Assembly: GCA_963782055.1 (NCBI GenBank)
Contig: CAWAIF010000003.1
Span: forward strand, 5,216,001-5,280,000
Length of the DNA stretch: 64,000 bases
DNA from: an uncultured delta proteobacterium
Lineage (GTDB): Bacteria > Myxococcota_A > Polyangia > Polyangiales > Polyangiaceae
Reading direction: 5' to 3'
Shown: positions 1 through 64,000 of the stretch, one piece after another
How positions within the stretch are numbered: position 1 is the first letter of the stretch
Layout: each line of letters begins with the position of its first letter
Made by a program: the position numbers and the translations under genes
Notes under the pieces: generated by a model
The model's database searches: none
What the model saw: only the letters and a program-made list of their open reading frames with translations
What the model was told of the DNA's origin: nothing

Positions 1-47
1 TTCAGGAAGGACTTTCACCTCCGGGTTGATGCCCATGCTGGGCGCAC
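1..47 (-). mobile_element. 5' end of a group II intron (runs off the window), inserted in the left junction of Int-IS91 copy 1
   Basis: Reverse complement reads GTGCGCCCAGCATGGGCATCAACCCGGAGGTGAAAGTCC (GUGYG start plus a GGTGAAAGTCC domain-I-type motif). It replaces the ...CCATCT that precedes TGGACGAAGCC in copies 2 and 3. Confidence 0.7.
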
Positions 48-226
48 TGGACGAAGCCGCTGCGCGGCAGCGTGGCTCCGCATCAAGCTCGCTCGCGACC
101 CGGGAGCCCCGCGAGCCGTGTGCGCGCTGACGAGCCCGCCTCGTAGCCCTCGCGTGCCGTGATGCGGGCGATCCTGCGGCGCGCGCCGCCCGCTCGTGGG
201 CGCGCGCGGAGCCGAAGGAGGCCGCG

Positions 227-1072
227 ATGGGTGCGAAGCGAAGACTGCGGGACACGATGAGCGAGGACCTCGCGCTGCGAGGGATGAGCGCCAACACGAT
301 CGCCACGTACGTGGGGTGCGTGCGGCGGTTCGCGCAGTACCACGGGCGGTCGCCGTGCGCGCTGGGGGCGGCGGAGATCCGGACGTTCCTCTTGCACCTG
401 GTGGCGGAGCGCAGGCTGGCGGCGCTGACGGTCAACGTGCACGCGGCCGCGCTGAGGTTTCTCTACGAGGTGACGCTGGAGCGGCCGGAGGCGACGCTGG
501 GGATGGCGCGCATGCGGGTGCCGATGCACGTGCCGGTGGTGCTGACGAGCGCGGAGGTGGCGCGGCTGCTCGCGTCGCTCACGAGCCACAAGCACCGGGC
601 CCTGGTGATGCTCGCCTACGGGGCGGGGCTGCGCGTGAGCGAGGTGTGCAAGCTCCGGGTGGACGACATCGATCCGAAGCGGATGCTCCTGCACGTGCGG
701 CACACCAAGCGCGGGCGTGAGCGCTACGTGATGCTCAGCGCGAGGCTGCTGGCGACGCTGCGCGCGTACTGGAAGGCGTCACGACCCGCAGGACCGCAGC
801 TGTTTCCGGGGCGCGTGCCCGGGACGCTCCTCACGCGCGCGGCCGTCCACCGGGCGATCCTCAAGGCGGCGCGGCGCGCGGGCATCACCCGGCGCGTGTC
901 GCCGCACACGCTGCGCCACAGCTTCGCCACGCACCTGCTCGACGCAGGGACCGACCTTCGCACGTTGCAGGTCTTGCTCGGGCACGCGTCGCTCAGGAGC
1001 ACGATGGCCTACCTGCACGTGAGCACCGCCCGCGTGCAGTCGATTCAGAGCCCCCTCGACGCGCTGCCCTGA
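227..1072 (+). CDS. Tyrosine recombinase (phage integrase family with N-terminal SAM-like domain)
   Basis: YGAGLRVSE, HTLRHSFATHLL and LLGHASLRSTMAY motifs (R-H-R-H-Y). Confidence 0.95.
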   Translation: MGAKRRLRDTMSEDLALRGMSANTIATYVGCVRRFAQYHGRSPCALGAAEIRTFLLHLVAERRLAALTVNVHAAALRFLYEVTLERPEATLGMARMRVPMHVPVVLTSAEVARLLASLTSHKHRALVMLAYGAGLRVSEVCKLRVDDIDPKRMLLHVRHTKRGRERYVMLSARLLATLRAYWKASRPAGPQLFPGRVPGTLLTRAAVHRAILKAARRAGITRRVSPHTLRHSFATHLLDAGTDLRTLQVLLGHASLRSTMAYLHVSTARVQSIQSPLDALP

Positions 1073-1078
1073 GCCCCG

Positions 1079-2038
1079 ATGCACCCGTCGTGTGCGCCCG
1101 CGCGCACGCGCGCGGCGCCCATCGAGCTCGCGGACGTGGTGCGCGCCCACGGCGAGGCCTTCGCCGGCGGCCGCGTGCTGCGTCCCGAGGAGCGGTCGGC
1201 GCTGCGGGCGATCGAGCGATGCCGGACCGCCGCGCTGGGCGGACATCTGGACGTGTGCACCGCGTGCGGGCTCGAGCGACCGTCGTACAACTCGTGCCGC
1301 AACCGGCACTGTCCCAAGTGCCAGTCGCTCGCGCAGGCGCGGTGGGTCGCCACGCGGCTCGAGCGCATTCTGCCCGTGCACTACTTCCACGTCGTCTTCA
1401 CGCTCCCCGCCGAGCTGCGCGCCGTCGCGCGGCGCTCGCGCGCGCGGGTCTTCGACATGCTCTTCGCGAGCGCGGCCGACACGCTGGCCACCCTCGCGCG
1501 GGATCCGAAGTGGCTCGGCGCCGAGCTCGGCGTCACGATGGTCCTGCACACCTGGACGCGCGCGCTGCTCTTCCACCCCCACGTGCACGCCATCGTCACC
1601 GGCGGCGGACTCACCGGCGACGCCGCGCGCTGGGTGCGCGCGCGCCGTCGCTTCCTCTTCCCCGTGCGCGTGATGGGCGTCTCGATGGGCGAGCGCGGCG
1701 TCACCTTCCGCACCAGAGACGGCAAGTCGGTCACCGTCCCGGCCGAGGAGCTGCTCGCGCGCTTCGTCCAGCACGTGCTGCCGCGCGGCTTCGTCAAGAT
1801 CCGCCACTACGGCCTGCACTCCGCCAGCCACGCCACCACGCGCCTCGAGACCGCACGCCGCAGACTGGGTCCGCACGCGGCGCCCGCTGCGCGACCGGTG
1901 CGCCGTGCCGTCGCCGCCGACCTGCTGCTGCGAATCGCGGGCATCGACCTGCGCCGCTGCCCCGCTTGCCACACGCCTGCCCTCGTGCGCACCGCGCTGC
2001 CGGAGCCCCGAGCTCGCGACCCGCCGGGGGCCGCATGA
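1079..2038 (+). pseudogene. IS91-family transposase with a 201-bp in-frame deletion removing YLGRY
   Basis: Zn motif CRNRHCPKC and HUH motif HPHVH present; segment equivalent to 24020-24220 of copy 3 is absent. Confidence 0.85.
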
Positions 2039-2366
2039 TCTCCCCGCGTCGTGTTCCACTGCGCTCGCTCCACGAGTGCGGCGCAGGCCCCTGTCCATCC
2101 GCGCCACGAAAACCCGCCCTCCGAGCACGCACGGCTGCCCGCTGCGCGCTCCGGGACGCCCGCGTCGAGCGCCGTCCCGCCGCCCGCTCCGCACCTCGCG
2201 CACCCGCACGCGTGACCCACACGCCGCCAACTTCCCCATAGGGCTCCGAGGCCACCGCCTCGCCGCTGCCGCGCACCGGCTTCGTCCAACCGTCGATTTC
2301 GCGACCGCGCACCCGCGCCACGCGACCGCCGCCGCGACCCGGCGCGCTCACGCAATCGACTCTTAC

Positions 2367-2415
2367 TTATGCGAAGTGGGGCCGTCCGGTGTCACTGGAA
2401 GGACGGACCAGGGTG
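2367..2415 (+). repeat. Array repeat R1, right half (49 bp)
   Basis: TTATGCGAAGTGGGGCCGTCCGGTGTCACTGGAAGGACGGACCAGGGTG. Confidence 0.97.
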
Positions 2416-2553
2416 AGGAGCGCGAACAAGTTCTGCGCGCAGCAGTGCGTGAACGACTCGAACTGCGGGGCCGCGCACTGCCACGGGGACTTCAGCTTCG
2501 CGTCGTCGAGCTGCAACGGGCCGAAGGCGTGTGGGCCGTGAGCCGCTTCCCCG

Positions 2554-3024
2554 TTAGAGACACGCCCCCACCAGATTTCCGTCGATCGACACGGTCGTGC
2601 ACGTCTTCCCGAGCGCCGGGCAGACGTCGTCCCAGGGGCACAGCGTGAGCCCGGTGCAGGTCGCCGCGCAGTCGTAGTTGGTGCCGCTCTGGCGCGTGAA
2701 CGTCGGTGGGCACGTCGTCGAGTCCGGCGTGGGTACGATCGTCTGGACGCAGCACACCTGCCCGCTCGGACAGAAGAAGTCGTAGTGCGTGTCTCCGCAG
2801 CCCCACGATGCCTCTCCGGGCGCGCAGGCGTTGAGTTCGCAGCCACCCGGCACGCAGCACGCCGACATCGGGCAGTTGCCGCAGGGATCTTCGTAGATCG
2901 GCCGCGCGCCGGCGTCGCACGTGGAGGTGCCTGCGTCGGACGTCTGCTTCAGGTCCGCGAAACCCCACACGTCGGCGCAGCCCGCGACGAGGACCAGCAG
3001 GATCACGGAGGCACGCGCGCTCAC
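2554..3024 (-). CDS. Cys-rich putative lipoprotein (cargo 1)
   Basis: Signal/lipobox LVAGC, many Cys, overlaps the stop of the upstream gene. Confidence 0.7.
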   Translation of the reverse strand: MSARASVILLVLVAGCADVWGFADLKQTSDAGTSTCDAGARPIYEDPCGNCPMSACCVPGGCELNACAPGEASWGCGDTHYDFFCPSGQVCCVQTIVPTPDSTTCPPTFTRQSGTNYDCAATCTGLTLCPWDDVCPALGKTCTTVSIDGNLVGACL

Positions 3025-3847
3025 CAGCTCACCCTCAGGTCGACGCCACCATAGTTCGTGCCCACGGAGGGATGAATCGCCACGCCGCTCCTGGGGGCGG
3101 TGATGAACAGCACGGCGCCGGCCGCGAGCGACGCGGCTCCGACGACGAACGCCACGGTCGCGGCGGTCGCCTGATCATGCGCCGACGCCCCGCCCTGGAC
3201 ACCGGCCGCGTCACACGCGGCTGGATTGCCGCCGCAGTGATCCCGGAGCGCGCCGTCGTAGGTCGACTTCGCCACGAGCGCCAGGACGCCTCCGATGATG
3301 ACGATGCCGACTCCGGCGCCACCGACGATGAGCCCGACGGTACGCTGCGTGACGCCGCCGGTGCCCGCCGCGGCGCGTGCGCCGAGGACGACGGTCTCCT
3401 GGCGCCCCTTCTCCGCCTCGCGGAGTACGAGCGTCTTCTCGACCGCGCCGAGTCCGGCCGCCTCGAAGCGAAAGGTGTGCTCGCCCGGGTCGACGCTGAT
3501 CGGCGTGCCGTCGACGCGGTCGGAGACGGGCGCACCGTCCACGCTCACGCGGACGGCGGTCAGCGCCGCGCCGCCGGCGTCGTTCACCGCGAAGATGATC
3601 GACGGTGTGGCTCTCTCGACGTCAGCGAGCCGCTTCCTGCAGTCATCGCGCACCGGTCCCGGACAGCTCTCGGCGACGCAGGCGAGGAGCTTGCTCCGGG
3701 CTTCGCGCGGCTTGCCGGCGTGCTGCAGACCCTGCGCGCTCTCGTTGCTGTCGATGCACTCCTGCTTCGTCGGTGCCGCATGGGCCTGCGCGCTCGCGGC
3801 GAGCGTCGCGAGCACGGCGAAGGCGGCCACCGCCGTCCTGACTCGAG

Positions 3848-3869
<22 letters not shown>
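3021..3869 (-). CDS. Secreted PEGA-like domain membrane protein (cargo 1)
   Basis: Signal peptide, VSVDG...VDPGEHTFRFEA, C-terminal TM helices; a typical myxobacterial kinase neighbour. Confidence 0.75.
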
Positions 3870-5284
<1,415 letters not shown>

Positions 5285-5390
5285 ACGGACCCCGGATCGC
5301 AGATGTTACACCGCTTCCGGTTCCGGCATGTGGGTACCGGTGTCTCCCCGGACCGGCGACGCAGGAGAGCTCCGAGCGGTCATGGTTCGA

Positions 5391-5441
5391 GCGCATAGGA
5401 AATGCTAGCGCGGTCGGGCGCGAAAGTTTACGAAATCCATC
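5391..5441 (+). repeat. Array repeat R2, left half (variant B), interrupted by Int-IS91 copy 2
   Basis: GCGCATAGGAAATGCTAGCGCGGTCGGGCGCGAAAGTTTACGAAATCCATC. Confidence 0.97.
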
Positions 5442-5621
5442 TTGGACGAAGCCGCTGCGCGGCAGCGTGGCTCCGCATCAAGCTCGCTCGCGACCCGGGA
5501 GCCCCGCGAGCCGTGTGCGCGCTGACGAGCCCGCCTCGTAGCCCTCGCGTGCCGTGATGCGGGCGATCCTGCGGCGCGCGCCGCCCGCTCGTGGGCGCGC
5601 GCGGAGCCGAAGGAGGCCGCG

Positions 5622-6467
5622 ATGGGTGCGAAGCGAAGACTGCGGGACACGATGAGCGAGGACCTCGCGCTGCGAGGGATGAGCGCCAACACGATCGCCA
5701 CGTACGTGGGGTGCGTGCGGCGGTTCGCGCAGTACCACGGGCGGTCGCCGTGCGCGCTGGGGGCGGCGGAGATCCGGACGTTCCTCTTGCACCTGGTGGC
5801 GGAGCGCAGGCTGGCGGCGCTGACGGTCAACGTGCACGCGGCCGCGCTGAGGTTTCTCTACGAGGTGACGCTGGAGCGGCCGGAGGCGACGCTGGGGATG
5901 GCGCGCATGCGGGTGCCGATGCACGTGCCGGTGGTGCTGACGAGCGCGGAGGTGGCGCGGCTGCTCGCGTCGCTCACGAGCCACAAGCACCGGGCCCTGG
6001 TGATGCTCGCCTACGGGGCGGGGCTGCGCGTGAGCGAGGTGTGCAAGCTCCGGGTGGACGACATCGATCCGAAGCGGATGCTCCTGCACGTGCGGCACAC
6101 CAAGCGCGGGCGTGAGCGCTACGTGATGCTCAGCGCGAGGCTGCTGGCGACGCTGCGCGCGTACTGGAAGGCGTCACGACCCGCAGGACCGCAGCTGTTT
6201 CCGGGGCGCGTGCCCGGGACGCTCCTCACGCGCGCGGCCGTCCACCGGGCGATCCTCAAGGCGGCGCGGCGCGCGGGCATCACCCGGCGCGTGTCGCCGC
6301 ACACGCTGCGCCACAGCTTCGCCACGCACCTGCTCGACGCAGGGACCGACCTTCGCACGTTGCAGGTCTTGCTCGGGCACGCGTCGCTCAGGAGCACGAT
6401 GGCCTACCTGCACGTGAGCACCGCCCGCGTGCAGTCGATTCAGAGCCCCCTCGACGCGCTGCCCTGA
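5622..6467 (+). CDS. Tyrosine recombinase
   Basis: Protein identical to 227-1072. Confidence 0.95.
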   Translation: MGAKRRLRDTMSEDLALRGMSANTIATYVGCVRRFAQYHGRSPCALGAAEIRTFLLHLVAERRLAALTVNVHAAALRFLYEVTLERPEATLGMARMRVPMHVPVVLTSAEVARLLASLTSHKHRALVMLAYGAGLRVSEVCKLRVDDIDPKRMLLHVRHTKRGRERYVMLSARLLATLRAYWKASRPAGPQLFPGRVPGTLLTRAAVHRAILKAARRAGITRRVSPHTLRHSFATHLLDAGTDLRTLQVLLGHASLRSTMAYLHVSTARVQSIQSPLDALP

Positions 6468-6473
6468 GCCCCG

Positions 6474-7433
6474 ATGCACCCGTCGTGTGCGCCCGCGCGC
6501 ACGCGCGCGGCGCCCATCGAGCTCGCGGACGTGGTGCGCGCCCACGGCGAGGCCTTCGCCGGCGGCCGCGTGCTGCGTCCCGAGGAGCGGTCGGCGCTGC
6601 GGGCGATCGAGCGATGCCGGACCGCCGCGCTGGGCGGACATCTGGACGTGTGCACCGCGTGCGGGCTCGAGCGACCGTCGTACAACTCGTGCCGCAACCG
6701 GCACTGTCCCAAGTGCCAGTCGCTCGCGCAGGCGCGGTGGGTCGCCACGCGGCTCGAGCGCATTCTGCCCGTGCACTACTTCCACGTCGTCTTCACGCTC
6801 CCCGCCGAGCTGCGCGCCGTCGCGCGGCGCTCGCGCGCGCGGGTCTTCGACATGCTCTTCGCGAGCGCGGCCGACACGCTGGCCACCCTCGCGCGGGATC
6901 CGAAGTGGCTCGGCGCCGAGCTCGGCGTCACGATGGTCCTGCACACCTGGACGCGCGCGCTGCTCTTCCACCCCCACGTGCACGCCATCGTCACCGGCGG
7001 CGGACTCACCGGCGACGCCGCGCGCTGGGTGCGCGCGCGCCGTCGCTTCCTCTTCCCCGTGCGCGTGATGGGCGTCTCGATGGGCGAGCGCGGCGTCACC
7101 TTCCGCACCAGAGACGGCAAGTCGGTCACCGTCCCGGCCGAGGAGCTGCTCGCGCGCTTCGTCCAGCACGTGCTGCCGCGCGGCTTCGTCAAGATCCGCC
7201 ACTACGGCCTGCACTCCGCCAGCCACGCCACCACGCGCCTCGAGACCGCACGCCGCAGACTGGGTCCGCACGCGGCGCCCGCTGCGCGACCGGTGCGCCG
7301 TGCCGACGCCGCCGACCTGCTGCTGCGAATCGCGGGCATCGACCTGCGCCGCTGCCCCGCTTGCCACACGCCTGCCCTCGTGCGCACCGCGCTGCCGGAG
7401 CCCCGAGCTCGCGACCCGCCGGGGGCCGCATGA
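6474..7433 (+). pseudogene. IS91-family transposase with the same in-frame deletion
   Basis: Same ATGGGC|GTCTCG junction as copy 1. Confidence 0.85.
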
Positions 7434-7768
7434 TCTCCCCGCGTCGTGTTCCACTGCGCTCGCTCCACGAGTGCGGCGCAGGCCCCTGTCCATCCGCGCC
7501 ACGAAAACCCGCCCTCCGAGCACGCACGGCTGCCCGCTGCGCGCTCCGGGACGCCCGCGTCGAGCGCCGTCCCGCCGCCCGCTCCGCACCTCGCGCACCC
7601 GCACGCGTGACCCACACGCCGCCAACTTCCCCATAGGGCTCCGGGCTCCGAGGCCACCGCCTCGCCGCTGCCGCGCACCGGCTTCGTCCAACCGTCGATT
7701 TCGCGACCGCGCACCCGCGCCACGCGACCGCCGCCGCGACCCGGCGCGCTCACGCAATCGACTCTTAC

Positions 7769-7817
7769 TTATGCGAAGTGGGGCCGTCCGGTGTCACTGG
7801 AAGGACGGACCAGGGTG
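7769..7817 (+). repeat. Array repeat R2, right half
   Basis: Identical 49-mer. Confidence 0.97.
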
Positions 7818-8157
7818 GCTCGAAGCGCTCGCCCGCGCCGCTGGGATGCCTCGCGATCATGTGGCGCACGGCTGCCGCCAACGGGATCCGGATGGGCTTC
7901 GCCGAGCAAGGGTCGCCGGCTACGTCAGGACGGGGCAGCGCGAGACCTTGCCCTCAGCAGGGTCAGTGCTCGATGTCGCTGTGCTTCGCCCTGCCGGAGA
8001 AGAGCTGCACCCTTCGACAATCGCCGCGCAGAACATCACATCGTTGTAGATCAACAGGAGCCTTCCGCGTGACGACCCAGTCGGACCGCAACACCGCGCA
8101 GAACGTGAGTCAATTGCGGAGCGATTCCCAGCACCCGACGCCATGGGAGACCGCGGT

Positions 8158-9252
8158 TCAGTCACCGCCAAACGGCGGGTGTGACGCGACCCAGATGTCA
8201 TACTTTCCGCCGCTCCCCGAGCGCTGACTGGTGAAGTAGAGGCTGCAGGAGTCCGGCGAGATCCATCCTGGGATGTCCACACCCTGGTTGGAGGCAAGCT
8301 CCGTGACGACGGCGGCGTTCGCGAACAGGGAGCTCGTCGTGGCACGGTTCGCTACCCAGACGTCGCCTCCTTGATAGTAGTACAGCGTCAGCCCGTCGCC
8401 CGTCACCACGGGATGCGGGACATCCGCGACGCCCGACACGAACACTTGCACCGGCTTGGAGCATGTCCCCTTGCCAGTGCAGTCCGCCTCGAAGAGAGGC
8501 AAGTCAGCGTTGTTGCCCTGCATGGTCAAGTACAACTTACTACCGTCCTCGGTCACATATGGCCACCGATGGAAGACGTTCGGCTGGCTGACGCCTGTCA
8601 CCACCGACGGGGTGCCGAATGGCATCGCGGTGCTCGTGCGCTGGCTCACGAAGATGTCGAAGAATGACGCAGCGTCGAAGTCGTTCGACTCGAAGTACAT
8701 CGTGAGCCCATCCGCCGTAACAGCCGGGGCGTCGTCTATGAGGGAGCCGTTGACGTTGCCGACAGGCGCGACGTTGCCGAAGGCATCGCTCCTTGTCGCG
8801 CGGGTGGCCTGGTAGATGTCCACGCTCTGGTTGGCGTTCGCGCCGCGCGCGAAGTAGATCGTCAGCTCGTCGGGGCTGAGGGAGCCGACCAGCTCGTAGT
8901 CCGCCGTGTTGATGTTCCCGCCCAGCGGCGTCGGTGGCATGAAGGGCTTGCCCAGATCGCACGGCGGCTGGCCCGAGTCGGTCGGCGCGGCGTGGTCACT
9001 TCCGTCCCCACTGGCGTCGAGGTCTGCATCGACCCCCGCGTCGAGGCCCGAGCAGTCGCATGCCGAGTATGCCGTCCCCGCCGCGTTGCAGACCTGGTAC
9101 CCGGTGCAGCTCCCGGCGCCGACGCAACTGACCGACTGGTTCGGGATGCATGCCGGGGACGACGACACGGGGGGATCGCCTCCGCCGCACTGGAACGCGA
9201 GGGCCGCGCCGACCGCCGCGGCGGTGAATAGGACAAGGTACTGTCTCGACAT
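8158..9252 (-). CDS. Putative lipoprotein with TolB/PD40-like beta-propeller repeats (cargo 2)
   Basis: Signal peptide plus Cys, repeated SPDELTIYF / TADGLTMYF / SPDSCSLYF motifs; start chosen at MSRQ. Confidence 0.75.
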   Translation of the reverse strand: MSRQYLVLFTAAAVGAALAFQCGGGDPPVSSSPACIPNQSVSCVGAGSCTGYQVCNAAGTAYSACDCSGLDAGVDADLDASGDGSDHAAPTDSGQPPCDLGKPFMPPTPLGGNINTADYELVGSLSPDELTIYFARGANANQSVDIYQATRATRSDAFGNVAPVGNVNGSLIDDAPAVTADGLTMYFESNDFDAASFFDIFVSQRTSTAMPFGTPSVVTGVSQPNVFHRWPYVTEDGSKLYLTMQGNNADLPLFEADCTGKGTCSKPVQVFVSGVADVPHPVVTGDGLTLYYYQGGDVWVANRATTSSLFANAAVVTELASNQGVDIPGWISPDSCSLYFTSQRSGSGGKYDIWVASHPPFGGD

Positions 9253-9623
9253 GATGCCCTCCATCGACCGGCCGCGATGATGGCTCGTCGCCACAACAAC
9301 ACAGAGCACGATCCCACTCGTGGCGCAAGGCGCGGGCCTGCGCTGCCGGCTGCCGGGGACCTGGTCGTTCCCGGTCCGGCAGCGTTCTCATGGCTGGAGG
9401 CGCGCCACCAAGGCCTCCCCACTGACCGCGACCGCGCGCGTGACGGTGCCGGACGGCAAGGTCATCGTGTCGGCGCGTGTCCGCGCAGCATCCGACCACC
9501 ACGGAGTCCGGCCACGTGGGGAACGCAAGCCTCAGAAGATGTTCGCGCTGCTCTGCGACGAGCCGGAGCCGAAGCTCGCCAAGTTCTTCCCACCGGAATC
9601 GAACTGCGCGTCGCCTCACACCG

Positions 9624-10166
9624 TTAACGTTGAGTCTCACACGCGCGCGTGCAGGCATTGTGCACGGCATCGGCTCCGTCAAGGCAGCGTTGCAGAGCGC
9701 CTCCGCCATTCGCACACCACGCCCGTCGGCAGGTCCGACGAACCGTGCGAATGCACGTGTTGCGATCAGCGTTGTCCGCGGCAACGTCGGCTCTACAGTC
9801 CTCGAGAATCTGGGGTAGGTCTCCAAGGCACACATTCTCGCAGAACGCACGCGCCGCGAAACCACGGCACACTACATGACATTTTTGCGTACGCTCGGTA
9901 GCGACGCTCGTACAACTCCCCACATCTTCGGGCGAACCGCATACGGCGTCACCGACCCGGCAGTATGCGTCGCAGGCGGTACACTCCATGCTCCTGACGA
10001 GCACCGGGCGTGCGCAGGCGTCGAGGCAACCAGCGCGACGCTTCCGCGCCACCAGCGCGTCCCGCTCGGCCATCGGCCTGCAGCCCCATAGACCGAGGGC
10101 GACGACGATAAGCAGCGCCGGAAAGGAGGTGACGCGACGCATCCCAGTTAGCCGCGACATCATCAT
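9624..10166 (-). CDS. Cys-rich hypothetical lipoprotein (cargo 2)
   Basis: Hydrophobic N-terminus with LWGC, Cys-rich, directly follows the Sel1 gene. Confidence 0.45.
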   Translation of the reverse strand: MMMSRLTGMRRVTSFPALLIVVALGLWGCRPMAERDALVARKRRAGCLDACARPVLVRSMECTACDAYCRVGDAVCGSPEDVGSCTSVATERTQKCHVVCRGFAARAFCENVCLGDLPQILEDCRADVAADNADRNTCIRTVRRTCRRAWCANGGGALQRCLDGADAVHNACTRACETQR

Positions 10167-10169
10167 GCG

Positions 10170-11621
10170 TCATGGATCGGTGTTGTCCGTGGCGCGCCGG
10201 CACCCGATGGTGAGCCCTTGATCACACGCCTTCGCATACAGCCGTTGAGCAGCTACCGCATCCGGTCGCGTTCCGACGCCGACCGCCGTGAGCCGCGCCA
10301 AAGTCAAGCACGCAGTCGACTCGCCCTCATTGCAGGCCAGATCGTCAAATGATACCGCGATGCTGGCGTCTCGTGAAGTTCCGATGCCAGCTTCGTAGAC
10401 GCGGCCCACGTTGGCGCAAGCTTGCCCGAGTCCCTCCTGGCACGCCTTGATGTAGAGCTCTACGGCGCGTGCAGCGAACCCGCATCCTGGTGTCCTCTCG
10501 TAGACTTGCGCCAAGTCGTTGCAGCCTCCCGCTCCGTCGCGGCCGCCATTCAAGCAGGCTCGTTTGTAGAGGCGAAGCGCCGTTGCCTCATCCCGCTCGA
10601 CGCCGAACCCAACTTGGTAGAGCTGCGCAAGGTCCTCGCATCCTACCGGATCGTCATGAGCGCACGCGTGTCGATATAGCTCCGCGGCGCGGACTGGATT
10701 GAAGCTCACCGTAATGCCATGCTGGTAGGCAACGCCCAGGTTGACGCAGGCGCTCTCACCGCCCCCATGACCACACGCTCGCCGGTATAACTTGACTGCG
10801 CGCGCCGTGTCGACGGGTACACCGCGGCCGCTGTCATACAGCCACCCTAGATTGCCACATCCAACCATGTCACCCCCCGCGCATCCTCGCCAATAGCTCG
10901 TCGCCGCGCGAGCGTAATCCTGGATACCACCGCGCCCGCGTTCGAAGAGGGCGCCCAGGTTGCTGCAGGCGCGAGCCAGACCCCTGCCGCAAAGCGAATC
11001 GTAGAGGAGTGCCGCTTGCGGCACATCGCGACTGTCATCGTCGTAGAGCCACGCGAGTTGGAGGCAGGCCTCGACGTCGCCGGCGTTGCATGTAGCCTGC
11101 TGGATGGTGATGGCGTGATCAACGTCTCGCGGGACACCAAGCCCCCCCGCATAATCAATTCCCAAACGCCTACATCCAACGATCTGTCCCCCGTAGCAAG
11201 CACGTTGATTGAGGCGCGCGGCGCGTTTGAGATCGGTGCTCACACCAATGCCGTTCGCGCAGAGCCACCCCAGGTCCAGACAGCCTTCGGCGTCGCCAAG
11301 CTGGCACCCCCGCTCGTCGAGTTCGGCCGCCTGCTTATCGTCTCGACTGACGACAATACCTTGTAGATAAAGCGATCCCGCCGCCGTACAACTCCCTGCG
11401 ACGCCGCGGGAGCATTCCAACTGGAGAATGGTGAGGGAAGGGGCGCGCGGGCCGCGCGCCGCGGTGCTAGCAGTTCCCCTGCAGCATCCAGACGCATCGG
11501 GGTTCTCGCCGGACCGACAGAGCGAGCTACATGTCACCGCCTGTCCCTGAGCGGCTGAAGCACCGAGCAACGGAAGGAGAAATGCCAGGGGCCAAAGGGG
11601 AGGGGAACAGCGCATTCTCAC
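10170..11621 (-). CDS. Secreted Sel1-like repeat protein (cargo 2)
   Basis: Repeated ACxNLGxLYxxGxGVxxDxxxAxxLYxRAC units, signal peptide. Confidence 0.9.
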   Translation of the reverse strand: MRMRCSPPLWPLAFLLPLLGASAAQGQAVTCSSLCRSGENPDASGCCRGTASTAARGPRAPSLTILQLECSRGVAGSCTAAGSLYLQGIVVSRDDKQAAELDERGCQLGDAEGCLDLGWLCANGIGVSTDLKRAARLNQRACYGGQIVGCRRLGIDYAGGLGVPRDVDHAITIQQATCNAGDVEACLQLAWLYDDDSRDVPQAALLYDSLCGRGLARACSNLGALFERGRGGIQDYARAATSYWRGCAGGDMVGCGNLGWLYDSGRGVPVDTARAVKLYRRACGHGGGESACVNLGVAYQHGITVSFNPVRAAELYRHACAHDDPVGCEDLAQLYQVGFGVERDEATALRLYKRACLNGGRDGAGGCNDLAQVYERTPGCGFAARAVELYIKACQEGLGQACANVGRVYEAGIGTSRDASIAVSFDDLACNEGESTACLTLARLTAVGVGTRPDAVAAQRLYAKACDQGLTIGCRRATDNTDP

Positions 11622-11860
11622 ATGATAGCTCAGGCGCGCTCACGGGCAAAGGGCGTCCGGTGGCCTCCGTAGGGCTCGTTAGGCTCCCAGTCGCGGTTGA
11701 CACCCGCTCCAGTCGGAGCCCACGGAAGGCTGCAGGCTCCGCCCGCACGCAGATGTCGGCAGATGTTCACTGCTGTCGCACCGGGCGGCCTCGCGAAGGG
11801 GGTGCGTGGTGGCGGGGCGGGCCACTCGAACGCTCGAACGCCTGAACTTCCGGCACGTTG

Positions 11861-11960
11861 GCGCATAGGAAATCCTAGCGCGGTCGGGCGCGAAAGTTTA
11901 CGGAATCCATCTTATGCGAAGTGGGGCCGTCCGGTGTCACTGGAAGGACGGACCAGGGTG
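11861..11960 (+). repeat. Array repeat R3 (intact 100 bp, variant A)
   Basis: Full repeat; dif-like 28-mer at 11895-11922. Confidence 0.98.
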
Positions 11961-12552
11961 GACTATGGCATTGCTCCCTACGTGAAGACTGCCCCGCTCC
12001 AGATGCTAGGCGCCATGCTCATGCTGGCGTGCACGTCGTCTCCGTCGTCGGCTCCTCCTGGCGACGGCGGCGGTGACGGCGGGGCGGACGTTGGGGCAGC
12101 GTGTGATCCGACGGCCCTCGGCGGCGTCCGCCAAGACCAGTTGGAGATGGTCCCCGAGAGAGCGTAGCGTCCTTCGACATCGCCGAGTCCGCTGCGGCGG
12201 ACGGGACCGGGCATCGGTCTAGCAGACAATCTAGACCTCATCCTGGGTGAGGCACTTCCGCTTCACGACCTCGGCGAGGTCGGGCATCTTCTTGATCTCC
12301 CCCACGTTCGAGCGATGCCTACCCTCTTGCCAAGTGGCAGGGGTACGCTTCTTCCCTTCGAGGCTCGTCTGCTCCTTGCAGCAGCCGTCCTCTTTGACGC
12401 GGAAGGTCCACCCCTGGGGAAGAGGTGGCGTCGGTTCGATGCTCAAGCCTTAGCTCGGCGATCGACGGTTCATGCGGACCACCTACAACGGGCGTCTTCT
12501 CCGTGCCGAGGGGTAGCGTTTGCGCCATGTCGATGCTAACTTTCGCACCAGG

Positions 12553-13113
12553 ATGACGATGCGGTTCCGGTTCAACGAGAAGAAGGCAGCTCAGGCCGCC
12601 GCCCACTTGCTCAAGCGCAAGGGCGGCACGTTGGACAAGCTCGTCCTGCTGAAGACGCTCTACATGGCGGACCGCCGCACGTTGCTGGAGCATGGCCAGC
12701 CCATCACCGGCGACCGAATGGTGGCGATGGACCATGGGCCGGTGCTGAGCGTGGTGCTGAACCTCATGAACCGGACGCCAGGCACCGGCTCGATGTGGGC
12801 CAAGTTCATCGACCCGCCGGACAGCGATGACGATGTGCGGCTGAAGGCGGACGCGAACGCAGACACGGACGAGCTTTCGCGGTACGAGCTGCGCGTTCTC
12901 GATGAGGAGCTGGCCAAGTACGGCGACATGAAGCCGTACGACCTAGCCGACCTCCTTCACAAGATCTGTCCTGAGTGGCGTCTCCCCCACGGCGCGGTTG
13001 CGGACATCGAGTACGTGGACATCCTCCGCAAGACCGGCAAATCCGATGCGGAGATCAAAAGCATCGAGGTCGAGGCTGAGCTTGCGTACGCGCAGGCGAC
13101 ACTCGGCGAATGA
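12553..13113 (+). CDS. Panacea (DUF4065/SocA-like) antitoxin domain protein (cargo 3)
   Basis: KLVLLKTLYMADR...ITGDRMVAMDHGPV...L...LH...PEW pattern. Confidence 0.8.
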   Translation: MTMRFRFNEKKAAQAAAHLLKRKGGTLDKLVLLKTLYMADRRTLLEHGQPITGDRMVAMDHGPVLSVVLNLMNRTPGTGSMWAKFIDPPDSDDDVRLKADANADTDELSRYELRVLDEELAKYGDMKPYDLADLLHKICPEWRLPHGAVADIEYVDILRKTGKSDAEIKSIEVEAELAYAQATLGE

Positions 13114-13493
13114 AAATCGGCGAGACGTACGTCTTCCGCGGGCACCAGCACATCATCATCACAGATCCCAAGGATGACGACGCGCAAGCCGTGGCCGTGG
13201 TGAACTTCACGGGCCACGAGGTCAACAAGGACAACACCTGCGTCGTTGAGGCGGGCGAGCATCCACGGGTCACCAAGAAGACGGTGGTCGCCTACAAGTA
13301 CGCCTTCATTCTGCCGCTCGGAGAGCAAGAGGATTTCGTCAAGCAGTCTACGCAGTGGGAGGACGTGAGCCCCGACCTGCTAGTCAAGATCCAGGAAGGT
13401 ACCGACTCTGACTACATCCCCGAGAAGGTCAGAAGGTTCGTTGACGCCGCGTGTCGGCGGTACCGCCTCAGGAACCGTCCCGTGCCCAAGTAG
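13110..13493 (+). CDS. Hypothetical protein, candidate toxin partner of Panacea
   Basis: ATGA overlap with the Panacea gene; 127 aa. Confidence 0.65.
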   Translation: MKIGETYVFRGHQHIIITDPKDDDAQAVAVVNFTGHEVNKDNTCVVEAGEHPRVTKKTVVAYKYAFILPLGEQEDFVKQSTQWEDVSPDLLVKIQEGTDSDYIPEKVRRFVDAACRRYRLRNRPVPK

Positions 13494-13940
13494 TACCCCC
13501 GCCCTTGCCCAAGGGTGTGTGGGCCGAGGGTCTGGCAGGCTACGCGGCCGAGGAGCAGATCCTCGATGTGCCCGCCGTGTGGCAGCTCCACGAGCACCAG
13601 GGTGGGGATCTGCGGGACGCGCTCGGGATCCTCAAGGACCGGCACGGGCGGTCCATCACCGTGGACGACGCCGAGTTCGCCGAGCAGTGGTCACTGGTTC
13701 GCCGTCCGCGCGGCGTCATGCCGCATCCGAGCCGTTGCCCGTCAGCTCCTCGATGTGCGCGGCGTCGAATGGGTGATCGAAGGGCGAGGGTCGGTCTGGT
13801 ACGGGCGGACGCTCAAGGTGATCCACGGGAGGTGACGTGACGCCGACCCACGTGGTCACGGCGTGGGCCGGCAGCTACCACCACGTGCCAGCGTGCCCGC
13901 CAGCGAGGGGTGCGACAGTCGAGCACCAGAGCCGCGCCAC

Positions 13941-14906
13941 CTACTTCGCGGGCTTCGTCGGCCCTTTGGGCACGCTACGTGTCGGTCGCACCTTCGGGGC
14001 CGACCGTGAGGCGCCTAGTCGCCGGAACATCGGACCCATGAGCGGGGGCACGACCAACCCGTCGCGGAAGAACATCACTTCGGAACCCGCCCGGGACTCC
14101 CTGGCGCTGTAGCCGAGACCGTAGGCAATCCCAGGGCAGTCCGAATACATGTCTCGAATGGCCTTCACGTTGTCGTAGGAGACGATCCACTGCTGCCGTC
14201 GCACCCGCCCCTTGACGAGCCTAGCGATGGCCTCGTGATCGGCGTGCTCGTAGAAGTCGTAGTACAGGTCCTTCCCCTTCTCGTAGTACGGCGGATCCAA
14301 GTAGATCAGGGTCCGCTTGGGCAAGGTACCGAGCCGCTCGCGAAGGAAAACGCTGGCGTCTTCACGGCTGATCTCGATCTTCTTCCGTAGTCGTGCGATT
14401 GCCTCGATCCTGATCGCGAGGTCAGACGCGTTGTACCGCGCCCCGATCTTCCACGGGCCCGTTTGAGCGCGACCCCCGATGACTCCGGCGTTCAAGATTC
14501 CCGAGCGGTTTGTACGATTGAGAAAGAACATCGCGAAGCCGAGCGACACGTCATCGTGGTCGCTCTGATTCGCGAGGATCCTCTTCTGGCGGTCCCACGA
14601 GCGGACCGTCAGCCGCGTGTCGCGCACAAGTTGAAGCAGCCTATCGGTGTGATTCAGTACCGTGGTCCAGAAGGCGAATACCGGACGGCTTATGTCGTTG
14701 ATGTGGATACGCGACACGTAGTCATGTAGCAGTAGTTCAAACGCGATTGCTGCTCCACCCGCGTACGGCTCTACGTATTCCCCGTCGAGGAGGTCATTGT
14801 CCTTCATGAGCCGCATGATGAACGGGGCCAGCTTGCCCTTGCCGCCCGGGTATCGCAGCGGCGTGAAGTGACGAAGTTTCGTACTGGTTTGCCTCGCTGC
14901 CACCAT
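13941..14906 (-). CDS. DNA adenine methyltransferase (Dam/D12 class)
   Basis: PLRYPGGK, YVEPYAGG and YLDPPY motifs. Confidence 0.9.
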   Translation of the reverse strand: MVAARQTSTKLRHFTPLRYPGGKGKLAPFIMRLMKDNDLLDGEYVEPYAGGAAIAFELLLHDYVSRIHINDISRPVFAFWTTVLNHTDRLLQLVRDTRLTVRSWDRQKRILANQSDHDDVSLGFAMFFLNRTNRSGILNAGVIGGRAQTGPWKIGARYNASDLAIRIEAIARLRKKIEISREDASVFLRERLGTLPKRTLIYLDPPYYEKGKDLYYDFYEHADHEAIARLVKGRVRRQQWIVSYDNVKAIRDMYSDCPGIAYGLGYSARESRAGSEVMFFRDGLVVPPLMGPMFRRLGASRSAPKVRPTRSVPKGPTKPAK

Positions 14907-14908
14907 GT

Positions 14909-16273
14909 TCACGCCCATAGACCCTCGAAGAGCTGATGTGCGTCGTCCCACGACGCCAATAGGTCGGCGACCTTGGGAGTCGTGAAGCGGTTGTGAACGT
15001 AGTCGTTGAGTAGCTCCGTGGAGAGGGGGCTGTGCGTAGTGCTCAAGGCTCGTTCGACGCTCCTGTAGTCCTTTCGGTTCTGGCCTTGAGCGACAAGATG
15101 TTCGATCACCTCACCGACCTTCGTTCTCAGATTCTTGTCTCTTTCGTGGCCCCCCTTGTCCTTGACCGTCAGCGGGACCTTCTGCTTCACCATGTAGTGG
15201 TCCACCGAGAGTTCCAGGAACACGCGGAACAGGACGGCGATGGCGTTCGGCGCGTCCGCAACCTTGAGCCTGCCAAGCTCCTCAAAGATAAGCGCAATCC
15301 TACGTTGGCTGATCGATAGCTCGACGCCCTTCGGTATCAAGGTCCGGCGCTCGGAGGGTTCGCGTTTGCGTTTGGGCTTGCTGCGCGACCTACTAGGCTC
15401 TTGTGGCTTGGCCTTGAAGTCGCCTTGGCCGATCTCCTCGATGGGCCGGACGGAGCCGGTCTTGGAGAGATCCGGGCGACTCGCCTTCGCGAAGTCCTTC
15501 TCGATGTACTCGACCTGCTGCGCTTTGTTCTTCAGCTGGCTGACGTTCTTCCGCCCCTCAGCGAGATCGAGAACCATTTGTCGCAGAGGTTTCATCAACT
15601 CCTCGGGAGGCAAGCCCGAGACAAGTTTGCCGTTCTTCACGTCGAACCCGAGGCGGCTTCGCACGTCGCGGCTGGAGAGGAGGCGGTCCAGCGTCGTGAT
15701 CGGGAACTGTTGCTCCAGGAGTTCCTTCTGCTGCTCGCTGAGAGCGCCGTGTGTGCTAACAAATGCGAGCGCCTGCAAGGCTGGGTCTTGCCCTCGGAAT
15801 CGAGATGCCGCAATGCCGGACCATCCAACGACGCCCTTCCCGCCGTTCTCGCCCGTGTGGCGCTGATGAATCCACTTCACGCCCTCGTCACGGTTTGCGA
15901 TCTCATAGCCCGCCAGTGGCTCCACCGTGCCACGGTCGAAGCGCTCAGCGAGCTTGTCGAAAGCCCGCCGCAGAGCCGTCGAGATCGGAACATCGTTGAG
16001 TACGCTGGGGGTAGCCAGGATCTTGAGCGCGACGAGTCGCCGGTTGCCCTCAAGAACGACGAACTCCTTTCCTTGCTTGAGCACCAAGAAACGGTCCATG
16101 GGGTTCATCCCCTCGTCCTCGATGATGCTTCGGGCAAGGACAAGGAGCTTCTCCTTCTGGTCCTCGACAATTTTCTGAAGCGCATCGCGCTGGTTCTTCG
16201 CACCCACGATGCGCGGGTTATCCAGATCCAACAACAGGTCGGCGATCTCAAGACTTACAGAACCCACCTTCAT
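14909..16273 (-). CDS. ParB/Srx-like N-terminal domain protein with possible HEPN-like C-terminus
   Basis: LDLDNPR and VLEGNRRLVALK motifs; C-terminal LFRVFLELS...LNDYVHN; GAGGAG RBS. Confidence 0.7.
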   Translation of the reverse strand: MKVGSVSLEIADLLLDLDNPRIVGAKNQRDALQKIVEDQKEKLLVLARSIIEDEGMNPMDRFLVLKQGKEFVVLEGNRRLVALKILATPSVLNDVPISTALRRAFDKLAERFDRGTVEPLAGYEIANRDEGVKWIHQRHTGENGGKGVVGWSGIAASRFRGQDPALQALAFVSTHGALSEQQKELLEQQFPITTLDRLLSSRDVRSRLGFDVKNGKLVSGLPPEELMKPLRQMVLDLAEGRKNVSQLKNKAQQVEYIEKDFAKASRPDLSKTGSVRPIEEIGQGDFKAKPQEPSRSRSKPKRKREPSERRTLIPKGVELSISQRRIALIFEELGRLKVADAPNAIAVLFRVFLELSVDHYMVKQKVPLTVKDKGGHERDKNLRTKVGEVIEHLVAQGQNRKDYRSVERALSTTHSPLSTELLNDYVHNRFTTPKVADLLASWDDAHQLFEGLWA

Positions 16274-16412
16274 CTCCTCGGCAAACGGGGACGGAACGCT
16301 GCCCGACCCTCTACCAGCTGCAACCCTACCGCCGCAAAGGACGCCCATCTCGTGGACGCACGCGCGGTGGGGCCCACGGCCGCCCGCGCGAGTTCGATTC
16401 CCGTCGCCATGT

Positions 16413-18200
16413 CTACGCCACCAGCTCCTGGACGACGGCCTCGACGAGCTTGGCCGCTCGGCCCTCGGCTCGACGGAGCTTCACTTCGAGGTCGTCGCAG
16501 ACCTTCATGAGCTGCTCGACCTTGGCGACAATCCGACGCTGCTCGGCGACGGGCGGGAGCGGGAACGGCACGCGCCGGAGGTCCACAAGGTGGAGATGGG
16601 TGACCCCCACCCCCTTCTGGTTGTCCTTGCCGAATTGGCCGGAGGCCCCGAGGTAGGCGACGTGAGCGACGAAGCGTGGATGAACCGATGGAACGACCGG
16701 GACGAGCGCGACGCTCTCGAACAGGGTGAACTTCCGGTCGGTGTCCACGATCGCAACTTCGCCGATCGATCCGCTTTTCGTCACGAGTACGTCGCCACGC
16801 TTGGGGCAGCAGCGTCCTGCCAGCTCCTCGAACTCCTCGGCCGAAATGTACCTGCACCTGTCGAACACAAGCTTGCCGCCCTTGATGTCCTTGGCTGAGA
16901 TGAACGCGACCCCCTGTTCTTGGTACTTTGGCGTGTGGTGCGTGCCATCGACGATGTGCCCGGCCACATCCCCAAGTTGGCACCACATCCATCCTCGCGG
17001 GACCGAGTAGGGCGCGGAAGCGGGTTCCGCCACGGCGCCGCCGTGGCCACGGCCTCCCCGCCGCTTGCCCCCGAGGAGCGCCGCCCGTTCCTGATGGATG
17101 CGAGTCCACAGCTTCTCGACGGGCTCGTCGGACACCACCTGTGGTTCCAGCCAGCCTCGGACGGCACCTTCGAGGAGTGCCCTGCGCAGCACCCCAACCT
17201 TCTCCGCCCTGTCGATCAGCACATCGAAGTTCTCGACGACCCGCTTCCAGGCGGCGTCGAACTCCTTGGGCCCCTCGGCGGCCGTGAGGGCTTCGAGGGC
17301 CGACTTGGTGAGCCGGGTCCCAGTCTCCCGCTTCTTGGTCTGCCGGGCTTCCAGGTCGTCGCAGAGGGCCATGAGCTGGTCCACCTTGGCGACAATCCGC
17401 CGCTGGTCGGCGAGCGGTGGGAGAGCAATCGGAAGCATCTCGACGGTCTCGGAATCCAGGCGACACGTCCCGTGGGAGGAATGCTCCACCTTCGCAAGAA
17501 CTCGCGTTCGAGCCGCCTGGCAGCTCCGAAGAATGAACTCCGAAAGCTCCGGCATCGCCAGGACGAGGGCCTTCATGTCCTGGTTGATCGCCACCTCCCG
17601 CATGGTGACGGCGACCGGAAACGAGTGCGCGAGAATCATCCCTCTGACAACGCAGAGAACGCTCCGAGCTGGAATCAGCTTTGCAGCGGAGCCCTCCACT
17701 GCGGCCATCGAGATGTGGTCCTCAGCGTCCTCGATGTAGGGACGCTTCATGTCCTTGGGGGAAACCCACGGCAACGGTCCCGCCCAGAACGTCGCGTTCG
17801 ACTTCGAGGGCGTCCCACCGCCGAGAAACCCACCAAACTCACCGAGTCGAACCCACCGCCAACCGGGTGGCAGACGGTACGGAGCTTCATCGTCAGCAAC
17901 GGGAAGCGACACGTCCCCGATGCGAATCCCAGCCTTCGCGAGCTTGGCGCGGGCACGCTGCAACTCGGCGACCAGTGAGTCGGCCGTCTCGGCGGTCGGA
18001 CCGGACAATCGCCCCCTGACGGCAAGCTGGAGCACCAGCTCCTTCAAATGCTTGGTGCTCCCGGCGACGTTGACCAGCACCTCGAAGTTCTCGACGAACT
18101 TCTTCACATCGAATCCGCTGCCGACAATCTCCTCGACGCGAGCCGCGAGCTTCGGGGGCTTTGCGCCCGCCTTCTCGAACATGGGGGTCTGGACGGTCAT
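16413..18200 (-). CDS. hsdS: Type I R-M specificity subunit
   Basis: Two TRDs, each followed by LPPxAxQRRIVAKVxQLM; P.GW.W..LG motifs. Confidence 0.92.
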   Translation of the reverse strand: MTVQTPMFEKAGAKPPKLAARVEEIVGSGFDVKKFVENFEVLVNVAGSTKHLKELVLQLAVRGRLSGPTAETADSLVAELQRARAKLAKAGIRIGDVSLPVADDEAPYRLPPGWRWVRLGEFGGFLGGGTPSKSNATFWAGPLPWVSPKDMKRPYIEDAEDHISMAAVEGSAAKLIPARSVLCVVRGMILAHSFPVAVTMREVAINQDMKALVLAMPELSEFILRSCQAARTRVLAKVEHSSHGTCRLDSETVEMLPIALPPLADQRRIVAKVDQLMALCDDLEARQTKKRETGTRLTKSALEALTAAEGPKEFDAAWKRVVENFDVLIDRAEKVGVLRRALLEGAVRGWLEPQVVSDEPVEKLWTRIHQERAALLGGKRRGGRGHGGAVAEPASAPYSVPRGWMWCQLGDVAGHIVDGTHHTPKYQEQGVAFISAKDIKGGKLVFDRCRYISAEEFEELAGRCCPKRGDVLVTKSGSIGEVAIVDTDRKFTLFESVALVPVVPSVHPRFVAHVAYLGASGQFGKDNQKGVGVTHLHLVDLRRVPFPLPPVAEQRRIVAKVEQLMKVCDDLEVKLRRAEGRAAKLVEAVVQELVA

Positions 18201-19648
18201 CCCCTGGCTCCTTCGAGCGCGGCCTTCAGCTCGTCACGGAGCTGGTCGCGGATCTTCGCTGCCTCCAGGGCGGCCTGCCGGTACTGCTGGAGCAATTCGT
18301 CGGCGTCCCCGGGACCGTCATCGACGGCGCGCGGGTTCTTGATGTCGAGGTTGTAGCCGCGCGCCTTGATGTCCTCGATGGACACCTTCCACGCGTGGTC
18401 GTTCTCCTTGCGCTTGCTCCACCACTTCTTCTCGGGCTCGAACTCCTTGATCGTAAGGGGCTTGGTCTTCGAGTAGCTCTTCGCGCCCTCGGGGTAGGGG
18501 TGCTCGTAGAACCAGACGTTCTTGGTCGGCTCGCCCTTGGTGAAGAACAGCAGGTTCGTCTTGATGCTCGTGTAGGGCGCGAAGACGCCTTTCGGGAGTC
18601 GGACGATCGTGTGGAGGTTGCACTCGGCGAGGAGCGCTTCCTTGATGCGCGTCTTGATGCCCTCGCCGAAGAGCGTGCCATCGGGAAGGACGAGCGCCGC
18701 ACGGCCGCCGTTCTTGAGGAGCGTCATCAACAGGACGAGGAACAGGTCGGCCGTCTCCCGCGTCCGGTACTGCGTCGGGAAGTTCGTCTCAATCCCGTCC
18801 TCCTCCATTCCGCCGAACGGTGGGTTCGTGATGATCACGTCCACGCGGTCGGCGGGGCCGTAGTCACGCAAGGGGCGGGCGAGCGTGTTGTCGTGGCGGA
18901 TCTGCGACGGCACGTCGATGCCGTGGAACATCATGTTGGTCACGCAGAGGAGGTGAGGGAGCGGCTTCTTCTCCACGCCGTGGATGCTCGCCTGGAGCTT
19001 CTCCTCGCCCTTCGCGCTCTTCACGTAGCTTGCGCGGATGTGCTCGATCGCGCAGACGAGGAAGCCGCCAGTCCCGCACGCGGGGTCGAGGATCTTCTCC
19101 CCGAGCTGGGGATCGACCTGATCGACGATGAACTGGGTGACGGCTCGCGGCGTGTAGTACTCGCCCGCGTTCCCCGCGTTCTGAAGGTCACCGAGGAGCT
19201 TCTCGTAGATGTCGCCGAACTCGTGCCGGTCGGCCGCCTTGTTGAAGTCAACCTCGTTGAGCTTGTTGACGACCTGCCGGAGCAGGGTGCCCGACTTCAT
19301 GTACTGGTAGGCGTCCTCGAAGACACCGCGAACGACACCGGCAACGGGGGCGTTCTTGCCCGTGGTGGGCAGCTCCTTCAACTTGGGGAACAGCTCGTTG
19401 TTCACGAAGTTGAGCAACTCCTCGCCCGTGATGCCCTCGGGGTTCGCCGCCCACGCGCGCCACCGGAACTTGGACGGGATGGGCGACTTGTACCCGTCGT
19501 CCATCATCTCCTTCTCGGACTCGCGGTCGTCGAAGACCTTGAGGAAGATCATCCAGACGAGCTGACTGATGCGCTGGGCGTCCCCATCGACCCCCGAGTC
19601 CTTGCGCATGATGTCCTGGATGGTCTTGATGGTCGTGCCGATGGCCAT
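18197..19648 (-). CDS. hsdM: Type I R-M methyltransferase subunit
   Basis: GEYYTPR, DPACGTGGFL and NPPF motifs. Confidence 0.95.
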   Translation of the reverse strand: MAIGTTIKTIQDIMRKDSGVDGDAQRISQLVWMIFLKVFDDRESEKEMMDDGYKSPIPSKFRWRAWAANPEGITGEELLNFVNNELFPKLKELPTTGKNAPVAGVVRGVFEDAYQYMKSGTLLRQVVNKLNEVDFNKAADRHEFGDIYEKLLGDLQNAGNAGEYYTPRAVTQFIVDQVDPQLGEKILDPACGTGGFLVCAIEHIRASYVKSAKGEEKLQASIHGVEKKPLPHLLCVTNMMFHGIDVPSQIRHDNTLARPLRDYGPADRVDVIITNPPFGGMEEDGIETNFPTQYRTRETADLFLVLLMTLLKNGGRAALVLPDGTLFGEGIKTRIKEALLAECNLHTIVRLPKGVFAPYTSIKTNLLFFTKGEPTKNVWFYEHPYPEGAKSYSKTKPLTIKEFEPEKKWWSKRKENDHAWKVSIEDIKARGYNLDIKNPRAVDDGPGDADELLQQYRQAALEAAKIRDQLRDELKAALEGARG

Positions 19649-19662
19649 GGCGTCGCTGTCCT

Positions 19663-22057
19663 TCAGGAGGCTCGGTAGATTTCGTCTTCAAGCGAGCGAA
19701 CGGCCGCAACGTAGGCGTCTTTGCCACCGAACGTCTTCACGATCTCGACCGGCGTGCCGAACGTCGTGAGCGGTTGGACCCTCAGCACGTTCATGTCCTC
19801 GATGTCGTCCACGCCTTCGTCGGCGTACTTCGCCAGCAGGGCTTCGAGGACGGCTCGTGCCTGCTCGCCGTACTTGGTGAAGTAGTCGCGCTTCTTGACG
19901 TTGTTCGCCCGCTCCTTGCGGGTGAGCGGCGGCTGCCCGAACGCAACGTGGCAGACGAGAATCGAAGGCGGAAAAGTCCTTCCCGACCTCCTCGGCGACC
20001 GCATCGAGCAGGAGGCCGTGCGTCTCAAGTTCCTCTACGACGGCCTGCTTTCGGTCGGCCGCCTTCCATCGCCGGAGAAAGGCATCGAGCGACGTGAACT
20101 CCTCGCACATGGCCTTCTTCACGTAGTCCCGAAGCGACTCGGTGACGAGCTTGCCGTCGCTGCCGTAGTACTGCACGCGCTCTTTGAGCACATAGACCGG
20201 AACGTCACCGACGACGTACTTCACCCGCTTGCCGCCCTTGTGCTCGTGGATGATGGTGTCGCCCGCATCGCCGCCTTCGTCGGGATCGATCTCGGGCGGG
20301 AAGCCGTCGTCCCTTGGCGGAGCTTCGGTACCCGTGTCGTCGTCCGGGGGAGCGGGGGGATCGTCGCCCTTGGGTTCGTAGACGCGGACGGGGAGGCCGT
20401 CGAAGTCGGGATCGGCGAACAGCTCGGTCGCCTTCTTGAAGTCGAGGATCGTGAAGTAGAGCTTCCCGTAGTCCTCGCGGATGCGCGTCCCTCGGCCGAT
20501 GATCTGCTTGAACTCGGAGAGCGACTTGATGGTCTGGTCGAGGACGACCACTTTGCACGTCTGCGCATCGACGCCCGTGCTCATCAACTTCGAGGTGGTG
20601 ACGACGACGGGGTACTTCTTCTCGGGGTCGATGAAGTTGTCCAGCTCCGCCTTCCCCTCGGCGTTGTCCCCCGTGATCTGCATCACGTAGCGACGGTCGG
20701 CGGCGCAGAGGTCGGCGTTCTCGTTGACGAGCAACTGCCGCATCTCGCTCGCGTGCTCCACGTCCTCGCAGAAGACGATGGTCTTCGCCATCCGGTCGGT
20801 GGCCTTGAGGAAGTCGCTCACCTTCTTGGCGACCAAGCCCCTGCGTTGCTCAAGGACCAGCTTTCGGTCGAAGTCCCCCTGGTTGTAGACGCAATCCTCA
20901 ATCTCTTCGCCGTGCTTGTCGAGCTTCCCCTTCGGCGGGCGCCACCCTTCGAGATCCTTGTCGAGGTCGAACCGCACGACCTTGTAGGGTGCGAGGAAGC
21001 CATCCTCGATCCCTTGCTTCAAGGAGTAGGTGTAGACCGGCTCGCCGAAGTAGTGCGTCGTCGAGATGTCGGTCGTCTCTTTGGGGGTCGCGGTCAGGCC
21101 GATCTGCGTGGCAGCCGAGAAGTAGTCGAGGATGTCGCGCCAAGCGGAGTTCTCGGCCGCGCTGCCCCGGTGGCACTCATCGACGATGATGAGGTCGAAG
21201 AAGTCGGGACTGAACTCCTTGAAGATGTCCTTCGTCTCGTCGGTGCCCGTGATCGCCTGGTAGAGCGCGAGGTAAATCTCGTACGACTTGTCTACCTTGC
21301 GGTTCGTGATCTTCGTCATCGCCTTGCCGAACGGCTTGAAGTCGTTCGTCTTGGTCTGATCGACGAGGATGTTGCGGTCCGCAAGGAAGAGGATCCGCTT
21401 CTTCGCCTTCGCCTTCCACAGGCGCCAGATGATCTGGAAGGCCGTGAACGTCTTTCCTGTCCCGGTCGCGAGGACGATGAGGATGCGGTTGTCGCCGCGT
21501 GCGATGGCCTCGATGGTCCGGTTGATGGCGTTGAGCTGGTAGTAGCGGGGCGGCTTGCTGGTGGCCTCGCTGTAGTAGTCTTGGGTGACCACGGGTTCGG
21601 CCTCCGCCGTGATCCCCTTCCACACGCAGTAGCGGCGCCACAGCTCGTCGGGAGACGGGAACTCGTCGAGCGTGAGGTTGCGCTCCATGGGCTTCGTGTT
21701 GCCCGTGCGGTCATGGACGACGAAGCCGTCGCCGTTCGAGGAGAAGACGAACGGGACGGCGAGCATCTCGGCGTATTCCAACGCCTGCTGCATCCCGTCT
21801 CCGACGCGGTGGTTGTTGTCCTTCGCCTCCATGACGGCGACCGGGAGCCCCGGCTTGAAGTAGAGGACGTAATCGGCCCGCTTCGACTTGCCCCGCGTGA
21901 TGAGCTTGCCCCGAACAATCACGCGACCGTTGGTGAAGGAGAGTTCCTCGCGCACTTGCACCTGAAGGTCCCAGCCCGCCTGCTCGATGGCGGGGTTGAT
22001 GAACTTCGTGCAGATGTCCCGCTCGCTCAGGGACTTCTTGTCGATGGAGTCGGCCAT
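19663..22057 (-). CDS. hsdR: Type I R-M restriction subunit (EcoAI/EcoEI-like) with a +1 frameshift near 19960 (possible sequencing error)
   Basis: ADYVL..EAK nuclease, [21 protein letters not shown]; the C-terminus continues in the 19663-20028 frame. Confidence 0.9.
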
Positions 22058-22335
22058 GTCGATGGGGATCCCAGGGTACCCGAACTTGGGGTGTCGGGAG
22101 CTTCAAGGGACGACCTCTGGCCCAAGCCGCCGACCCCACGATCTGCGCTTCCGGCATGGTCCGCCGGGGCAGTTGGCCTGACCCCCGATGGTACCCCCAA
22201 CGCAGGCCGTTTTGATCGAAGCGTCCCCTCCCGTGTATTCACCCCATGGGAAGCGCACGAAACACCATCCAGGCGTCCCAAGCCGATGAAACGGGAGGTA
22301 GCGACCCGGCCCGTACCTGCCTCGTCTGCGGCAGG

Positions 22336-22386
22336 GCGCATAGGAAATCCTAGCGCGGTCGGGCGCGAAAGTTTACGGAATCCATC
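22336..22386 (+). repeat. Array repeat R4, left half (variant A), interrupted by Int-IS91 copy 3
   Basis: Matches the first 51 bp of the repeat. Confidence 0.97.
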
Positions 22387-22566
22387 TTGGACGAAGCCGC
22401 TGCGCGGCAGCGTGGCTCCGCATCAAGCTCGCTCGCGACCCGGGAGCCCCGCGAGCCGTGTGCGCGCTGACGAGCCCGCCTCGTAGCCCTCGCGTGCCGT
22501 GATGCGGGCGATCCTGCGGCGCGCGCCGCCCGCTCGTGGGCGCGCGCGGAGCCGAAGGAGGCCGCG

Positions 22567-23412
22567 ATGGGTGCGAAGCGAAGACTGCGGGACACGATGA
22601 GCGAGGACCTCGCGCTGCGAGGGATGAGCGCCAACACGATCGCCACGTACGTGGGGTGCGTGCGGCGGTTCGCGCAGTACCACGGGCGGTCGCCGTGCGC
22701 GCTGGGGGCGGCGGAGATCCGGACGTTCCTTTTGCACCTGGTGGCGGAGCGCAGGCTGGCGGCGCTGACGGTCAACGTGCACGCGGCCGCGCTGAGGTTT
22801 CTCTACGAGGTGACGCTGGAGCGGCCGGAGGCGACGCTGGGGATGGCGCGCATGCGGGTGCCGATGCACGTGCCGGTGGTGCTGACGAGCGCGGAGGTGG
22901 CGCGGCTGCTCGCGTCGCTCACGAGCCACAAGCACCGGGCCCTGGTGATGCTCGCCTACGGGGCGGGGCTGCGCGTGAGCGAGGTGTGCAAGCTCCGGGT
23001 GGACGACATCGATCCGAAGCGGATGCTCCTGCACGTGCGGCACACCAAGCGCGGGCGTGAGCGCTACGTGATGCTCAGCGCGAGGCTGCTGGCGACGCTG
23101 CGCGCGTACTGGAAGGCGTCACGACCCGCAGGACCGCAGCTGTTTCCGGGGCGCGTGCCCGGGACGCTCCTCACGCGCGCGGCCGTCCACCGGGCGATCC
23201 TCAAGGCGGCGCGGCGCGCGGGCATCACCCGGCGCGTGTCGCCGCACACGCTGCGCCACAGCTTCGCCACGCACCTGCTCGACGCAGGGACCGACCTTCG
23301 CACGTTGCAGGTCTTGCTCGGGCACGCGTCGCTCAGGAGCACGATGGCCTACCTGCACGTGAGCACCGCCCGCGTGCAGTCGATTCAGAGCCCCCTCGAC
23401 GCGCTGCCCTGA
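22567..23412 (+). CDS. Tyrosine recombinase
   Basis: Protein identical to copies 1 and 2. Confidence 0.95.
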   Translation: MGAKRRLRDTMSEDLALRGMSANTIATYVGCVRRFAQYHGRSPCALGAAEIRTFLLHLVAERRLAALTVNVHAAALRFLYEVTLERPEATLGMARMRVPMHVPVVLTSAEVARLLASLTSHKHRALVMLAYGAGLRVSEVCKLRVDDIDPKRMLLHVRHTKRGRERYVMLSARLLATLRAYWKASRPAGPQLFPGRVPGTLLTRAAVHRAILKAARRAGITRRVSPHTLRHSFATHLLDAGTDLRTLQVLLGHASLRSTMAYLHVSTARVQSIQSPLDALP

Positions 23413-23419
23413 GCCCCCG

Positions 23420-24577
23420 ATGCACCCGTCGTGTGCGCCCGCGCGCACGTGCGCGGCGCCCATCGAGCTCGCGGACGTGGTGCGCGCCCACGGCGAGGCC
23501 TTCGCCGGCGGCCGCGTGCTGCGTCCCGAGGAGCGGTCGGCGCTGCGGGCAATCGAGCGATGCCGGACCGCCGCGCTGGGCGGACATCTGGACGTGTGCA
23601 CCGCGTGCGGGCTCGAGCGACCGTCGTACAACTCGTGCCGCAACCGGCACTGTCCCAAGTGCCAGTCGCTCGCGCAGGCGCGGTGGGTCGCCACGCGGCT
23701 CGAGCGCATTCTGCCCGTGCACTACTTCCACGTCGTCTTCACGCTCCCCGCCGAGCTGCGCGCCGTCGCGCGGCGCTCGCGCGCGAGGGTCTTCGACATG
23801 CTCTTCGCGAGCGCGGCCGACACGCTGGCCACCCTCGCGCGGGATCCGAAGTGGCTCGGCGCCGAGCTCGGCGTCACGATGGTCCTGCACACCTGGACGC
23901 GCGCGCTGCTCTTCCACCCCCACGTGCACGCCATCGTCACCGGCGGCGGACTCACCGGCGACGCCGCGCGCTGGGTGCGCGCGCGCCGTCGCTTCCTCTT
24001 CCCCGTGCGCGTGATGGGCGCCCTCTTTCGCGGCAAGATGCTCGCCGCTCTCGAGCGCGCCCACGCGCGCGGCCTCGTCGACCTGGGCGGCGTCGACCTG
24101 CTGGCGCTCCGACGCAAGGCCTGGGTCGTCTACGCCAAGCGACCCTTCGGCGGCCCCGCTCAGGTCATCCGCTACCTCGGTCGCTACACTCACCGCGTCG
24201 GCATCTCCAACCACCGCTTCGTCTCGATGGGCGAGCGCGGCGTCACCTTCCGCACCAGAGACGGCAAGTCGGTCACCGTCCCGGCCGAGGAGCTGCTCGC
24301 GCGCTTCGTCCAGCACGTGCTGCCGCGCGGCTTCGTCAAGATCCGCCACTACGGCCTGCACTCCGCCAGCCACGCCACCACGCGCCTCGAGACCGCACGC
24401 CGCAGACTGGATCCGCACGCGCCCGCTGCGCGACCGGAGCGCCGTGCCGTCGCCGCCGACCTGCTGCTGCGAATCGCGGGCATCGACCTGCGCCGCTGCC
24501 CCGCTTGCCACACGCCTGCCCTCGTGCGCACCGCGCTGCCCGAGCCCCGAGCTCGCGCCCCGCCGAGGGCCGCATGA
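23420..24577 (+). CDS. IS91-family (Y2 HUH) rolling-circle transposase, full length
   Basis: CRNRHCPKC, HPHVH, YLGRY and KIRHYGL motifs. Confidence 0.93.
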   Translation: MHPSCAPARTCAAPIELADVVRAHGEAFAGGRVLRPEERSALRAIERCRTAALGGHLDVCTACGLERPSYNSCRNRHCPKCQSLAQARWVATRLERILPVHYFHVVFTLPAELRAVARRSRARVFDMLFASAADTLATLARDPKWLGAELGVTMVLHTWTRALLFHPHVHAIVTGGGLTGDAARWVRARRRFLFPVRVMGALFRGKMLAALERAHARGLVDLGGVDLLALRRKAWVVYAKRPFGGPAQVIRYLGRYTHRVGISNHRFVSMGERGVTFRTRDGKSVTVPAEELLARFVQHVLPRGFVKIRHYGLHSASHATTRLETARRRLDPHAPAARPERRAVAADLLLRIAGIDLRRCPACHTPALVRTALPEPRARAPPRAA

Positions 24578-24905
24578 TCTCCCCGCGTCGTGCTCCACTG
24601 CGTTCGCTCCACGAGTGCGGCCCAGGCCCCGGTCCATCCGCGCCACCAAAAACCGCCCCCCGAGCACGCACGGCTGCCCGCTGCGCGCTCCGGGACGCCC
24701 GCGTCGAGCGCCGTCCCGCCGCCCGCTCCGCACCTCGCGCACCCGCACGCGTGACCCACACGCCGCCAACTTCCCCATAGGGCTCCGAGGCCACCGCCTC
24801 GCCGCTGCCGCGCACCGGCTTCGTCCAACCGTCGATTTCGCGACCGCGCACCCGCGCCACGCGACCGCCGCCGCGACCCGGCGCGCTCACGCAATCGACT
24901 CTTAC

Positions 24906-24954
24906 TTATGCGAAGTGGGGCCGTCCGGTGTCACTGGAAGGACGGACCAGGGTG
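24906..24954 (+). repeat. Array repeat R4, right half
   Basis: Identical 49-mer. Confidence 0.97.
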
Positions 24955-27658
24955 GCTGCCGGATGGAACCACGATTACGACGGTACCATCCGCTGATCCA
25001 CGCTACGGGTTCGGCTCGGCCTACGTGTCGTCGTCGACGGCATCGATCGGTGGTCACTCGGTGGCCACCAGTACCTCAATTCAGGAGCAGTTGAGCGATG
25101 CGTCGGACCCGCGCACCCTGACGGGACAGACGACGTACGGCACGGTCCTGATCAATTCGACGCCGTACACCGTGTCACAGGTGTTTAGCGCGGGCCCCCC
25201 TGCTACTGTCACCTACACCACGCCCGCAGGTCGTACCGCCACGCTGACGCTGGATGCCAACGACCGCGTGACGCAAGTCCAGGTGGGTGGCGACGTGCCC
25301 GGCCACCCTGGCTCGAGCCTAAATGCGACCAATATCGGCTACGACTCCGGCCGCCTCGGAACAATCAGCCAGGGTTCTACGCCAACGACACTAACCACGA
25401 CGTACCACTACAATTCGTCGACGGGCTTCCTCGATTCGGTCGATGGCCCCTTCGGATCCCACGTGTTCAACAATCCAACCCAGGACGCGCTCGGGCGGCC
25501 CTCGCATGTGTCGCTCCCGGGAGGAAACGTCGTGGGCCTGACGTATGACACCGCGGGCCACGTGAATTCGGTGACGGTGCCCCAGGGCTACGTCCATGGG
25601 TACGGGTTCAACGCCGACGACCTCCTGGGCTCGCACGCCCCACCGAGCGCCTCGCCCGGCGGGCCGACCAACTATGGCTACTCCCCGGAGCGCCTCCTGT
25701 CTTACGTCGAACCACCGGGCACGGTGGTCAGCTACGATCACGACGCTGACGGCCGCATCTCCAGCATCTCCTACCCGAGTCCGGTTGACGGGACGATGCG
25801 GCAGACCTCGTTCGGCTACTATGCCGACAACGACCCGCAGACTGGACACGCCAAGGGACACGTCTCCACGATCGACGACACCGACGTGAACCTGACCTAC
25901 AAGTACAACGGCCCTCTCCTGACCTCCGAGGAGTTCCAGGTCCCGAACTACGGCGCGACCTTCGACCACACCGTCCACTACGGCTACGGCGACCACCTCC
26001 CCCGCGTCACCTCGCGCGACATCGACGGTGCCGCCGGCTTCACCTTCACCTACGACGACCTGAACGGCGCCGCCAACAACGGAGGCGTCGGAGACGCCGA
26101 CGGCTACCTCTGGCGGATCACGGGCGGCGGACAGGACTACACCGTCACGCGCGCCGCAAACGGGATGATCGCCAGCCCGACGGTCGGGGCACTGAGCGAG
26201 GGCTACGAGTACGACCTGAACGGCGCGCTCACCAGGTACTGGATGAAGCACGGCCAGACCACGCTCTACGAGGCAGACTACACGCGCAACCACGCGGGCA
26301 GCGAGCGGGTCCAGAGCGAGACGGAGATCGTGAACGGCATCTCGTGCGCGATCGGCTACGACTACTACCCGGACAACCGCCTGCACACCGTCACCAACTC
26401 CTGCGGCGGCGGCGGGTCCTACAGCTACAACCCCGACGGCACGATGTCCGGGCCGACGCACGACGCGCAGGACCGGACCATCGACGACGGCCCCACCCAC
26501 TTCGCCTACGCGGCCGACGGATCGACCTACAGCCAGTCCGGATCGAACTACCTCGTCAACTACCGCTACGATCCCGCCGGCAACCTGCTGCACTTCGACC
26601 GCAACGACGGCGGCAACGCGCGCACCTACGACTACCGGGTCGACGGCCTGAACCGGCGGATCGCCCGGACGACGCAGGACCAGCGCGGATGGCTCTACGA
26701 CGGCGACCGCATCATCGGGGAGGTGGACGGCACGGGCCGCGTGGTCGCCCACTTCGCCTACTTCACCCACGCCAACGTCCCCGACCTGATGCTGCGCCTG
26801 GACTGGGACAACAACTGGATCCTCTACCGCATCGTGACCGACCAGCTCGGCACCGTGAAGGCGGTGATCCGCACCTCCGACGGCGCGGTGATGGAGCTGT
26901 ACTCCTACAGCGACGCCTGGGGTGCGATGAGCGCCGTCTACGACGGCAACCTCCAGTGGCTCAACGGGGGCTCCCCGACCTTCCAGCCGTTCGGGTTTGC
27001 AGGCGGGCTGGTGGACTACTATGCTGGTACCCTGCGCTACGGCGCGCGAGACTACAACCCCTGGCAGAGGAGGTGGCTGACGCAGGATCCGATCGGGCAG
27101 GCTGGCGGGCTGTACGTGTATGGGTACTGCCATGACGATCCGGTGAACTGCGCAGATCCCTCTGGGCGTTTCGGCGTGGGTGGCCTTTTGGATCTGTACA
27201 ACGCCACGGTCGGCTCGTTTCTTGGAAAGATCAATGCCGCGGAGGCAACGGCGGTCGGGCTCGCGTTCGGTGCGGCAGGCGTCGCCACCAATGTTGTTGA
27301 CGGAAAGGAGTACGGCGTTGACTACTCCGTGGACATAGGAAATAACGCAATCGAATTTAAGGGGCATCCGGTGGTTGGCGCATTTACGCCGGCCGTCACA
27401 CTCGGAAACGTAATCTGCTACGAGAATGCCTCGCCTGGCCCATACACGCAAGCTCACGAGAGACAGCACACCTATCAGGCTGAAACGCTCGGGGATCTCT
27501 ACTTGCCGGCGCAAGCCGACTCTCAGGTGCTAGGATTTGTTAGTAGTTTTTTTGATAGCAGCCACACGTACAGCGGCTTAAACGACAGAGTTCACGGGCC
27601 CGGAAATCTCTTGGAGACGGGGCCGTCGATGGTTGATCCGCAACCGTGGCCGTGGTGA
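24908..27658 (+). CDS. 5'-truncated RHS/YD-repeat toxin with HExxH C-terminal domain, in frame with an ATG inside the repeat (cargo 4)
   Basis: YD repeats, RHS core YGARDYNP...WLTQDPIG...DPSG, C-terminal AHERQHTYQ. Confidence 0.85.
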   Translation: MRSGAVRCHWKDGPGWLPDGTTITTVPSADPRYGFGSAYVSSSTASIGGHSVATSTSIQEQLSDASDPRTLTGQTTYGTVLINSTPYTVSQVFSAGPPATVTYTTPAGRTATLTLDANDRVTQVQVGGDVPGHPGSSLNATNIGYDSGRLGTISQGSTPTTLTTTYHYNSSTGFLDSVDGPFGSHVFNNPTQDALGRPSHVSLPGGNVVGLTYDTAGHVNSVTVPQGYVHGYGFNADDLLGSHAPPSASPGGPTNYGYSPERLLSYVEPPGTVVSYDHDADGRISSISYPSPVDGTMRQTSFGYYADNDPQTGHAKGHVSTIDDTDVNLTYKYNGPLLTSEEFQVPNYGATFDHTVHYGYGDHLPRVTSRDIDGAAGFTFTYDDLNGAANNGGVGDADGYLWRITGGGQDYTVTRAANGMIASPTVGALSEGYEYDLNGALTRYWMKHGQTTLYEADYTRNHAGSERVQSETEIVNGISCAIGYDYYPDNRLHTVTNSCGGGGSYSYNPDGTMSGPTHDAQDRTIDDGPTHFAYAADGSTYSQSGSNYLVNYRYDPAGNLLHFDRNDGGNARTYDYRVDGLNRRIARTTQDQRGWLYDGDRIIGEVDGTGRVVAHFAYFTHANVPDLMLRLDWDNNWILYRIVTDQLGTVKAVIRTSDGAVMELYSYSDAWGAMSAVYDGNLQWLNGGSPTFQPFGFAGGLVDYYAGTLRYGARDYNPWQRRWLTQDPIGQAGGLYVYGYCHDDPVNCADPSGRFGVGGLLDLYNATVGSFLGKINAAEATAVGLAFGAAGVATNVVDGKEYGVDYSVDIGNNAIEFKGHPVVGAFTPAVTLGNVICYENASPGPYTQAHERQHTYQAETLGDLYLPAQADSQVLGFVSSFFDSSHTYSGLNDRVHGPGNLLETGPSMVDPQPWPW

Positions 27659-27670
27659 ACGATTAGTCGC

Positions 27671-28243
27671 ATGAGGTTGCTCGCCATGGGTGGTACCAAT
27701 TGGCAGTGGATACACTCCTCACTGGCAAGGGTGGTGGCGACTGTGATGGTGGCGGGTGTTGGTGTGCTCGCCCTTCAGCTCGTACTGGCCTTGGGTGTGA
27801 TGGCTGGACATGGCCACCGACACTCCTTCGTCACGACTCTGACCCCTCCAGCTGGGATGACTGTGAACGAACGCTGTGTGCGCACCGGCCTAGTTCGGGG
27901 CTTTGGCCGAAACCGAGTGGGTGAAAGTCATGCTGATGGTCGCACGACTTTTCATGTTCGGGTATATGGTCCACCGTCCAAAGATCGACGTAATGGTATC
28001 GTTTTCTACGCGGCCATCGCGCGACACGGAGGCGCAGCCAAAGATATCGTCGAACTCGAGGGCGAATGGTTTCAGCAAGAACCGATGAGCAAGTTTGACG
28101 CAATGGCGTCGACGGGCATGTCGCGAATTGTATCCGCTATCTCCGCTTCATGCGGCTCAGGCGCTGGACCTACTGCAGCCTGGAAGGCCGCTTGTAGGTA
28201 CGGAGACCTCACGGATGGCCCATGCCCGACCCCCAAGTTATGA
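27671..28243 (+). CDS. Hypothetical membrane protein, candidate immunity protein
   Basis: Directly downstream of the RHS C-terminus, lower GC, N-terminal TM segment. Confidence 0.55.
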   Translation: MRLLAMGGTNWQWIHSSLARVVATVMVAGVGVLALQLVLALGVMAGHGHRHSFVTTLTPPAGMTVNERCVRTGLVRGFGRNRVGESHADGRTTFHVRVYGPPSKDRRNGIVFYAAIARHGGAAKDIVELEGEWFQQEPMSKFDAMASTGMSRIVSAISASCGSGAGPTAAWKAACRYGDLTDGPCPTPKL

Positions 28244-28322
28244 CGGACGGACTGAAACGGGTCCACAGCGAGACGGAGATCGTGAGAAATAGCGCATGCG
28301 GCATGCTTGTTGAACAACGCTC

Positions 28323-28567
28323 TTGCCGGCGGCTCGCCACTGGACCGGGTCCTTGTCCCGGAGGTCTACCGTGACATTGGGTAACGTTCTCGGTCGGCTG
28401 CACGGGAGGAGCTCTTCTTGGTGTCGTCGGGCCTGTACATGCCTGATAGCGGTTGCGCTGACCGCGCCCGCCTGCGGCGTGCGGAGCAACCTGGACGCCT
28501 GCCCCACCTCCGAGACGGCCTGCGGCTTCACCTGCGCCGATCTCAGCGGTGACCCGGCCAACTGCGG
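28323..28567 (+). pseudogene. Cys-rich lipoprotein fragment truncated at repeat R5
   Basis: LTAPAC...CGFTCADLSGDPANCG is cut exactly at the repeat; true start uncertain. Confidence 0.5.
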
Positions 28568-28667
28568 GCGCATAGGAAATGCTAGCGCGGTCGGGCGCGA
28601 AAGTTTACGAAATCCATCTTATGCGAAGTGGGGCCGTCCGGTGTCACTGGAAGGACGGACCAGGGTG
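28568..28667 (+). repeat. Array repeat R5 (intact, variant B)
   Basis: Full 100-mer with the two variant-B bases. Confidence 0.98.
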
Positions 28668-29024
28668 GCGTACCGCCTGAGGATGCGGGCCGCAATCGAG
28701 CGAGTGAGTCGCATTTGCGGCGACGTCTTCTGGGGGCGGCCGCACGGGGCGTACGGCGGGAGGACGCCGGAGGAGGTGTATGCCGGGCGCGAGGCCGCCG
28801 CCGGGCATCTCGAACGCCTCGTGCTCTTCGACAACCGGCTTCGCTGGTGGTGCTTCTCGTAGCGACAGGCGCCGGAGAGGAAGTCGGTCGGGCGCCTCGG
28901 TCTTTGACATGGCGGTCTCGCGGGTGAGGGAGGGCGGGAGACGTGTGGGCGGAGAGGGCGCGATGGCGCGATTTCGACGTGACGGCTCGATGAGGAGGCT
29001 CGGTAGGCTTGGTGGGGTACTACA
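28668..29024. repeat. Partial copy of the RHS-associated intergenic IS-remnant repeat
   Basis: Similar to 31796-32148, 34751-35100 and (inverted) 48897-49162. Confidence 0.8.
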
Positions 29025-29064
29025 CTCGCTGAGATACTACGCATGTCGTGGCGCTAACCAACCA

Positions 29065-29658
29065 CTAACCCTTTGCGCGAAGCCATTGCGCCCCGACATG
29101 GTCAAGATCGACAGTCCACGTGGCACCAGCAAATATCATCGGAATCGCGTGAGCCTCGCCGGGCACTTGCACGTCACCAACTATGCCGTTTTCGTCGCGC
29201 AAGTCGACCTCACACCCGACACGCTTCAGCATTGCGACGACAGGATCAGACGAGATGGCGGCGCAGTGCTGGACCTGAAACACCCGGTGCAGCACTCTGT
29301 TTGAAGATATCATGCGTAGGATGACAGAGAACTGAACCTTAAACGCATCGATCGCGGACTCGAACGTGCTGATGCGCCCTGGAAACGTCGCGCGGAATAG
29401 TCGACCCGCGTCGGTGTCATCGACACTGGCGCTTAGCATCGCCTCAGCCTTCTGCGTCTCGCCAAACCTCAGGAGCAACTGGCACAGGCGGAGAACATCT
29501 GCATCTGAGTCCGTCCCTGCAGCAAGCTTCGCGCCTATGCGTTCAATCTCTTTCGCAGCCGAGGGGTCCACCGCTCGAATTGCGGTTACGTTGATGCCGC
29601 CGATTGACGCGGCCGGGATGGGTGAAAACCTGCGGCTATCGTCTTGAGACATGCTCAC
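29065..29658 (-). CDS. Candidate immunity protein of orphan RHS module 2
   Basis: Overlaps the stop codon of the RHS ORF. Confidence 0.65.
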   Translation of the reverse strand: MSMSQDDSRRFSPIPAASIGGINVTAIRAVDPSAAKEIERIGAKLAAGTDSDADVLRLCQLLLRFGETQKAEAMLSASVDDTDAGRLFRATFPGRISTFESAIDAFKVQFSVILRMISSNRVLHRVFQVQHCAAISSDPVVAMLKRVGCEVDLRDENGIVGDVQVPGEAHAIPMIFAGATWTVDLDHVGAQWLRAKG

Positions 29659-31526
29659 CTCCGACCTGGTATGTGAAGTCTCGCGACGGGATTATCCCGC
29701 CCCATTGCACCGACGTACCCCCGATTGTTCAGTTCGCTCCATTGACCGTGAACGTCGCGAACATACTTGTGCCAATGCCCTCCGCCTCCGGCTTCAGGAT
29801 CGAAGTCTACCTCGTAAAGCCGCGTCCTACCTCCAGAGAGACGCTCCAATCGCTCGAACCCAACTCTACCTGTCGCTGTTTTTGGAAGTTCGGCAAACCC
29901 CGCTTCGGTGAGCTTCGGCCGAACCGAGCGCAGGCTTTGGTTGAATAGGTCGAGGTCTATCCCGGGTGCCCGTACACGTACGCCAACGGGGAATTCGTCT
30001 CCGACGGGCGGAGGCCTCCGGCCGATGGCTCCTTCTGTATCACCTGCTAGTTCACCGAGGTCCCCTACCTCTCCTTGGCCCGAGACGAAGACAAGCGCAA
30101 GATTGAAAACTCCTGACGCGGCCTTGCCGGCGCCTTCACCCCTTTCGCCTTGGGTAGCGGCGCCGGTAGCGGTGGCCAGCCCACTCTGAATCGTGTCTGC
30201 AATGGATCCAATAACTGCGAATAGCTCACGTCCAGGGTTGTAGGTTATGAATGCGGCCTTGAGGTATGACTTCAGTGCGCCGCCCAGGTCACCTGCCGTG
30301 AGCTTGTCCAGTACCTCAGTACCAGGCCGGGCTTGCGTCTTGAGGGTCCTTGTGGAGATCCATCCGGTTTGATGCTCGATGAAGCCGCTGATAACGGACC
30401 CTCCCCAGGACTCCCATTGCCCGTGAACCGTCGCGCCGCGTAACTGATCGGTTCGTGGTGCGGATTGCTCCATCTTGATGGCCGCGGCAACATGTGCGGG
30501 ATCGAGCTTCGGTTGGTGTAATGAAGTGTGTTTCGGTATCGGCTTCGGCCTCGCCTTACGTGCCGTGAATGGTATGTATGCTTGAAGGAACGCGGCCGCC
30601 GTGGCAAGATGTGCCGCTTGACCAAACTGTGCTGCGAGCCTCTTTCGGAGACCCTGCACGTTTGGATCCGTGTCCTGGCGCCCGTCTGGATCGACGAGAG
30701 TGGTAGGCCGGTTTCGCACGTAAGCGTAGGCGTTGTCGACGCCGCGGCCCGACGGATCTACCGCCGTCCACCTGCCGAGCCACGCCGCATAGTACCTCGC
30801 CCCGTAGTAATGCAGCGCGGTCTCCTCGTCCCTCTCCTTGCCATTGTACCGGTACCTCCGCTTGCTCACCTCCCCGGTCTCCGACCGGAACGACGTCGCC
30901 CCGAAGGCGAAGTACTCTTCGTACGAGATGATGCTGCCGTCCTCCTTGACCTCGACGCAGGTGGACTCGAGCTGGTCGGCGAGCTGGTAGCGCTGCCGCG
31001 AGGTGGGCGAGGTCACGGTGCTCCCGCCCGTCACCGTGAGCGTCTCGACCATCGCGATGCGCCGCACGTCGTCCATGACGTGCAGGGTCTGTCGCTCCTC
31101 CTGCACCGTGGCGGTCCCGCCGGAGACGGTCGACTCCCGCCAGATCTCGTACCCGCCGAGGTAGATGCGCTCGTCGCGCAGGGCGCTCGTCTTGTCCCAG
31201 ACCTTGCGCACGCGCTGGCCGGCGGAGTCGTACACGAAGTAGACCGTACCACCTCCGCCGAGGTCGGCACTCTGCATGCGGTCCGCCCAGTCCCACGCGA
31301 TGGTGGACAGGTGGGGCATGGCCGTCATGTTGCCGCGCTCGTCGTGGTCGTAGGTGCCGGAGTAGGGGCCGCCGGAGGGGTCGCCGGGCATCTCGGTCGT
31401 GGCGAGCTTGTTGGAGGAGGAGTCGTAGGTGTAGTGGCGGTTCCAGTTGGCGCTGGTGGCGGTGTGGAACATCCCGAGGATGTTGCCGACCTCGTCGTAG
31501 TCGTAGGTCTGGGTGTACGAGCGCAT
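29655..31526 (-). CDS. Orphan RHS core + C-terminal toxin module 2
   Basis: RYNGKERDEETALHYYGARYY...DPDG followed by a unique C-terminus. Confidence 0.88.
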   Translation of the reverse strand: MRSYTQTYDYDEVGNILGMFHTATSANWNRHYTYDSSSNKLATTEMPGDPSGGPYSGTYDHDERGNMTAMPHLSTIAWDWADRMQSADLGGGGTVYFVYDSAGQRVRKVWDKTSALRDERIYLGGYEIWRESTVSGGTATVQEERQTLHVMDDVRRIAMVETLTVTGGSTVTSPTSRQRYQLADQLESTCVEVKEDGSIISYEEYFAFGATSFRSETGEVSKRRYRYNGKERDEETALHYYGARYYAAWLGRWTAVDPSGRGVDNAYAYVRNRPTTLVDPDGRQDTDPNVQGLRKRLAAQFGQAAHLATAAAFLQAYIPFTARKARPKPIPKHTSLHQPKLDPAHVAAAIKMEQSAPRTDQLRGATVHGQWESWGGSVISGFIEHQTGWISTRTLKTQARPGTEVLDKLTAGDLGGALKSYLKAAFITYNPGRELFAVIGSIADTIQSGLATATGAATQGERGEGAGKAASGVFNLALVFVSGQGEVGDLGELAGDTEGAIGRRPPPVGDEFPVGVRVRAPGIDLDLFNQSLRSVRPKLTEAGFAELPKTATGRVGFERLERLSGGRTRLYEVDFDPEAGGGGHWHKYVRDVHGQWSELNNRGYVGAMGRDNPVARLHIPGRR

Positions 31527-32148
31527 GGAGGAGGGATGCCCCTCCGGGCGCCATGCTCGGGCTCGTGCTCGCCGTCGCGCGTGCCGTCCGTGGGTGCATG
31601 ATCACGGACTACGGCACGCACGACGGCTTGCGCGCGAGCCCTGCGCGTGGCGCCCCTCCCCTCGATGTCGCGCTCGCGCGCGCCATCGGGGAGGCTGGTC
31701 GGCTGCACGGTGCGGACCTCGGCGCGGGGAACAGGCAATCGCCAGCTGGTGCCGGGGGAGGCTTGCTCCTAGGCCACTATCGAGGTACGCCTACGGCGTA
31801 CCGCCTGAGGATGCGGGCCGCAATCGAGCGAGTGAGTCGCATTTGCGGCGACGTCTTCTGGGCGCGGCCGCACGGGGCGTACGGCGGACGGACGCCGGAG
31901 GAGGTGCATGCCGGGCGAGACGCCGTTGCCGGGCACCTAAAACAACTCGTGCTCTTCGATGGCCGGCTGCGGCGGTGGCGCTTCTCGTGGCGCCCATCGC
32001 TGGAGAGGAAGTCGGTCCGGCGCCTCGGTTCCTTGACATGGCGGTCTCGGGCGTGAGGGGAGGACGGGAGACGTGTGGGCGCGCAGGGGGCGCGAGTTCG
32101 ACGTGATGGATTGACGAGGAGGCTCCGTAGGCTTGGTGGGGTATTACA
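31527..32148. repeat. RHS-associated intergenic repeat (degenerate integrase-core IS remnant)
   Basis: Similar to 34485-35100; encodes RPHGAYGGRTPEEV; ends GGGGTATTACA. Confidence 0.75.
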
Positions 32149-32241
32149 CGGGGCGGACCTCGGCGCCGGAGGGCTTGCTCCTAGGCGACTATCGCGGTAC
32201 GCATATGGCGTACCGCCTGAGTACTGCAGGGAGAGGATCCT

Positions 32242-32625
32242 TCATTCGGGCGCGACGAATTCCGAATAGCGCTCACTGGAGTACTTCCCACGCCAGCCCT
32301 CCGAAGGCCCGATGTACCAGCCGGCCAGCTCTCCCATGCCGTCAGAGGTAAGGTCGACAATGTCGCCCTCAGTGGTCTTCAACTGGAGATGGAGTGTACC
32401 ATTATCAATGGCATCGAGTAGATAATATATGGCGTAATCAATGCAGTCTGGCGCCACGACTTTGGCACATTCACTGTCCGGACCAATGCCCTTAGACTGC
32501 CAGCGTTTCCCGATCGCCGAGTGCCGGCCTGGATCACGGTTGTGATCACAGTCATGGACGGCGCGATCCCGAACCTCTGCGACCAAGATTCGGCCGAATT
32601 CCTCGATCGACTTATTTGACATCAT
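32242..32625 (-). CDS. Candidate immunity protein of orphan RHS module 1
   Basis: Overlaps the stop of the RHS ORF, low GC. Confidence 0.7.
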   Translation of the reverse strand: MMSNKSIEEFGRILVAEVRDRAVHDCDHNRDPGRHSAIGKRWQSKGIGPDSECAKVVAPDCIDYAIYYLLDAIDNGTLHLQLKTTEGDIVDLTSDGMGELAGWYIGPSEGWRGKYSSERYSEFVAPE

Positions 32626-34484
32626 GAACCCCAGGGTATACGAGTCGGGCCTTTAACGCCAGACGCTTTCAAGGCACTAATGGCACGCGAGACAGTCTGT
32701 CCAGCAAGGTCCCGATTCAGGCCGCCCTTGACGAGCGCAGTCGTCTCGATATCTTGGACTGCTGCCCACGTCAACGGCCTGCCTGTCGCCGCGAACGCGC
32801 GATAGCCTTGCTGTTGCGCGGCCGTAACAAGTGGGTGTTCAACGCCAAGCCGGGCTAGCTCAGCGTTTGGGATCGCCAAGGCTTGCACCGGGTCATACGC
32901 CGGATCGCCCACGAAGGCACTCTTGGCGGGGACGTGGTGCCCACCGCCCGGTCCGCCGTACGGCTGAAGCTTGACGGGACGCTTCCCGATGGCTCCCTCC
33001 GTATCTCCCGCCAGCTCCGAGAGCGGACGCACATTCGGTTCGCCAGCGCGCAGCCCAAGGAAGAACAGCGCCAGACTTCCGAAGGCCACCACTTCGCGAG
33101 CGGCCGAACGTGCGGCGTCAACGTCTGATTGACCCGTGCCGGCGGTCGCCGCCTCGCGGTTTACCGTCTTCACGTTCTCCACGAGTCCGCGGGCAACCGT
33201 GCGTGCAGTCGCAATTGGATTGTAATGATGGTACCAGGCGCTGCCGTAAGCCTGGAGCGCTCCTCCAAGATCGCCCTCGCCGACGCGAAGGTAGACTTGG
33301 CGGAGGGGTTCCGCTTGTTGCTCAAGCCCGCCCCCAACGACGCGTACTGCCTCATTCACGAAGGCTTGTGCCGGCGTCTCTGGCTTTGGTGTTGGAGCCT
33401 TTGGTGTGACGCGTACTGTCGCCTGTCTAAATTCCTCCGCCTTGAGGGCGGTCGCAACCTGCGTGCGGTCGAGCTTCGGCTCGGGCCGTGAAGGCTGACC
33501 TTGTGTTGGTGTTGTCGCGGCCCGGTGCGCTGTGAGCGGGATGTACGCCTGAAGGAACTGAGCTGCCTTCGCGAGCTCCGTGTCGTGTTTGAACTGCGCT
33601 GCGAGGCGCTGCTTAAGGTTCGGATCCGTGTCCTGGCGCCCGTCTGGATCGACGAGAGTGGTAGGTCGGTTTCGTACGTAGGCGTAGGCGTTGTCGACAC
33701 CGCGTCCGGACGGATCTACCGCCGTCCACCTCCCGAGCCAAGCCGCGTAGTACCTCGCGCCGTAGTAATGCAGCGCGGTCTCCTCGTCCCTCTCCTTGCC
33801 GTTGTACCGGTACCTGCGCTTGCTCACCTCCCCGGTCTCCGACCGGAATGACGTCGCCCCGAAGGGGAAGTACTCCTCGTAGGAGATGATGCTCCCGTCC
33901 TCGGTGAGCTCGACGCACGTGGACTCAAGCTGGTCGGCGAGCTGGTAGCGCTGCCGTGACGTCGGCGAGGTCACGGTGCTCCCGCCCGTCACCGTGAGCG
34001 TCTCGACCATCGCGATGCGGCGCACGTCGTCCATGACGTGCAAGGTCTGGCGCTCCTCCTGCACCGTGGCGGTCCCGCCCGAGACCGAGGACTCCCGCCA
34101 GATCTCGTAGCCCCCGAGGTAGATGCGCTCGTCCCGGAGCGAGGAGGTCTTGTCCCAGACCTTGCGCACGCGGTTCCCCGCCGCGTCGTAGACGAAGTAG
34201 ACCGTACCACCTCCGCCGAGGTCGGCACTCTGCATGCGGTCCGCCCAGTCCCACGCGATGGTGGACAGGTGCGGCATGGCCGTCATGTTGCCGCGCTCGT
34301 CGTGGGAGTAGGTGCCGGAGTAGGGGCCGCCGGAGGGATCGCCGGGCATCTCCGTCGTCGCGAGCTTGTTGGAGGAGGAGTCGTAGGTGTAGTGGCGGTT
34401 CCAGTTGGCGCTGGTGGCCGTGTGGAACATCCCGAGGATGTTGCCGACCTCGTCGTAGTCGTAGGTCTGGGTGTACGAGCGCAT
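32622..34484 (-). CDS. Orphan RHS core + C-terminal toxin module 1
   Basis: RHS core; C-terminus contains GHHVP (possible nuclease). Confidence 0.88.
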   Translation of the reverse strand: MRSYTQTYDYDEVGNILGMFHTATSANWNRHYTYDSSSNKLATTEMPGDPSGGPYSGTYSHDERGNMTAMPHLSTIAWDWADRMQSADLGGGGTVYFVYDAAGNRVRKVWDKTSSLRDERIYLGGYEIWRESSVSGGTATVQEERQTLHVMDDVRRIAMVETLTVTGGSTVTSPTSRQRYQLADQLESTCVELTEDGSIISYEEYFPFGATSFRSETGEVSKRRYRYNGKERDEETALHYYGARYYAAWLGRWTAVDPSGRGVDNAYAYVRNRPTTLVDPDGRQDTDPNLKQRLAAQFKHDTELAKAAQFLQAYIPLTAHRAATTPTQGQPSRPEPKLDRTQVATALKAEEFRQATVRVTPKAPTPKPETPAQAFVNEAVRVVGGGLEQQAEPLRQVYLRVGEGDLGGALQAYGSAWYHHYNPIATARTVARGLVENVKTVNREAATAGTGQSDVDAARSAAREVVAFGSLALFFLGLRAGEPNVRPLSELAGDTEGAIGKRPVKLQPYGGPGGGHHVPAKSAFVGDPAYDPVQALAIPNAELARLGVEHPLVTAAQQQGYRAFAATGRPLTWAAVQDIETTALVKGGLNRDLAGQTVSRAISALKASGVKGPTRIPWGS

Positions 34485-35100
34485 GGAGGAGGGATGCCCC
34501 TCCGGGCGCCATGCTCGGGCTCGTGCTCGCCGTCGCGCGTGCCGGCGGTGGGTGCATGATCACGGACTACGGCACGCACGACGGCTTGCGCGCGAGCCCT
34601 GCGCGTGGCGCCCCTCCCCTTGATGTCGCGCTCCCGCGCGCCATCGGGGAGGCTGGGTGCTGCATGCGGCGGACCTCGGCGCGGGGAACAGGCAGTCGCC
34701 AGCGGGTGCCGGGGAGGCTTGCTCCTAGGCCACTACCGAGGTACGCCTCCGGCGTACCGCCTGAGGCTGCGGGCCGCAGTCGAGCGAGTGAGTCGCGTTT
34801 GCGGCGACGTCTTCCGGGACCGGCACGGGGCGTGCGGCGGCAGGACGCCGGAGGAGGTCCACGCCGGGCGCGAGGTCGCCGCCGGGCACCTGGGACGGCT
34901 CGTGCTCTTCGACGGCCGGCTGCGGTGGTGGCGCTTCTCGTAGCGATAGGCGCCGGAGAGGAAGTCGGTCCGGCGCCTCGGCCCTTGACATTGCGGTCTC
35001 GCGCGTGATGGGGGGGACGGGAGACGTGTGGGCGCAGGGGGTGCGATCTTCGACGTGACGGATCGATGAGAGGCTCCGTAGGCTTGGTGGGGTATTTACA
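34485..35100. repeat. RHS-associated intergenic repeat
   Basis: Similar to 31527-32148. Confidence 0.75.
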
Positions 35101-35369
35101 CCCTCCTGCGCGCCCTGCTCCTGGAGCATCCCCCGCTCGCCGACGGCCCCGACCCCCCGGGCGAGTCCGACGTCTCCCGCCGCGCTCGCGCCCTCGTCCG
35201 CGGCGCCCTGCACCTGCGTCGCGCGCTGGTCGCTTACCGTCACGCTGTCGACCGCGCCCTCGATGACCCCCACCACGACCTGCCCTTCTGACTGCGCCCC
35301 TCGATTCTCGTGCTCGACGCTCCCTCCATCTTCGTGACCACGCTCACCACGTCGAGCAGGGGGAGGCAA

Positions 35370-35618
35370 TCAATCATCATCACCGTATGCTCCGGGCCCC
35401 TCGACATGCTCACCGGCAGCCAGAAGTTCGCGCGCTGAGTCTTCGGCTGCCTCCAAGGAAGGGAACTCAAATGTGAGTACCACCGGCCCCTCGACCCCTT
35501 CGTCTGGGCCTTCATGATACGTCATCTTGCCACCGTGCTTCGCGACGGCCTGCGAGAGTCTCGCTTCCCGTTCATGGTCAATCGGTGGCTTATAGTACAA
35601 CTCAAACATAAAACTCAT
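35370..35618 (-). CDS. Small acidic protein, candidate immunity protein of the main RHS toxin
   Basis: Immediately downstream of the toxin C-terminus. Confidence 0.6.
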   Translation of the reverse strand: MSFMFELYYKPPIDHEREARLSQAVAKHGGKMTYHEGPDEGVEGPVVLTFEFPSLEAAEDSARELLAAGEHVEGPGAYGDDD

Positions 35619-35660
35619 CGGCCTTCGCCCGCATCTGGAACGCCCGCCGCCAATGGTTTA

Positions 35661-38600
35661 TCAATGACGGAAATAGATGTGCCCAAAACTTCCTCCTGTG
35701 CCCTTCTTTCCAGTTGTCCAGTCAGCGTATTTGATGTGCGGGAGAGTGTTCCCGACCTCGGGTTCGGCGGGCTGAACCTGGAACCAGTTCTTCTCGCCGC
35801 CGGGCTTCGGGTACTCCATTCCCGCCTTGGCCTCGGGCAATTCCGTTGCGCCCGGCATTGCCTCTGCGATTAAGCGACGAGCATCTGCGAGACTGTCAAC
35901 GATAACATTGAAACGTCCGGGGCCCTTCACGCGCTTGACAGCCTCGCTCCAACTGATTGCGTTCTTTGGGATGCCCGCAGTCTCATCTCCCAGTACCGTC
36001 GGTCCCCGTGGACGCTTCCCAATGGCTCCCTCCGTATCACCCGCCAGCTCCGACATGGGACGCACGCCCGGCTCGCCCGCGCGCAGCCCAAGGAAGAACA
36101 GCGCCAGACTTCCGAAGGCCACCACTTCGCGAGCACCTGAACGCGCGGCGTCTACGTCCGATTGGCCCGTGCCGGCGGTGGCGGCCTCGCGGTTCACCGT
36201 CTTCACGTTCTCCACGAGTCCGCGCGCAACGGTGCGCGCAGCCGCAATGGGATTGTAATCATGGTACCAGGCGCTGCCGTAAGCTTCGAGCGCTCCGCCC
36301 GGATCGCCCTCGCCGATGCGAAGGTAGACTTGGCGGAGGGGTTCCGCTTGTTGCTCAAGCCCGCCCCCAACGACGCGTACTGCCTCATTCACGAAGGCTT
36401 GTGCCGGCGTCTCTGGCTTTGGTGTTGGAGCCTTTGGTGTGACGCGTACTGTCGCCTGTCTAAATTCCTCCGCCTTGAGGGCGGTCGCAACCTGCGTGCG
36501 GTCGAGCTTCGGCTCGGGCCGTGAAGGCTGACCTTGTGTTGGTGTTGTCGCGGCCCGGTGCGCTGTGAGCGGGATGTACGCCTGAAGGAACTGAGCTGCC
36601 TTCGCGAGCTCCGTGTCGTGTTTGAACTGCGCTGCGAGGCGCTGCTTAAGGTTCGGATTCGTGTCTTGCCGTCCGTCCGGATCGACGAGCGTGGTAGGTC
36701 GGTTTCGTACGTAGGCGTAGGCGTTGTCGACACCGCGTCCGGACGGATCTACCGCTGTCCATCTTCCGAGCCACGCGGCGTAATACCGCGCCCCGTAGTA
36801 ATGCAGCGCGGTCTCCTCGTCCCTCTCCTTGCCGTTGTAGCGATACCTGCGCGCACTGACGTCGATGCTCCCGCTTGCTGACCGGAACGACGTCGCGCCA
36901 AACGGGAAGTACTCTTCGTAGGAGATGATGCTCCCGTCCTCGGTGAGCTCGACGCAGGTGGACTCGAGCTGATCGGCGAGCTGGTAGCGCTGCCGTGACG
37001 TCGGCGAGGTCACGGTGCTCCCGCCCGTCACCGTGAGGGTCTCGACCATGGCGATGCGCCGCACGTCGTCCATGACGTGCAAGGTCTGGCGCTCTTCCTG
37101 CACCGTGGTAGTCCCGCCCGAGACCGAGGACTCCCGCCAGATTTCGTAGCCGCCCAGGTAGATCCGCTCGTCCCGGAGCGAGGAGGTCTTGTCCCAGACC
37201 TTGCGCACGCGCTGGCCGGCGGAGTCGTACACGAAGTAGACCGTACCACCTCCGCCGAGGTCCGCGCTCTGCATGCGGTCCGCCCAGTCCCACGCGATGG
37301 TGGACAGGTGCGGCATGGCCGTCATGTTGCCGCGCTCGTCGTGGGAGTAGGTGCCGGAGTAGGGGCCGCCGGAGGGATCGCCGGGCATCTCCGTCGTGGC
37401 GAGCTTGTTGGAGGAGGAGTCGTAGGTGTAGTGGCGGTTCCAGTTGGCGCTGGTGGCGGTGTGGAACATGCCCAGGATGTTGCCGACCTCGTCGTAGTCG
37501 TAGGTCTGCGTGTAGGCCCGCATGGCCTGGGTGTCGTTGGGGTGAGGCACCGTCGACAGGGGGCTGTCGAGGTCGGTCATGGTCTCGGGCTGGGTCTGGC
37601 TCGGGTGCTCCCGGCCGCTCGCCGACGTGAGGCGGTAGATGGGATCGTACTCGTACTGGCGGTCGCCGGTGACGGGGCTCGAGCCGGAGAAGTAGAGGGT
37701 CTGGTCGGCGCCGTCGTCGATCTCCACGATCTTGCCGACGGGATCGTAGGTGAGCGTCGCGTCCTGGAGGGTGGCGCTGTCGCTGGCGCGGGTGGTGGTC
37801 TGCTCGGTGAGGCGGAAGGTTTCTGCCTCGTAGGAGTACGTGGTCGTGAATGCGGCGCTGGAGGAGCCGGCGTAGTCGATCTGGGTGCGCTGTCCGCGTG
37901 CGTTGTAGTCGATGTTTCTCACGAACGCCGTGGCGGTGCTCGCCCCGAGGATCTTGACGTCGACGGCCTCGAGGAGGTTGGCCTCGTTGTAGGTGGGGAG
38001 GTAGACGCTGGAGTCTGGTGTGGTGATGGAGGTGACGCGGTCGAGGGCGTCGAAGGTGCTCGACGTGGTGAAGGTCTCGCTGGCGAGGTAGGTGGCGGCG
38101 GCGGACTCGATGGCGGAGAGGGTGGAGATGCCGTCGAGATCGTCCCAGCTGGCGGTGGTGGTGTAGTCGGCGATGAGGACGCGGCTGTGCTGGAGGAGGT
38201 TTCCCTTGAAGTCGAACGCGTCGTGGGTGGCGGCGCCGGCGCCGTCGTAGACGCGGTAGACGCGGCCGGCCATGTTGACGCTGGTGGGATCGGAGAGGAT
38301 CTCTCCGTAGAGGGTGAGCTCGGCGAGGAACTCGCTGCCCGCGCCGAGGGTGACGTAGAGCTTGGTGGGTCTTCGGAGGGCGTCGAAGTCGTGGCGGACC
38401 ATGACGCTGCGGCTGTTCCACGCTCGGAGCGCCTCGCCTGATGTCGTGAAGAGGGCGGAGCTGGTGCCGGCCTCGGCGCTGACGCTCTGGATGGCGTGGC
38501 CGCCGGGGCAGTAGGTGTGCGCGAGGGTGGTGTTGCCGCGGGCGTCGGTGAGGGAGAGGGTGTTGCCCTCGATGTCGAGCTCCAGCGTCGTGTCGTAGTA

Positions 38601-40606
38601 GTCGTGGGTGGAGCTCGAGCCGTTGTCTTGCTGGGTGAGGAAGGTCCTGCCGAGGGTGTCGGCGTGGGCGAGGGTCGGGGTGCCGTCGCACGCGGCTGCA
38701 AGGGTGGCAGCGCGGTGGAGTGGATCGCCGCTGGAGAGGGCGATGTTGGTGGCGTACCACTGGGAGTCGGTGACGGTGTCGTTGGGGTCCCAGGTCTCCT
38801 GGTACCAGGGGGTGAAGACGACCTTGGAGTAGGTGCCGTTGGGGAAGTCGGTGCGTACGAGGCGGCTGAGGGCGTCGTAGCGCATGATGGGGGTGACGCC
38901 GCTCGAGGCCAGAATCGCTCTCGAGGTCGTAGCCGCCGTCGGAGGCGAAGTAGGGCTCGTACTGCTTGATGGGGTTGCCCTTGTTGTCCCAGACGGTGCG
39001 GCCGTTGCCGACCCAGCGCGGGTTGTCCTCGGCGTCGGGCTCGGCTTGCACCTTGCGCAGGACCTCCTTGCCGTTGCCCGCGGTGTACGAGTAGCTCTCC
39101 TGCCAGACGGCGGTGCCACCGTGGTCGATGCGGTGGTAGGCGTGGCCGTAGACGGGGGTGGGGGTGGAGCCGCCCTCGGTGTCGTGCCAGGAGGAGAGAT
39201 CGTATTCGAAGTAGGCGGTGGGGTCGGTGAGGGTGTCGCCGTCGGAGCCGCCGCTCTTGCCCATCTCGGCCATCTTGACGACCATGCCGAGCTCGTCGAA
39301 GGCGACGGCGACGCGGTTGCCGTTGGGGTCGGTGGTCTGGTAGGGGCCGAGGACGCGGTAGTCGTTGTCGAAGGTGGTGACGAGGTCGAGGGCGGCGGTG
39401 GTGTCGGAGGTGTGGGCCTCGGTGGGGAGCAGATCGTAGGAGTCGAAGACGACCTTGGAGCGGTTGCCGAAGGGCTCGGTGATCTTGGTGACGAGGTAGA
39501 AGTGGTCGGGGTCGTAGGTGGGGACGCTGGAGATGGCCCAGTAGTCGGAACCGACCGCGACGTAGCCGGCGTCGGTGCTGAGGATGGTGCTGGTGACGGT
39601 GCTGCCGTAGACGCTGGTGACGAGGCCCCCGGTGAGGGCGAGCGAGAGGGTGTGGTCGAGCAGGGCCTTGGACTCGATGGAGCCGAGGGAGAGAGTGGCG
39701 GAGAGATCGTCCTTGATGTAGATGGCCTGCGACTTGTGTAGGAGGCGCTTCTGGAGGCCGGAGGTGGGGGCAGTGTCGTAGGCGATCTCGCTGGCGGATG
39801 ACGCGGCGGTGGCGACGGTGTCGAAGTCGAGGAGGCCGCTCGAGTAGCTGATGCCGGTGAGCTCGAAGCTGCGCGCTTCCTTGGGCACGGCGATGCGGCG
39901 CCAGGTGTCCTGATCGTCGACGTGGATGACGTCGTGCTCGGCGAGGGAGACCCAGAGCTTGTTCTGCTCGTCGTAGCTGGAGCTGGTGCGGCGGGGGTAG
40001 CCAACGGCGGCGGCCTGGGTGACGACGCCGTAGTCGTCGACGGCGAGGGTGAAGGCGTGCTGGACGCGGGGGTCGGTGGCGTCGCGCTCGTAGTGGTAGC
40101 TCACGGCCTCGCGGGGGTGGGTGAGGTAGACGCCGTGGCGCGTACCGGCGGCGGGGGGCTGGAGCTGGCGGACCTCGTAGCGGTGCTCGGCGACGGAGTA
40201 GGGCTTGTCGGCGTCGGAGGTGCCGTCGTCGGCGTAGAGCTCCTGGCGCAGGACGCTGCCCTTGAGGGCGCGGGCGGCCTCGCGGGCCTGCTGCGGGCTG
40301 TCCGGCGTGAAGTTGGTGAGCAGGGTGCGGTCGAGGACCGTGGCGGAGGAGTCGCCGCTGAAGTACTCGCCGGAGAAGGCGGCGGCGATGTCGGCGGCGT
40401 CCTTCCAGGCGCCGGTGTGGAACCAGGTCCTGGTGAGGACGGGCGGGAGCTGGTACTCGCCGCTCTGGTCGGGCAGGAGGTTGGAGGGGAAGGTGCCGCT
40501 GCCGACGTCGTCGCTGAAGGACTCGGCGTCGCTTTGCTCGACGTAGCCGAAGCCCCTGAACTCGCGCTCGGGGCCGTCGTAGTAGCCGTGGCGGTAGCTG
40601 TAGGTG
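35661..40606 (-). pseudogene. 5'-truncated TcdB/TccC-like (toxin complex B/C + RHS) protein; frameshift near 38913
   Basis: Begins mid-gene at repeat R6 with YSYRHGYYDGPEREFRGFG; reading switches from the 36646-40104 frame to the 35661-40004 frame; RHS core and variable C-terminus present. Confidence 0.85.
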
Positions 40607-40706
40607 GCGCATAGGAAATCCTAGCGCGGTCGGGCGCGAAAGTTTACGGAATCCATCTTATGCGAAGTGGGGCCGTCCGGTGTCACTGGAAGGACGGACC
40701 AGGGTG
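40607..40706 (+). repeat. Array repeat R6 (intact, variant A)
   Basis: Full 100-mer. Confidence 0.98.
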
Positions 40707-40896
40707 GCTCGATGTCGCTGTGCTTCGCCCTGCCGGAGAAGAGCTGCACCCTTCGACAATCGCCGCGCAGAACATCACATCGTTGTAGATCAACAGGAGC
40801 CTTCCGCGTGACGACCCAGTCGGACCGCAACACCGCGCAGAACGTGAGTCAATTGCGGAGCGATTCCCAGCACCCGACGCCATGGGAGACCGCGGT

Positions 40897-41991
40897 TCAG
40901 TCACCGCCAAACGGCGGGTGTGACGCGACCCAGATGTCATACTTTCCGCCGCTCCCCGAGCGCTGACTGGTGAAGTAGAGGCTGCAGGAGTCCGGCGAGA
41001 TCCATCCTGGGATGTCCACACCCTGGTTGGAGGCAAGCTCCGTGACGACGGCGGCGTTCGCGAACAGGGAGCTCGTCGTGGCACGGTTCGCTACCCAGAC
41101 GTCGCCTCCTTGATAGTAGTACAGCGTCAGCCCGTCGCCCGTCACCACGGGATGCGGGACATCCGCGACGCCCGACACGAACACTTGCACCGGCTTGGAG
41201 CATGTCCCCTTGCCAGTGCAGTCCGCCTCGAAGAGAGGCAAGTCAGCGTTGTTGCCCTGCATGGTCAAGTACAACTTACTACCGTCCTCGGTCACATATG
41301 GCCACCGATGGAAGACGTTCGGCTGGCTGACGCCTGTCACCACCGACGGGGTGCCGAATGGCATCGCGGTGCTCGTGCGCTGGCTCACGAAGATGTCGAA
41401 GAATGACGCAGCGTCGAAGTCGTTCGACTCGAAGTACATCGTGAGCCCATCCGCCGTAACAGCCGGGGCGTCGTCTATGAGGGAGCCGTTGACGTTGCCG
41501 ACAGGCGCGACGTTGCCGAAGGCATCGCTCCTTGTCGCGCGGGTGGCCTGGTAGATGTCCACGCTCTGGTTGGCGTTCGCGCCGCGCGCGAAGTAGATCG
41601 TCAGCTCGTCGGGGCTGAGGGAGCCGACCAGCTCGTAGTCCGCCGTGTTGATGTTCCCGCCCAGCGGCGTCGGTGGCATGAAGGGCTTGCCCAGATCGCA
41701 CGGCGGCTGGCCCGAGTCGGTCGGCGCGGCGTGGTCACTTCCGTCCCCACTGGCGTCGAGGTCTGCATCGACCCCCGCGTCGAGGCCCGAGCAGTCGCAT
41801 GCCGAGTATGCCGTCCCCGCCGCGTTGCAGACCTGGTACCCGGTGCAGCTCCCGGCGCCGACGCAACTGACCGACTGGTTCGGGATGCATGCCGGGGACG
41901 ACGACACGGGGGGATCGCCTCCGCCGCACTGGAACGCGAGGGCCGCGCCGACCGCCGCGGCGGTGAATAGGACAAGGTACTGTCTCGACAT
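40897..41991 (-). CDS. TolB/PD40-like lipoprotein (second copy)
   Basis: Identical to 8158-9252. Confidence 0.75.
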   Translation of the reverse strand: MSRQYLVLFTAAAVGAALAFQCGGGDPPVSSSPACIPNQSVSCVGAGSCTGYQVCNAAGTAYSACDCSGLDAGVDADLDASGDGSDHAAPTDSGQPPCDLGKPFMPPTPLGGNINTADYELVGSLSPDELTIYFARGANANQSVDIYQATRATRSDAFGNVAPVGNVNGSLIDDAPAVTADGLTMYFESNDFDAASFFDIFVSQRTSTAMPFGTPSVVTGVSQPNVFHRWPYVTEDGSKLYLTMQGNNADLPLFEADCTGKGTCSKPVQVFVSGVADVPHPVVTGDGLTLYYYQGGDVWVANRATTSSLFANAAVVTELASNQGVDIPGWISPDSCSLYFTSQRSGSGGKYDIWVASHPPFGGD

Positions 41992-42362
41992 GATGCCCTC
42001 CATCGACCGGCCGCGATGATGGCTCGTCGCCACAACAACACAGAGCACGATCCCACTCGTGGCGCAAGGCGCGGGCCTGCGCTGCCGGCTGCCGGGGACC
42101 TGGTCGTTCCCGGTCCGGCAGCGTTCTCATGGCTGGAGGCGCGCCACCAAGGCCTCCCCACTGACCGCGACCGCGCGCGTGACGGTGCCGGACGGCAAGG
42201 TCATCGTGTCGGCGCGTGTCCGCGCAGCATCCGACCACCACGGAGTCCGGCCACGTGGGGAACGCAAGCCTCAGAAGATGTTCGCGCTGCTCTGCGACGA
42301 GCCGGAGCCGAAGCTCGCCAAGTTCTTCCCACCGGAATCGAACTGCGCGTCGCCTCACACCG

Positions 42363-42905
42363 TTAACGTTGAGTCTCACACGCGCGCGTGCAGGCATTGT
42401 GCACGGCATCGGCTCCGTCAAGGCAGCGTTGCAGAGCGCCTCCGCCATTCGCACACCACGCCCGTCGGCAGGTCCGACGAACCGTGCGAATGCACGTGTT
42501 GCGATCAGCGTTGTCCGCGGCAACGTCGGCTCTACAGTCCTCGAGAATCTGGGGTAGGTCTCCAAGGCACACATTCTCGCAGAACGCACGCGCCGCGAAA
42601 CCACGGCACACTACATGACATTTTTGCGTACGCTCGGTAGCGACGCTCGTACAACTCCCCACATCTTCGGGCGAACCGCATACGGCGTCACCGACCCGGC
42701 AGTATGCGTCGCAGGCGGTACACTCCATGCTCCTGACGAGCACCGGGCGTGCGCAGGCGTCGAGGCAACCAGCGCGACGCTTCCGCGCCACCAGCGCGTC
42801 CCGCTCGGCCATCGGCCTGCAGCCCCATAGACCGAGGGCGACGACGATAAGCAGCGCCGGAAAGGAGGTGACGCGACGCATCCCAGTTAGCCGCGACATC
42901 ATCAT
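42363..42905 (-). CDS. Cys-rich hypothetical lipoprotein (second copy)
   Basis: Identical to 9624-10166. Confidence 0.45.
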   Translation of the reverse strand: MMMSRLTGMRRVTSFPALLIVVALGLWGCRPMAERDALVARKRRAGCLDACARPVLVRSMECTACDAYCRVGDAVCGSPEDVGSCTSVATERTQKCHVVCRGFAARAFCENVCLGDLPQILEDCRADVAADNADRNTCIRTVRRTCRRAWCANGGGALQRCLDGADAVHNACTRACETQR

Positions 42906-44055
42906 GCGTCATGGATCGGTGTTGTCCGTGGCGCGCCGGCACCCGATGGTGAGCCCTTGATCACACGCCTTCGCATACAGCCGTTGAGCAGCTACCGCAT
43001 CCGGTCGCGTTCCGACGCCGACCGCCGTGAGCCGCGCCAAAGTCAAGCACGCAGTCGACTCGCCCTCATTGCAGGCCAGATCGTCAAATGATACCGCGAT
43101 GCTGGCGTCTCGTGAAGTTCCGATGCCAGCTTCGTAGACGCGGCCCACGTTGGCGCAAGCTTGCCCGAGTCCCTCCTGGCACGCCTTGATGTAGAGCTCT
43201 ACGGCGCGTGCAGCGAACCCGCATCCTGGTGTCCTCTCGTAGACTTGCGCCAAGTCGTTGCAGCCTCCCGCTCCGTCGCGGCCGCCATTCAAGCAGGCTC
43301 GTTTGTAGAGGCGAAGCGCCGTTGCCTCATCCCGCTCGACGCCGAACCCAACTTGGTAGAGCTGCGCAAGGTCCTCGCATCCTACCGGATCGTCATGAGC
43401 GCACGCGTGTCGATATAGCTCCGCGGCGCGGACTGGATTGAAGCTCACCGTAATGCCATGCTGGTAGGCAACGCCCAGGTTGACGCAGGCGCTCTCACCG
43501 CCCCCATGACCACACGCTCGCCGGTATAACTTGACTGCGCGCGCCGTGTCGACGGGTACACCGCGGCCGCTGTCATACAGCCACCCTAGATTGCCACATC
43601 CAACCATGTCACCCCCCGCGCATCCTCGCCAATAGCTCGTCGCCGCGCGAGCGTAATCCTGGATACCACCGCGCCCGCGTTCGAAGAGGGCGCCCAGGTT
43701 GCTGCAGGCGCGAGCCAGACCCCTGCCGCAAAGCGAATCGTAGAGGAGTGCCGCTTGCGGCACATCGCGACTGTCATCGTCGTAGAGCCACGCGAGTTGG
43801 AGGCAGGCCTCGACGTCGCCGGCGTTGCATGTAGCCTGCTGGATGGTGATGGCGTGATCAACGTCTCGCGGGACACCAAGCCCCCCCGCATAATCAATTC
43901 CCAAACGCCTACATCCAACGATCTGTCCCCCGTAGCAAGCACGTTGATTGAGGCGCGCGGCGCGTTTGAGATCGGTGCTCACACCAATGCCGTTCGCGCA
44001 GAGCCACCCCAGGTCCAGACAGCCTTCGGCGTCGCCAAGCTGGCACCCCCGCTCG

Positions 44056-45500
44056 CATGCCCGATCTCTTAAGCACCGATCGCCCCAAGTTTGAGGGCGA
44101 TTCGTTTCCTGGAGCGTGAAGGTTGTCGTTCGCGTGCCAGAGCGACGAGTGCCGCGCCCACGGTGGTCACGACGGCAGTCCACGCGGCGGTGCTCAGGGA
44201 GACGAGGGCGTCGACCAGGTCCCGCGCGTAGGCGCGCACGACGTGCAACGTCGCCAGGGGGCGCAGTTGCTCGAGAGGGACGTCGCGCGCGAGTGCAGCC
44301 TGGATCCTGACCGAGCGCACGAGCGCGTGGGCGAGCATCGCGCCGTAGGTGAGCGCCTTGATCGCGTGGGGATCGGCGGTGAAGGAGCGGCCGAGGTCGG
44401 CGGTCTGCTTCAGCTCGCGAAAGAGCAGCTCGATCAGCCAGCGGAGTCGGTAGGTCTGGATGATCTGCCGTGGCGAGAGCACGCTGCGCGGCACGGTGGT
44501 CAGGTACCAGCGGATGACGGTCGACTTGTGCGCGAGTCCCACGAGCCGCAATGCGACGGTGTCCTTGCCCTTGCCCCACGTCACGTCGAGGTCGAAGATC
44601 GTCCCGCGCTTGCGCGACACGCTCTGCAGGTAGTAGCCAAGCGACCAGTTGTGGAGCGGGGTGTGGCCGTTCTCCGAGATGTGCGCGGTCACGCGTACCT
44701 TCGCCGTGGTCTTGAGGCGCATCAGCACGTGCGCGCCGGCAGCCTTCGCCTGGGTGAACAGAGCGCGCTCGAAAAAGCCGAGGTCGAAGAGGTAGAGCAC
44801 CCCGCGCGTGAAGCTCGGGACCAGCTTCCGCCACAGCGGCGTCTCCGACGCGGTCTCCGCGTCGGAGACGCCGTGCTCGAGCAGGCCGGTCTTGATGCTG
44901 TAGCCCATCACCCACTTGGTGCCGGCCTTGCCCTTGGTGCATCCCGGCAGCAGCTCGCGCCCGCGCGGTGGCACGCGCTGCCCCGTACCGTCGTAGACCC
45001 GCACGTCCTCGAAGCGGGCGAGCGGCCCGCTCAGCTCCAGGCCCGCCGCCTTCGTCACCGACGCCACGAGGTGCTCGAGCGCCGCGCGGAAGAACGCCGC
45101 CGCCGACTCCTGCTTGAACCGCTTCTGGAACGGGCACGGGCGCATGAAGCCGAAGCGCCTCACGAAGATCGCCCGCAGCGACTCGAACGACAGCGTCTGG
45201 CCCGCGAGGAACCCCTCGACGACCGTGAGCACCAGGCGGAACGCGGTGGCGCGCCGCTGCCGCGGGTTGTAGCCGGTGCGGCCCCGAAGCTCGTCGATGA
45301 CCGCCGGCGTGAAGGTCCGCTGCAGCTGCTCCTCCACCGCGCTCGCCTCTTCGCTCGGGTCTGGACGGCTGCTCGTGGCTCGGGTAGCTCTCGTCGTCAT
45401 CGGGCGTCCTCTCCTTGTTGGTGTCGCAACCGAACAACGAGAAAGGCGCCCGATTTATTTCCATCATTCCGCCACGTTATGTCCAAAGGATCTGGCCATG
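44056..45500 (-). mobile_element. IS4-family-like insertion sequence (1445 bp)
   Basis: 10-bp TSD CCCCCGCTCG at 44046-44055 and 45501-45510; imperfect IRs CATGCCCGATCTCTT / AAGGATCTGGCCATG; empty site at 11307-11316. Confidence 0.93.
44069..45400 (-). CDS. IS4-family DDE transposase
   Basis: YDGT, FDLGF and YRLRWLIELLFRELKQ (YREK signature). Confidence 0.9.
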   Translation of the reverse strand: MTTRATRATSSRPDPSEEASAVEEQLQRTFTPAVIDELRGRTGYNPRQRRATAFRLVLTVVEGFLAGQTLSFESLRAIFVRRFGFMRPCPFQKRFKQESAAAFFRAALEHLVASVTKAAGLELSGPLARFEDVRVYDGTGQRVPPRGRELLPGCTKGKAGTKWVMGYSIKTGLLEHGVSDAETASETPLWRKLVPSFTRGVLYLFDLGFFERALFTQAKAAGAHVLMRLKTTAKVRVTAHISENGHTPLHNWSLGYYLQSVSRKRGTIFDLDVTWGKGKDTVALRLVGLAHKSTVIRWYLTTVPRSVLSPRQIIQTYRLRWLIELLFRELKQTADLGRSFTADPHAIKALTYGAMLAHALVRSVRIQAALARDVPLEQLRPLATLHVVRAYARDLVDALVSLSTAAWTAVVTTVGAALVALARERQPSRSRKRIALKLGAIGA

Positions 45501-46083
45501 CCCCCGCTCGTCGAGTTCGGCCGCCTGCTTATCGTCTCGACTGACGACAATACCTTGTAGATAAAGCGATCCCGCCGCCGTACAACTCCCTGCGACGCCG
45601 CGGGAGCATTCCAACTGGAGAATGGTGAGGGAAGGGGCGCGCGGGCCGCGCGCCGCGGTGCTAGCAGTTCCCCTGCAGCATCCAGACGCATCGGGGTTCT
45701 CGCCGGACCGACAGAGCGAGCTACATGTCACCGCCTGTCCCTGAGCGGCTGAAGCACCGAGCAACGGAAGGAGAAATGCCAGGGGCCAAAGGGGAGGGGA
45801 ACAGCGCATTCTCACATGATAGCTCAGGCGCGCTCACGGGCAAAGGGCGTCCGGTGGCCTCCGTAGGGCTCGTTAGGCTCCCAGTCGCGGTTGACACCCG
45901 CTCCAGTCGGAGCCCACGGAAGGCTGCAGGCTCCGCCCGCACGCAGATGTCGGCAGATGTTCACTGCTGTCGCACCGGGCGGCCTCGCGAAGGGGGTGCG
46001 TGGTGGCGGGGCGGGCCACTCGAACGCTCGAACGCCTGAACTTCCGGCACGTTGCGAGTTTGCGAGGTCGCGACGCCCATCGA

Positions 46084-47841
46084 TCAGCTCCTCCTGGTTA
46101 TTGGTCCGATCCTAGACACGTAGCCAACCCTCATGGTTTCCGCGGCTCCGTAGGAGCGGCGTGCCCCGTACGAGTGAGGATTTCCGGGAGCGCTCCCCTC
46201 GGGGTTCGGCTTGTACCCGCCGCTCCGTAGGCCCCTGCTTTCCGGGTTGGCGAGCTCCGCGGGACGGTAGTGTGGGTTGTTCCCCCCCCACTCGGAGTCT
46301 CCATCGCCACCCGTCCCAAGGAGTCTCGCGATTGGATCCAGGCCCTGGAAGCCTCCCCATCTCACGGCCGGTGGGTCGGGGACACCAGACGGCGTGGTGC
46401 TGCCACCGTGGGGGCTGAAACGGAAACCGGGCGTGAACGCTGGGCTCTCGCCGCCTCCATCGTCCGCGGGGTTTGGTGTGGAACCGCCACTGTCATGGTG
46501 GGGGACGCGATCTCCAGCCTCGTGCCCGTTCTCTGTGATGGTACCCGTGTCGCCGACCGTCCCGCCCGGGAATAGATCGCGGTAGTTGTTGTCCTCCGGA
46601 TCCGTGGACCCCTGTCCGCCAATGCCTTGGTACGTTTCGGGGTCACTATTATCGCCCGATGGTCCCGGCGGTTCGGGGCTTGGGCTGACGGCGCCCGCGC
46701 TGGAGGCTCCAGAATCGCCGGGCTCCGGAGCCCCGCCGGTCGGCCCCTTGCCGGCCCCACTGGTGCCACCTCCACCACCTCCCCCCCCCGCCCGAGTATC
46801 ACCTTCGTCGTGGCCGTGGAGGCCCCAAGTGTCGCCTGGATCGCTGCCACCCGGCTGCCCGCCTTGACTGCCGCCTCCCGACCCTGGCGACCCGCGGGGA
46901 GCGCCTCCACTCGTAGGAGATGTTCGTTGGTGGGTCGTCCCTCCCGGCGCGCCCACTCCGAACGAGGTCCCTAGGTCGGGCAGTCCGGGAGCCCCAAGCC
47001 CCTTGAGGCCTGGTTCGCCTTGGCTCGTGACCCCGCCGCCGAGAATGTCGCCCAGTTGTGGACCGCCGCCGTGAAGGCCGCCCCAGCCCGGCTGTGGGCC
47101 CCCGCCGTGGAGGTCGCCCCAGCCAACACCGCCAACGTCGACGCCCTGCCGCGGCCGGGGCTTCATCACGCTCGGGCCGATCACCTGACCCACAAGACCA
47201 AGCCGCGGAGTGATCTCCGCCTGAGAGTGCGTCTGGCTTGGCGTCTGGCCACCATTGTTGGTTGGGCTCACACCGGGGTTAGGCTGATTCGGCTGCTTGC
47301 TACCCGGTGGTTTCGTGGGCGCGGGCAGATGCGGCGCTTGGCCGCCTCCGCCCGGGTTCGGTTGGCCCGTCACCCGCCCAAAGACGTCCTGAATCTCCTT
47401 AAGTACCTCAAATAGTCGTCCCGCTCCGTCTTCCACGTGGGCGACAAGAGTCTTCATCCTTCGGCGCAATGACTGCTCGGCCTTCAAGCGCGCGGGAGAC
47501 ATGTGGTGCACGTAACCTGGTAGCCCCGGTGCCTCCAGATTATTAAGCCAACCAACAACAACGTCAGGCCCGCCACCATAGCGCCGCCACAGATCTTCGG
47601 GCGTCGGTGTATACCATGATGGAAGGTCCCTCGCGGCGGCGTCGCGTTGGGCATCCGCCACAAGCTGACTTTGGTCCTGGTCGGCAGTGTGGAGCACCCC
47701 GACAACGGCTTCCAGATCCTCTCCCAGGTCAATCTCGGCAACCCCATCGAGCCACTTGATCACCTCCGGAAGGTCCGGGTTCTGCAGGCCAGGCACCGTC
47801 TTGAGCGTGCTCAGCAGATCTATGGCCAACACGTAGCGCAC
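46084..47841 (-). CDS. Hypothetical protein with a long Gly/Pro-rich low-complexity C-terminus (cargo 6)
   Basis: 585-aa ORF, helical-looking N-terminus, WGxLHGGGPQ repeated twice. Confidence 0.6.
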   Translation of the reverse strand: MRYVLAIDLLSTLKTVPGLQNPDLPEVIKWLDGVAEIDLGEDLEAVVGVLHTADQDQSQLVADAQRDAAARDLPSWYTPTPEDLWRRYGGGPDVVVGWLNNLEAPGLPGYVHHMSPARLKAEQSLRRRMKTLVAHVEDGAGRLFEVLKEIQDVFGRVTGQPNPGGGGQAPHLPAPTKPPGSKQPNQPNPGVSPTNNGGQTPSQTHSQAEITPRLGLVGQVIGPSVMKPRPRQGVDVGGVGWGDLHGGGPQPGWGGLHGGGPQLGDILGGGVTSQGEPGLKGLGAPGLPDLGTSFGVGAPGGTTHQRTSPTSGGAPRGSPGSGGGSQGGQPGGSDPGDTWGLHGHDEGDTRAGGGGGGGGTSGAGKGPTGGAPEPGDSGASSAGAVSPSPEPPGPSGDNSDPETYQGIGGQGSTDPEDNNYRDLFPGGTVGDTGTITENGHEAGDRVPHHDSGGSTPNPADDGGGESPAFTPGFRFSPHGGSTTPSGVPDPPAVRWGGFQGLDPIARLLGTGGDGDSEWGGNNPHYRPAELANPESRGLRSGGYKPNPEGSAPGNPHSYGARRSYGAAETMRVGYVSRIGPITRRS

Positions 47842-47903
47842 GACAAGACTTTTCCCTTGCGATGCCCGCAGAGCTACCAGCGCGTTCCAGAGTCGCTGGA
47901 GCG

Positions 47904-48003
47904 GCGCATAGGAAATCCTAGCGCGGTCGGGCGCGAAAGTTTACGGAATCCATCTTATGCGAAGTGGGGCCGTCCGGTGTCACTGGAAGGACGGACCAGG
48001 GTG
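47904..48003 (+). repeat. Array repeat R7 (intact, variant A)
   Basis: Full 100-mer. Confidence 0.98.
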
Positions 48004-48591
48004 GACCCGGAGCATGCGGGCGCCGCCGAGGTGGGCAGGCAGCTTGCCATCAACCTGGCGTTCGAAGGCGGTGGCAAAGCCCTTGAACCAGTGTTCGGCG
48101 GCATCGTCGGCGCGTTCGGCTGGGTCAAGAGGCTGATAACGGCCGGTGATGAGTTCGGCACGGCGGCCGGGCAGGGCCTGACACAAGGCGCAACGGAAGC
48201 CGCAGGGGGATTGAGCCTCAACAGCTCGAATGCTCTCGGTGGCGTCGAACGAGCTTCTCCGGAGCTGCTCGATGCCGTTGCGTCCAGGCGAACAGTACAA
48301 ATCGCTACGAAAGGGAGCGAGGAGCTCCGCTATCTGAACGCGATCGGCGCCGAAGCCAACGTCGGCGGGCCAACGATGACTGATGTCCTGCTCAGGCCAA
48401 ACCCTAGCAAGGCAGCTGTTCTCGAAGAGTTTCTTCACGGTACTCAGTATCGCCTCGGCATCATTCAGCGACTCGGAACCGCGGGCGCTGAGGCTCACGT
48501 AAAGAGCTTTATGATACGGCACGCTGTCATGCTAGGACTGGGAGCCGAGGATGTTGCGCGCCTTCGGGCGCTTATGGAGATGGGGCTATGA
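48001..48591 (+). CDS. 5'-truncated polymorphic toxin C-terminal domain (cargo 7)
   Basis: Ala/Gly-rich pre-toxin linker followed by LEEFLHGTQ; overlapping small gene downstream; possible GTG start supplied by the repeat. Confidence 0.6.
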   Translation: MDPEHAGAAEVGRQLAINLAFEGGGKALEPVFGGIVGAFGWVKRLITAGDEFGTAAGQGLTQGATEAAGGLSLNSSNALGGVERASPELLDAVASRRTVQIATKGSEELRYLNAIGAEANVGGPTMTDVLLRPNPSKAAVLEEFLHGTQYRLGIIQRLGTAGAEAHVKSFMIRHAVMLGLGAEDVARLRALMEMGL

Positions 48592-48860
48592 GAAGCCGAT
48601 TCACTATGCTCGTGCATGACTTCTTCCGCTTCGCTGACGGCAGTACGGTGTTCCTTGGGACCGTTGAACCGGAGCTACCGATTCTCGTGCCAGCAACTGC
48701 GGAGGTCTTCGTGGCCGGCCGCAGCATCGGTCACATCCACCTGGCCGAAGAGCGGATGCCTGGCCCGGCGTCCGGAGGGCGGAGATCGCTTGTCACACGA
48801 GACCCCATCGATCACGACAACTTGCGGATGGGAGTCTGCACTTTGATCTGCGAGACGTAG
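48588..48860 (+). CDS. Candidate immunity protein
   Basis: ATGA overlap with the toxin ORF. Confidence 0.6.
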   Translation: MRSRFTMLVHDFFRFADGSTVFLGTVEPELPILVPATAEVFVAGRSIGHIHLAEERMPGPASGGRRSLVTRDPIDHDNLRMGVCTLICET

Positions 48861-48896
48861 TGCCGCAGAGGCGACAGCAACAGCGCCAGGGCCGGT

Positions 48897-49162
48897 TGTA
48901 ATACCCCAGCGAGACTCCGGAGCCTCCTCGTCGATCCGTTAGGTCCAAAATCGCGCCCCCTGCGCCCACACGTCTCCCGTCCTCCCCTCACCCACACACC
49001 GCCATGTCAAGGACCGAGGCGCCGGACCGACTTCTTCTCCGGCGCCTGTCGCTACGAGAAGCGCCACCAGCGAAGCCGGCCGTCGAAGAGCACGAGCCGT
49101 CCGACGTGCCCGATGGCGACCTCGCGCCCGGCATGCACCTCCTCCGGCGTCCTGCCGCCGTA
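48897..49162. repeat. Inverted partial copy of the RHS-associated intergenic repeat
   Basis: TGTAATACCCC... is the reverse complement of GGGGTATTACA; truncated at R8. Confidence 0.8.
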
Positions 49163-49262
49163 GCGCATAGGAAATCCTAGCGCGGTCGGGCGCGAAAGTT
49201 TACGGAATCCATCTTATGCGAAGTGGGGCCGTCCGGTGTCACTGGAAGGACGGACCAGGGTG
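49163..49262 (+). repeat. Array repeat R8, the native oriIS-side end of the ISCR-like element
   Basis: Full 100-mer, 36 bp downstream of the transposase stop codon. Confidence 0.97.
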
Positions 49263-49298
49263 AGCACGCGCTAGTCGGACGGGCGCGCTGCCGCGTGG

Positions 49299-51020
49299 TC
49301 AGGCGGCGGGGGGGTCGTCTGCGGCGAGGTCGAGGAGGTCGGTCGGATCGCGGGCGCGGGCAGGTGCGGGGGCTTCGGCGGGGAGGTCGAGAGCGCGGAG
49401 GATGCGGACCACGGCGGCGTCGTCGGTGATGACGGCGAGGGGACGGAGGCGGCCCCCGCAGGTCGGGCACTGGAGCACGTCGATCTCGAAGGTGCGGCGG
49501 AGCAGGCGCGGCCAGTCGATGCGGGATGTCGCTGCGTAGAGAAGGCCGCGGCGAAGGCGCTCCCAGTGGCCCACGGCGACGACGTTGGGTGCGAGACGGC
49601 GCACGTGGAGGTCTGCGGCGGCCGCGGGTGCGGCGGGCTCGGGCGCCGGTGGCGGGACCGGGAGAGGGAGGGCGAGCTGGCCCGCGGGCGGCGCGCTCGT
49701 GGTGCTGGCCGCCCCCGCGGGATCGCGGCGCACGGGGTCGGGCCTCTCTGCCGCATGTGTGGTGTCGCGATGCTCCCGCCTCTCGATGGGCTGCCCGGGT
49801 TTCGCGGGGACGAGGGGTCGCGGAGGACGCGGACGCCCGCAGGACGGGGCGGACGGCTCACGCGGCCTGGGGACCACGAGCTTCCGCCACGACAATCGGG
49901 GGGCGAGGACACCGTGGTAGCGGACAAGTGGGTAGCGCGGCGGCGGGACGAGCGCGGCGACGCGGGCGAGGAGCTCCACCGGAGTGAGGATCATGTGCTT
50001 CGCCTTGCCCGCGCGCGGCTGCTTGACGCGGTAGGCGACGCGGCCGTCGCGCAGGAGGCGTAGGCGCGAGAGGGCGAGCGCGGGGCGCAGGGCGTAGCGG
50101 CAGAGGCGCTCGCGGGCGAGGTCGTCCCGGACGCGGACGCCGGCGTGGAGGTTGAAGCCGGTGTCCTCCACCGCGCGGTGAGCCATGGCGGGGGCGGCTG
50201 CGTCGTCGTCGTCGTCGTCGCCGGGGTCGATCGCGAGCTTCAGCACCTTCGGACGCTGCATCGCGAGAGCCACGCAGGCGTCGAGGGCGCTCGGCTCGAC
50301 GTCGAGGTCCACCGGATCCTCGGAGAGGTGACCGTGGCGGCGGAGCCACGCGATGGCGCGACGGCTGACGGCGGTGACGAGCTGCTGCAGCTCGGCGCGG
50401 GTGGGCATCGGCAAGGGCACGAAGCCGAGGGAGCCGTCCGGCTCGCGCAGGAAGACGCCGTCCATGACGATGGTGTGGAAGTGGACGTTGAGGTTGAGGC
50501 TTCCCCCGAAGCGCTGGACGCAGGTGACCGCGCCGCTGGCGACCTGATCGAACCCCGCTGCGCGGGCGCGGCGGCGGTGGCTGGCGAAGATGGCGTCCGC
50601 GAAGATGCGCGCGAGCGCGCGGAGCACCACGGGGTCGAAGGCGGCGAGGCGGCGGAGCTCGTACGGAAGGGACAGGACGTACTGGCGGAGGGGGACGTCC
50701 GGGAGGACGCGGTCGACCAGGTGGGCGGCGGTGTTCGCCATGCGGCGTCCCGCGCAGCTCGGGCAGACGCCGCGGCCCTTGCAGGAGAACGCGACGAGCA
50801 GATCGTGGCCGCAGGCGTCGCAATGCGCGCGCAGGAAGCCGTGGCGAAAGACGCCGCACTTCAGGTAGCCGCGGAGATCCTGCTCGACGTAGCGGGGGAC
50901 GGGCTTGCTGTAGCTCTCGCGCGCCCAGCGGAGGAAGGTCTGCAGGCCGGCGCGGACGAGGCGGTAGAGCGGCGTCTCGGTAGGCTGCCGAGGCGCGTAC
51001 GGCGCGGCGAGGGACGACAC
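49299..51020 (-). CDS. ISCR/IS91-family rolling-circle (HUH, single Tyr) transposase
   Basis: CDAC...FSCKGRGVCPSC Zn domain, QRFGGSLNLNVHFH (HUH), RERLCRYALRP, LVRYHGVLAP; GTG start inferred. Confidence 0.9.
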   Translation of the reverse strand: MSSLAAPYAPRQPTETPLYRLVRAGLQTFLRWARESYSKPVPRYVEQDLRGYLKCGVFRHGFLRAHCDACGHDLLVAFSCKGRGVCPSCAGRRMANTAAHLVDRVLPDVPLRQYVLSLPYELRRLAAFDPVVLRALARIFADAIFASHRRRARAAGFDQVASGAVTCVQRFGGSLNLNVHFHTIVMDGVFLREPDGSLGFVPLPMPTRAELQQLVTAVSRRAIAWLRRHGHLSEDPVDLDVEPSALDACVALAMQRPKVLKLAIDPGDDDDDDAAAPAMAHRAVEDTGFNLHAGVRVRDDLARERLCRYALRPALALSRLRLLRDGRVAYRVKQPRAGKAKHMILTPVELLARVAALVPPPRYPLVRYHGVLAPRLSWRKLVVPRPREPSAPSCGRPRPPRPLVPAKPGQPIERREHRDTTHAAERPDPVRRDPAGAASTTSAPPAGQLALPLPVPPPAPEPAAPAAAADLHVRRLAPNVVAVGHWERLRRGLLYAATSRIDWPRLLRRTFEIDVLQCPTCGGRLRPLAVITDDAAVVRILRALDLPAEAPAPARARDPTDLLDLAADDPPAA

Positions 51021-51249
51021 CCGCCGTCCGTTGCGCGCCCCGTGCCAGCGCGCGCGGCCGCAAATTCGCCGCGCTCGAGGCGGGAGGGGGTGGCCCCGGA
51101 CAGTCAGGCCGGACACCCCGGACACCCGAGCCAAGCGAGGGGGCCCCTGAAGGGCGGCTCGGAGATCCGGACGAGCGCGGGTGCCTTCGAGCGGAGCCGT
51201 CGGTGCCGGCGGCGTGCTCCCCGCTCGCGGGCGGGTTAAGACTCCATCG

Positions 51250-52479
51250 ATGCCTCCTCCCAAGCGCCCTGCCCTTCGACCGGTCGAGACCATCGTCGTG
51301 CCCGACGAGAAGCACGGCAGAGTCCTGGTGCTGCGCGACACGCAAGGGGTCGCGAAGGGGCACGCGGTCCTGCCGCCGCAGCTCATCCCCATCGTCGCGC
51401 GCTTCACCGGGAGCCGCACCTGCGCCCAGATCGCGAAGGAGGCGGAGGGCGATCTGGGGATGGAGGTGCCCGTCGACGCCGTCGAGGACCTGGTGCGGCA
51501 GCTCGACGAGGCCCTCTTCCTGGTGGGCGACACCTTCGAGCGCGCGCTGGAGCAGGTGCGCGACGCCTTCGGGCGCGCGCCCGTGCGGGAGGCGTCGCAC
51601 GCCGGGGCCGCCTATCCCGGCGATCGCGTGGAGCTTGCAGAGTACATCGATCGCCGGTGCGTCGAGCGCGCCGCGCCGGACGCGCCGGCGGGGCGGATGG
51701 TGGGGCTGGTCTCCCCGCACATCGACCCGTGGCGCGGGGCGGTGGGCTACGGGCACGCGTACGGATCGCTCGCGGCCGCGCTCCCCGCGGACGTGGACAC
51801 CTTCGTCGTGCTGGGGACGTCGCACGCGCCCATGCAGGAGCCCTTCGCGCTGTGCCGCAAGGCGTACGACACGCCCTTCGGCCCGATGCCCGTGGACGAG
51901 GCGATGGTGGACGCCCTCGCCGGCGCGGCGGACTTCGACCCCTACCGCGACGTGCTCAACCACAAGCGCGAGCACTCCATCGAGTTCCAGGCGGTCTTCC
52001 TCAAGCACGTGCTGGGCGATCGCGAGGCGCGGGTGGTGCCCATCCTGGCGGGTCTCGGCGAGGAGCAGTCGCGCCGGAAAGATCCCCGCAAGACGAAGGC
52101 CGTGGCGAAGTTCCTGGACGCCCTGCGCGAGCTCGTCGCCAAGCGCGGTGACCGCGTCGTGGTGGTCGCCGGCGCGGATCTGGCGCACGTCGGGCCGCGC
52201 TTCGGCGACGCGAAGCCGCACGACGCCGAGCAGCGCCGCGCGCTGGAGAAGCGCGACCGCGCGTCACTCGATCTGGCGCTGGGCCGCGACGCGCGCGCCT
52301 TCTGGGAGCACGTCGCCGAAGACCTCGACCAGCGCCGCGTGTGCGGCCTCGCCCCCGTCTTCAGCCTGCTCGACGTCCTGCCCGAGGCGAAGCGCGGGTC
52401 GCTGCTGCACTACGAGCAGACGGTGGACGACGAGGACGGCTCGATCGTCAGCCACGCCGCCGTCGGCTTCTACCGCTGA
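51250..52479 (+). CDS. amrB: AmmeMemoRadiSam system protein B (MEMO1 family)
   Basis: HAGAAYP, SPHID, LGTSH, EHSIEFQ, ADLAHVG and VCG motifs. Confidence 0.88.
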   Translation: MPPPKRPALRPVETIVVPDEKHGRVLVLRDTQGVAKGHAVLPPQLIPIVARFTGSRTCAQIAKEAEGDLGMEVPVDAVEDLVRQLDEALFLVGDTFERALEQVRDAFGRAPVREASHAGAAYPGDRVELAEYIDRRCVERAAPDAPAGRMVGLVSPHIDPWRGAVGYGHAYGSLAAALPADVDTFVVLGTSHAPMQEPFALCRKAYDTPFGPMPVDEAMVDALAGAADFDPYRDVLNHKREHSIEFQAVFLKHVLGDREARVVPILAGLGEEQSRRKDPRKTKAVAKFLDALRELVAKRGDRVVVVAGADLAHVGPRFGDAKPHDAEQRRALEKRDRASLDLALGRDARAFWEHVAEDLDQRRVCGLAPVFSLLDVLPEAKRGSLLHYEQTVDDEDGSIVSHAAVGFYR

Positions 52480-52482
52480 TCG

Positions 52483-53709
52483 TCACTCCACCGCGAAGGT
52501 CATCCCCGCCTCGCGCAGGCGCTCCACCAGGCGCATGCCCATCGCCGACGCGGGGGTGAGCACGCCGCCGCGCAGGCCGAGGCCCTCGTCCTGCGCCAGG
52601 CACACCGCCGACTCCCCGAGCATCTTGGCGGTCTCGCCGTAGCCGGGATCCTTCTGGCCCCGCACGACGCCGCGCACCTTCTTGCCGCCGGCCGTCTCGC
52701 CAAAGAAATGGACGGTGAAGTGGCCGCGCTCCCGCCGCTCGCGTGACGGCCCCTCCCCCGGCTCGGGCAGGACGGTGCGCGCGAGGAGCTTGCGCACCGC
52801 GCCGACCTGCAGACTCGCCATCGCGGCGCCGTAGCCCGCGGCGAAGGCCGTCGCCCTCACCCTCCCCCGGGTGCCGCGCCCGAAGCCCATCACCTCCGAG
52901 TAACGGAAGGACTTGCCGTAGGGGTAGCCGAGGATGGCGTTGGTGCGGCGCACCACACGCGTGTTGATGAGCGCCATGATGAACGGCCCCGTCCAGACCC
53001 CCGCGTCTTCGTCGAGGCGCACGGTGGCGTGGTCCGGTCCGTCCGCCCCCTCGTGCTCCCCCTCCGGGTTGAAGGCGTACGGGTCGGCGAGGACGCGGCG
53101 CACCGACGGGTCGTGCGACGCCTGCTCCATCAGGTAGAGCATGCTGGCGACGGTGCCGCCGCTCATGCCGCCGGTCATGTCGGTGAGGACGAAGCGCACG
53201 GTCTCCAGTGGCTCCCCCAGCTCCGCCCGCGCGTGCTCCTCCATCATGAGCGTGCCCAGGTCGGACGGGATGGAGTCGAAGCCGCAGCAGTGCACGATGC
53301 GCGCGCCCGTCTCCTTCGCCCGCTCGTGGTGCGCGGCGATGCTGTCGTGGATGAAGGTGGGCTCGCCGGTCAGATCGCAGTAGGCGCGGCCGTGACGGAC
53401 GCACGCGGCGACGAGCGGGTGGCCGTACTTCGCGTACGGCCCGACCGTCGTGCACACCACGCGCGCCCGCGGGACCATCGCGTCGAGGGAGGCCTCGTCC
53501 GCGGCGTCGCCCACCACCAGCGGGATCTGCCCCGCGTGGGAGTCGATGGCCTCCAGATCGGCACGCAGGCGCTCCAGCTTGGCGCGGTTGCGCCCGCCCA
53601 GCGCGAGGCGCATCTCCCCGTGACGCGGGACCAGGTACTCGGCGACGAGGCGACCGGTGAAGCCGGTGGCGCCCCAGAGCAGGACGTCGAACTCCGGCGA
53701 GGCGGTCAC
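52483..53709 (-). CDS. Saccharopine dehydrogenase-like / trans-acting enoyl reductase family oxidoreductase
   Basis: GATGFTG, TVGPY, YCDLTGE, CGFDSIPSD and DPGYGET motifs. Confidence 0.9.
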   Translation of the reverse strand: MTASPEFDVLLWGATGFTGRLVAEYLVPRHGEMRLALGGRNRAKLERLRADLEAIDSHAGQIPLVVGDAADEASLDAMVPRARVVCTTVGPYAKYGHPLVAACVRHGRAYCDLTGEPTFIHDSIAAHHERAKETGARIVHCCGFDSIPSDLGTLMMEEHARAELGEPLETVRFVLTDMTGGMSGGTVASMLYLMEQASHDPSVRRVLADPYAFNPEGEHEGADGPDHATVRLDEDAGVWTGPFIMALINTRVVRRTNAILGYPYGKSFRYSEVMGFGRGTRGRVRATAFAAGYGAAMASLQVGAVRKLLARTVLPEPGEGPSRERRERGHFTVHFFGETAGGKKVRGVVRGQKDPGYGETAKMLGESAVCLAQDEGLGLRGGVLTPASAMGMRLVERLREAGMTFAVE

Positions 53710-54605
53710 TTCCCCGCCCCCGCCGCCGGCTTGACGAACTTGAGCGTCATGCGGTCGCTCTCGCCGATGGCCAGGTACTTCGCGCGGTCCGCCTGCCCGC
53801 GCCGCAGGACCGGCGGCAGCGTCCAGACGCCGTCCGGCCAGTCCCTGGTATCCTTCGGGTTGGCGTTGATCTCGGAGGAGGCGGCGAGCACGAAGCCGGC
53901 CGCCTTCGCCATCTGGACGATGAAGTCCTGCGGCACGTAGCCGGTCTTGCCCGCGGTGGCCGGGTCGGTGCCCGGCGCCGCCCGGTGCTCGACGACGCCG
54001 AAGACGCCGCCAGGCTTGAGCACGGCGAAGGCCGCGGCGACGACCTTCTGCGCGATGCCGTCCCGCTCCCAGTTGTGGAAGTTGCGGAAGGTCAGGACCA
54101 TGTCGGCGGAGGCGTCGGGCCCGAGCGACAGATCGTCCGGCGGGTGCAGCGGGTGCAGCTCCACCTTCCCGAACGCCTCCGGGTGCGCGGCGAGGCGGTC
54201 GTGGAAAGCCTTGCCCATCTGCGCCTCGTTCGGCGGCGGGGCGGGGCTGGCGCTGACCAGCTTGCCGTGCGCCGCGAGCACCGGCGCGAGGATCGCGGTG
54301 TACCAGCCGCCGCCCGACCAGAGCTCGACGACGTGCATGTCGCTCTTGATGCCGAAAAACTCCAGCGTCGCCAGCGGGTGGCGGTAGCGATCGCGCGCGC
54401 GCTCGGCGGCGGGGCGCACGTCCGACTTCAGCGCGGCGACGAGGGCGTCGTGGGTCGCCTGGTCGACGCCCGGGTAGAGCGGCGCGGCGGGGTACGACGC
54501 GACCGGCGGCGTGGCGGCCGGCGGCGTCGCGGGTGGGGGCGAGGAGGGCCCACACGCGGCGAGCAGACCTGCGACGAGGGCGGGGACGAGGAGGGAGGTG
54601 CGCAT
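53706..54605 (-). CDS. Lipoprotein, class I SAM-dependent methyltransferase
   Basis: LAAC lipobox; RDRYRHP, VELWSGGGWYT, LTFRNFHNW, LKPGG, IGESDRMTLKF. Confidence 0.85.
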   Translation of the reverse strand: MRTSLLVPALVAGLLAACGPSSPPPATPPAATPPVASYPAAPLYPGVDQATHDALVAALKSDVRPAAERARDRYRHPLATLEFFGIKSDMHVVELWSGGGWYTAILAPVLAAHGKLVSASPAPPPNEAQMGKAFHDRLAAHPEAFGKVELHPLHPPDDLSLGPDASADMVLTFRNFHNWERDGIAQKVVAAAFAVLKPGGVFGVVEHRAAPGTDPATAGKTGYVPQDFIVQMAKAAGFVLAASSEINANPKDTRDWPDGVWTLPPVLRRGQADRAKYLAIGESDRMTLKFVKPAAGAGK

Positions 54606-54707
54606 GGCGTTGTTGGATGCCGGTCGTACCACGCCGGCTTCGCCGCGGGGCGCAAGGAAGGGCTTGGCGCGGCGTCGGGCCTCGCCGATGATGAGCGCCG
54701 GCCCGAC

Positions 54708-56543
54708 ATGATCGTCGTCGTCAGCGATCTCCACCTGCAGGACACCCGCCTGGACGGCCTGCGCCGGCGAGAGGGCGAGCAGGTGCTCCTGACCGAGGTG
54801 CGGCGCAACGTGACCGCGCCGGCGCTCACCCTGCTCGGCGCGCAGATCGCCGACAACGCGCGGCGGTGCGGGGCGAAGGAGGTGGACGTTGTCTTCGCCG
54901 GCGACATCTTCGAGCTGCACCGCACGCCGCTCTGGTTCCTCCGGGAGGGCGGGCTGCGGCCCACCTCCCCGCGCAGCCCCGCCCTGCGTGACGCCGTGCT
55001 CGCCATCCTGGACGCCGTCGCCGAGGAGAACGCCGACTTCTTCGCGATGGCGCGGTCCATCGTGCGGGGCGAGCCCGGCTCCTACCGCGGCGTGAAGCAC
55101 GACTTCGGCGGCGTCACGCTGCGCGGGCATTACATGCCCGGCAACCACGATCGCCTCGTCAACCTGTGGCCGGAGACGCGGGCGCGGGCGCGCGCGCTGC
55201 TGGGCATCGCCGGTGCGGGCGGCGACGACGGGGCGCCCTTCCCGCACGTCTTCGAGCGCGATCGCGCCGCCGGCTACGGCGTGCGCGTGCGACACGGGCA
55301 CGAGTACGACCGGCAGAACTTCGCGGTCGTCTTCGACCCGAAGCACCCGCCCCCGGACGCCACGTACGACGAGCCCGTCTTCGGCGACTACGTCACCGTC
55401 GACCTGGCGACGCGCGTCGCCCTCGCCTTCCGCGCCTTCCACGCGCGGGAGCTGCGCGCCGCCGGCCCGGAGGGCGACAGGCTGCGGCGCATCTACACCG
55501 CCATCCTGGAGTTCGACGACGTCCGCCCGCCGACCACGGTGGTGCGCTACCTCGCCGAGGCGCTCGGCGCGGGCGATGCCGCGACCTTCGACCTGCTGCG
55601 GCCGGTGCTCGTCGACGCCTTCGAGACCGCGCGCGCCAGCGCCTACTTCGCCGAGAAGGCCGGGGAGCTCGGCTTCGCGAAGTACTTCGACGGTCCCGTG
55701 GGCGCGATCGTCGACGCCGCCATCCGCAAGCTCTCCGGCCAGACGCTCGCGCGGATCGTCCAGGCCATGGACCGGCTGGAGGGGGACGGCAACGGCCCCG
55801 CGGTGGGCGCCTCGGCCGAGCCCGGCCTGCTCGAGGGCACGATCGACCTGGTGGTGGCGGGGCACACGCACGAGCCCGCCCACGTGGGGCTCCGCGGCCG
55901 GAACGGCGCGACGTCCGGCGCCGCCTACTACCTCGACTCCGGCACCTGGCGCACCCGCATCGACGCCGGCGAGGCGGGCGCCTTCGGCCGCCTGCGCGCC
56001 TACACGATGATCTGTTGCTACCGCGACGACGAGCTGCGCCGCGGGGAGAGCCGGCGCTTCGAGTCGTGGACGGGCCACCTGCGCAGCGAGGAGTACGGCC
56101 CCGTCGTCGACCGCCCGGAGGCGGAGCCGCCGCACGCGCGCGCGACGTTGCGCTTCGTCGAGTGCGCGGTGGAGCGGGTGCCCGACGGCGCCTCGGACGA
56201 GGGCGCGAAGCTGGTGCTCACGCTCGGCGTGGACGCCGCCGGCGCGCAGGTGACGCTGGAGGGGGTGCACGACGGCGACCGCCTGCCGCTGCGGATCGCG
56301 CCGATGGAGGCCGATCCGGCCCTGGACGGCGAGGTGTGGTGCGCGGGCGTCGAGCAGCACGAGGGGTGGTTCGTGCACCACGAGTCGCCGGTGCCCTGGG
56401 CGGTCGGCTTCGTGCCGCGCGACGCGCCGCGTGGCGCCTTCGTGCCCGGCCGCTACCTGCTCCGCGCCGGCGACGGCCGCGGGCACGGCTACGTCCTGGT
56501 CTACGAGGTCAGCGCGGGGCCTTCATCGGCACCGCGCCGTTGA
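54708..56543 (+). CDS. Metallophosphoesterase (calcineurin-like) with C-terminal extension
   Basis: SDLH, GDIFE, GNHD, HGH and GHTH motifs. Confidence 0.85.
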   Translation: MIVVVSDLHLQDTRLDGLRRREGEQVLLTEVRRNVTAPALTLLGAQIADNARRCGAKEVDVVFAGDIFELHRTPLWFLREGGLRPTSPRSPALRDAVLAILDAVAEENADFFAMARSIVRGEPGSYRGVKHDFGGVTLRGHYMPGNHDRLVNLWPETRARARALLGIAGAGGDDGAPFPHVFERDRAAGYGVRVRHGHEYDRQNFAVVFDPKHPPPDATYDEPVFGDYVTVDLATRVALAFRAFHARELRAAGPEGDRLRRIYTAILEFDDVRPPTTVVRYLAEALGAGDAATFDLLRPVLVDAFETARASAYFAEKAGELGFAKYFDGPVGAIVDAAIRKLSGQTLARIVQAMDRLEGDGNGPAVGASAEPGLLEGTIDLVVAGHTHEPAHVGLRGRNGATSGAAYYLDSGTWRTRIDAGEAGAFGRLRAYTMICCYRDDELRRGESRRFESWTGHLRSEEYGPVVDRPEAEPPHARATLRFVECAVERVPDGASDEGAKLVLTLGVDAAGAQVTLEGVHDGDRLPLRIAPMEADPALDGEVWCAGVEQHEGWFVHHESPVPWAVGFVPRDAPRGAFVPGRYLLRAGDGRGHGYVLVYEVSAGPSSAPRR

Positions 56544-58056
56544 GCCAGTAGACCGCGGTGGCGTCGATGGCGACGCAGTCCGGCGACTGCTGCCCGCTGG
56601 CGACCGTCGTGACGATCCCGTTGTCGTAGCGCCTGACCTGGCCGTCCTGCTGGGTGCCCGGGTTCGTCCAGTATGCCTGCTGCTTGACGGTGTCGAACGC
56701 CACGCCGGTCGGGGATGTCTCCTTGGTCGACAGCGGCTGCGTGAGGTTGCCGTTCTGCCAGAGGAGGTCGCCCCCGCCCGACTCGGCGACGGCGAACGAC
56801 TTGGTGCCTATGCCGGCGATCCCGCTGGGCGTGCTCAACCCGGTGAGCAGCGGTGTCGGGGACGTACCGCCGCCCACGTCCGCCTGCACCACCTCGCCCT
56901 TGGCCGGCAGCGTGGCGATCAGCGCACCGCTGGCGACGAACAGGCCCTTGACCTGGCCCGTGTTGATGGCGCGCGCCGGCGTCCCGCCCTTGCTCGCCAC
57001 GCACCAGGCACCTATCCGGCTGGTTTCGTCGTCGGCCCAGCAGACGAAGTTTCCGTCGGTCGCGACGAAGCCGAACGTGCCCGGCGCGGCGTTGAAGAGA
57101 GGCGAGCCGCCGACCTTGCGGATCGTCCCGTCGGTCGCCACGTACACCGTGCCGTTGGGGTCGCTGGCGATGCCGGTCGCGAGAGTGTACGGACCGCCCG
57201 CCGCCACCGCGGTGCCGCCGTTCAGCGGCACCTTGTAGACACCGCCACTGGTGCCCGTCGTGTAGTAGAGGGCCCCCGTGTTCACCGTGAGGCACTTGCC
57301 CTTGTCACCCATCACCGGCGGGTTGGTGGGAACGAGGTAGCACAGACCTCCGCTGCACTTGCCACCGCTGCAGTCCAAACCGCACGCGCCGCAGTTGGTC
57401 GGGCTGGTCTGCGTATCCACGCAGACGTTGCCGCACAGGGTGTGGTCGCAGGAACCGGACCCGTCCACCGAGGCGATAGCGTCCTTCGAGGCATCGGCGC
57501 TCCCGCCGTCGTCGGTCGCGCCGGCGTCGGCCCCGAGCGTGCCGTCGCCGCAGACGCCGGACGCACACTTGCTGGTGTCCACCGCGGCGCCGATGCACGT
57601 GCCGTGCACGCAGGTCTGACCGTCGTTGCAGGTGACGCCGAGGCAATCGGAGGTGAGCTCGACCGGCAGGGTGAGCATGCGGTGCGACACGTACCGGAGG
57701 GTGCGGCGCGCGACGATGCAGCCGTCGGGCTTGGCGAGATCGCACTGCTGCGTGTCGCGGTCGACGCCCAGCACGACTGTGACGGCCACGGTGTCGTCGC
57801 TGGAGCCGCTCGGGACGACGGTGAGCGACCCGACGCGGTTGAGGGGCGTGGAAGCGGTGCACCCGCTCGCCGCGATCACCTGGGCGGAGTCTGTCTCCAC
57901 CGTCGCCGGCGTGCCGACGCGGACGAGGGTGGAGTCCTTGGTCACCTGCGGGCACCCGACGTCGGTGGAGATCTGCAGGTTGATCTCCGTCGGATCCAGG
58001 CAGCTCATCGCCCCGAGCAGGCTCAGGCCAAGGCAAGCCCCGACAAGTCTACGCAT
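56509..58056 (-). CDS. Cys-rich lipoprotein with C-terminal beta-propeller-like repeats
   Basis: Signal plus Cys, CVDTQTSPTNCGACG repeat, IAIDATAVYW-type repeats. Confidence 0.75.
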   Translation of the reverse strand: MRRLVGACLGLSLLGAMSCLDPTEINLQISTDVGCPQVTKDSTLVRVGTPATVETDSAQVIAASGCTASTPLNRVGSLTVVPSGSSDDTVAVTVVLGVDRDTQQCDLAKPDGCIVARRTLRYVSHRMLTLPVELTSDCLGVTCNDGQTCVHGTCIGAAVDTSKCASGVCGDGTLGADAGATDDGGSADASKDAIASVDGSGSCDHTLCGNVCVDTQTSPTNCGACGLDCSGGKCSGGLCYLVPTNPPVMGDKGKCLTVNTGALYYTTGTSGGVYKVPLNGGTAVAAGGPYTLATGIASDPNGTVYVATDGTIRKVGGSPLFNAAPGTFGFVATDGNFVCWADDETSRIGAWCVASKGGTPARAINTGQVKGLFVASGALIATLPAKGEVVQADVGGGTSPTPLLTGLSTPSGIAGIGTKSFAVAESGGGDLLWQNGNLTQPLSTKETSPTGVAFDTVKQQAYWTNPGTQQDGQVRRYDNGIVTTVASGQQSPDCVAIDATAVYWLNGAVPMKAPR

Positions 58057-60090
58057 TGGTAGATCCTTACACCTTGGCCGCCCTACGGCGGCGGTTGGAG
58101 TCAAGACCCCCTCTCAAACCGTGCGTGCGGATTTCCCGCACACGGCTTACCGGTGGTCTCTCGTGACGCGGCATTACGCGGCCTCCGGGTAGCGGATGGT
58201 CCCGCGCAGGCGGTGGAGCCCGAAGCCTTCGACGAAGTAGTCGCGGGTCCAGCGCTCGGCTTGTCCGGCCTTGAGCTTCGAGCCGGCCCGTTTCAGGCGC
58301 AGCGCTCGAAGCCGTTCGTACACGTACTCGTCGAGTCGGTTGAACTTCACGTCGGCGTTCCCGGTGCGAAAGTACTCGCCCCAGCCACGCAGCACGGGGT
58401 TGAGCTGCGCGACGACGTCGCGCAGGTCCGCGTGGCAGCGTGATCGCGGGGTGAGGTCCCTCACGCGCTGCCGGATCCGCTTCATCGCGCGAGCCGATGG
58501 CCAGCGCTGGAGGAAGTACACGCGTTTGCGCGACCTCTCCCAGATGGACCCGCTCAAGCGTTTCCGCAGGTGGCAGCCGAGGAAGTCGAACCCCTTCTTA
58601 CCCCAGGAGAGGTCCAGCTTCCTCGTCTTGTCCGGGTGCAGCTCGAGCCCGAGTCGCGTCATCACGTGCTTCACGCGAAGCTCGGCCTCGTCGACGTCAC
58701 GCTTCGTCCTGCACATCACGACGAAGTCGTCCGCATAACGAACCAGCTCGCCAAGATGCGCGCACCGCTTCGTCCACACGTCGTCGAGCACGGCGAGGTA
58801 GATGTTCGAGAGCAGCGGCGAGATCACCCCGCCCTGCGGCGTGCCGCTGGAGGGGTTGGTCACCGTGCCTTCGTCCATCACCCCCGCCGTGAGCCACTGC
58901 CGCAGCAGCTTGAGCACCCTCCGGTCCGAGATGCGCCGCTCGACGAGCTTCATCAGCTTGTCGTGATCGATGCTCCCGAAGTAGTCACGGATGTCGGCGT
59001 CGAGCACGTGGTTGTACCCCTTCGCGCCGAGCTTCCTCAGCGTCTCCAGGGCGTCCGTCGCGCTCCGCCCGATACGGAAGCCGTACGAGCACGAGCGAAA
59101 GCTCGCCTCGAAGATCGGCTCCAGCACGAGCTTCGTCGCCATCTGCACCACCCGGTCTCGGACCGTCGGGATCCCAAGCGGCCGCTTCTTCCCATCGGCC
59201 TTCGGGATGTACCGGCGCAGCACCGCTGCCGGCCGGTACCTGCCTGCACGGAGCACGTCATGGATCTCTCCGAGGAGTCGATCCACTCCGTACACCTCGA
59301 GCGCCGCGATCGTCTGGGCATCGACGCCCGCGGCTCCCTTGTTCCTCCTTACCCGCTTCCACGCTTCCGCGAGGACGTCACGCCTCGCGATGCGGTCATA
59401 CAGCGCGTGGAATCGGCGCTCCGGATGCCGCTTGGCCGCGGCACACAGCCGGCGTTGCAGTTGTCGCACTTTGTCCATGGGCTGTCGCCGATGGGGGTGG
59501 TTGGGACCGGTCTCGCCGGCCATGCCCTCGCGCTTACCTGCTCCGCCGACACGACCACTGCAGGGGTCTTTCCCTCCTGCCGCGTTGTTCTTCACGGCGT
59601 TCGTTCGCGAAGCTCGCGCCTCGCTCTTCGGTACAGTGACCCCCTCGGACTCCCGCTGCGCAGCGGCCGACTTCGCCTCTGGCTTATACGACGCGCCTTG
59701 CCCCGACGAGGGCGACGCAGACGGGCCTCCCGAGTTCCGCACTCCTCCTTGCACGCGTGCTGCGCTCCCTACCCCGCCGGGACCGACGGCGCGTTTCGGA
59801 TCTGGCGCCGCCGATATTGCCTTCGCCGCGACATGATCGGCTCGGCTCCCGGTTTGTAGATCTGACGAGGCTGCAAGCTTCACTTCATGTTGCGGCCCGC
59901 GTGCTCGCTCGGTCCGTGGACCCTTTCGACGCCCCGCTCGGCCGACGGGATCTCTCCCGCTCGGCTGGGGCCTGCTACCCGGCGCTCCGACGCTTACCGG
60001 TGCGGGACTCTCACCCGCTGGAGAAGCGCAGCTTGAGGCAGGTCGTTCGTCGGGCATGCCCGACGGACGACCTGCTTCTTCACGGCGCAC
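58055..60090 (-). mobile_element. Complete group II intron
   Basis: 5' GTGCG at 60090; domain V AGCCGTGTGCGGGAAATCCGCACGCACGGTT; domain VI ending CTACCAAT; RT ORF inside. Confidence 0.88.
58174..59523 (-). CDS. ltrA: Group II intron reverse transcriptase/maturase (no endonuclease domain)
   Basis: RPLGIPTVRDR, GTPQGGVISPLL, YADD, FDFLG, LRGWGEYF; start may instead be 59478. Confidence 0.93.
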   Translation of the reverse strand: MAGETGPNHPHRRQPMDKVRQLQRRLCAAAKRHPERRFHALYDRIARRDVLAEAWKRVRRNKGAAGVDAQTIAALEVYGVDRLLGEIHDVLRAGRYRPAAVLRRYIPKADGKKRPLGIPTVRDRVVQMATKLVLEPIFEASFRSCSYGFRIGRSATDALETLRKLGAKGYNHVLDADIRDYFGSIDHDKLMKLVERRISDRRVLKLLRQWLTAGVMDEGTVTNPSSGTPQGGVISPLLSNIYLAVLDDVWTKRCAHLGELVRYADDFVVMCRTKRDVDEAELRVKHVMTRLGLELHPDKTRKLDLSWGKKGFDFLGCHLRKRLSGSIWERSRKRVYFLQRWPSARAMKRIRQRVRDLTPRSRCHADLRDVVAQLNPVLRGWGEYFRTGNADVKFNRLDEYVYERLRALRLKRAGSKLKAGQAERWTRDYFVEGFGLHRLRGTIRYPEAA

Positions 60091-60148
60091 CATGACCTCG
60101 ATCCTAGCCGAAGCCCAGCACGTGCGCTCGCATGCCGGACGGAGCGTC

Positions 60149-60841
60149 TCAGTGCGTACCTTGTGCGCCGGCGTGCGCGGGCATCTCCAGCTTGGTGTAG
60201 TCGCTCGGGATGGCGAACTTGGCGGCGTCGAACTTCTCGTGCTCCACCTTCGTCACCTCCATGCGGCTGATCTCCTTGCCGCTCGCGTCGTACTCCACGC
60301 TGCGCATGGGGAAGAGCTTCTGCTCTCGCAGGTCCTTGGCGAGACCGGAGCCGGAGCCCCCGCCGCGCAGGGAGGCGATGTCGAAGAAGGCGATGCCCTT
60401 CGCGATGCACACCTCCGAGCGCTTGCCGCTCGGGTCCTTGGCGGTCCAGTCCTCGCAGTCCACCCCGGCGATGGTCTCGTGCTTGCCGCTCTTGACCACC
60501 GAGCTGGTGTCCGGGCTGGTGTTGGTCGCCGCGCTCGGCTTGTTGAAATCGAGGTCCATGTAGGACTTCTTGGAGTCGAAGACCATGCTGACCTTGTTCG
60601 TCTCCGGATCGAAGATGGCGTGGCCGTCCTCCCCGCCGGGCGCGGGCATCTCGAAGCGGAGCTTGTCGCCCTTCACCAGCACGGTCATGTCGGTGCCCGC
60701 CTGGCCGGGCTTGGTCGTGTGCATCGTGATCGCGCCCTCGAAGTCGGAGCCGAACCCCTTCTTGGAGCAGCCAGTGGCGAGCGGTGCGATCAACGAAAGG
60801 GCGAAGAGCGCGGGACGGGCCCGGAGGAGCAGCGTACGCAT
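60149..60841 (-). CDS. DUF4412-like lipoprotein
   Basis: ATGC lipobox, GKHETIAGVDC, FAIPSDY. Confidence 0.7.
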   Translation of the reverse strand: MRTLLLRARPALFALSLIAPLATGCSKKGFGSDFEGAITMHTTKPGQAGTDMTVLVKGDKLRFEMPAPGGEDGHAIFDPETNKVSMVFDSKKSYMDLDFNKPSAATNTSPDTSSVVKSGKHETIAGVDCEDWTAKDPSGKRSEVCIAKGIAFFDIASLRGGGSGSGLAKDLREQKLFPMRSVEYDASGKEISRMEVTKVEHEKFDAAKFAIPSDYTKLEMPAHAGAQGTH

Positions 60842-60992
60842 GGGGCTAGCTTCGCACGAAGGTCGGCGTCCGGGATCGTGGCTTTTGCGTCGGGTCGCAG
60901 GCTTTGCGGCTCAGCCGCCGCCCGGCCCCTCCCGGAGGCGCATTGCCCGGCCCCCCCGCGCTGGAACGCAGGATGCATCGAATGCCGTCACC

Positions 60993-61235
60993 ATGAACTC
61001 CTCTACCGAAAAGGTCCGACAGGACATGCAGGCCAACCTCACCCAGCTCCGCCAGCTCCGCGACGAGCTCCGGGTGCGCATCCACCTCGCCGGGATGGAC
61101 GCGCGGGACGAGTGGAACAAGCTCGAGCCCAAGATCGAGGAGGCGGAGAAGATCGCCAAGGATGCGACGACAGGCGCGGCCGACATGGTCCGCGACGTGG
61201 TCAAGCGGCTGCAACGGCTCAACCAGCAGGTCTGA
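60993..61235 (+). CDS. Small coiled-coil hypothetical protein
   Basis: LRDELRVRIHLAGMDARDEW; strong GC3 codon bias. Confidence 0.7.
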   Translation: MNSSTEKVRQDMQANLTQLRQLRDELRVRIHLAGMDARDEWNKLEPKIEEAEKIAKDATTGAADMVRDVVKRLQRLNQQV

Positions 61236-61243
61236 GCCCGGCC

Positions 61244-62098
61244 ATGGCCTCGAAGCCGCTCACCGGATGGCGTCGCATCGCGACGGGTACCTGGCGCGAT
61301 CCCGACGATCCGCAGATCTACGGTCTGCTGGAGGTGGACGCCTCCCGGCTGGTGGCGTTCCAGAAGGCGTGTCGTGAGGCCACCGGCCTCCACGTGACAC
61401 CGACGCACCTCGTCGGTCGAGCCCTCGCGCGCGCCATCCACGCGGTCCCCGACCTCAACGTGCGCATCGTCGGCGGCCGGGCAATCCAGCGGCCCAGCAT
61501 CGACGTCTTCTTCATCACCGCGATCGCCGGCGGGCACGATCTCTCCGGGACCAAGGTGGAGCGGACCGACGAGAAGTCGGTGCTCGAGGTGGCGCGCGAC
61601 CTCGACCCCCGCACCCGCGTGCTCAAGGCCGGCAAGGATCCCGGCTTCGTGCGCACCAAGAAGACGATGGACTGGCTGCCGATGCCGCTGTTGCGGCTGG
61701 CGCTGCGGATCACCGCCTTCTTCGTCGGCAAGCACGCGCGGACGGTGCGCGCGCTCGCCCTGGCCGCCAGCCCCTTCGGCAGCGCGATGATCTCCAACAT
61801 CGGATCGCTCGGGCTGCCGATCGGGTTCGCCCCGATCGCGTGGCTGTACCACGTGCCCATCCTGCTGCTCGTCGGCGCGATCGAGGACAAGCCGGTGGCG
61901 GTGGACGGCCACGTCGAGGTGCGCCCGGTGCTGCCCATCACCGCCACCATCGATCACCGCTACGCCGACGGGTGGCACATCAGCCAGCTCATGCGCGTCT
62001 TCCGCGAGTACCTCGACGCACCGGACCTCTTCGAGGAGCTCCCGGCGGCGGAGGCTCGCACGACGCCGGAGCCAGTCGCGACGGCGCCCGCGGCGTGA
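61244..62098 (+). CDS. 2-oxoacid dehydrogenase E2 catalytic-domain-like protein
   Basis: ISNIGSLG and TIDHRYADG motifs; no lipoyl domain. Confidence 0.85.
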   Translation: MASKPLTGWRRIATGTWRDPDDPQIYGLLEVDASRLVAFQKACREATGLHVTPTHLVGRALARAIHAVPDLNVRIVGGRAIQRPSIDVFFITAIAGGHDLSGTKVERTDEKSVLEVARDLDPRTRVLKAGKDPGFVRTKKTMDWLPMPLLRLALRITAFFVGKHARTVRALALAASPFGSAMISNIGSLGLPIGFAPIAWLYHVPILLLVGAIEDKPVAVDGHVEVRPVLPITATIDHRYADGWHISQLMRVFREYLDAPDLFEELPAAEARTTPEPVATAPAA

Positions 62099-62830
62099 TC
62101 AGCCGACGATGCGGTAGTCGGAGAGGGTGGCCTCCCCGACGAAGTGCTTGTGGAAGAAGAGCACGCCGCCCTTGCCCTCCACCGTCACCTTGGAGATGGC
62201 CGGGCCGAGCGACGTCTTCGCCCCGAACACCACGGTGACGTGCACGTAGTCGACGAACGCCGGCGTGCGCGAGAGCTTGAAGCCGGCGGAGAGCACCGTC
62301 CCGGCGCGCGTGTCCACCCAGGCGGAGCCCTCGATGGTGTCGTCCTCGCGGATCTTCGGGACGAAGGAGACGAGCACGCGGGTGGGGTCCGCAGGGTCGA
62401 CCTTCACCACGTCGAACACGTAACGCGGCTGCTCGCCGGCGTGGAAGGGCATGCGGATGGGCCGCTTGTCTTGGTCCTTCGGCTTCTTCGCGCCGTCGCG
62501 CACCTTCTCCCGGGCCTCCGCGGTCTCGTCCTTGCCGTCCTCGACGTAGCGCAGGACGTCCACGTGCGCGGCCTTGCCGTCGGCCTGGACGCGCGCCTTG
62601 CCCTCCTTCAACGACGCCACCGTGCCGTCGCCGTCCAGGCTCTCCAGCCGCCCCTCCACCGTGAAGCTCGCGTGGGTGCGCATGCGCTCCAGCTGGGCGG
62701 CCTGCACCGCGAGGCGCGCCAAGAGGGCGGCGGAGGGCGGCTGCGCGAGGGCCGTGCGCTCCCCGGGGAGCAGGGCGAGCGCGAAGGCGACCAGCAGGGT
62801 GACCAGCGCGAGGCGGCGCGAACCGGACAT
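62099..62830 (-). CDS. Secreted hypothetical protein
   Basis: Signal peptide, strong codon bias. Confidence 0.65.
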   Translation of the reverse strand: MSGSRRLALVTLLVAFALALLPGERTALAQPPSAALLARLAVQAAQLERMRTHASFTVEGRLESLDGDGTVASLKEGKARVQADGKAAHVDVLRYVEDGKDETAEAREKVRDGAKKPKDQDKRPIRMPFHAGEQPRYVFDVVKVDPADPTRVLVSFVPKIREDDTIEGSAWVDTRAGTVLSAGFKLSRTPAFVDYVHVTVVFGAKTSLGPAISKVTVEGKGGVLFFHKHFVGEATLSDYRIVG

Positions 62831-63022
62831 GGCGACAGTCTGGGCCGGCCGCCGGAGGTGCGCCAGCGAGGGATCGCGCCGGGGACGAGGCGAGCGTAGA
62901 GTCGGGCTCATGCAGGCCTGGGAACCGCTGGGCGCCGCCGGGCCGAAGTCCCTCGTCCCCGCGCCGCCCGCCCCCCGCTGGCCGGCGCTGCTCGCCTCCC
63001 GGGCGCCCCTGGGGCGAGCGGG

Positions 63023-64000
63023 ATGAGACGGCGTCACTGGGCCGGCGTCGTCGTCGCGGCCGCGCTCGCGGCCGGCGCGGTCGCGGTGGTGCGGCTGGTG
63101 CACCGCCCGCGGCACCGCGAGCCGCGGCCCTCGGTCGGGGCCGAGATCACCTTCGCCGGCGCGTCGGCGACCGACGTGGAGACAGCGATCGCCGAGCCGA
63201 TGGAGCGCGCCGCGCGAGGCGTCCCGCACGTCGCTCACGTCGAGGTTCGCTCCACCGTGGGCCGCGCCACCCTCTCGCTCACCCTCGAGCCCGGCGCGAG
63301 CGCGGAGCAGGCGTTCGGCGATCTCGTGTCCGCGCTCGCCCACGCGTCGACCAGCTTCCCTGACGCCGCCGGCTTCCCGACGGTCGCGCGGAGCCTGGCA
63401 CCCGACGGCCCGCGCTTCGTCGTCACCTCCGACACGCTCGGCCCGACCGACCTGCGCGCCCTGCTCGACGATCACCTCGCGCCCGCCCTGCAGACGGTCC
63501 CGGGCGTGGCCGGGGTCACGACGTGCGGCGGCATGGTGGACACGATCCACGTGGACCTCGACGCCGTCCGGCTTCGCGCACTCGGTCTGGGCGTGGTGCA
63601 GGCCGCGCGCGATCTGGAGATGGCTCTGGGGACGTCCTCGGTGTCCACCGCCGCCGACCTGGCGACGCTCGTCCTCGAGGACGGGAGCCACCGCGTCCTC
63701 CTGCGCGACGTCGCGGTCGTACGGGAGGGCGGCGAGCCCGCGGCGTGCCAGGCGTTCGGCAAGGGCGGTCCGCTCGTGGTGGGCCGGGTGTCGTGGCAGG
63801 CGGACGCGCTCGCGCCGCCGGCGAAGCGCGTCACCGAGGCGCTCGCGAAGCAAGGCGGGGCCCTGCCCGCCGGCGCCCACGTCGCGCCCTTCGACTTCCC
63901 GCCGGCCGCCCGCGTCCGCGCGTACGTGCAGCTCGCGGTCGCTCCCACCGAGGAGCGCCTGGCGCGGATCGCTTCGCAGCTGGTCGCGCGGATCGGCAAG
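63023..64000 (+). CDS. RND (AcrB-like) permease-related protein, runs off the window
   Basis: Manual translation: TM segment then FAGASATDVETAIAEPMERA. Confidence 0.6.
   Translation, partial: MRRRHWAGVVVAAALAAGAVAVVRLVHRPRHREPRPSVGAEITFAGASATDVETAIAEPMERAARGVPHVAHVEVRSTVGRATLSLTLEPGASAEQAFGDLVSALAHASTSFPDAAGFPTVARSLAPDGPRFVVTSDTLGPTDLRALLDDHLAPALQTVPGVAGVTTCGGMVDTIHVDLDAVRLRALGLGVVQAARDLEMALGTSSVSTAADLATLVLEDGSHRVLLRDVAVVREGGEPAACQAFGKGGPLVVGRVSWQADALAPPAKRVTEALAKQGGALPAGAHVAPFDFPPAARVRAYVQLAVAPTEERLARIASQLVARIGK

Follow-up and report, generated by a model that had tools for sequence, protein, structure and literature searches.

A foldable end junction and an intact integron-like recombinase point to a probable two-enzyme mobile element of the IS91 type at a dif-like repeat

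We find that an intact 2,519-bp IS91-type element, at positions 22387..24905 (+) of the window (the whole 64,000-nucleotide stretch of DNA analysed here), is probably a two-enzyme element, in which an HUH transposase would make a single-stranded DNA circle and the element's own integron-like tyrosine recombinase would integrate the folded circle junction. A first-pass annotation had proposed such a circle, integrated by a tyrosine recombinase at a spacer/arm border, and the sequence evidence assembled here supports that proposal. The element carries no cargo cassettes and is the third of three copies in the window, all on the + strand (as are the features below unless stated otherwise); copies 1 (48..2366) and 2 (5442..7768) share a 199-bp tnp deletion that takes out the transposase catalytic tyrosines. 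All sit in an array of ~100-bp repeats, for which an empty repeat (11861..11962) served as the reference target; other unoccupied repeats begin at 28568, 40607, 47904 and 49163, and an ISCR-like Y2 transposase ORF (49299..51533, - strand), which belongs to the array context outside the element, ends just before the last repeat.

The upstream gene, int (22567..23412), encodes a tyrosine recombinase of 281 aa (PF00589 and PF13495) whose best NCBIfam match is the integron integrase TIGR02249 (199 bits, under the 265 cut-off); residues R136, K161, H227, R230, H253 and Y262 are all present, and the IntI insertion is missing (~40-aa gap vs. IntI4 2a3v). The catalytic Tyr is kept in 108/116 open int frames and the median dN/dS is 0.147 (75 pairs), by which measures the recombinase has its catalytic residues intact and evolves under purifying selection. 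The second gene, tnp (23420..24577), encodes an IS91-family Y2 HUH transposase of 385 aa (NF033538, 391 bits vs. a cut-off of 125; also PF04986 and PF14319), with its HUH motif at H166/H168/H170 and tyrosines at Y252 and Y256, and the HUH and both Tyr are invariant across 27 aligned tnp homologues. The clade has at least 8,000 transposase homologues, int lies upstream of tnp in 178 of the 188 tnp loci, and up to 88 matches were found in one genome.

Copy 3 interrupts an array repeat, whose left half (22336..22386) contains the XerD-type arm (22370-22380) and the 6-nt spacer (22381-22386) of a dif-like target and whose right half (24906..24955) begins with the XerC-type arm (24906-24916), the arms being named by what we take to be the polarity of dif. 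As the first-pass annotation had read them, copies 2 and 3 both start right after the 6-nt spacer, at the spacer/arm border, and all three copies end at the same arm. The left junction of copy 1 is a site of the same kind, into which a group II intron has gone one base inside the left arm of the element, abutting that arm at the window start and just outside it; this intron is itself split by another IS, with the left half of the repeat directly beyond it, and copy 1 is thus intron-split, which rules out an off-target insertion. Across this genome, 11/14 left junctions lie directly at the spacer/arm border, the other 3 carrying a group II intron there, and 11/13 right junctions resume in the repeat arm. 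Given that the 7.58-Mb genome holds only 19 intact empty cores (≤2 mismatches), this placement is not due to chance. Comparison of empty and filled sites gave the same border in a second myxobacterium and no target site duplication (G000, G359 and G426). The right flanks read TTAT here, vary in relatives and have no CTTG/GTTC/GTCC tetramer. A CTTG that the top strand carries at the left junction was considered as a possible IS91 target and rejected, since it lies on the wrong strand and is absent from the empty site.

The target core (11895-11922 in the window) differs at 5/28 positions from a single chromosomal site, C3:3558740, which falls in the bin of maximal cumulative GC skew, 628 bp away from the peak of KOPS polarity; the array core is thus a real mimic of the host dif. 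A true IMEX-type element, in which the transposase makes the folded circle, host XerC (with XerD in a structural role) integrates it at dif-like sites and Int is an accessory, would suit a target that departs from the host dif at 5 positions and has two unlike arms, and a crossover bordering the XerC-type arm. The host has candidates for XerC and XerD, one insertion outside the repeats resumes in a XerD-type arm, and CTX offers a described precedent in which XerC alone exchanges one strand pair (PMC3442271). We nonetheless hold this explanation to be quite unlikely: the real dif at C3:3558740 is unoccupied, with element copies 0.83-2.77 Mb away, Int is intact and conserved family-wide, the outer arm of the fold is kept across phyla rather than fitted to each host's dif, and relatives occupy attC-like, REP-like and symmetric cores. 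With an intact recombinase of its own and relatives on attC-like, REP-like and palindromic cores, the element is not an IMEX, and the label 'IMEX-like' of the first-pass annotation is unsupported in its strict sense.

The two ends of the element become one structure only when they are joined. The left end (22387..22412) would form the outer attP arm with an internal inverted copy of itself (24803..24828; 25/26 complementary), and an inner stem (24831-24843/24887-24899; 11/13 paired) lies beyond it, its 5' half sharing 24829..24843 with the internal centre strand and its 3' half sharing 24887..24905 with the unpaired centre or bulge (24900-24905) that runs to the right end; the unpaired centre is 2 nt vs. 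6 nt. All of these counts match the earlier ones, and the in silico fold of the joined ends, which had been suggested as a check, is strong (z -6.9 on the + strand and -8.1 on the - strand, vs. z between -2.1 and +0.2 for either end alone; 200 dinucleotide shuffles), in keeping with the foldable, CTX-like single-stranded attP that had been envisaged. Both arms were recovered in 62/81 testable element clusters (shuffled windows passed 0 and 4 times) and the inner stem in 67/88 (vs. 1/88 shuffled), with motif models trained on the same loci that they score. Rows with intron-hit left ends were left out. Among the 75/147 clusters kept for the arm counts after those with a motif score ≤12 were dropped, Watson-Crick pairs at arm positions 1, 2, 4, 7 and 10 numbered 60, 63, 68, 58 and 56 (vs. 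41, 41, 38, 38 and 31 expected). Of 27 double-sided arm changes in 35 disjoint nearest-relative pairs, 21 turned one pair into another, and the stems are conserved and covary as anticipated; one-sided changes are more numerous in the same independent pairs (80 vs. 27), a point against the two-enzyme reading. Non-pairs in the arm comprise 54 bottom-strand G.T wobbles vs. 5 of the opposite sense, and 90 other mismatches; the bottom strand, on which the joined ends fold best, is the relevant one. The best bulge offset is 5 nt (99/231 paired, vs. 37-72 at other offsets). Left-arm positions 3, 5 and 6 are invariant in 73-75/75 clusters, the internal partner of position 6 varying in 27. A clostridial set (3 copies), with 9 left-flank nt in common, falls outside our simple end definition.

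Four shallow contig sets, whose cover is thin at the element ends, contained no end-to-start joint, and none of the 6 public sequencing runs listed, with no RNA run among them, carried half of the circle-junction words.

The outer arm is kept across phyla whatever the target, and in many clades it is unlike the target arm that it replaces; the idea that the left end mimics the displaced XerC-type arm was accordingly abandoned. What does match the target is the internal strand of the centre, whose first 3 nt complement the target spacer in most relatives: target positions -1, -2 and -3 complement it in 54, 46 and 37 of 69 clusters (~20 expected), with no more than background levels at -4 to -7. 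Where the internal strand differs from the element's own end, targets match the internal strand (10/11 non-tandem rows in one cluster, 8/9 in a second). In independent pairs the homology holds at 7/15 (-1), 7/16 (-2) and 3/14 (-3), the last being weak. The focal element is itself off this rule, as its internal triplet asks for CGG and its usual target ends in ATC, and its crossover base matches its own end and not the internal strand, a behaviour repeated in G359. Since the triplet in the target varies against a constant right end, it is not a duplication, and a target-site duplication was likewise dismissed on finding that the left triplet and dinucleotide differ from the right side of the same copy; the same dinucleotide stands on both sides in 11/32, 15/27, 2/15, 8/10 and 2/4 copies, ten G419 regions with interrupted right ends having yielded no paired rows. 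The flanks of homologues bear out the expectation of dif-like targets mainly in myxobacterial relatives; elsewhere that expectation failed, the cores being palindromic, attC-like or REP-like (arm-6-arm geometry outside the myxobacteria comes from the flank logo and a reading of per-copy tables), and in G042, an acidobacterial genome, a degenerate dif pattern found no dif site. Conservation of the distal target arm across the family is only moderate (A at -7/-8 in 0.42-0.51). These targets have no common tetranucleotide, and a scatter of copies over tetranucleotide sites, which would have told against the original proposal, was not what we saw.

A second line of evidence for two enzymes comes from the first two left-end bases (22387-22388 here), whose equivalents in relatives differ from one sibling copy to another. 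Of the 16 distinct left dinucleotides that are not the modal one, 13 are also found as right-flank dinucleotides of other copies in that family and genome (vs. 6.6 expected; uniform null, p about 1e-5; tandem junctions excluded from the right-flank counts), and in G419 and G426 sibling copies show 7-8 forms that track right flanks. This variation tracking right flanks is new here. At one repeated target (31 empty alleles), 3 filled copies keep the target AA at the right and read AA, AA and TG at the left, so that the assignment of the dinucleotide to left rather than right depends on one informative filled copy. Two nt inside the left end, the bottom strand reads a nearly invariant GT(T/C)C (GTCC at 22389-22392, a putative IS91-type terminus tetramer) adjoining a short subterminal palindrome (22396-22408). 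The match between left dinucleotides and right flanks would set the integration crossover 2 nt apart from the circle-making cut at the IS91-type tetramer, an offset that implies two chemistries.

One could instead suppose that making the circle and inserting it are both the work of the transposase, the fold being a base-pairing guide, as in Y1 transposases, and that Int only resolves cointegrates or tandem copies. Canonical IS91 is described as inserting its single-stranded circle with TnpA alone (PMC13181058), the left end has the IS91-type tetramer and palindrome, and the tandem copies in G415, G419 and G426 are possible resolvase substrates. Set against this are the lack of a common target tetramer 5' of the bottom-strand crossover, the position of the homology 3' of it, where tyrosine recombinases need homology, and the dinucleotide, which a reversed circle-making cut would leave at the right end but which the one informative empty site shows at the left; we regard the explanation as unlikely. 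A cassette-like cycle, in which Int both excises and integrates as with attC cassettes and the transposase does no more than replicate the excised circle, starting at a CCCATAG motif, seems very unlikely to us. The ends do resemble attC R boxes, the integrated right end is still foldable with the target arm, and Int is a relative of IntI (TIGR02249 match; 10.1101/542381); however, excision at the arm border predicts a constant left dinucleotide per lineage, at odds with the 7-8 forms seen, and leaves the invariant tetramer without explanation. The motif in question, with core CCCATAG (24768..24783, upstream of the internal arm), is a candidate transposase-binding site found in 91/97 clusters vs. 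0/97 shuffled windows. It lies inside the element, ~120-140 nt from the right end and not at the terminus, a position that suits the cassette-like cycle, and may be an oriIS-like site. A nick at this motif was rejected, no conserved bases lying beyond it.

In the two-enzyme reading that we prefer, the IS91-type transposase would nick the bottom strand at a point 2 nt beyond the right end, rolling-circle synthesis would displace that strand, and termination after the GT(T/C)C tetramer that lies 2 nt in from the left end would yield a sealed single-stranded circle carrying two bases of donor flank. The four bases 5' of this putative ori nick are target and, in contrast to IS91, not GTTC-like, which leaves transposase nick recognition to be accounted for. 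Folded in silico, the circle junction gives an attP of outer arm, centre (up to 3 paired nt and a ~5-nt bulge), inner arm and variable loop. The element's recombinase would then exchange one strand pair between this fold and an arm/6-nt spacer/arm core at the spacer/arm border, pairing of the last 3 spacer nt with the fold's internal strand may help site choice, and replication would resolve the pseudo-Holliday junction, by analogy with CTX and integrons. The favoured core in this genome would be the dif mimic inside the array repeats.

We put at about an even chance the wider reading that the int-bearing IS91 clade is a distinct, widespread transposon class, in which an HUH enzyme makes a single-stranded circle by a cut 2 nt off-register that takes along two donor bases, and an IntI relative encoded by the element inserts the folded junction into the recombinase cores of other systems (dif mimics, attC, RIT-like, REP-like dyads), steered by 3 internal-strand nt. 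The element suggests a concrete role for the recombinase of some IS91-family members, for which our literature search found no mechanism (ISfinder, TnPedia, supplements and most subscription papers lay outside its scope), and brings together three systems that have been studied apart, namely IS91 rolling-circle transposition, CTX folded-attP integration and integron attC recombination. If the wider reading is true, target choice might be re-set by three internal base changes. We take ISWz1 to be an int-bearing member of this clade. ISWz1 is described as forming circles in a tet(X) resistance region (PMC11322121). IS91-borne recombinases are described as the closest relatives of IntI (10.1101/542381), so a folded substrate here bears on the origin of integron single-strand recombination and, if the reading is right, offers a living model of how it arose.

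Measured against known systems, the element shares with the IS91 family (IS91, IS801, IS1294 and IS1294b) the NF033538 transposase, a left-end tetramer with palindrome and the absence of target duplication; ISfinder recognizes an IS91-family subgroup with an upstream tyrosine recombinase. Published accounts describe family members with recombinases (10.1101/542381), insertion of IS91 only from a bottom-strand single-stranded circle, with which the bottom-strand wobble bias across the element clusters agrees, and a GTTC/GTCC terminus tetramer with a subterminal terIS palindrome (PMC13181058). The element matches terIS (tetramer and one subterminal palindrome) in sequence, with cleavage there presumed. 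Whereas IS91 targets a tetranucleotide next to oriIS, which lies at the terminus downstream of tnpA, the element targets an arm-spacer-arm core, crosses over 2 nt from the putative terminus cut, has an extra ~100-nt foldable segment at the ori end and carries as its second ORF a catalytically intact recombinase rather than Orf121. SEs are likewise tyrosine recombinase elements with strand-biased circles, but are not described as carrying an IS91 HUH transposase, and the genes that they have differ from the element's. In CTXphi, two inverted sites are described as folding up into a single-stranded attP whose overlap region forms a loop; pairing beside the cleavage site matters, and one strand exchange takes place on the XerC side (PMC5357621, PMC3442271). 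The element resembles it in an in silico fold-back attP from two inverted sites. Homology confined to the 3 nt next to the crossover, as in CTX, is a trait of the element's family, from which the focal copy departs at its usual target. CTXphi, however, has no integrase, uses host XerCD at the chromosomal dif and has contiguous attP halves in the phage genome, whereas the element encodes a recombinase, leaves dif empty, forms its attP only on end joining and reaches dozens of copies per genome. Like an integron attC, the element's predicted fold lies on the bottom strand, with an unpaired centre and a variable terminal structure; unlike an integron, the element is autonomous, its Int lacks the IntI insertion and scores under the TIGR02249 cut-off, its single-stranded DNA apparently comes from a dedicated HUH enzyme, and its recombination would use a 3-nt homology and a 5-nt bulge.

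Three copies of the element lie within the window (positions 5216001-5280000 of contig C3), each consisting of a tyrosine recombinase (int, 281 aa) and an IS91-family transposase (tnp, 385 aa); copy 3 (22387-24905) is intact, and copies 1 and 2 have in common a 199-bp deletion with loss of the transposase tyrosines. Four copies at different sites carry this deletion (window 48-2366 and 5442-7768; C3:5201827 and C3:6330256, on the contig holding the window), which suggests that they were mobilised in trans or duplicated once the deletion had arisen. When the element ends were joined, the pairing proposed in the first-pass annotation was exact (outer stem 25/26, inner stem 11/13, unpaired centre of 2 vs. 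6 bases), and the in silico folding of the circle junction that it had called for, with DNA folding parameters, gave a strong fold (plus strand, z = -6.9; minus strand, z = -8.1). On the minus strand, G.T pairs lengthen the inner stem into a single long hairpin; either end folded singly is unremarkable.

The 28-bp target core (arm, 6-nt spacer, arm; 11895-11922) sits inside an ~100-bp array repeat and differs at five positions from a single site, C3:3558740, which we identify as the host dif because it falls in the GC-skew maximum bin, at a distance of 628 bp from the peak of KOPS polarity. Genome-wide, the repeat arm follows the right end at 11 of 13 junctions, one of which carries an extra T; of the other two, one leads into a diverged repeat and one into an XerD-type arm, where XerC and XerD arm names follow the dif polarity as we take it to be. 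Left junctions number 14, including one from a relative with 77% identity. Eleven lie directly after the spacer, and the other three adjoin a group II intron whose insertion point is one base inside the left arm; at copy 1 the left half of the repeat adjoins the far side of the intron, so this copy used the same border. Nineteen cores in the genome are still empty, as is the host dif, which holds no element copy. Integration by host XerC, for which XerC and XerD candidates are present in this genome, is unlikely.

The ~100-bp repeat has 37 left-end matches genome-wide (in the window at 11861-11962, 28568, 40607, 47904 and 49163; further copies near 2.74 and 4.41 Mb of C3), and at three loci it forms the downstream end of an ISCR-like Y2 transposase (49299-51533 in the window). 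Comparison of the 37 matches revealed no conserved tetramer 5' of the repeat, only a purine (35/37). Solo repeats are interspersed among unrelated cargo (an RM system, Rhs pieces, Sel1, SocA). Cargo lying between repeats includes long exact duplications (7968-11606 region vs. 40707-45800; PD40 and Sel1 genes). Three diverged ~3-kb units occupy 28.7-37 kb, and a group II intron reverse transcriptase/maturase (TIGR04416) lies past the array at 58174-60093.

The fold is a trait of the whole family. Loci came from three plasmid regions and from scans of genomes and metagenomes, each contributing the best 80 of some 600 matches. Among the matches listed, the recombinase lies upstream of the transposase in 178 of 188 loci, and seven of the 10 transposase loci without one begin <600 nt from the locus edge; with later loci added, 212 int+tnp loci among these matches formed 147 clusters. 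In the 81 listed clusters with enough flank, motif models trained on the same loci that they scored found the left arm in 69, the internal inverted arm in 70 and both in 62 (0 and 4 shuffled windows passed). Variable arm positions 1, 2, 4, 7 and 10 pair in 60, 63, 68, 58 and 56 of 75 listed clusters (41, 41, 38, 38 and 31 expected). Across 35 disjoint nearest pairs, taken to reduce kinship effects, 21 of 27 double-sided arm changes turned one Watson-Crick pair into another, beside 80 one-sided changes; the stems on which the first-pass annotation had built its reading are conserved in homologues, with compensatory change. Non-pairs in the arms comprise 54 G.T on the bottom strand vs. 5 on the top strand, and 90 other mismatches. 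The inner stem scores at least 9 in 67/88 clusters among the matches listed vs. 1/88 shuffles, its pair counts being inflated because the stem was selected by pairing. A TT(A/T)TC arm forms the inner consensus of this stem. Pairing of the three bases adjoining the outer arm is best over a 5-nt bulge (99/231; 37-72 at other offsets), and the flank beyond starts T, T (frequencies 0.62 and 0.45).

The targets themselves, judged from their sequences, appear to be recombinase-type cores, of which dif is not the sole kind. The dif-like targets for which the first-pass annotation had proposed a survey recurred in other myxobacteria: at one G359 locus, two dif-like repeats that differ in sequence stand empty and a further one is filled at the same border, a pattern found again in G004. 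These myxobacteria (loci L283 in G359, L295 in G004, and L286) carry their own dif-like repeats with differing spacers and flanks, some filled and some empty. Elsewhere targets, labelled by eye, were palindromic, REP-like or attC-like: near-palindromic arm-6-arm sites at ten acidobacterial copies, a perfect dyad around one of three Mesorhizobium plasmid copies (presumably of the kind found at RIT ends), REP-like hairpins in alphaproteobacterial sets, and an attC-like continuation in GTTRRRY at several single loci. The distal target arm shows just moderate conservation across 131 unique left flanks. Clostridial copies (L217-L219, G041) have nine extra left-flank bases in common with one another, and their palindromic target arms lie 2 nt off the usual register. 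Group II introns also occupy the left arm directly past a small palindrome in the focal genome and Mesorhizobium plasmid copies (window 1-47 and upstream; C3:6186554-6187897 and 2272360-2274253; L193-L196), and class C introns insert after hairpins; one locus appears rearranged between the left and internal arms.

The choice of target tracks the internal strand. Counting outwards from the crossover, the last three target spacer bases are complementary to their internal counterparts, the first three bases of that strand, in 54, 46 and 37 of 69 clusters (~20 expected); no excess over background is seen at positions 4 to 7. In disjoint pairs this complementarity held at positions 1 (7/15) and 2 (7/16), weakly at position 3 (3/14), and further out in 2 of 14-18. 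In multi-copy sets the spacer triplet comes from the target, and the right end does not vary. In two clusters, rows in which the element's own end disagrees with the internal strand have targets that match the internal strand (10/11 and 8/9 rows). The rule has the logic of CTX, for which PMC3442271 describes ligation as requiring pairing next to the cleavage site, the overlap's far side having no homology. The focal element departs from this rule, with 0/3 internal bases matched at the target it usually occupies, and the crossover base of the G359 element is also unmatched.

The first two left-arm bases vary among near-identical copies (G419, G426, G415, G417). Per-copy comparison shows that they do not duplicate the right flank of the copy that carries them. 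A 407-match repeat in the Roseovarius MAG G426 is one target of its local element: in the first 30 loci, all 31 empty alleles read AA after the border, and in three filled copies the right side is still AA, the left side being AA in two and TG in one, so the left dinucleotide arrives with the element. Of the 16 distinct non-modal left dinucleotides in six multi-copy sets, 13 are also found among the same set's right-flank dinucleotides (6.6 expected; p about 1e-5, uniform null), as in G415 (left TA, CT; right TA, CT, TC). The four bases that follow hardly vary: their bottom strand reads GT(T/C)C, next to the small palindrome. IS801, IS1294 and IS1294b have corresponding terminus tetramers and the same terIS layout (PMC13181058). 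In the simplest reading of these data, the transposase would nick 2 nt outside the right end, in variable target DNA, terminate after the tetramer and seal a circle with two donor bases, and the integration crossover would fall at the arm border, 2 nt from the transposase's cut. A conserved CCCATAG motif 0-40 nt before the internal arm (91/97 clusters, 0 shuffled) may be the transposase binding site. Head-to-tail tandems (L302/L319, L306/L313 and L458 in G415; L353/L355 in G419; L381 in G426; L049) keep the joined-end junction in the chromosome, as CTX tandems do, and the junction dinucleotide varies.

The recombinase appears to be alive: of 125 frames examined 116 are open, and the catalytic residues R, K, H, R, H and Y each survive in 108-114 of these, with a median dN/dS of 0.147 over 75 pairs. 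We favour as probable an HUH-made circle integrated by the element's own recombinase; a transposase that both makes and inserts the circle is unlikely. The closest NCBIfam models are integron integrases, and the IntI insertion is absent, as Smyshlyaev et al. describe for IS91-borne recombinases (10.1101/542381). Cassette-like excision by the recombinase is very unlikely. In the main texts of the accessible full-text literature, we found no published ends, targets or mechanism for int-bearing IS91 elements, and the mechanism is probably undescribed so far. The closest published remarks concern an ISShvi3 copy reported to adjoin an attC site (PMC9229058) and circles reported for ISWz1 (PMC11322121).

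At integration the element would behave like CTX, whose two attP sites about 90 nt apart fold together (PMC5357621), and like attC cassettes, which recombine as a folded bottom strand with replicative resolution (PMC8946536). At circle formation it would resemble IS91, described as inserting from a bottom-strand ssDNA circle (PMC13181058, section 11). It differs from canonical IS91, since its target is not a tetranucleotide, from integrons, since its recombinase has no IntI insertion, and from IMEX, to which the first-pass annotation had likened it, since the chromosomal dif is empty and the element has its own integrase.

Follow-up and report, generated by a model that had tools for sequence, protein, structure and literature searches.

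Organization of the locus

The window, as the term is used here, is the whole 64,000-nt stretch of DNA that was analysed. Positions without a prefix are positions in the window, those preceded by C3: are positions on contig C3, and nt 1 to nt 100 are positions within the repeat unit, which we call the module. The unit is exactly 100 nt long (49163-49262), a length defined by 19 full copies and by a tandem pair without spacer. It lies beside tnpS, which encodes a transposase, and read on the minus strand, which is the direction of the transposase, hairpin 2 is followed by the dif mimic, a GC-rich stretch and the terminal motif (CACCCTG, hairpin 2, dif mimic, TTCGCGCCCGACCGCGC, TAGGATTTCCTATGCGC/, where a slash here and below marks an end or a junction). 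The features of this part of the window, together with the other full copies of the unit, are the following.

51021 to 51127, minus strand: region 5' of tnpS and far end of its unit (presumed terIS), the plus strand ending in ...CCGGACACCCCGGACACCC/; the homology of two intact copies ends at 51127
49299 to 51020, minus strand: tnpS, gene for a 573-aa ISCR2-like IS91-family HUH transposase; stop codon 49299-49301, ORF 49302-51020
49163 to 49262, minus strand: putative 100-nt oriIS module of the tnpS element, within the block common to the three tnpS copies
49226 to 49256, no strand assigned: hairpin 2, GGCCGTCC..13 nt with CTGGAA..GGACGGACC, from folding and alignment A2
49214 to 49224, plus strand: XerC-like arm TTATGCGAAGT; own dif has TTATGCGAATT (10/11 identical)
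49208 to 49213, plus strand: central region TCCATC, 6 nt; own dif has TGTATC
49197 to 49207, plus strand: XerD-like arm AGTTTACGGAA; host dif has AGTTTACATAA, outer 7 nt identical
49163 to 49183, minus strand: hairpin 1 and putative terminal oriIS motif, minus strand GCGCTAGGATTTCCTATGCGC/, from the fold z-score and a terminus shared with homologue loci and ISCR2/ISVsa3
47904 to 48003, minus strand: solo module, 100% identical
40607 to 40706, minus strand: solo module, repeat copy
28568 to 28667, minus strand: solo module, repeat copy, variant G14/A43
11861 to 11960, minus strand: solo module; a duplicated PD40-Sel1 segment stops exactly before its nt 1

The five full copies in the window (96-100% identity) are spaced 1.2 to 12 kb apart, and five half copies are also present. 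Searching the genome with the repeat by blastn gave 66 HSPs, 19 of them full length at an identity of at least 95%; two further full-length copies are divergent (87% and 75%). All 19 full copies fall into three clusters on C3, at 2.73 Mb, 4.41-4.49 Mb and 5.18-5.27 Mb, the last being that of the window, and the copies within every cluster are co-oriented with the sole exception of an inverted copy at 4411929 in contig numbering. A head-to-tail pair with zero spacer lies at C3:4433280-4433479. Intact solo modules are found in the genome only inside the arrays; split modules bearing an integrase, described below, also occur outside them. The modules separate blocks of genes that are foreign to this GC-rich bacterium. 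These blocks are 1.2-12 kb long and multi-gene, with mixed gene directions, and contain a type I restriction system, a kinase gene, RHS/Tc-like toxin genes and Sel1/PD40 genes. The largest arrays reach about 80 kb. No Rfam family covers the repeat, and the only Rfam matches in the window are parts of a group II intron at 58-60 kb. Among public reads, two marsh-metagenome runs each contained 0.06 of the sampled words; their contigs were short and shallow, with unreliable joints.

The transposase gene and the origin end

The product of tnpS contains the Pfam domains Y2_Tnp (1.8e-27) and Zn_Tnp_IS91 (7.8e-16). Among NCBIfam models it fits ISCR element clade Ia best, with a score of 274.8 bits that falls under the cut-off of 925, and over aa 8-387 it shares about 41% identity with the transposase of ISVsa3 (ISCR2), which occurs on thousands of plasmids. 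The genome has three copies of tnpS (100%, 98.6% and 90% identity), one per array end. Each of the three arrays terminates 36 nt past the stop codon of its tnpS copy, where a module lies in 3/3 cases; measured from the end of the tnpS match, with the stop excluded, the gap to the module is 39-41 nt in all three arrays. The first-pass annotation had placed an oriIS-like end downstream of the transposase, and this is where the module was found. The block common to the two intact tnpS copies extends from the outer end of the module to 51127, and the far end of the unit there, ...CCGGACACCC/, has no resemblance to module nt 95-100.

Real ISCR2 (ISVsa3) DNA 3' of the transposase gene ends in ...GGTCCAAAGCTGTTGGACTTGGGTGAAAAGGGCGTTTATTCTTCCTATACGT, that is, a GTCC..GGAC-type hairpin followed by TTCCTAT, and this terminus, ...TTCTTCCTATACGT, shares ..TTCCTAT.. 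with the module end at nt 1-21. We also collected 46 loci with relatives of tnpS from MAGs of Myxococcota, Spirochaetota, Gemmatimonadota and Acidobacteriota, of which 20 contain the 3' end of the gene and at least 100 nt downstream. The terminal motif was present in an alignable context (hairpin, core, ..TTCCTAY.C) in 13 of these 20. The earlier suggestion that nt 1-21 form a hairpin with an oriIS-like motif holds because the terminal ..TTCCTAT.. is found both in ISCR2 and in the 13 homologue loci, and the comparison with a known oriIS that had been called for, made on the ISVsa3 DNA, showed that motif and hairpin are shared. An IS91-type target tetranucleotide (CTTG/GTTC-like) is absent at nt 1; the 19 left flanks vary, and their only constant is a purine at -1.

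The nt 1-21 hairpin has a folding energy of -5.3 kcal/mol, with z-scores of -2.45 (plus strand) and -2.91 (minus strand), and 6/200 and 3/200 shuffles, respectively, folded as well. The second hairpin, nt 64-94 (6+2 bp), has -8.3 kcal/mol and z-scores of -1.83 (plus) and -1.42 (minus). Taken as a whole, the 100-mer shows no unusual degree of structure (z -1.3 and -1.4), and the 28-mer of nt 35-62 gave no fold in isolation. Covariation of both hairpins is weak: in 14 divergent copies from three species 61.7% of the cells are paired, which was matched by 29/500 shuffles. In alignment A2 the CTGGAA loop and the GGAC of hairpin 2 are invariant, and one divergent module has a compensating hairpin 2 stem, GGTTCG..CGC/GCGAACC. 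In ISCR2 the hairpin GTCCA..TGGAC lies about 30 nt inside the oriIS terminus, the place equivalent to hairpin 2. The second hairpin that had been proposed near nt 65-95 is therefore present, but the label "ter-like" given to it does not fit, since ISCR2 has an equivalent hairpin close to the origin; it is better read as a putative second subterminal palindrome of the origin and not as a terminator. From these comparisons, the best reading of the 100-nt unit is that of a minimal oriIS module of an ISCR2-like IS91-family rolling-circle element.

Comparison of the core with the chromosomal dif site

The core of the module, nt 35-62, reads AGTTTACGGAA-TCCATC-TTATGCGAAGT in an 11-6-11 layout. When 60 relatives were searched with the repeat, nine of them gave a single short match to nt ~30-65, each of the form AGTT.AC.TAA-N6-TTATGCGA. 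Allowing up to 3 mismatches, this dif pattern of the relatives has 17 matches in our genome, 16 of which are module copies and one of which is C3:3558740-3558767; the reversed control pattern has 0. We take the site at C3:3558740, AGTTTACATAATGTATCTTATGCGAATT, to be the chromosomal dif because it matches the pattern, because it lies in the same 10-kb bin as the cumulative GC-skew maximum of the 7.0-Mb contig (3.56 Mb) and because it is the only match in the genome to TTNACATAAN6TTATG. The modules are multi-copy and sited elsewhere, and are thus not the chromosomal dif. The genome encodes XerD (343.9 bits against a cut-off of 329.6), and a further gene is xerC-like, with 322.5 bits against a cut-off of 335.15.

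The module core agrees with the host's own dif at 23/28 positions (XerC arm 10/11, XerD arm 9/11) and with the common form of the relatives' dif at 25/28. A dif layout had been claimed for nt 35-62 and a comparison with the host dif recommended; the outcome goes beyond layout, as the core imitates the host's actual dif, the site at the GC-skew peak, and the XerC arm matches that of the host in four species. The sites compared are the following.

G000 (own genome): dif AGTTTACATAA-TGTATC-TTATGCGAATT; module AGTTTACGGAA-TCCATC-TTATGCGAAGT; XerC arm 10/11
G001 (same genus): dif ...TTATGCGATCT; module TTATGCGATCT with an unrelated spacer of 6-7 bases and an XerD arm with TTCT/ATCT, not TTAT; XerC arm 11/11, including the host-specific ATCT
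G004 (same genus): dif ...TGCATC...; module AGTTTACGGAA-CGCCCG-TTATGCGAAGT; XerC arm 11/11
G017 (another genus): dif AGTTTACATAA-CCCATC-TTATGCGAAGT; module ACTTCGCATAA (in transposase orientation) with a degenerate partner arm; XerC arm 11/11

The XerC arm of the module is 11/11 identical to that of the dif sites of G004, G017, G020 and G060, and it is the best conserved part of the module across divergent copies. In the XerD-like arm all copies have GG or GA in place of the inner AT, and the inner TTAT of the dif XerD arm is found in no module. The central regions of the G004 (CGCCCG) and G001 (7 nt) modules are unrelated to those of the respective host dif. As judged from these alignments, one pattern recurs across species, with conservation of the XerC arm, changes in the inner part of the XerD arm and a spacer peculiar to the module. 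The arm follows the host in four species, three of which have an identical arm, so that only G001 is an independent test of this tracking. ISCR2 has no dif-like insert between hairpin and terminus. In a more distant tnpS clade, the region corresponding to the core bears only a loose likeness to a Xer site and, if it is one, has the opposite orientation; in the genomes of these distant homologues (G062-G065) neither the family pattern nor TTNACATAAN6TTATG identified a host dif. No match of at least 19/28 to dif was found in the tnpS-homologue loci of G017 and G020, and a motif search located the core in G017, with no result for G020.

Junctions at the ends and in the core of the module

A 4-kb PD40-Sel1 block is present three times. 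Its homology ends exactly one base before module nt 1 (46054 vs 11860) and begins at the first base past module nt 100 (7818); in array 1, the block is set off from module nt 100 by a segment of 3.1 kb. The repeat variants at nt 14 and nt 43 are identical across the duplicated block. A search for a second copy of the 1.85-kb segment 46055-47902 found none. The fixed boundaries that had been assigned to the repeat are borne out by these breaks and by the tandem pair, both ends of the unit being exact junctions.

The core is the site of another set of junctions, made by an element of 2.3-2.5 kb that encodes a 281-aa tyrosine recombinase and a canonical IS91 transposase and that we call the Int + IS91 element. 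Three copies are found in the window.

49 to 2415, plus strand: third Int + IS91 copy; element 49-2368, right half-module 2369-2415; left flank GCGCACT/GGACGAAG, not module
5391 to 7817, plus strand: Int + IS91 element at 5444-7770 between the halves of a split module, 5391-5443 (left) and 7771-7817 (right)
5622 to 6467 and 6474 to 7433, plus strand: integrase gene and IS91 transposase gene, the latter with an internal deletion, of the 5444-7770 element
22336 to 24954, plus strand: full-length Int + IS91 element at 22389-24907 between the halves of a split module, 22336-22388 (left) and 24908-24954 (right)
22567 to 23412 and 23420 to 24577, plus strand: integrase gene and gene for a 385-aa IS91 transposase of the 22389-24907 element

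The closest models to the integrase are those of integron integrase and XerA/XerD, all under their cut-offs; against TIGR02249 it scores 198.9 bits (cut-off 265), and the match is in two stretches. The transposase scores 390.6 bits with the NCBIfam IS91 equivalog, for which the cut-off is 125. Modules are split by this element as ...CATC/TT/GGACGAAG...CTCTTAC/TT/ATGCGAAGT, and the junction is always C51/TT/A54, which on the other strand is the border of the XerC arm and the spacer. A left half-module adjoins the left end of the element in 10/12 cases and a right half-module the right end in 10/11; a left flank that is not module is common to two copies. One copy sits in a divergent module with compensating changes in hairpin 2, and in G004 a 76%-identical relative of the element occupies the same core position despite the different spacer. 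The right end of the element can be aligned to the left half of the module, and its left end consists of a CTTCG..AA arm and a hairpin, so that the ends appear to resemble a diverged module. Judged from these junctions, the core is a site-specific insertion point of the Int + IS91 element. Ordinary DDE insertion sequences with 8-11 bp target duplications are also found in the core (G000, G001), and given these, some of the apparent targeting may reflect a tolerated or exposed site. Because the PD40-Sel1 homology breaks at nt 1 and nt 100 and the Int + IS91 junctions fall in the core, we consider, on the basis of the alignments, that both ends and the core are real joints.

Interpretation of the module

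The reading that we favour, with moderate confidence, is that the module is the oriIS of an ISCR2-like element with a private Xer site embedded in it, and that the element probably borrows the Xer recombinase of its host. In such a mechanism, the HUH transposase tnpS would nick the bottom strand at module nt 1. Rolling-circle proteins terminate at a second origin when it is directly repeated. By running from one module to the next, tnpS could produce circles made of a module and its cargo, which would make nt 1 a real joint. The dif mimic, with its perfect XerC arm, its XerD arm damaged at the inner bases and its private spacer, would recruit host XerC/XerD, and modules would recombine with each other XerC-first and not with the chromosomal dif, recombination with dif being unlikely because the module spacer is private. 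The private spacer and the damaged XerD arm would also shield the arrays from dif and from deletion by the FtsK/XerD route. Where a Xer-like integrase is present, it could recombine modules in place of host XerC/XerD, and the separate Int + IS91 element would insert at the border of XerC arm and spacer, probably by means of its own Xer/integron-like integrase. IS91 requires only the last ~82 bp of its oriIS end and moves as a bottom-strand ssDNA circle that starts at oriIS and is its active intermediate (PMC13181058); IS801 gives rise to miniature derivatives of its right end and takes up DNA from its flanks (PMC3189936). Counting against this dual oriIS and Xer reading are the weak covariation of the hairpins, the mismatch of nt 95-100 with the far end of the tnpS unit, the absent target tetranucleotide at nt 1 and the flipped, loosely Xer-like region of the distant tnpS clade. 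The first-pass interpretation is partly supported: the component identities hold, apart from the label "ter-like", and the mechanism, in which HUH nicking would define both ends and XerC/D or a related recombinase would integrate and excise the units, is inferred. A bolder possibility, which we offer tentatively and regard as doubtful, is that of an integron-like chromosomal cassette platform, in which circles of module and cargo made by the HUH protein would be inserted or exchanged by host XerC/XerD at the mimic; the Int + IS91 elements would then be parasites or helpers of the module site.

The observations could also be read in terms of rolling-circle transposition only, with one-ended IS91/ISCR transposition and "oriIS sandwiches" and with the dif-like stretch as at most a passive or stabilising Xer binder. 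Miniature right-end derivatives and one-ended capture of DNA have been shown for IS801 (PMC3189936), and the joints exactly at nt 1 and nt 100, the existence of a tandem pair and the additional oriIS copies 3' of homologues in other genomes all agree with it. We think it unlikely to be the full account: it leaves unexplained a perfect host XerC arm in four species next to an altered spacer and inner XerD arm, why ISCR2 is without a dif-like insert and why the 19 intact copies sit in arrays instead of being scattered, and at nt 1 there is no target tetranucleotide of the IS91 type. The opposite position, an integron- or IMEX-like stack assembled by XerCD or by the integrase of the element, with the transposase gene as a mere original carrier, draws on the entry of Int + IS91 elements into the core at one fixed position in two species, on the circle junction of that element, which would resemble a divergent module, and on an integrase nearest to integron integrase and Xer models; recombinases borne by IS91 elements have been placed in an "integron-like" subgroup (bioRxiv 10.1101/542381). 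It would, however, give no role to the conserved terminal motif and hairpin, the breaks of the duplicated block fall at nt 1 and nt 100 and not in the core, and the arrays of G001 occur without a close integrase homologue; we therefore judge it improbable.

A XerC-first site with an altered partner arm follows the logic of plasmid resolution sites, and the dif-like core with conserved flanks in direct repeats would suit a cer/psi-like site that resolves tandem or cointegrate rolling-circle products, the arrays being incidental. Efficient resolution between direct repeats would delete arrays, yet three of them, of up to ~80 kb, persist, and we give this reading very little weight. Least credible is an integron attC-like site or an ordinary MITE, suggested by units of ~100 nt in a direct-repeat array between gene blocks. 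The halves of the unit do not pair into one long imperfect hairpin, its sequence is without RYYYAAC/GTTRRRY boxes and the integrase, at 198.9 vs 265 bits, is under the integron-integrase cut-off, which all argue against attC; as to a MITE, GCGCATAGG.. and ..CAGGGTG do not form terminal inverted repeats, no target duplication flanks the unit and the copies are not dispersed. The attC and MITE readings, as well as CRISPR-like and REP-like ones, were rejected on structure.

Comparison with known systems

The tnpS element is like ISCR2, and ISCR/IS91 elements with an oriIS more generally, in its Zn_Tnp_IS91 + Y2_Tnp HUH transposase, in an origin 3' of the gene and in the variable DNA past the origin side, and like ISCR2 it has a subterminal GTCC..GGAC-type hairpin and a terminal ..TTCCTAT... 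It differs in the 28-bp mimic of the host dif that the module carries between hairpin and terminus and in the distance from stop codon to end, which is 136 nt in the tnpS element and ~235 in ISCR2. Unlike ISCR2/IS91, tnpS modules occur as many solo copies in long one-directional arrays and have no fixed flanking tetranucleotide. The miniature right ends of IS801 are a closer parallel, as they are short origin-end fragments that are mobile and able to carry neighbouring DNA, but they are scattered and bounded by a tetranucleotide like that of the left end (PMC3189936). The module copies, by contrast, are confined to arrays, and their inner border CAGGGTG/ is not like the far end of the unit.

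IMEX sites combine one good and one defective arm with little spacer homology, and the phage HUH protein acts between tandem origins. The dif-like site of the module likewise has one good and one defective arm and is found with an HUH protein. IMEX elements (CTXphi, TLCphi, VGJphi and a gonococcal island) exploit XerCD at dif (PMC4439123, PMC6744903, PMC9226527), and filamentous IMEX phages such as CTXphi possess both an HUH replication protein and a dif-like attachment site (PMC4439123, PMC6744903). In contrast, the module arrays are 0.8-1.7 Mb from dif, the carrier is an insertion sequence and not a phage, and the spacer is private. An IMEX at dif was rejected on the positions of the arrays (2.73, 4.41-4.49 and 5.18-5.27 Mb) vs that of dif (3.56 Mb).

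The pdif sites of Acinetobacter alternate in orientation and are not known to have a transposase origin attached, whereas the module sites are co-oriented and embedded in the putative oriIS; a likeness is that pdif modules are gene modules bounded by XerC/XerD-type sites off dif (PMC7399989, PMC12907356). In GIsul2 a tyrosine recombinase, and not the ISCR protein, moved an ISCR-related CR2-sul2 unit site-specifically, but as far as the island is described in PMC9376610 its att site is its own (at guaA) and is neither a dif mimic nor inside an oriIS (PMC9376610). Integrons resemble the module arrays in having a one-directional cassette array beside a fixed gene and a conserved recombination site after each cassette, and the integrases borne by IS91 elements are the nearest relatives of IntI (bioRxiv 10.1101/542381). 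The module arrays, unlike integrons, are without IntI, attI and attC structure, and their blocks are 1.2-12 kb long and multi-gene, with mixed directions.

In the literature searched on IS91/ISCR origins, we did not find a dif-like site described inside an origin, and in that on dif-like cassette arrays we found none anchored by an IS91/ISCR-type transposase. The earlier statement that an HUH origin fused with a dif-like site was undescribed thus stands for the IS91/ISCR literature searched and not in general, since IMEX phages combine the two (PMC4439123, PMC6744903). What is combined here is an ISCR/IS91 origin and Xer hijacking, both of kinds already known. ISCR elements are strongly suspected of capturing genes, resistance genes among them, and how they assemble DNA beside their origin side is debated; as far as PMC6218425 and PMC9376610 report, transposition has so far been shown for none of them. 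A site copying dif in ISCR2-like origins of four species is a concrete and testable link from rolling-circle origins to the Xer machinery, and a possible route by which multi-gene blocks (restriction-modification, toxin, kinase) could enter ordered arrays. If Xer is used, Xer hijacking would extend from phages and plasmid modules to insertion sequences, and there would be a second, non-integron way of building cassette arrays.

Occurrence in other genomes

The sister species G001 has its own family of modules, 119-131 nt long, with 25 matches in arrays. Half modules broken in the core are present there, and a tnpS homologue is located at an array end. The search of this 92%-complete genome for a close homologue of the integrase found none, the only matches being 35-44% identical and Xer-like. 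At other MAG loci with tnpS relatives, extra modules were found downstream; those of L053 and L056 are identical, those of L064 and L070 weaker.

Insertions into the dif-like core of the module
At least four distinct elements sit within the dif-like core of modules (nt 35-62 in the 100-nt module of the window), at loci L103, L105 and L107 of the same-genus species G001 and at C3:4450610-4452124 of the genome that holds the window. The insertions have target duplications of 8-11 bp, taking in the XerC arm or the spacer, and most of the elements possess terminal inverted repeats. The dif-like core seems to draw unrelated insertion sequences.

The core also has a sequence relation to the origin terminus of the module, where CGCATA (nt 2-7) is the inverted complement of TATGCG (nt 53-58) in the XerC arm, and the two are paired in the single-strand minimum free energy fold. 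This modelled pairing could be due to chance or could be a means of placing the crossover site close to the nick site.

IS91 transposases and an IS91-like protein
Two of the three copies in the window of Int-IS91, the 2.3-2.5 kb element carrying an integrase and an IS91 transposase, have an identical internal deletion of ~200 bp in the transposase gene. The deleted form has spread, since the identical deletion recurs in Int-IS91 copies elsewhere in the genome. A third IS91-like protein, distant at 36% identity to TnpS, the ISCR2-like transposase, is encoded by a segment of array 1.
1079-2035 and 6474-7430, deleted IS91 transposase genes, residues ~200-268 absent by comparison with 23420-24574
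C3:2731519-2734655, 3.1-kb segment filling exactly the gap from module nt 100 to the duplicated PD40-Sel1 block

Cargo and other mobile DNA in the window
12520-13110, SocA/Panacea antitoxin-domain gene
13944-22057, D12-class adenine methylase and a full set of type I restriction-modification genes (HsdR 19691-22057, HsdM 18200-19648, HsdS 16416-18200)
24908-27655 and 36649-40104, large ORFs matching RHS-repeat and TcdB_toxin_midC
44056-45500, DDE_Tnp_1 insertion sequence (443-aa ORF, 44072-45400)
58088-60093, minus strand, group II intron (Rfam domain matches 59885-60020, 59771-59872 and 58088-58150)
58177-60093, minus strand, reverse transcriptase/maturase ORF of the intron (RVT_1, GIIM)

The restriction-modification set and the methylase form a single 10-kb block with a module on either side, and the HsdS gene contains an internal 85-nt repeat. 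A unit of ~3 kb occurs three times in tandem at 28667-37169 (89-93% identity), each unit holding a 620-aa-class ORF that gave no Pfam match; the large RHS/TcdB_toxin_midC ORFs adjoin these. The region resembles a polymorphic-toxin locus carrying spare cassettes of the C-terminal or immunity kind. The first copy of the Sel1-repeat gene (10173-11621) is intact and the second is broken by the DDE_Tnp_1 insertion sequence. The group II intron sits in the part of the window outside the array.
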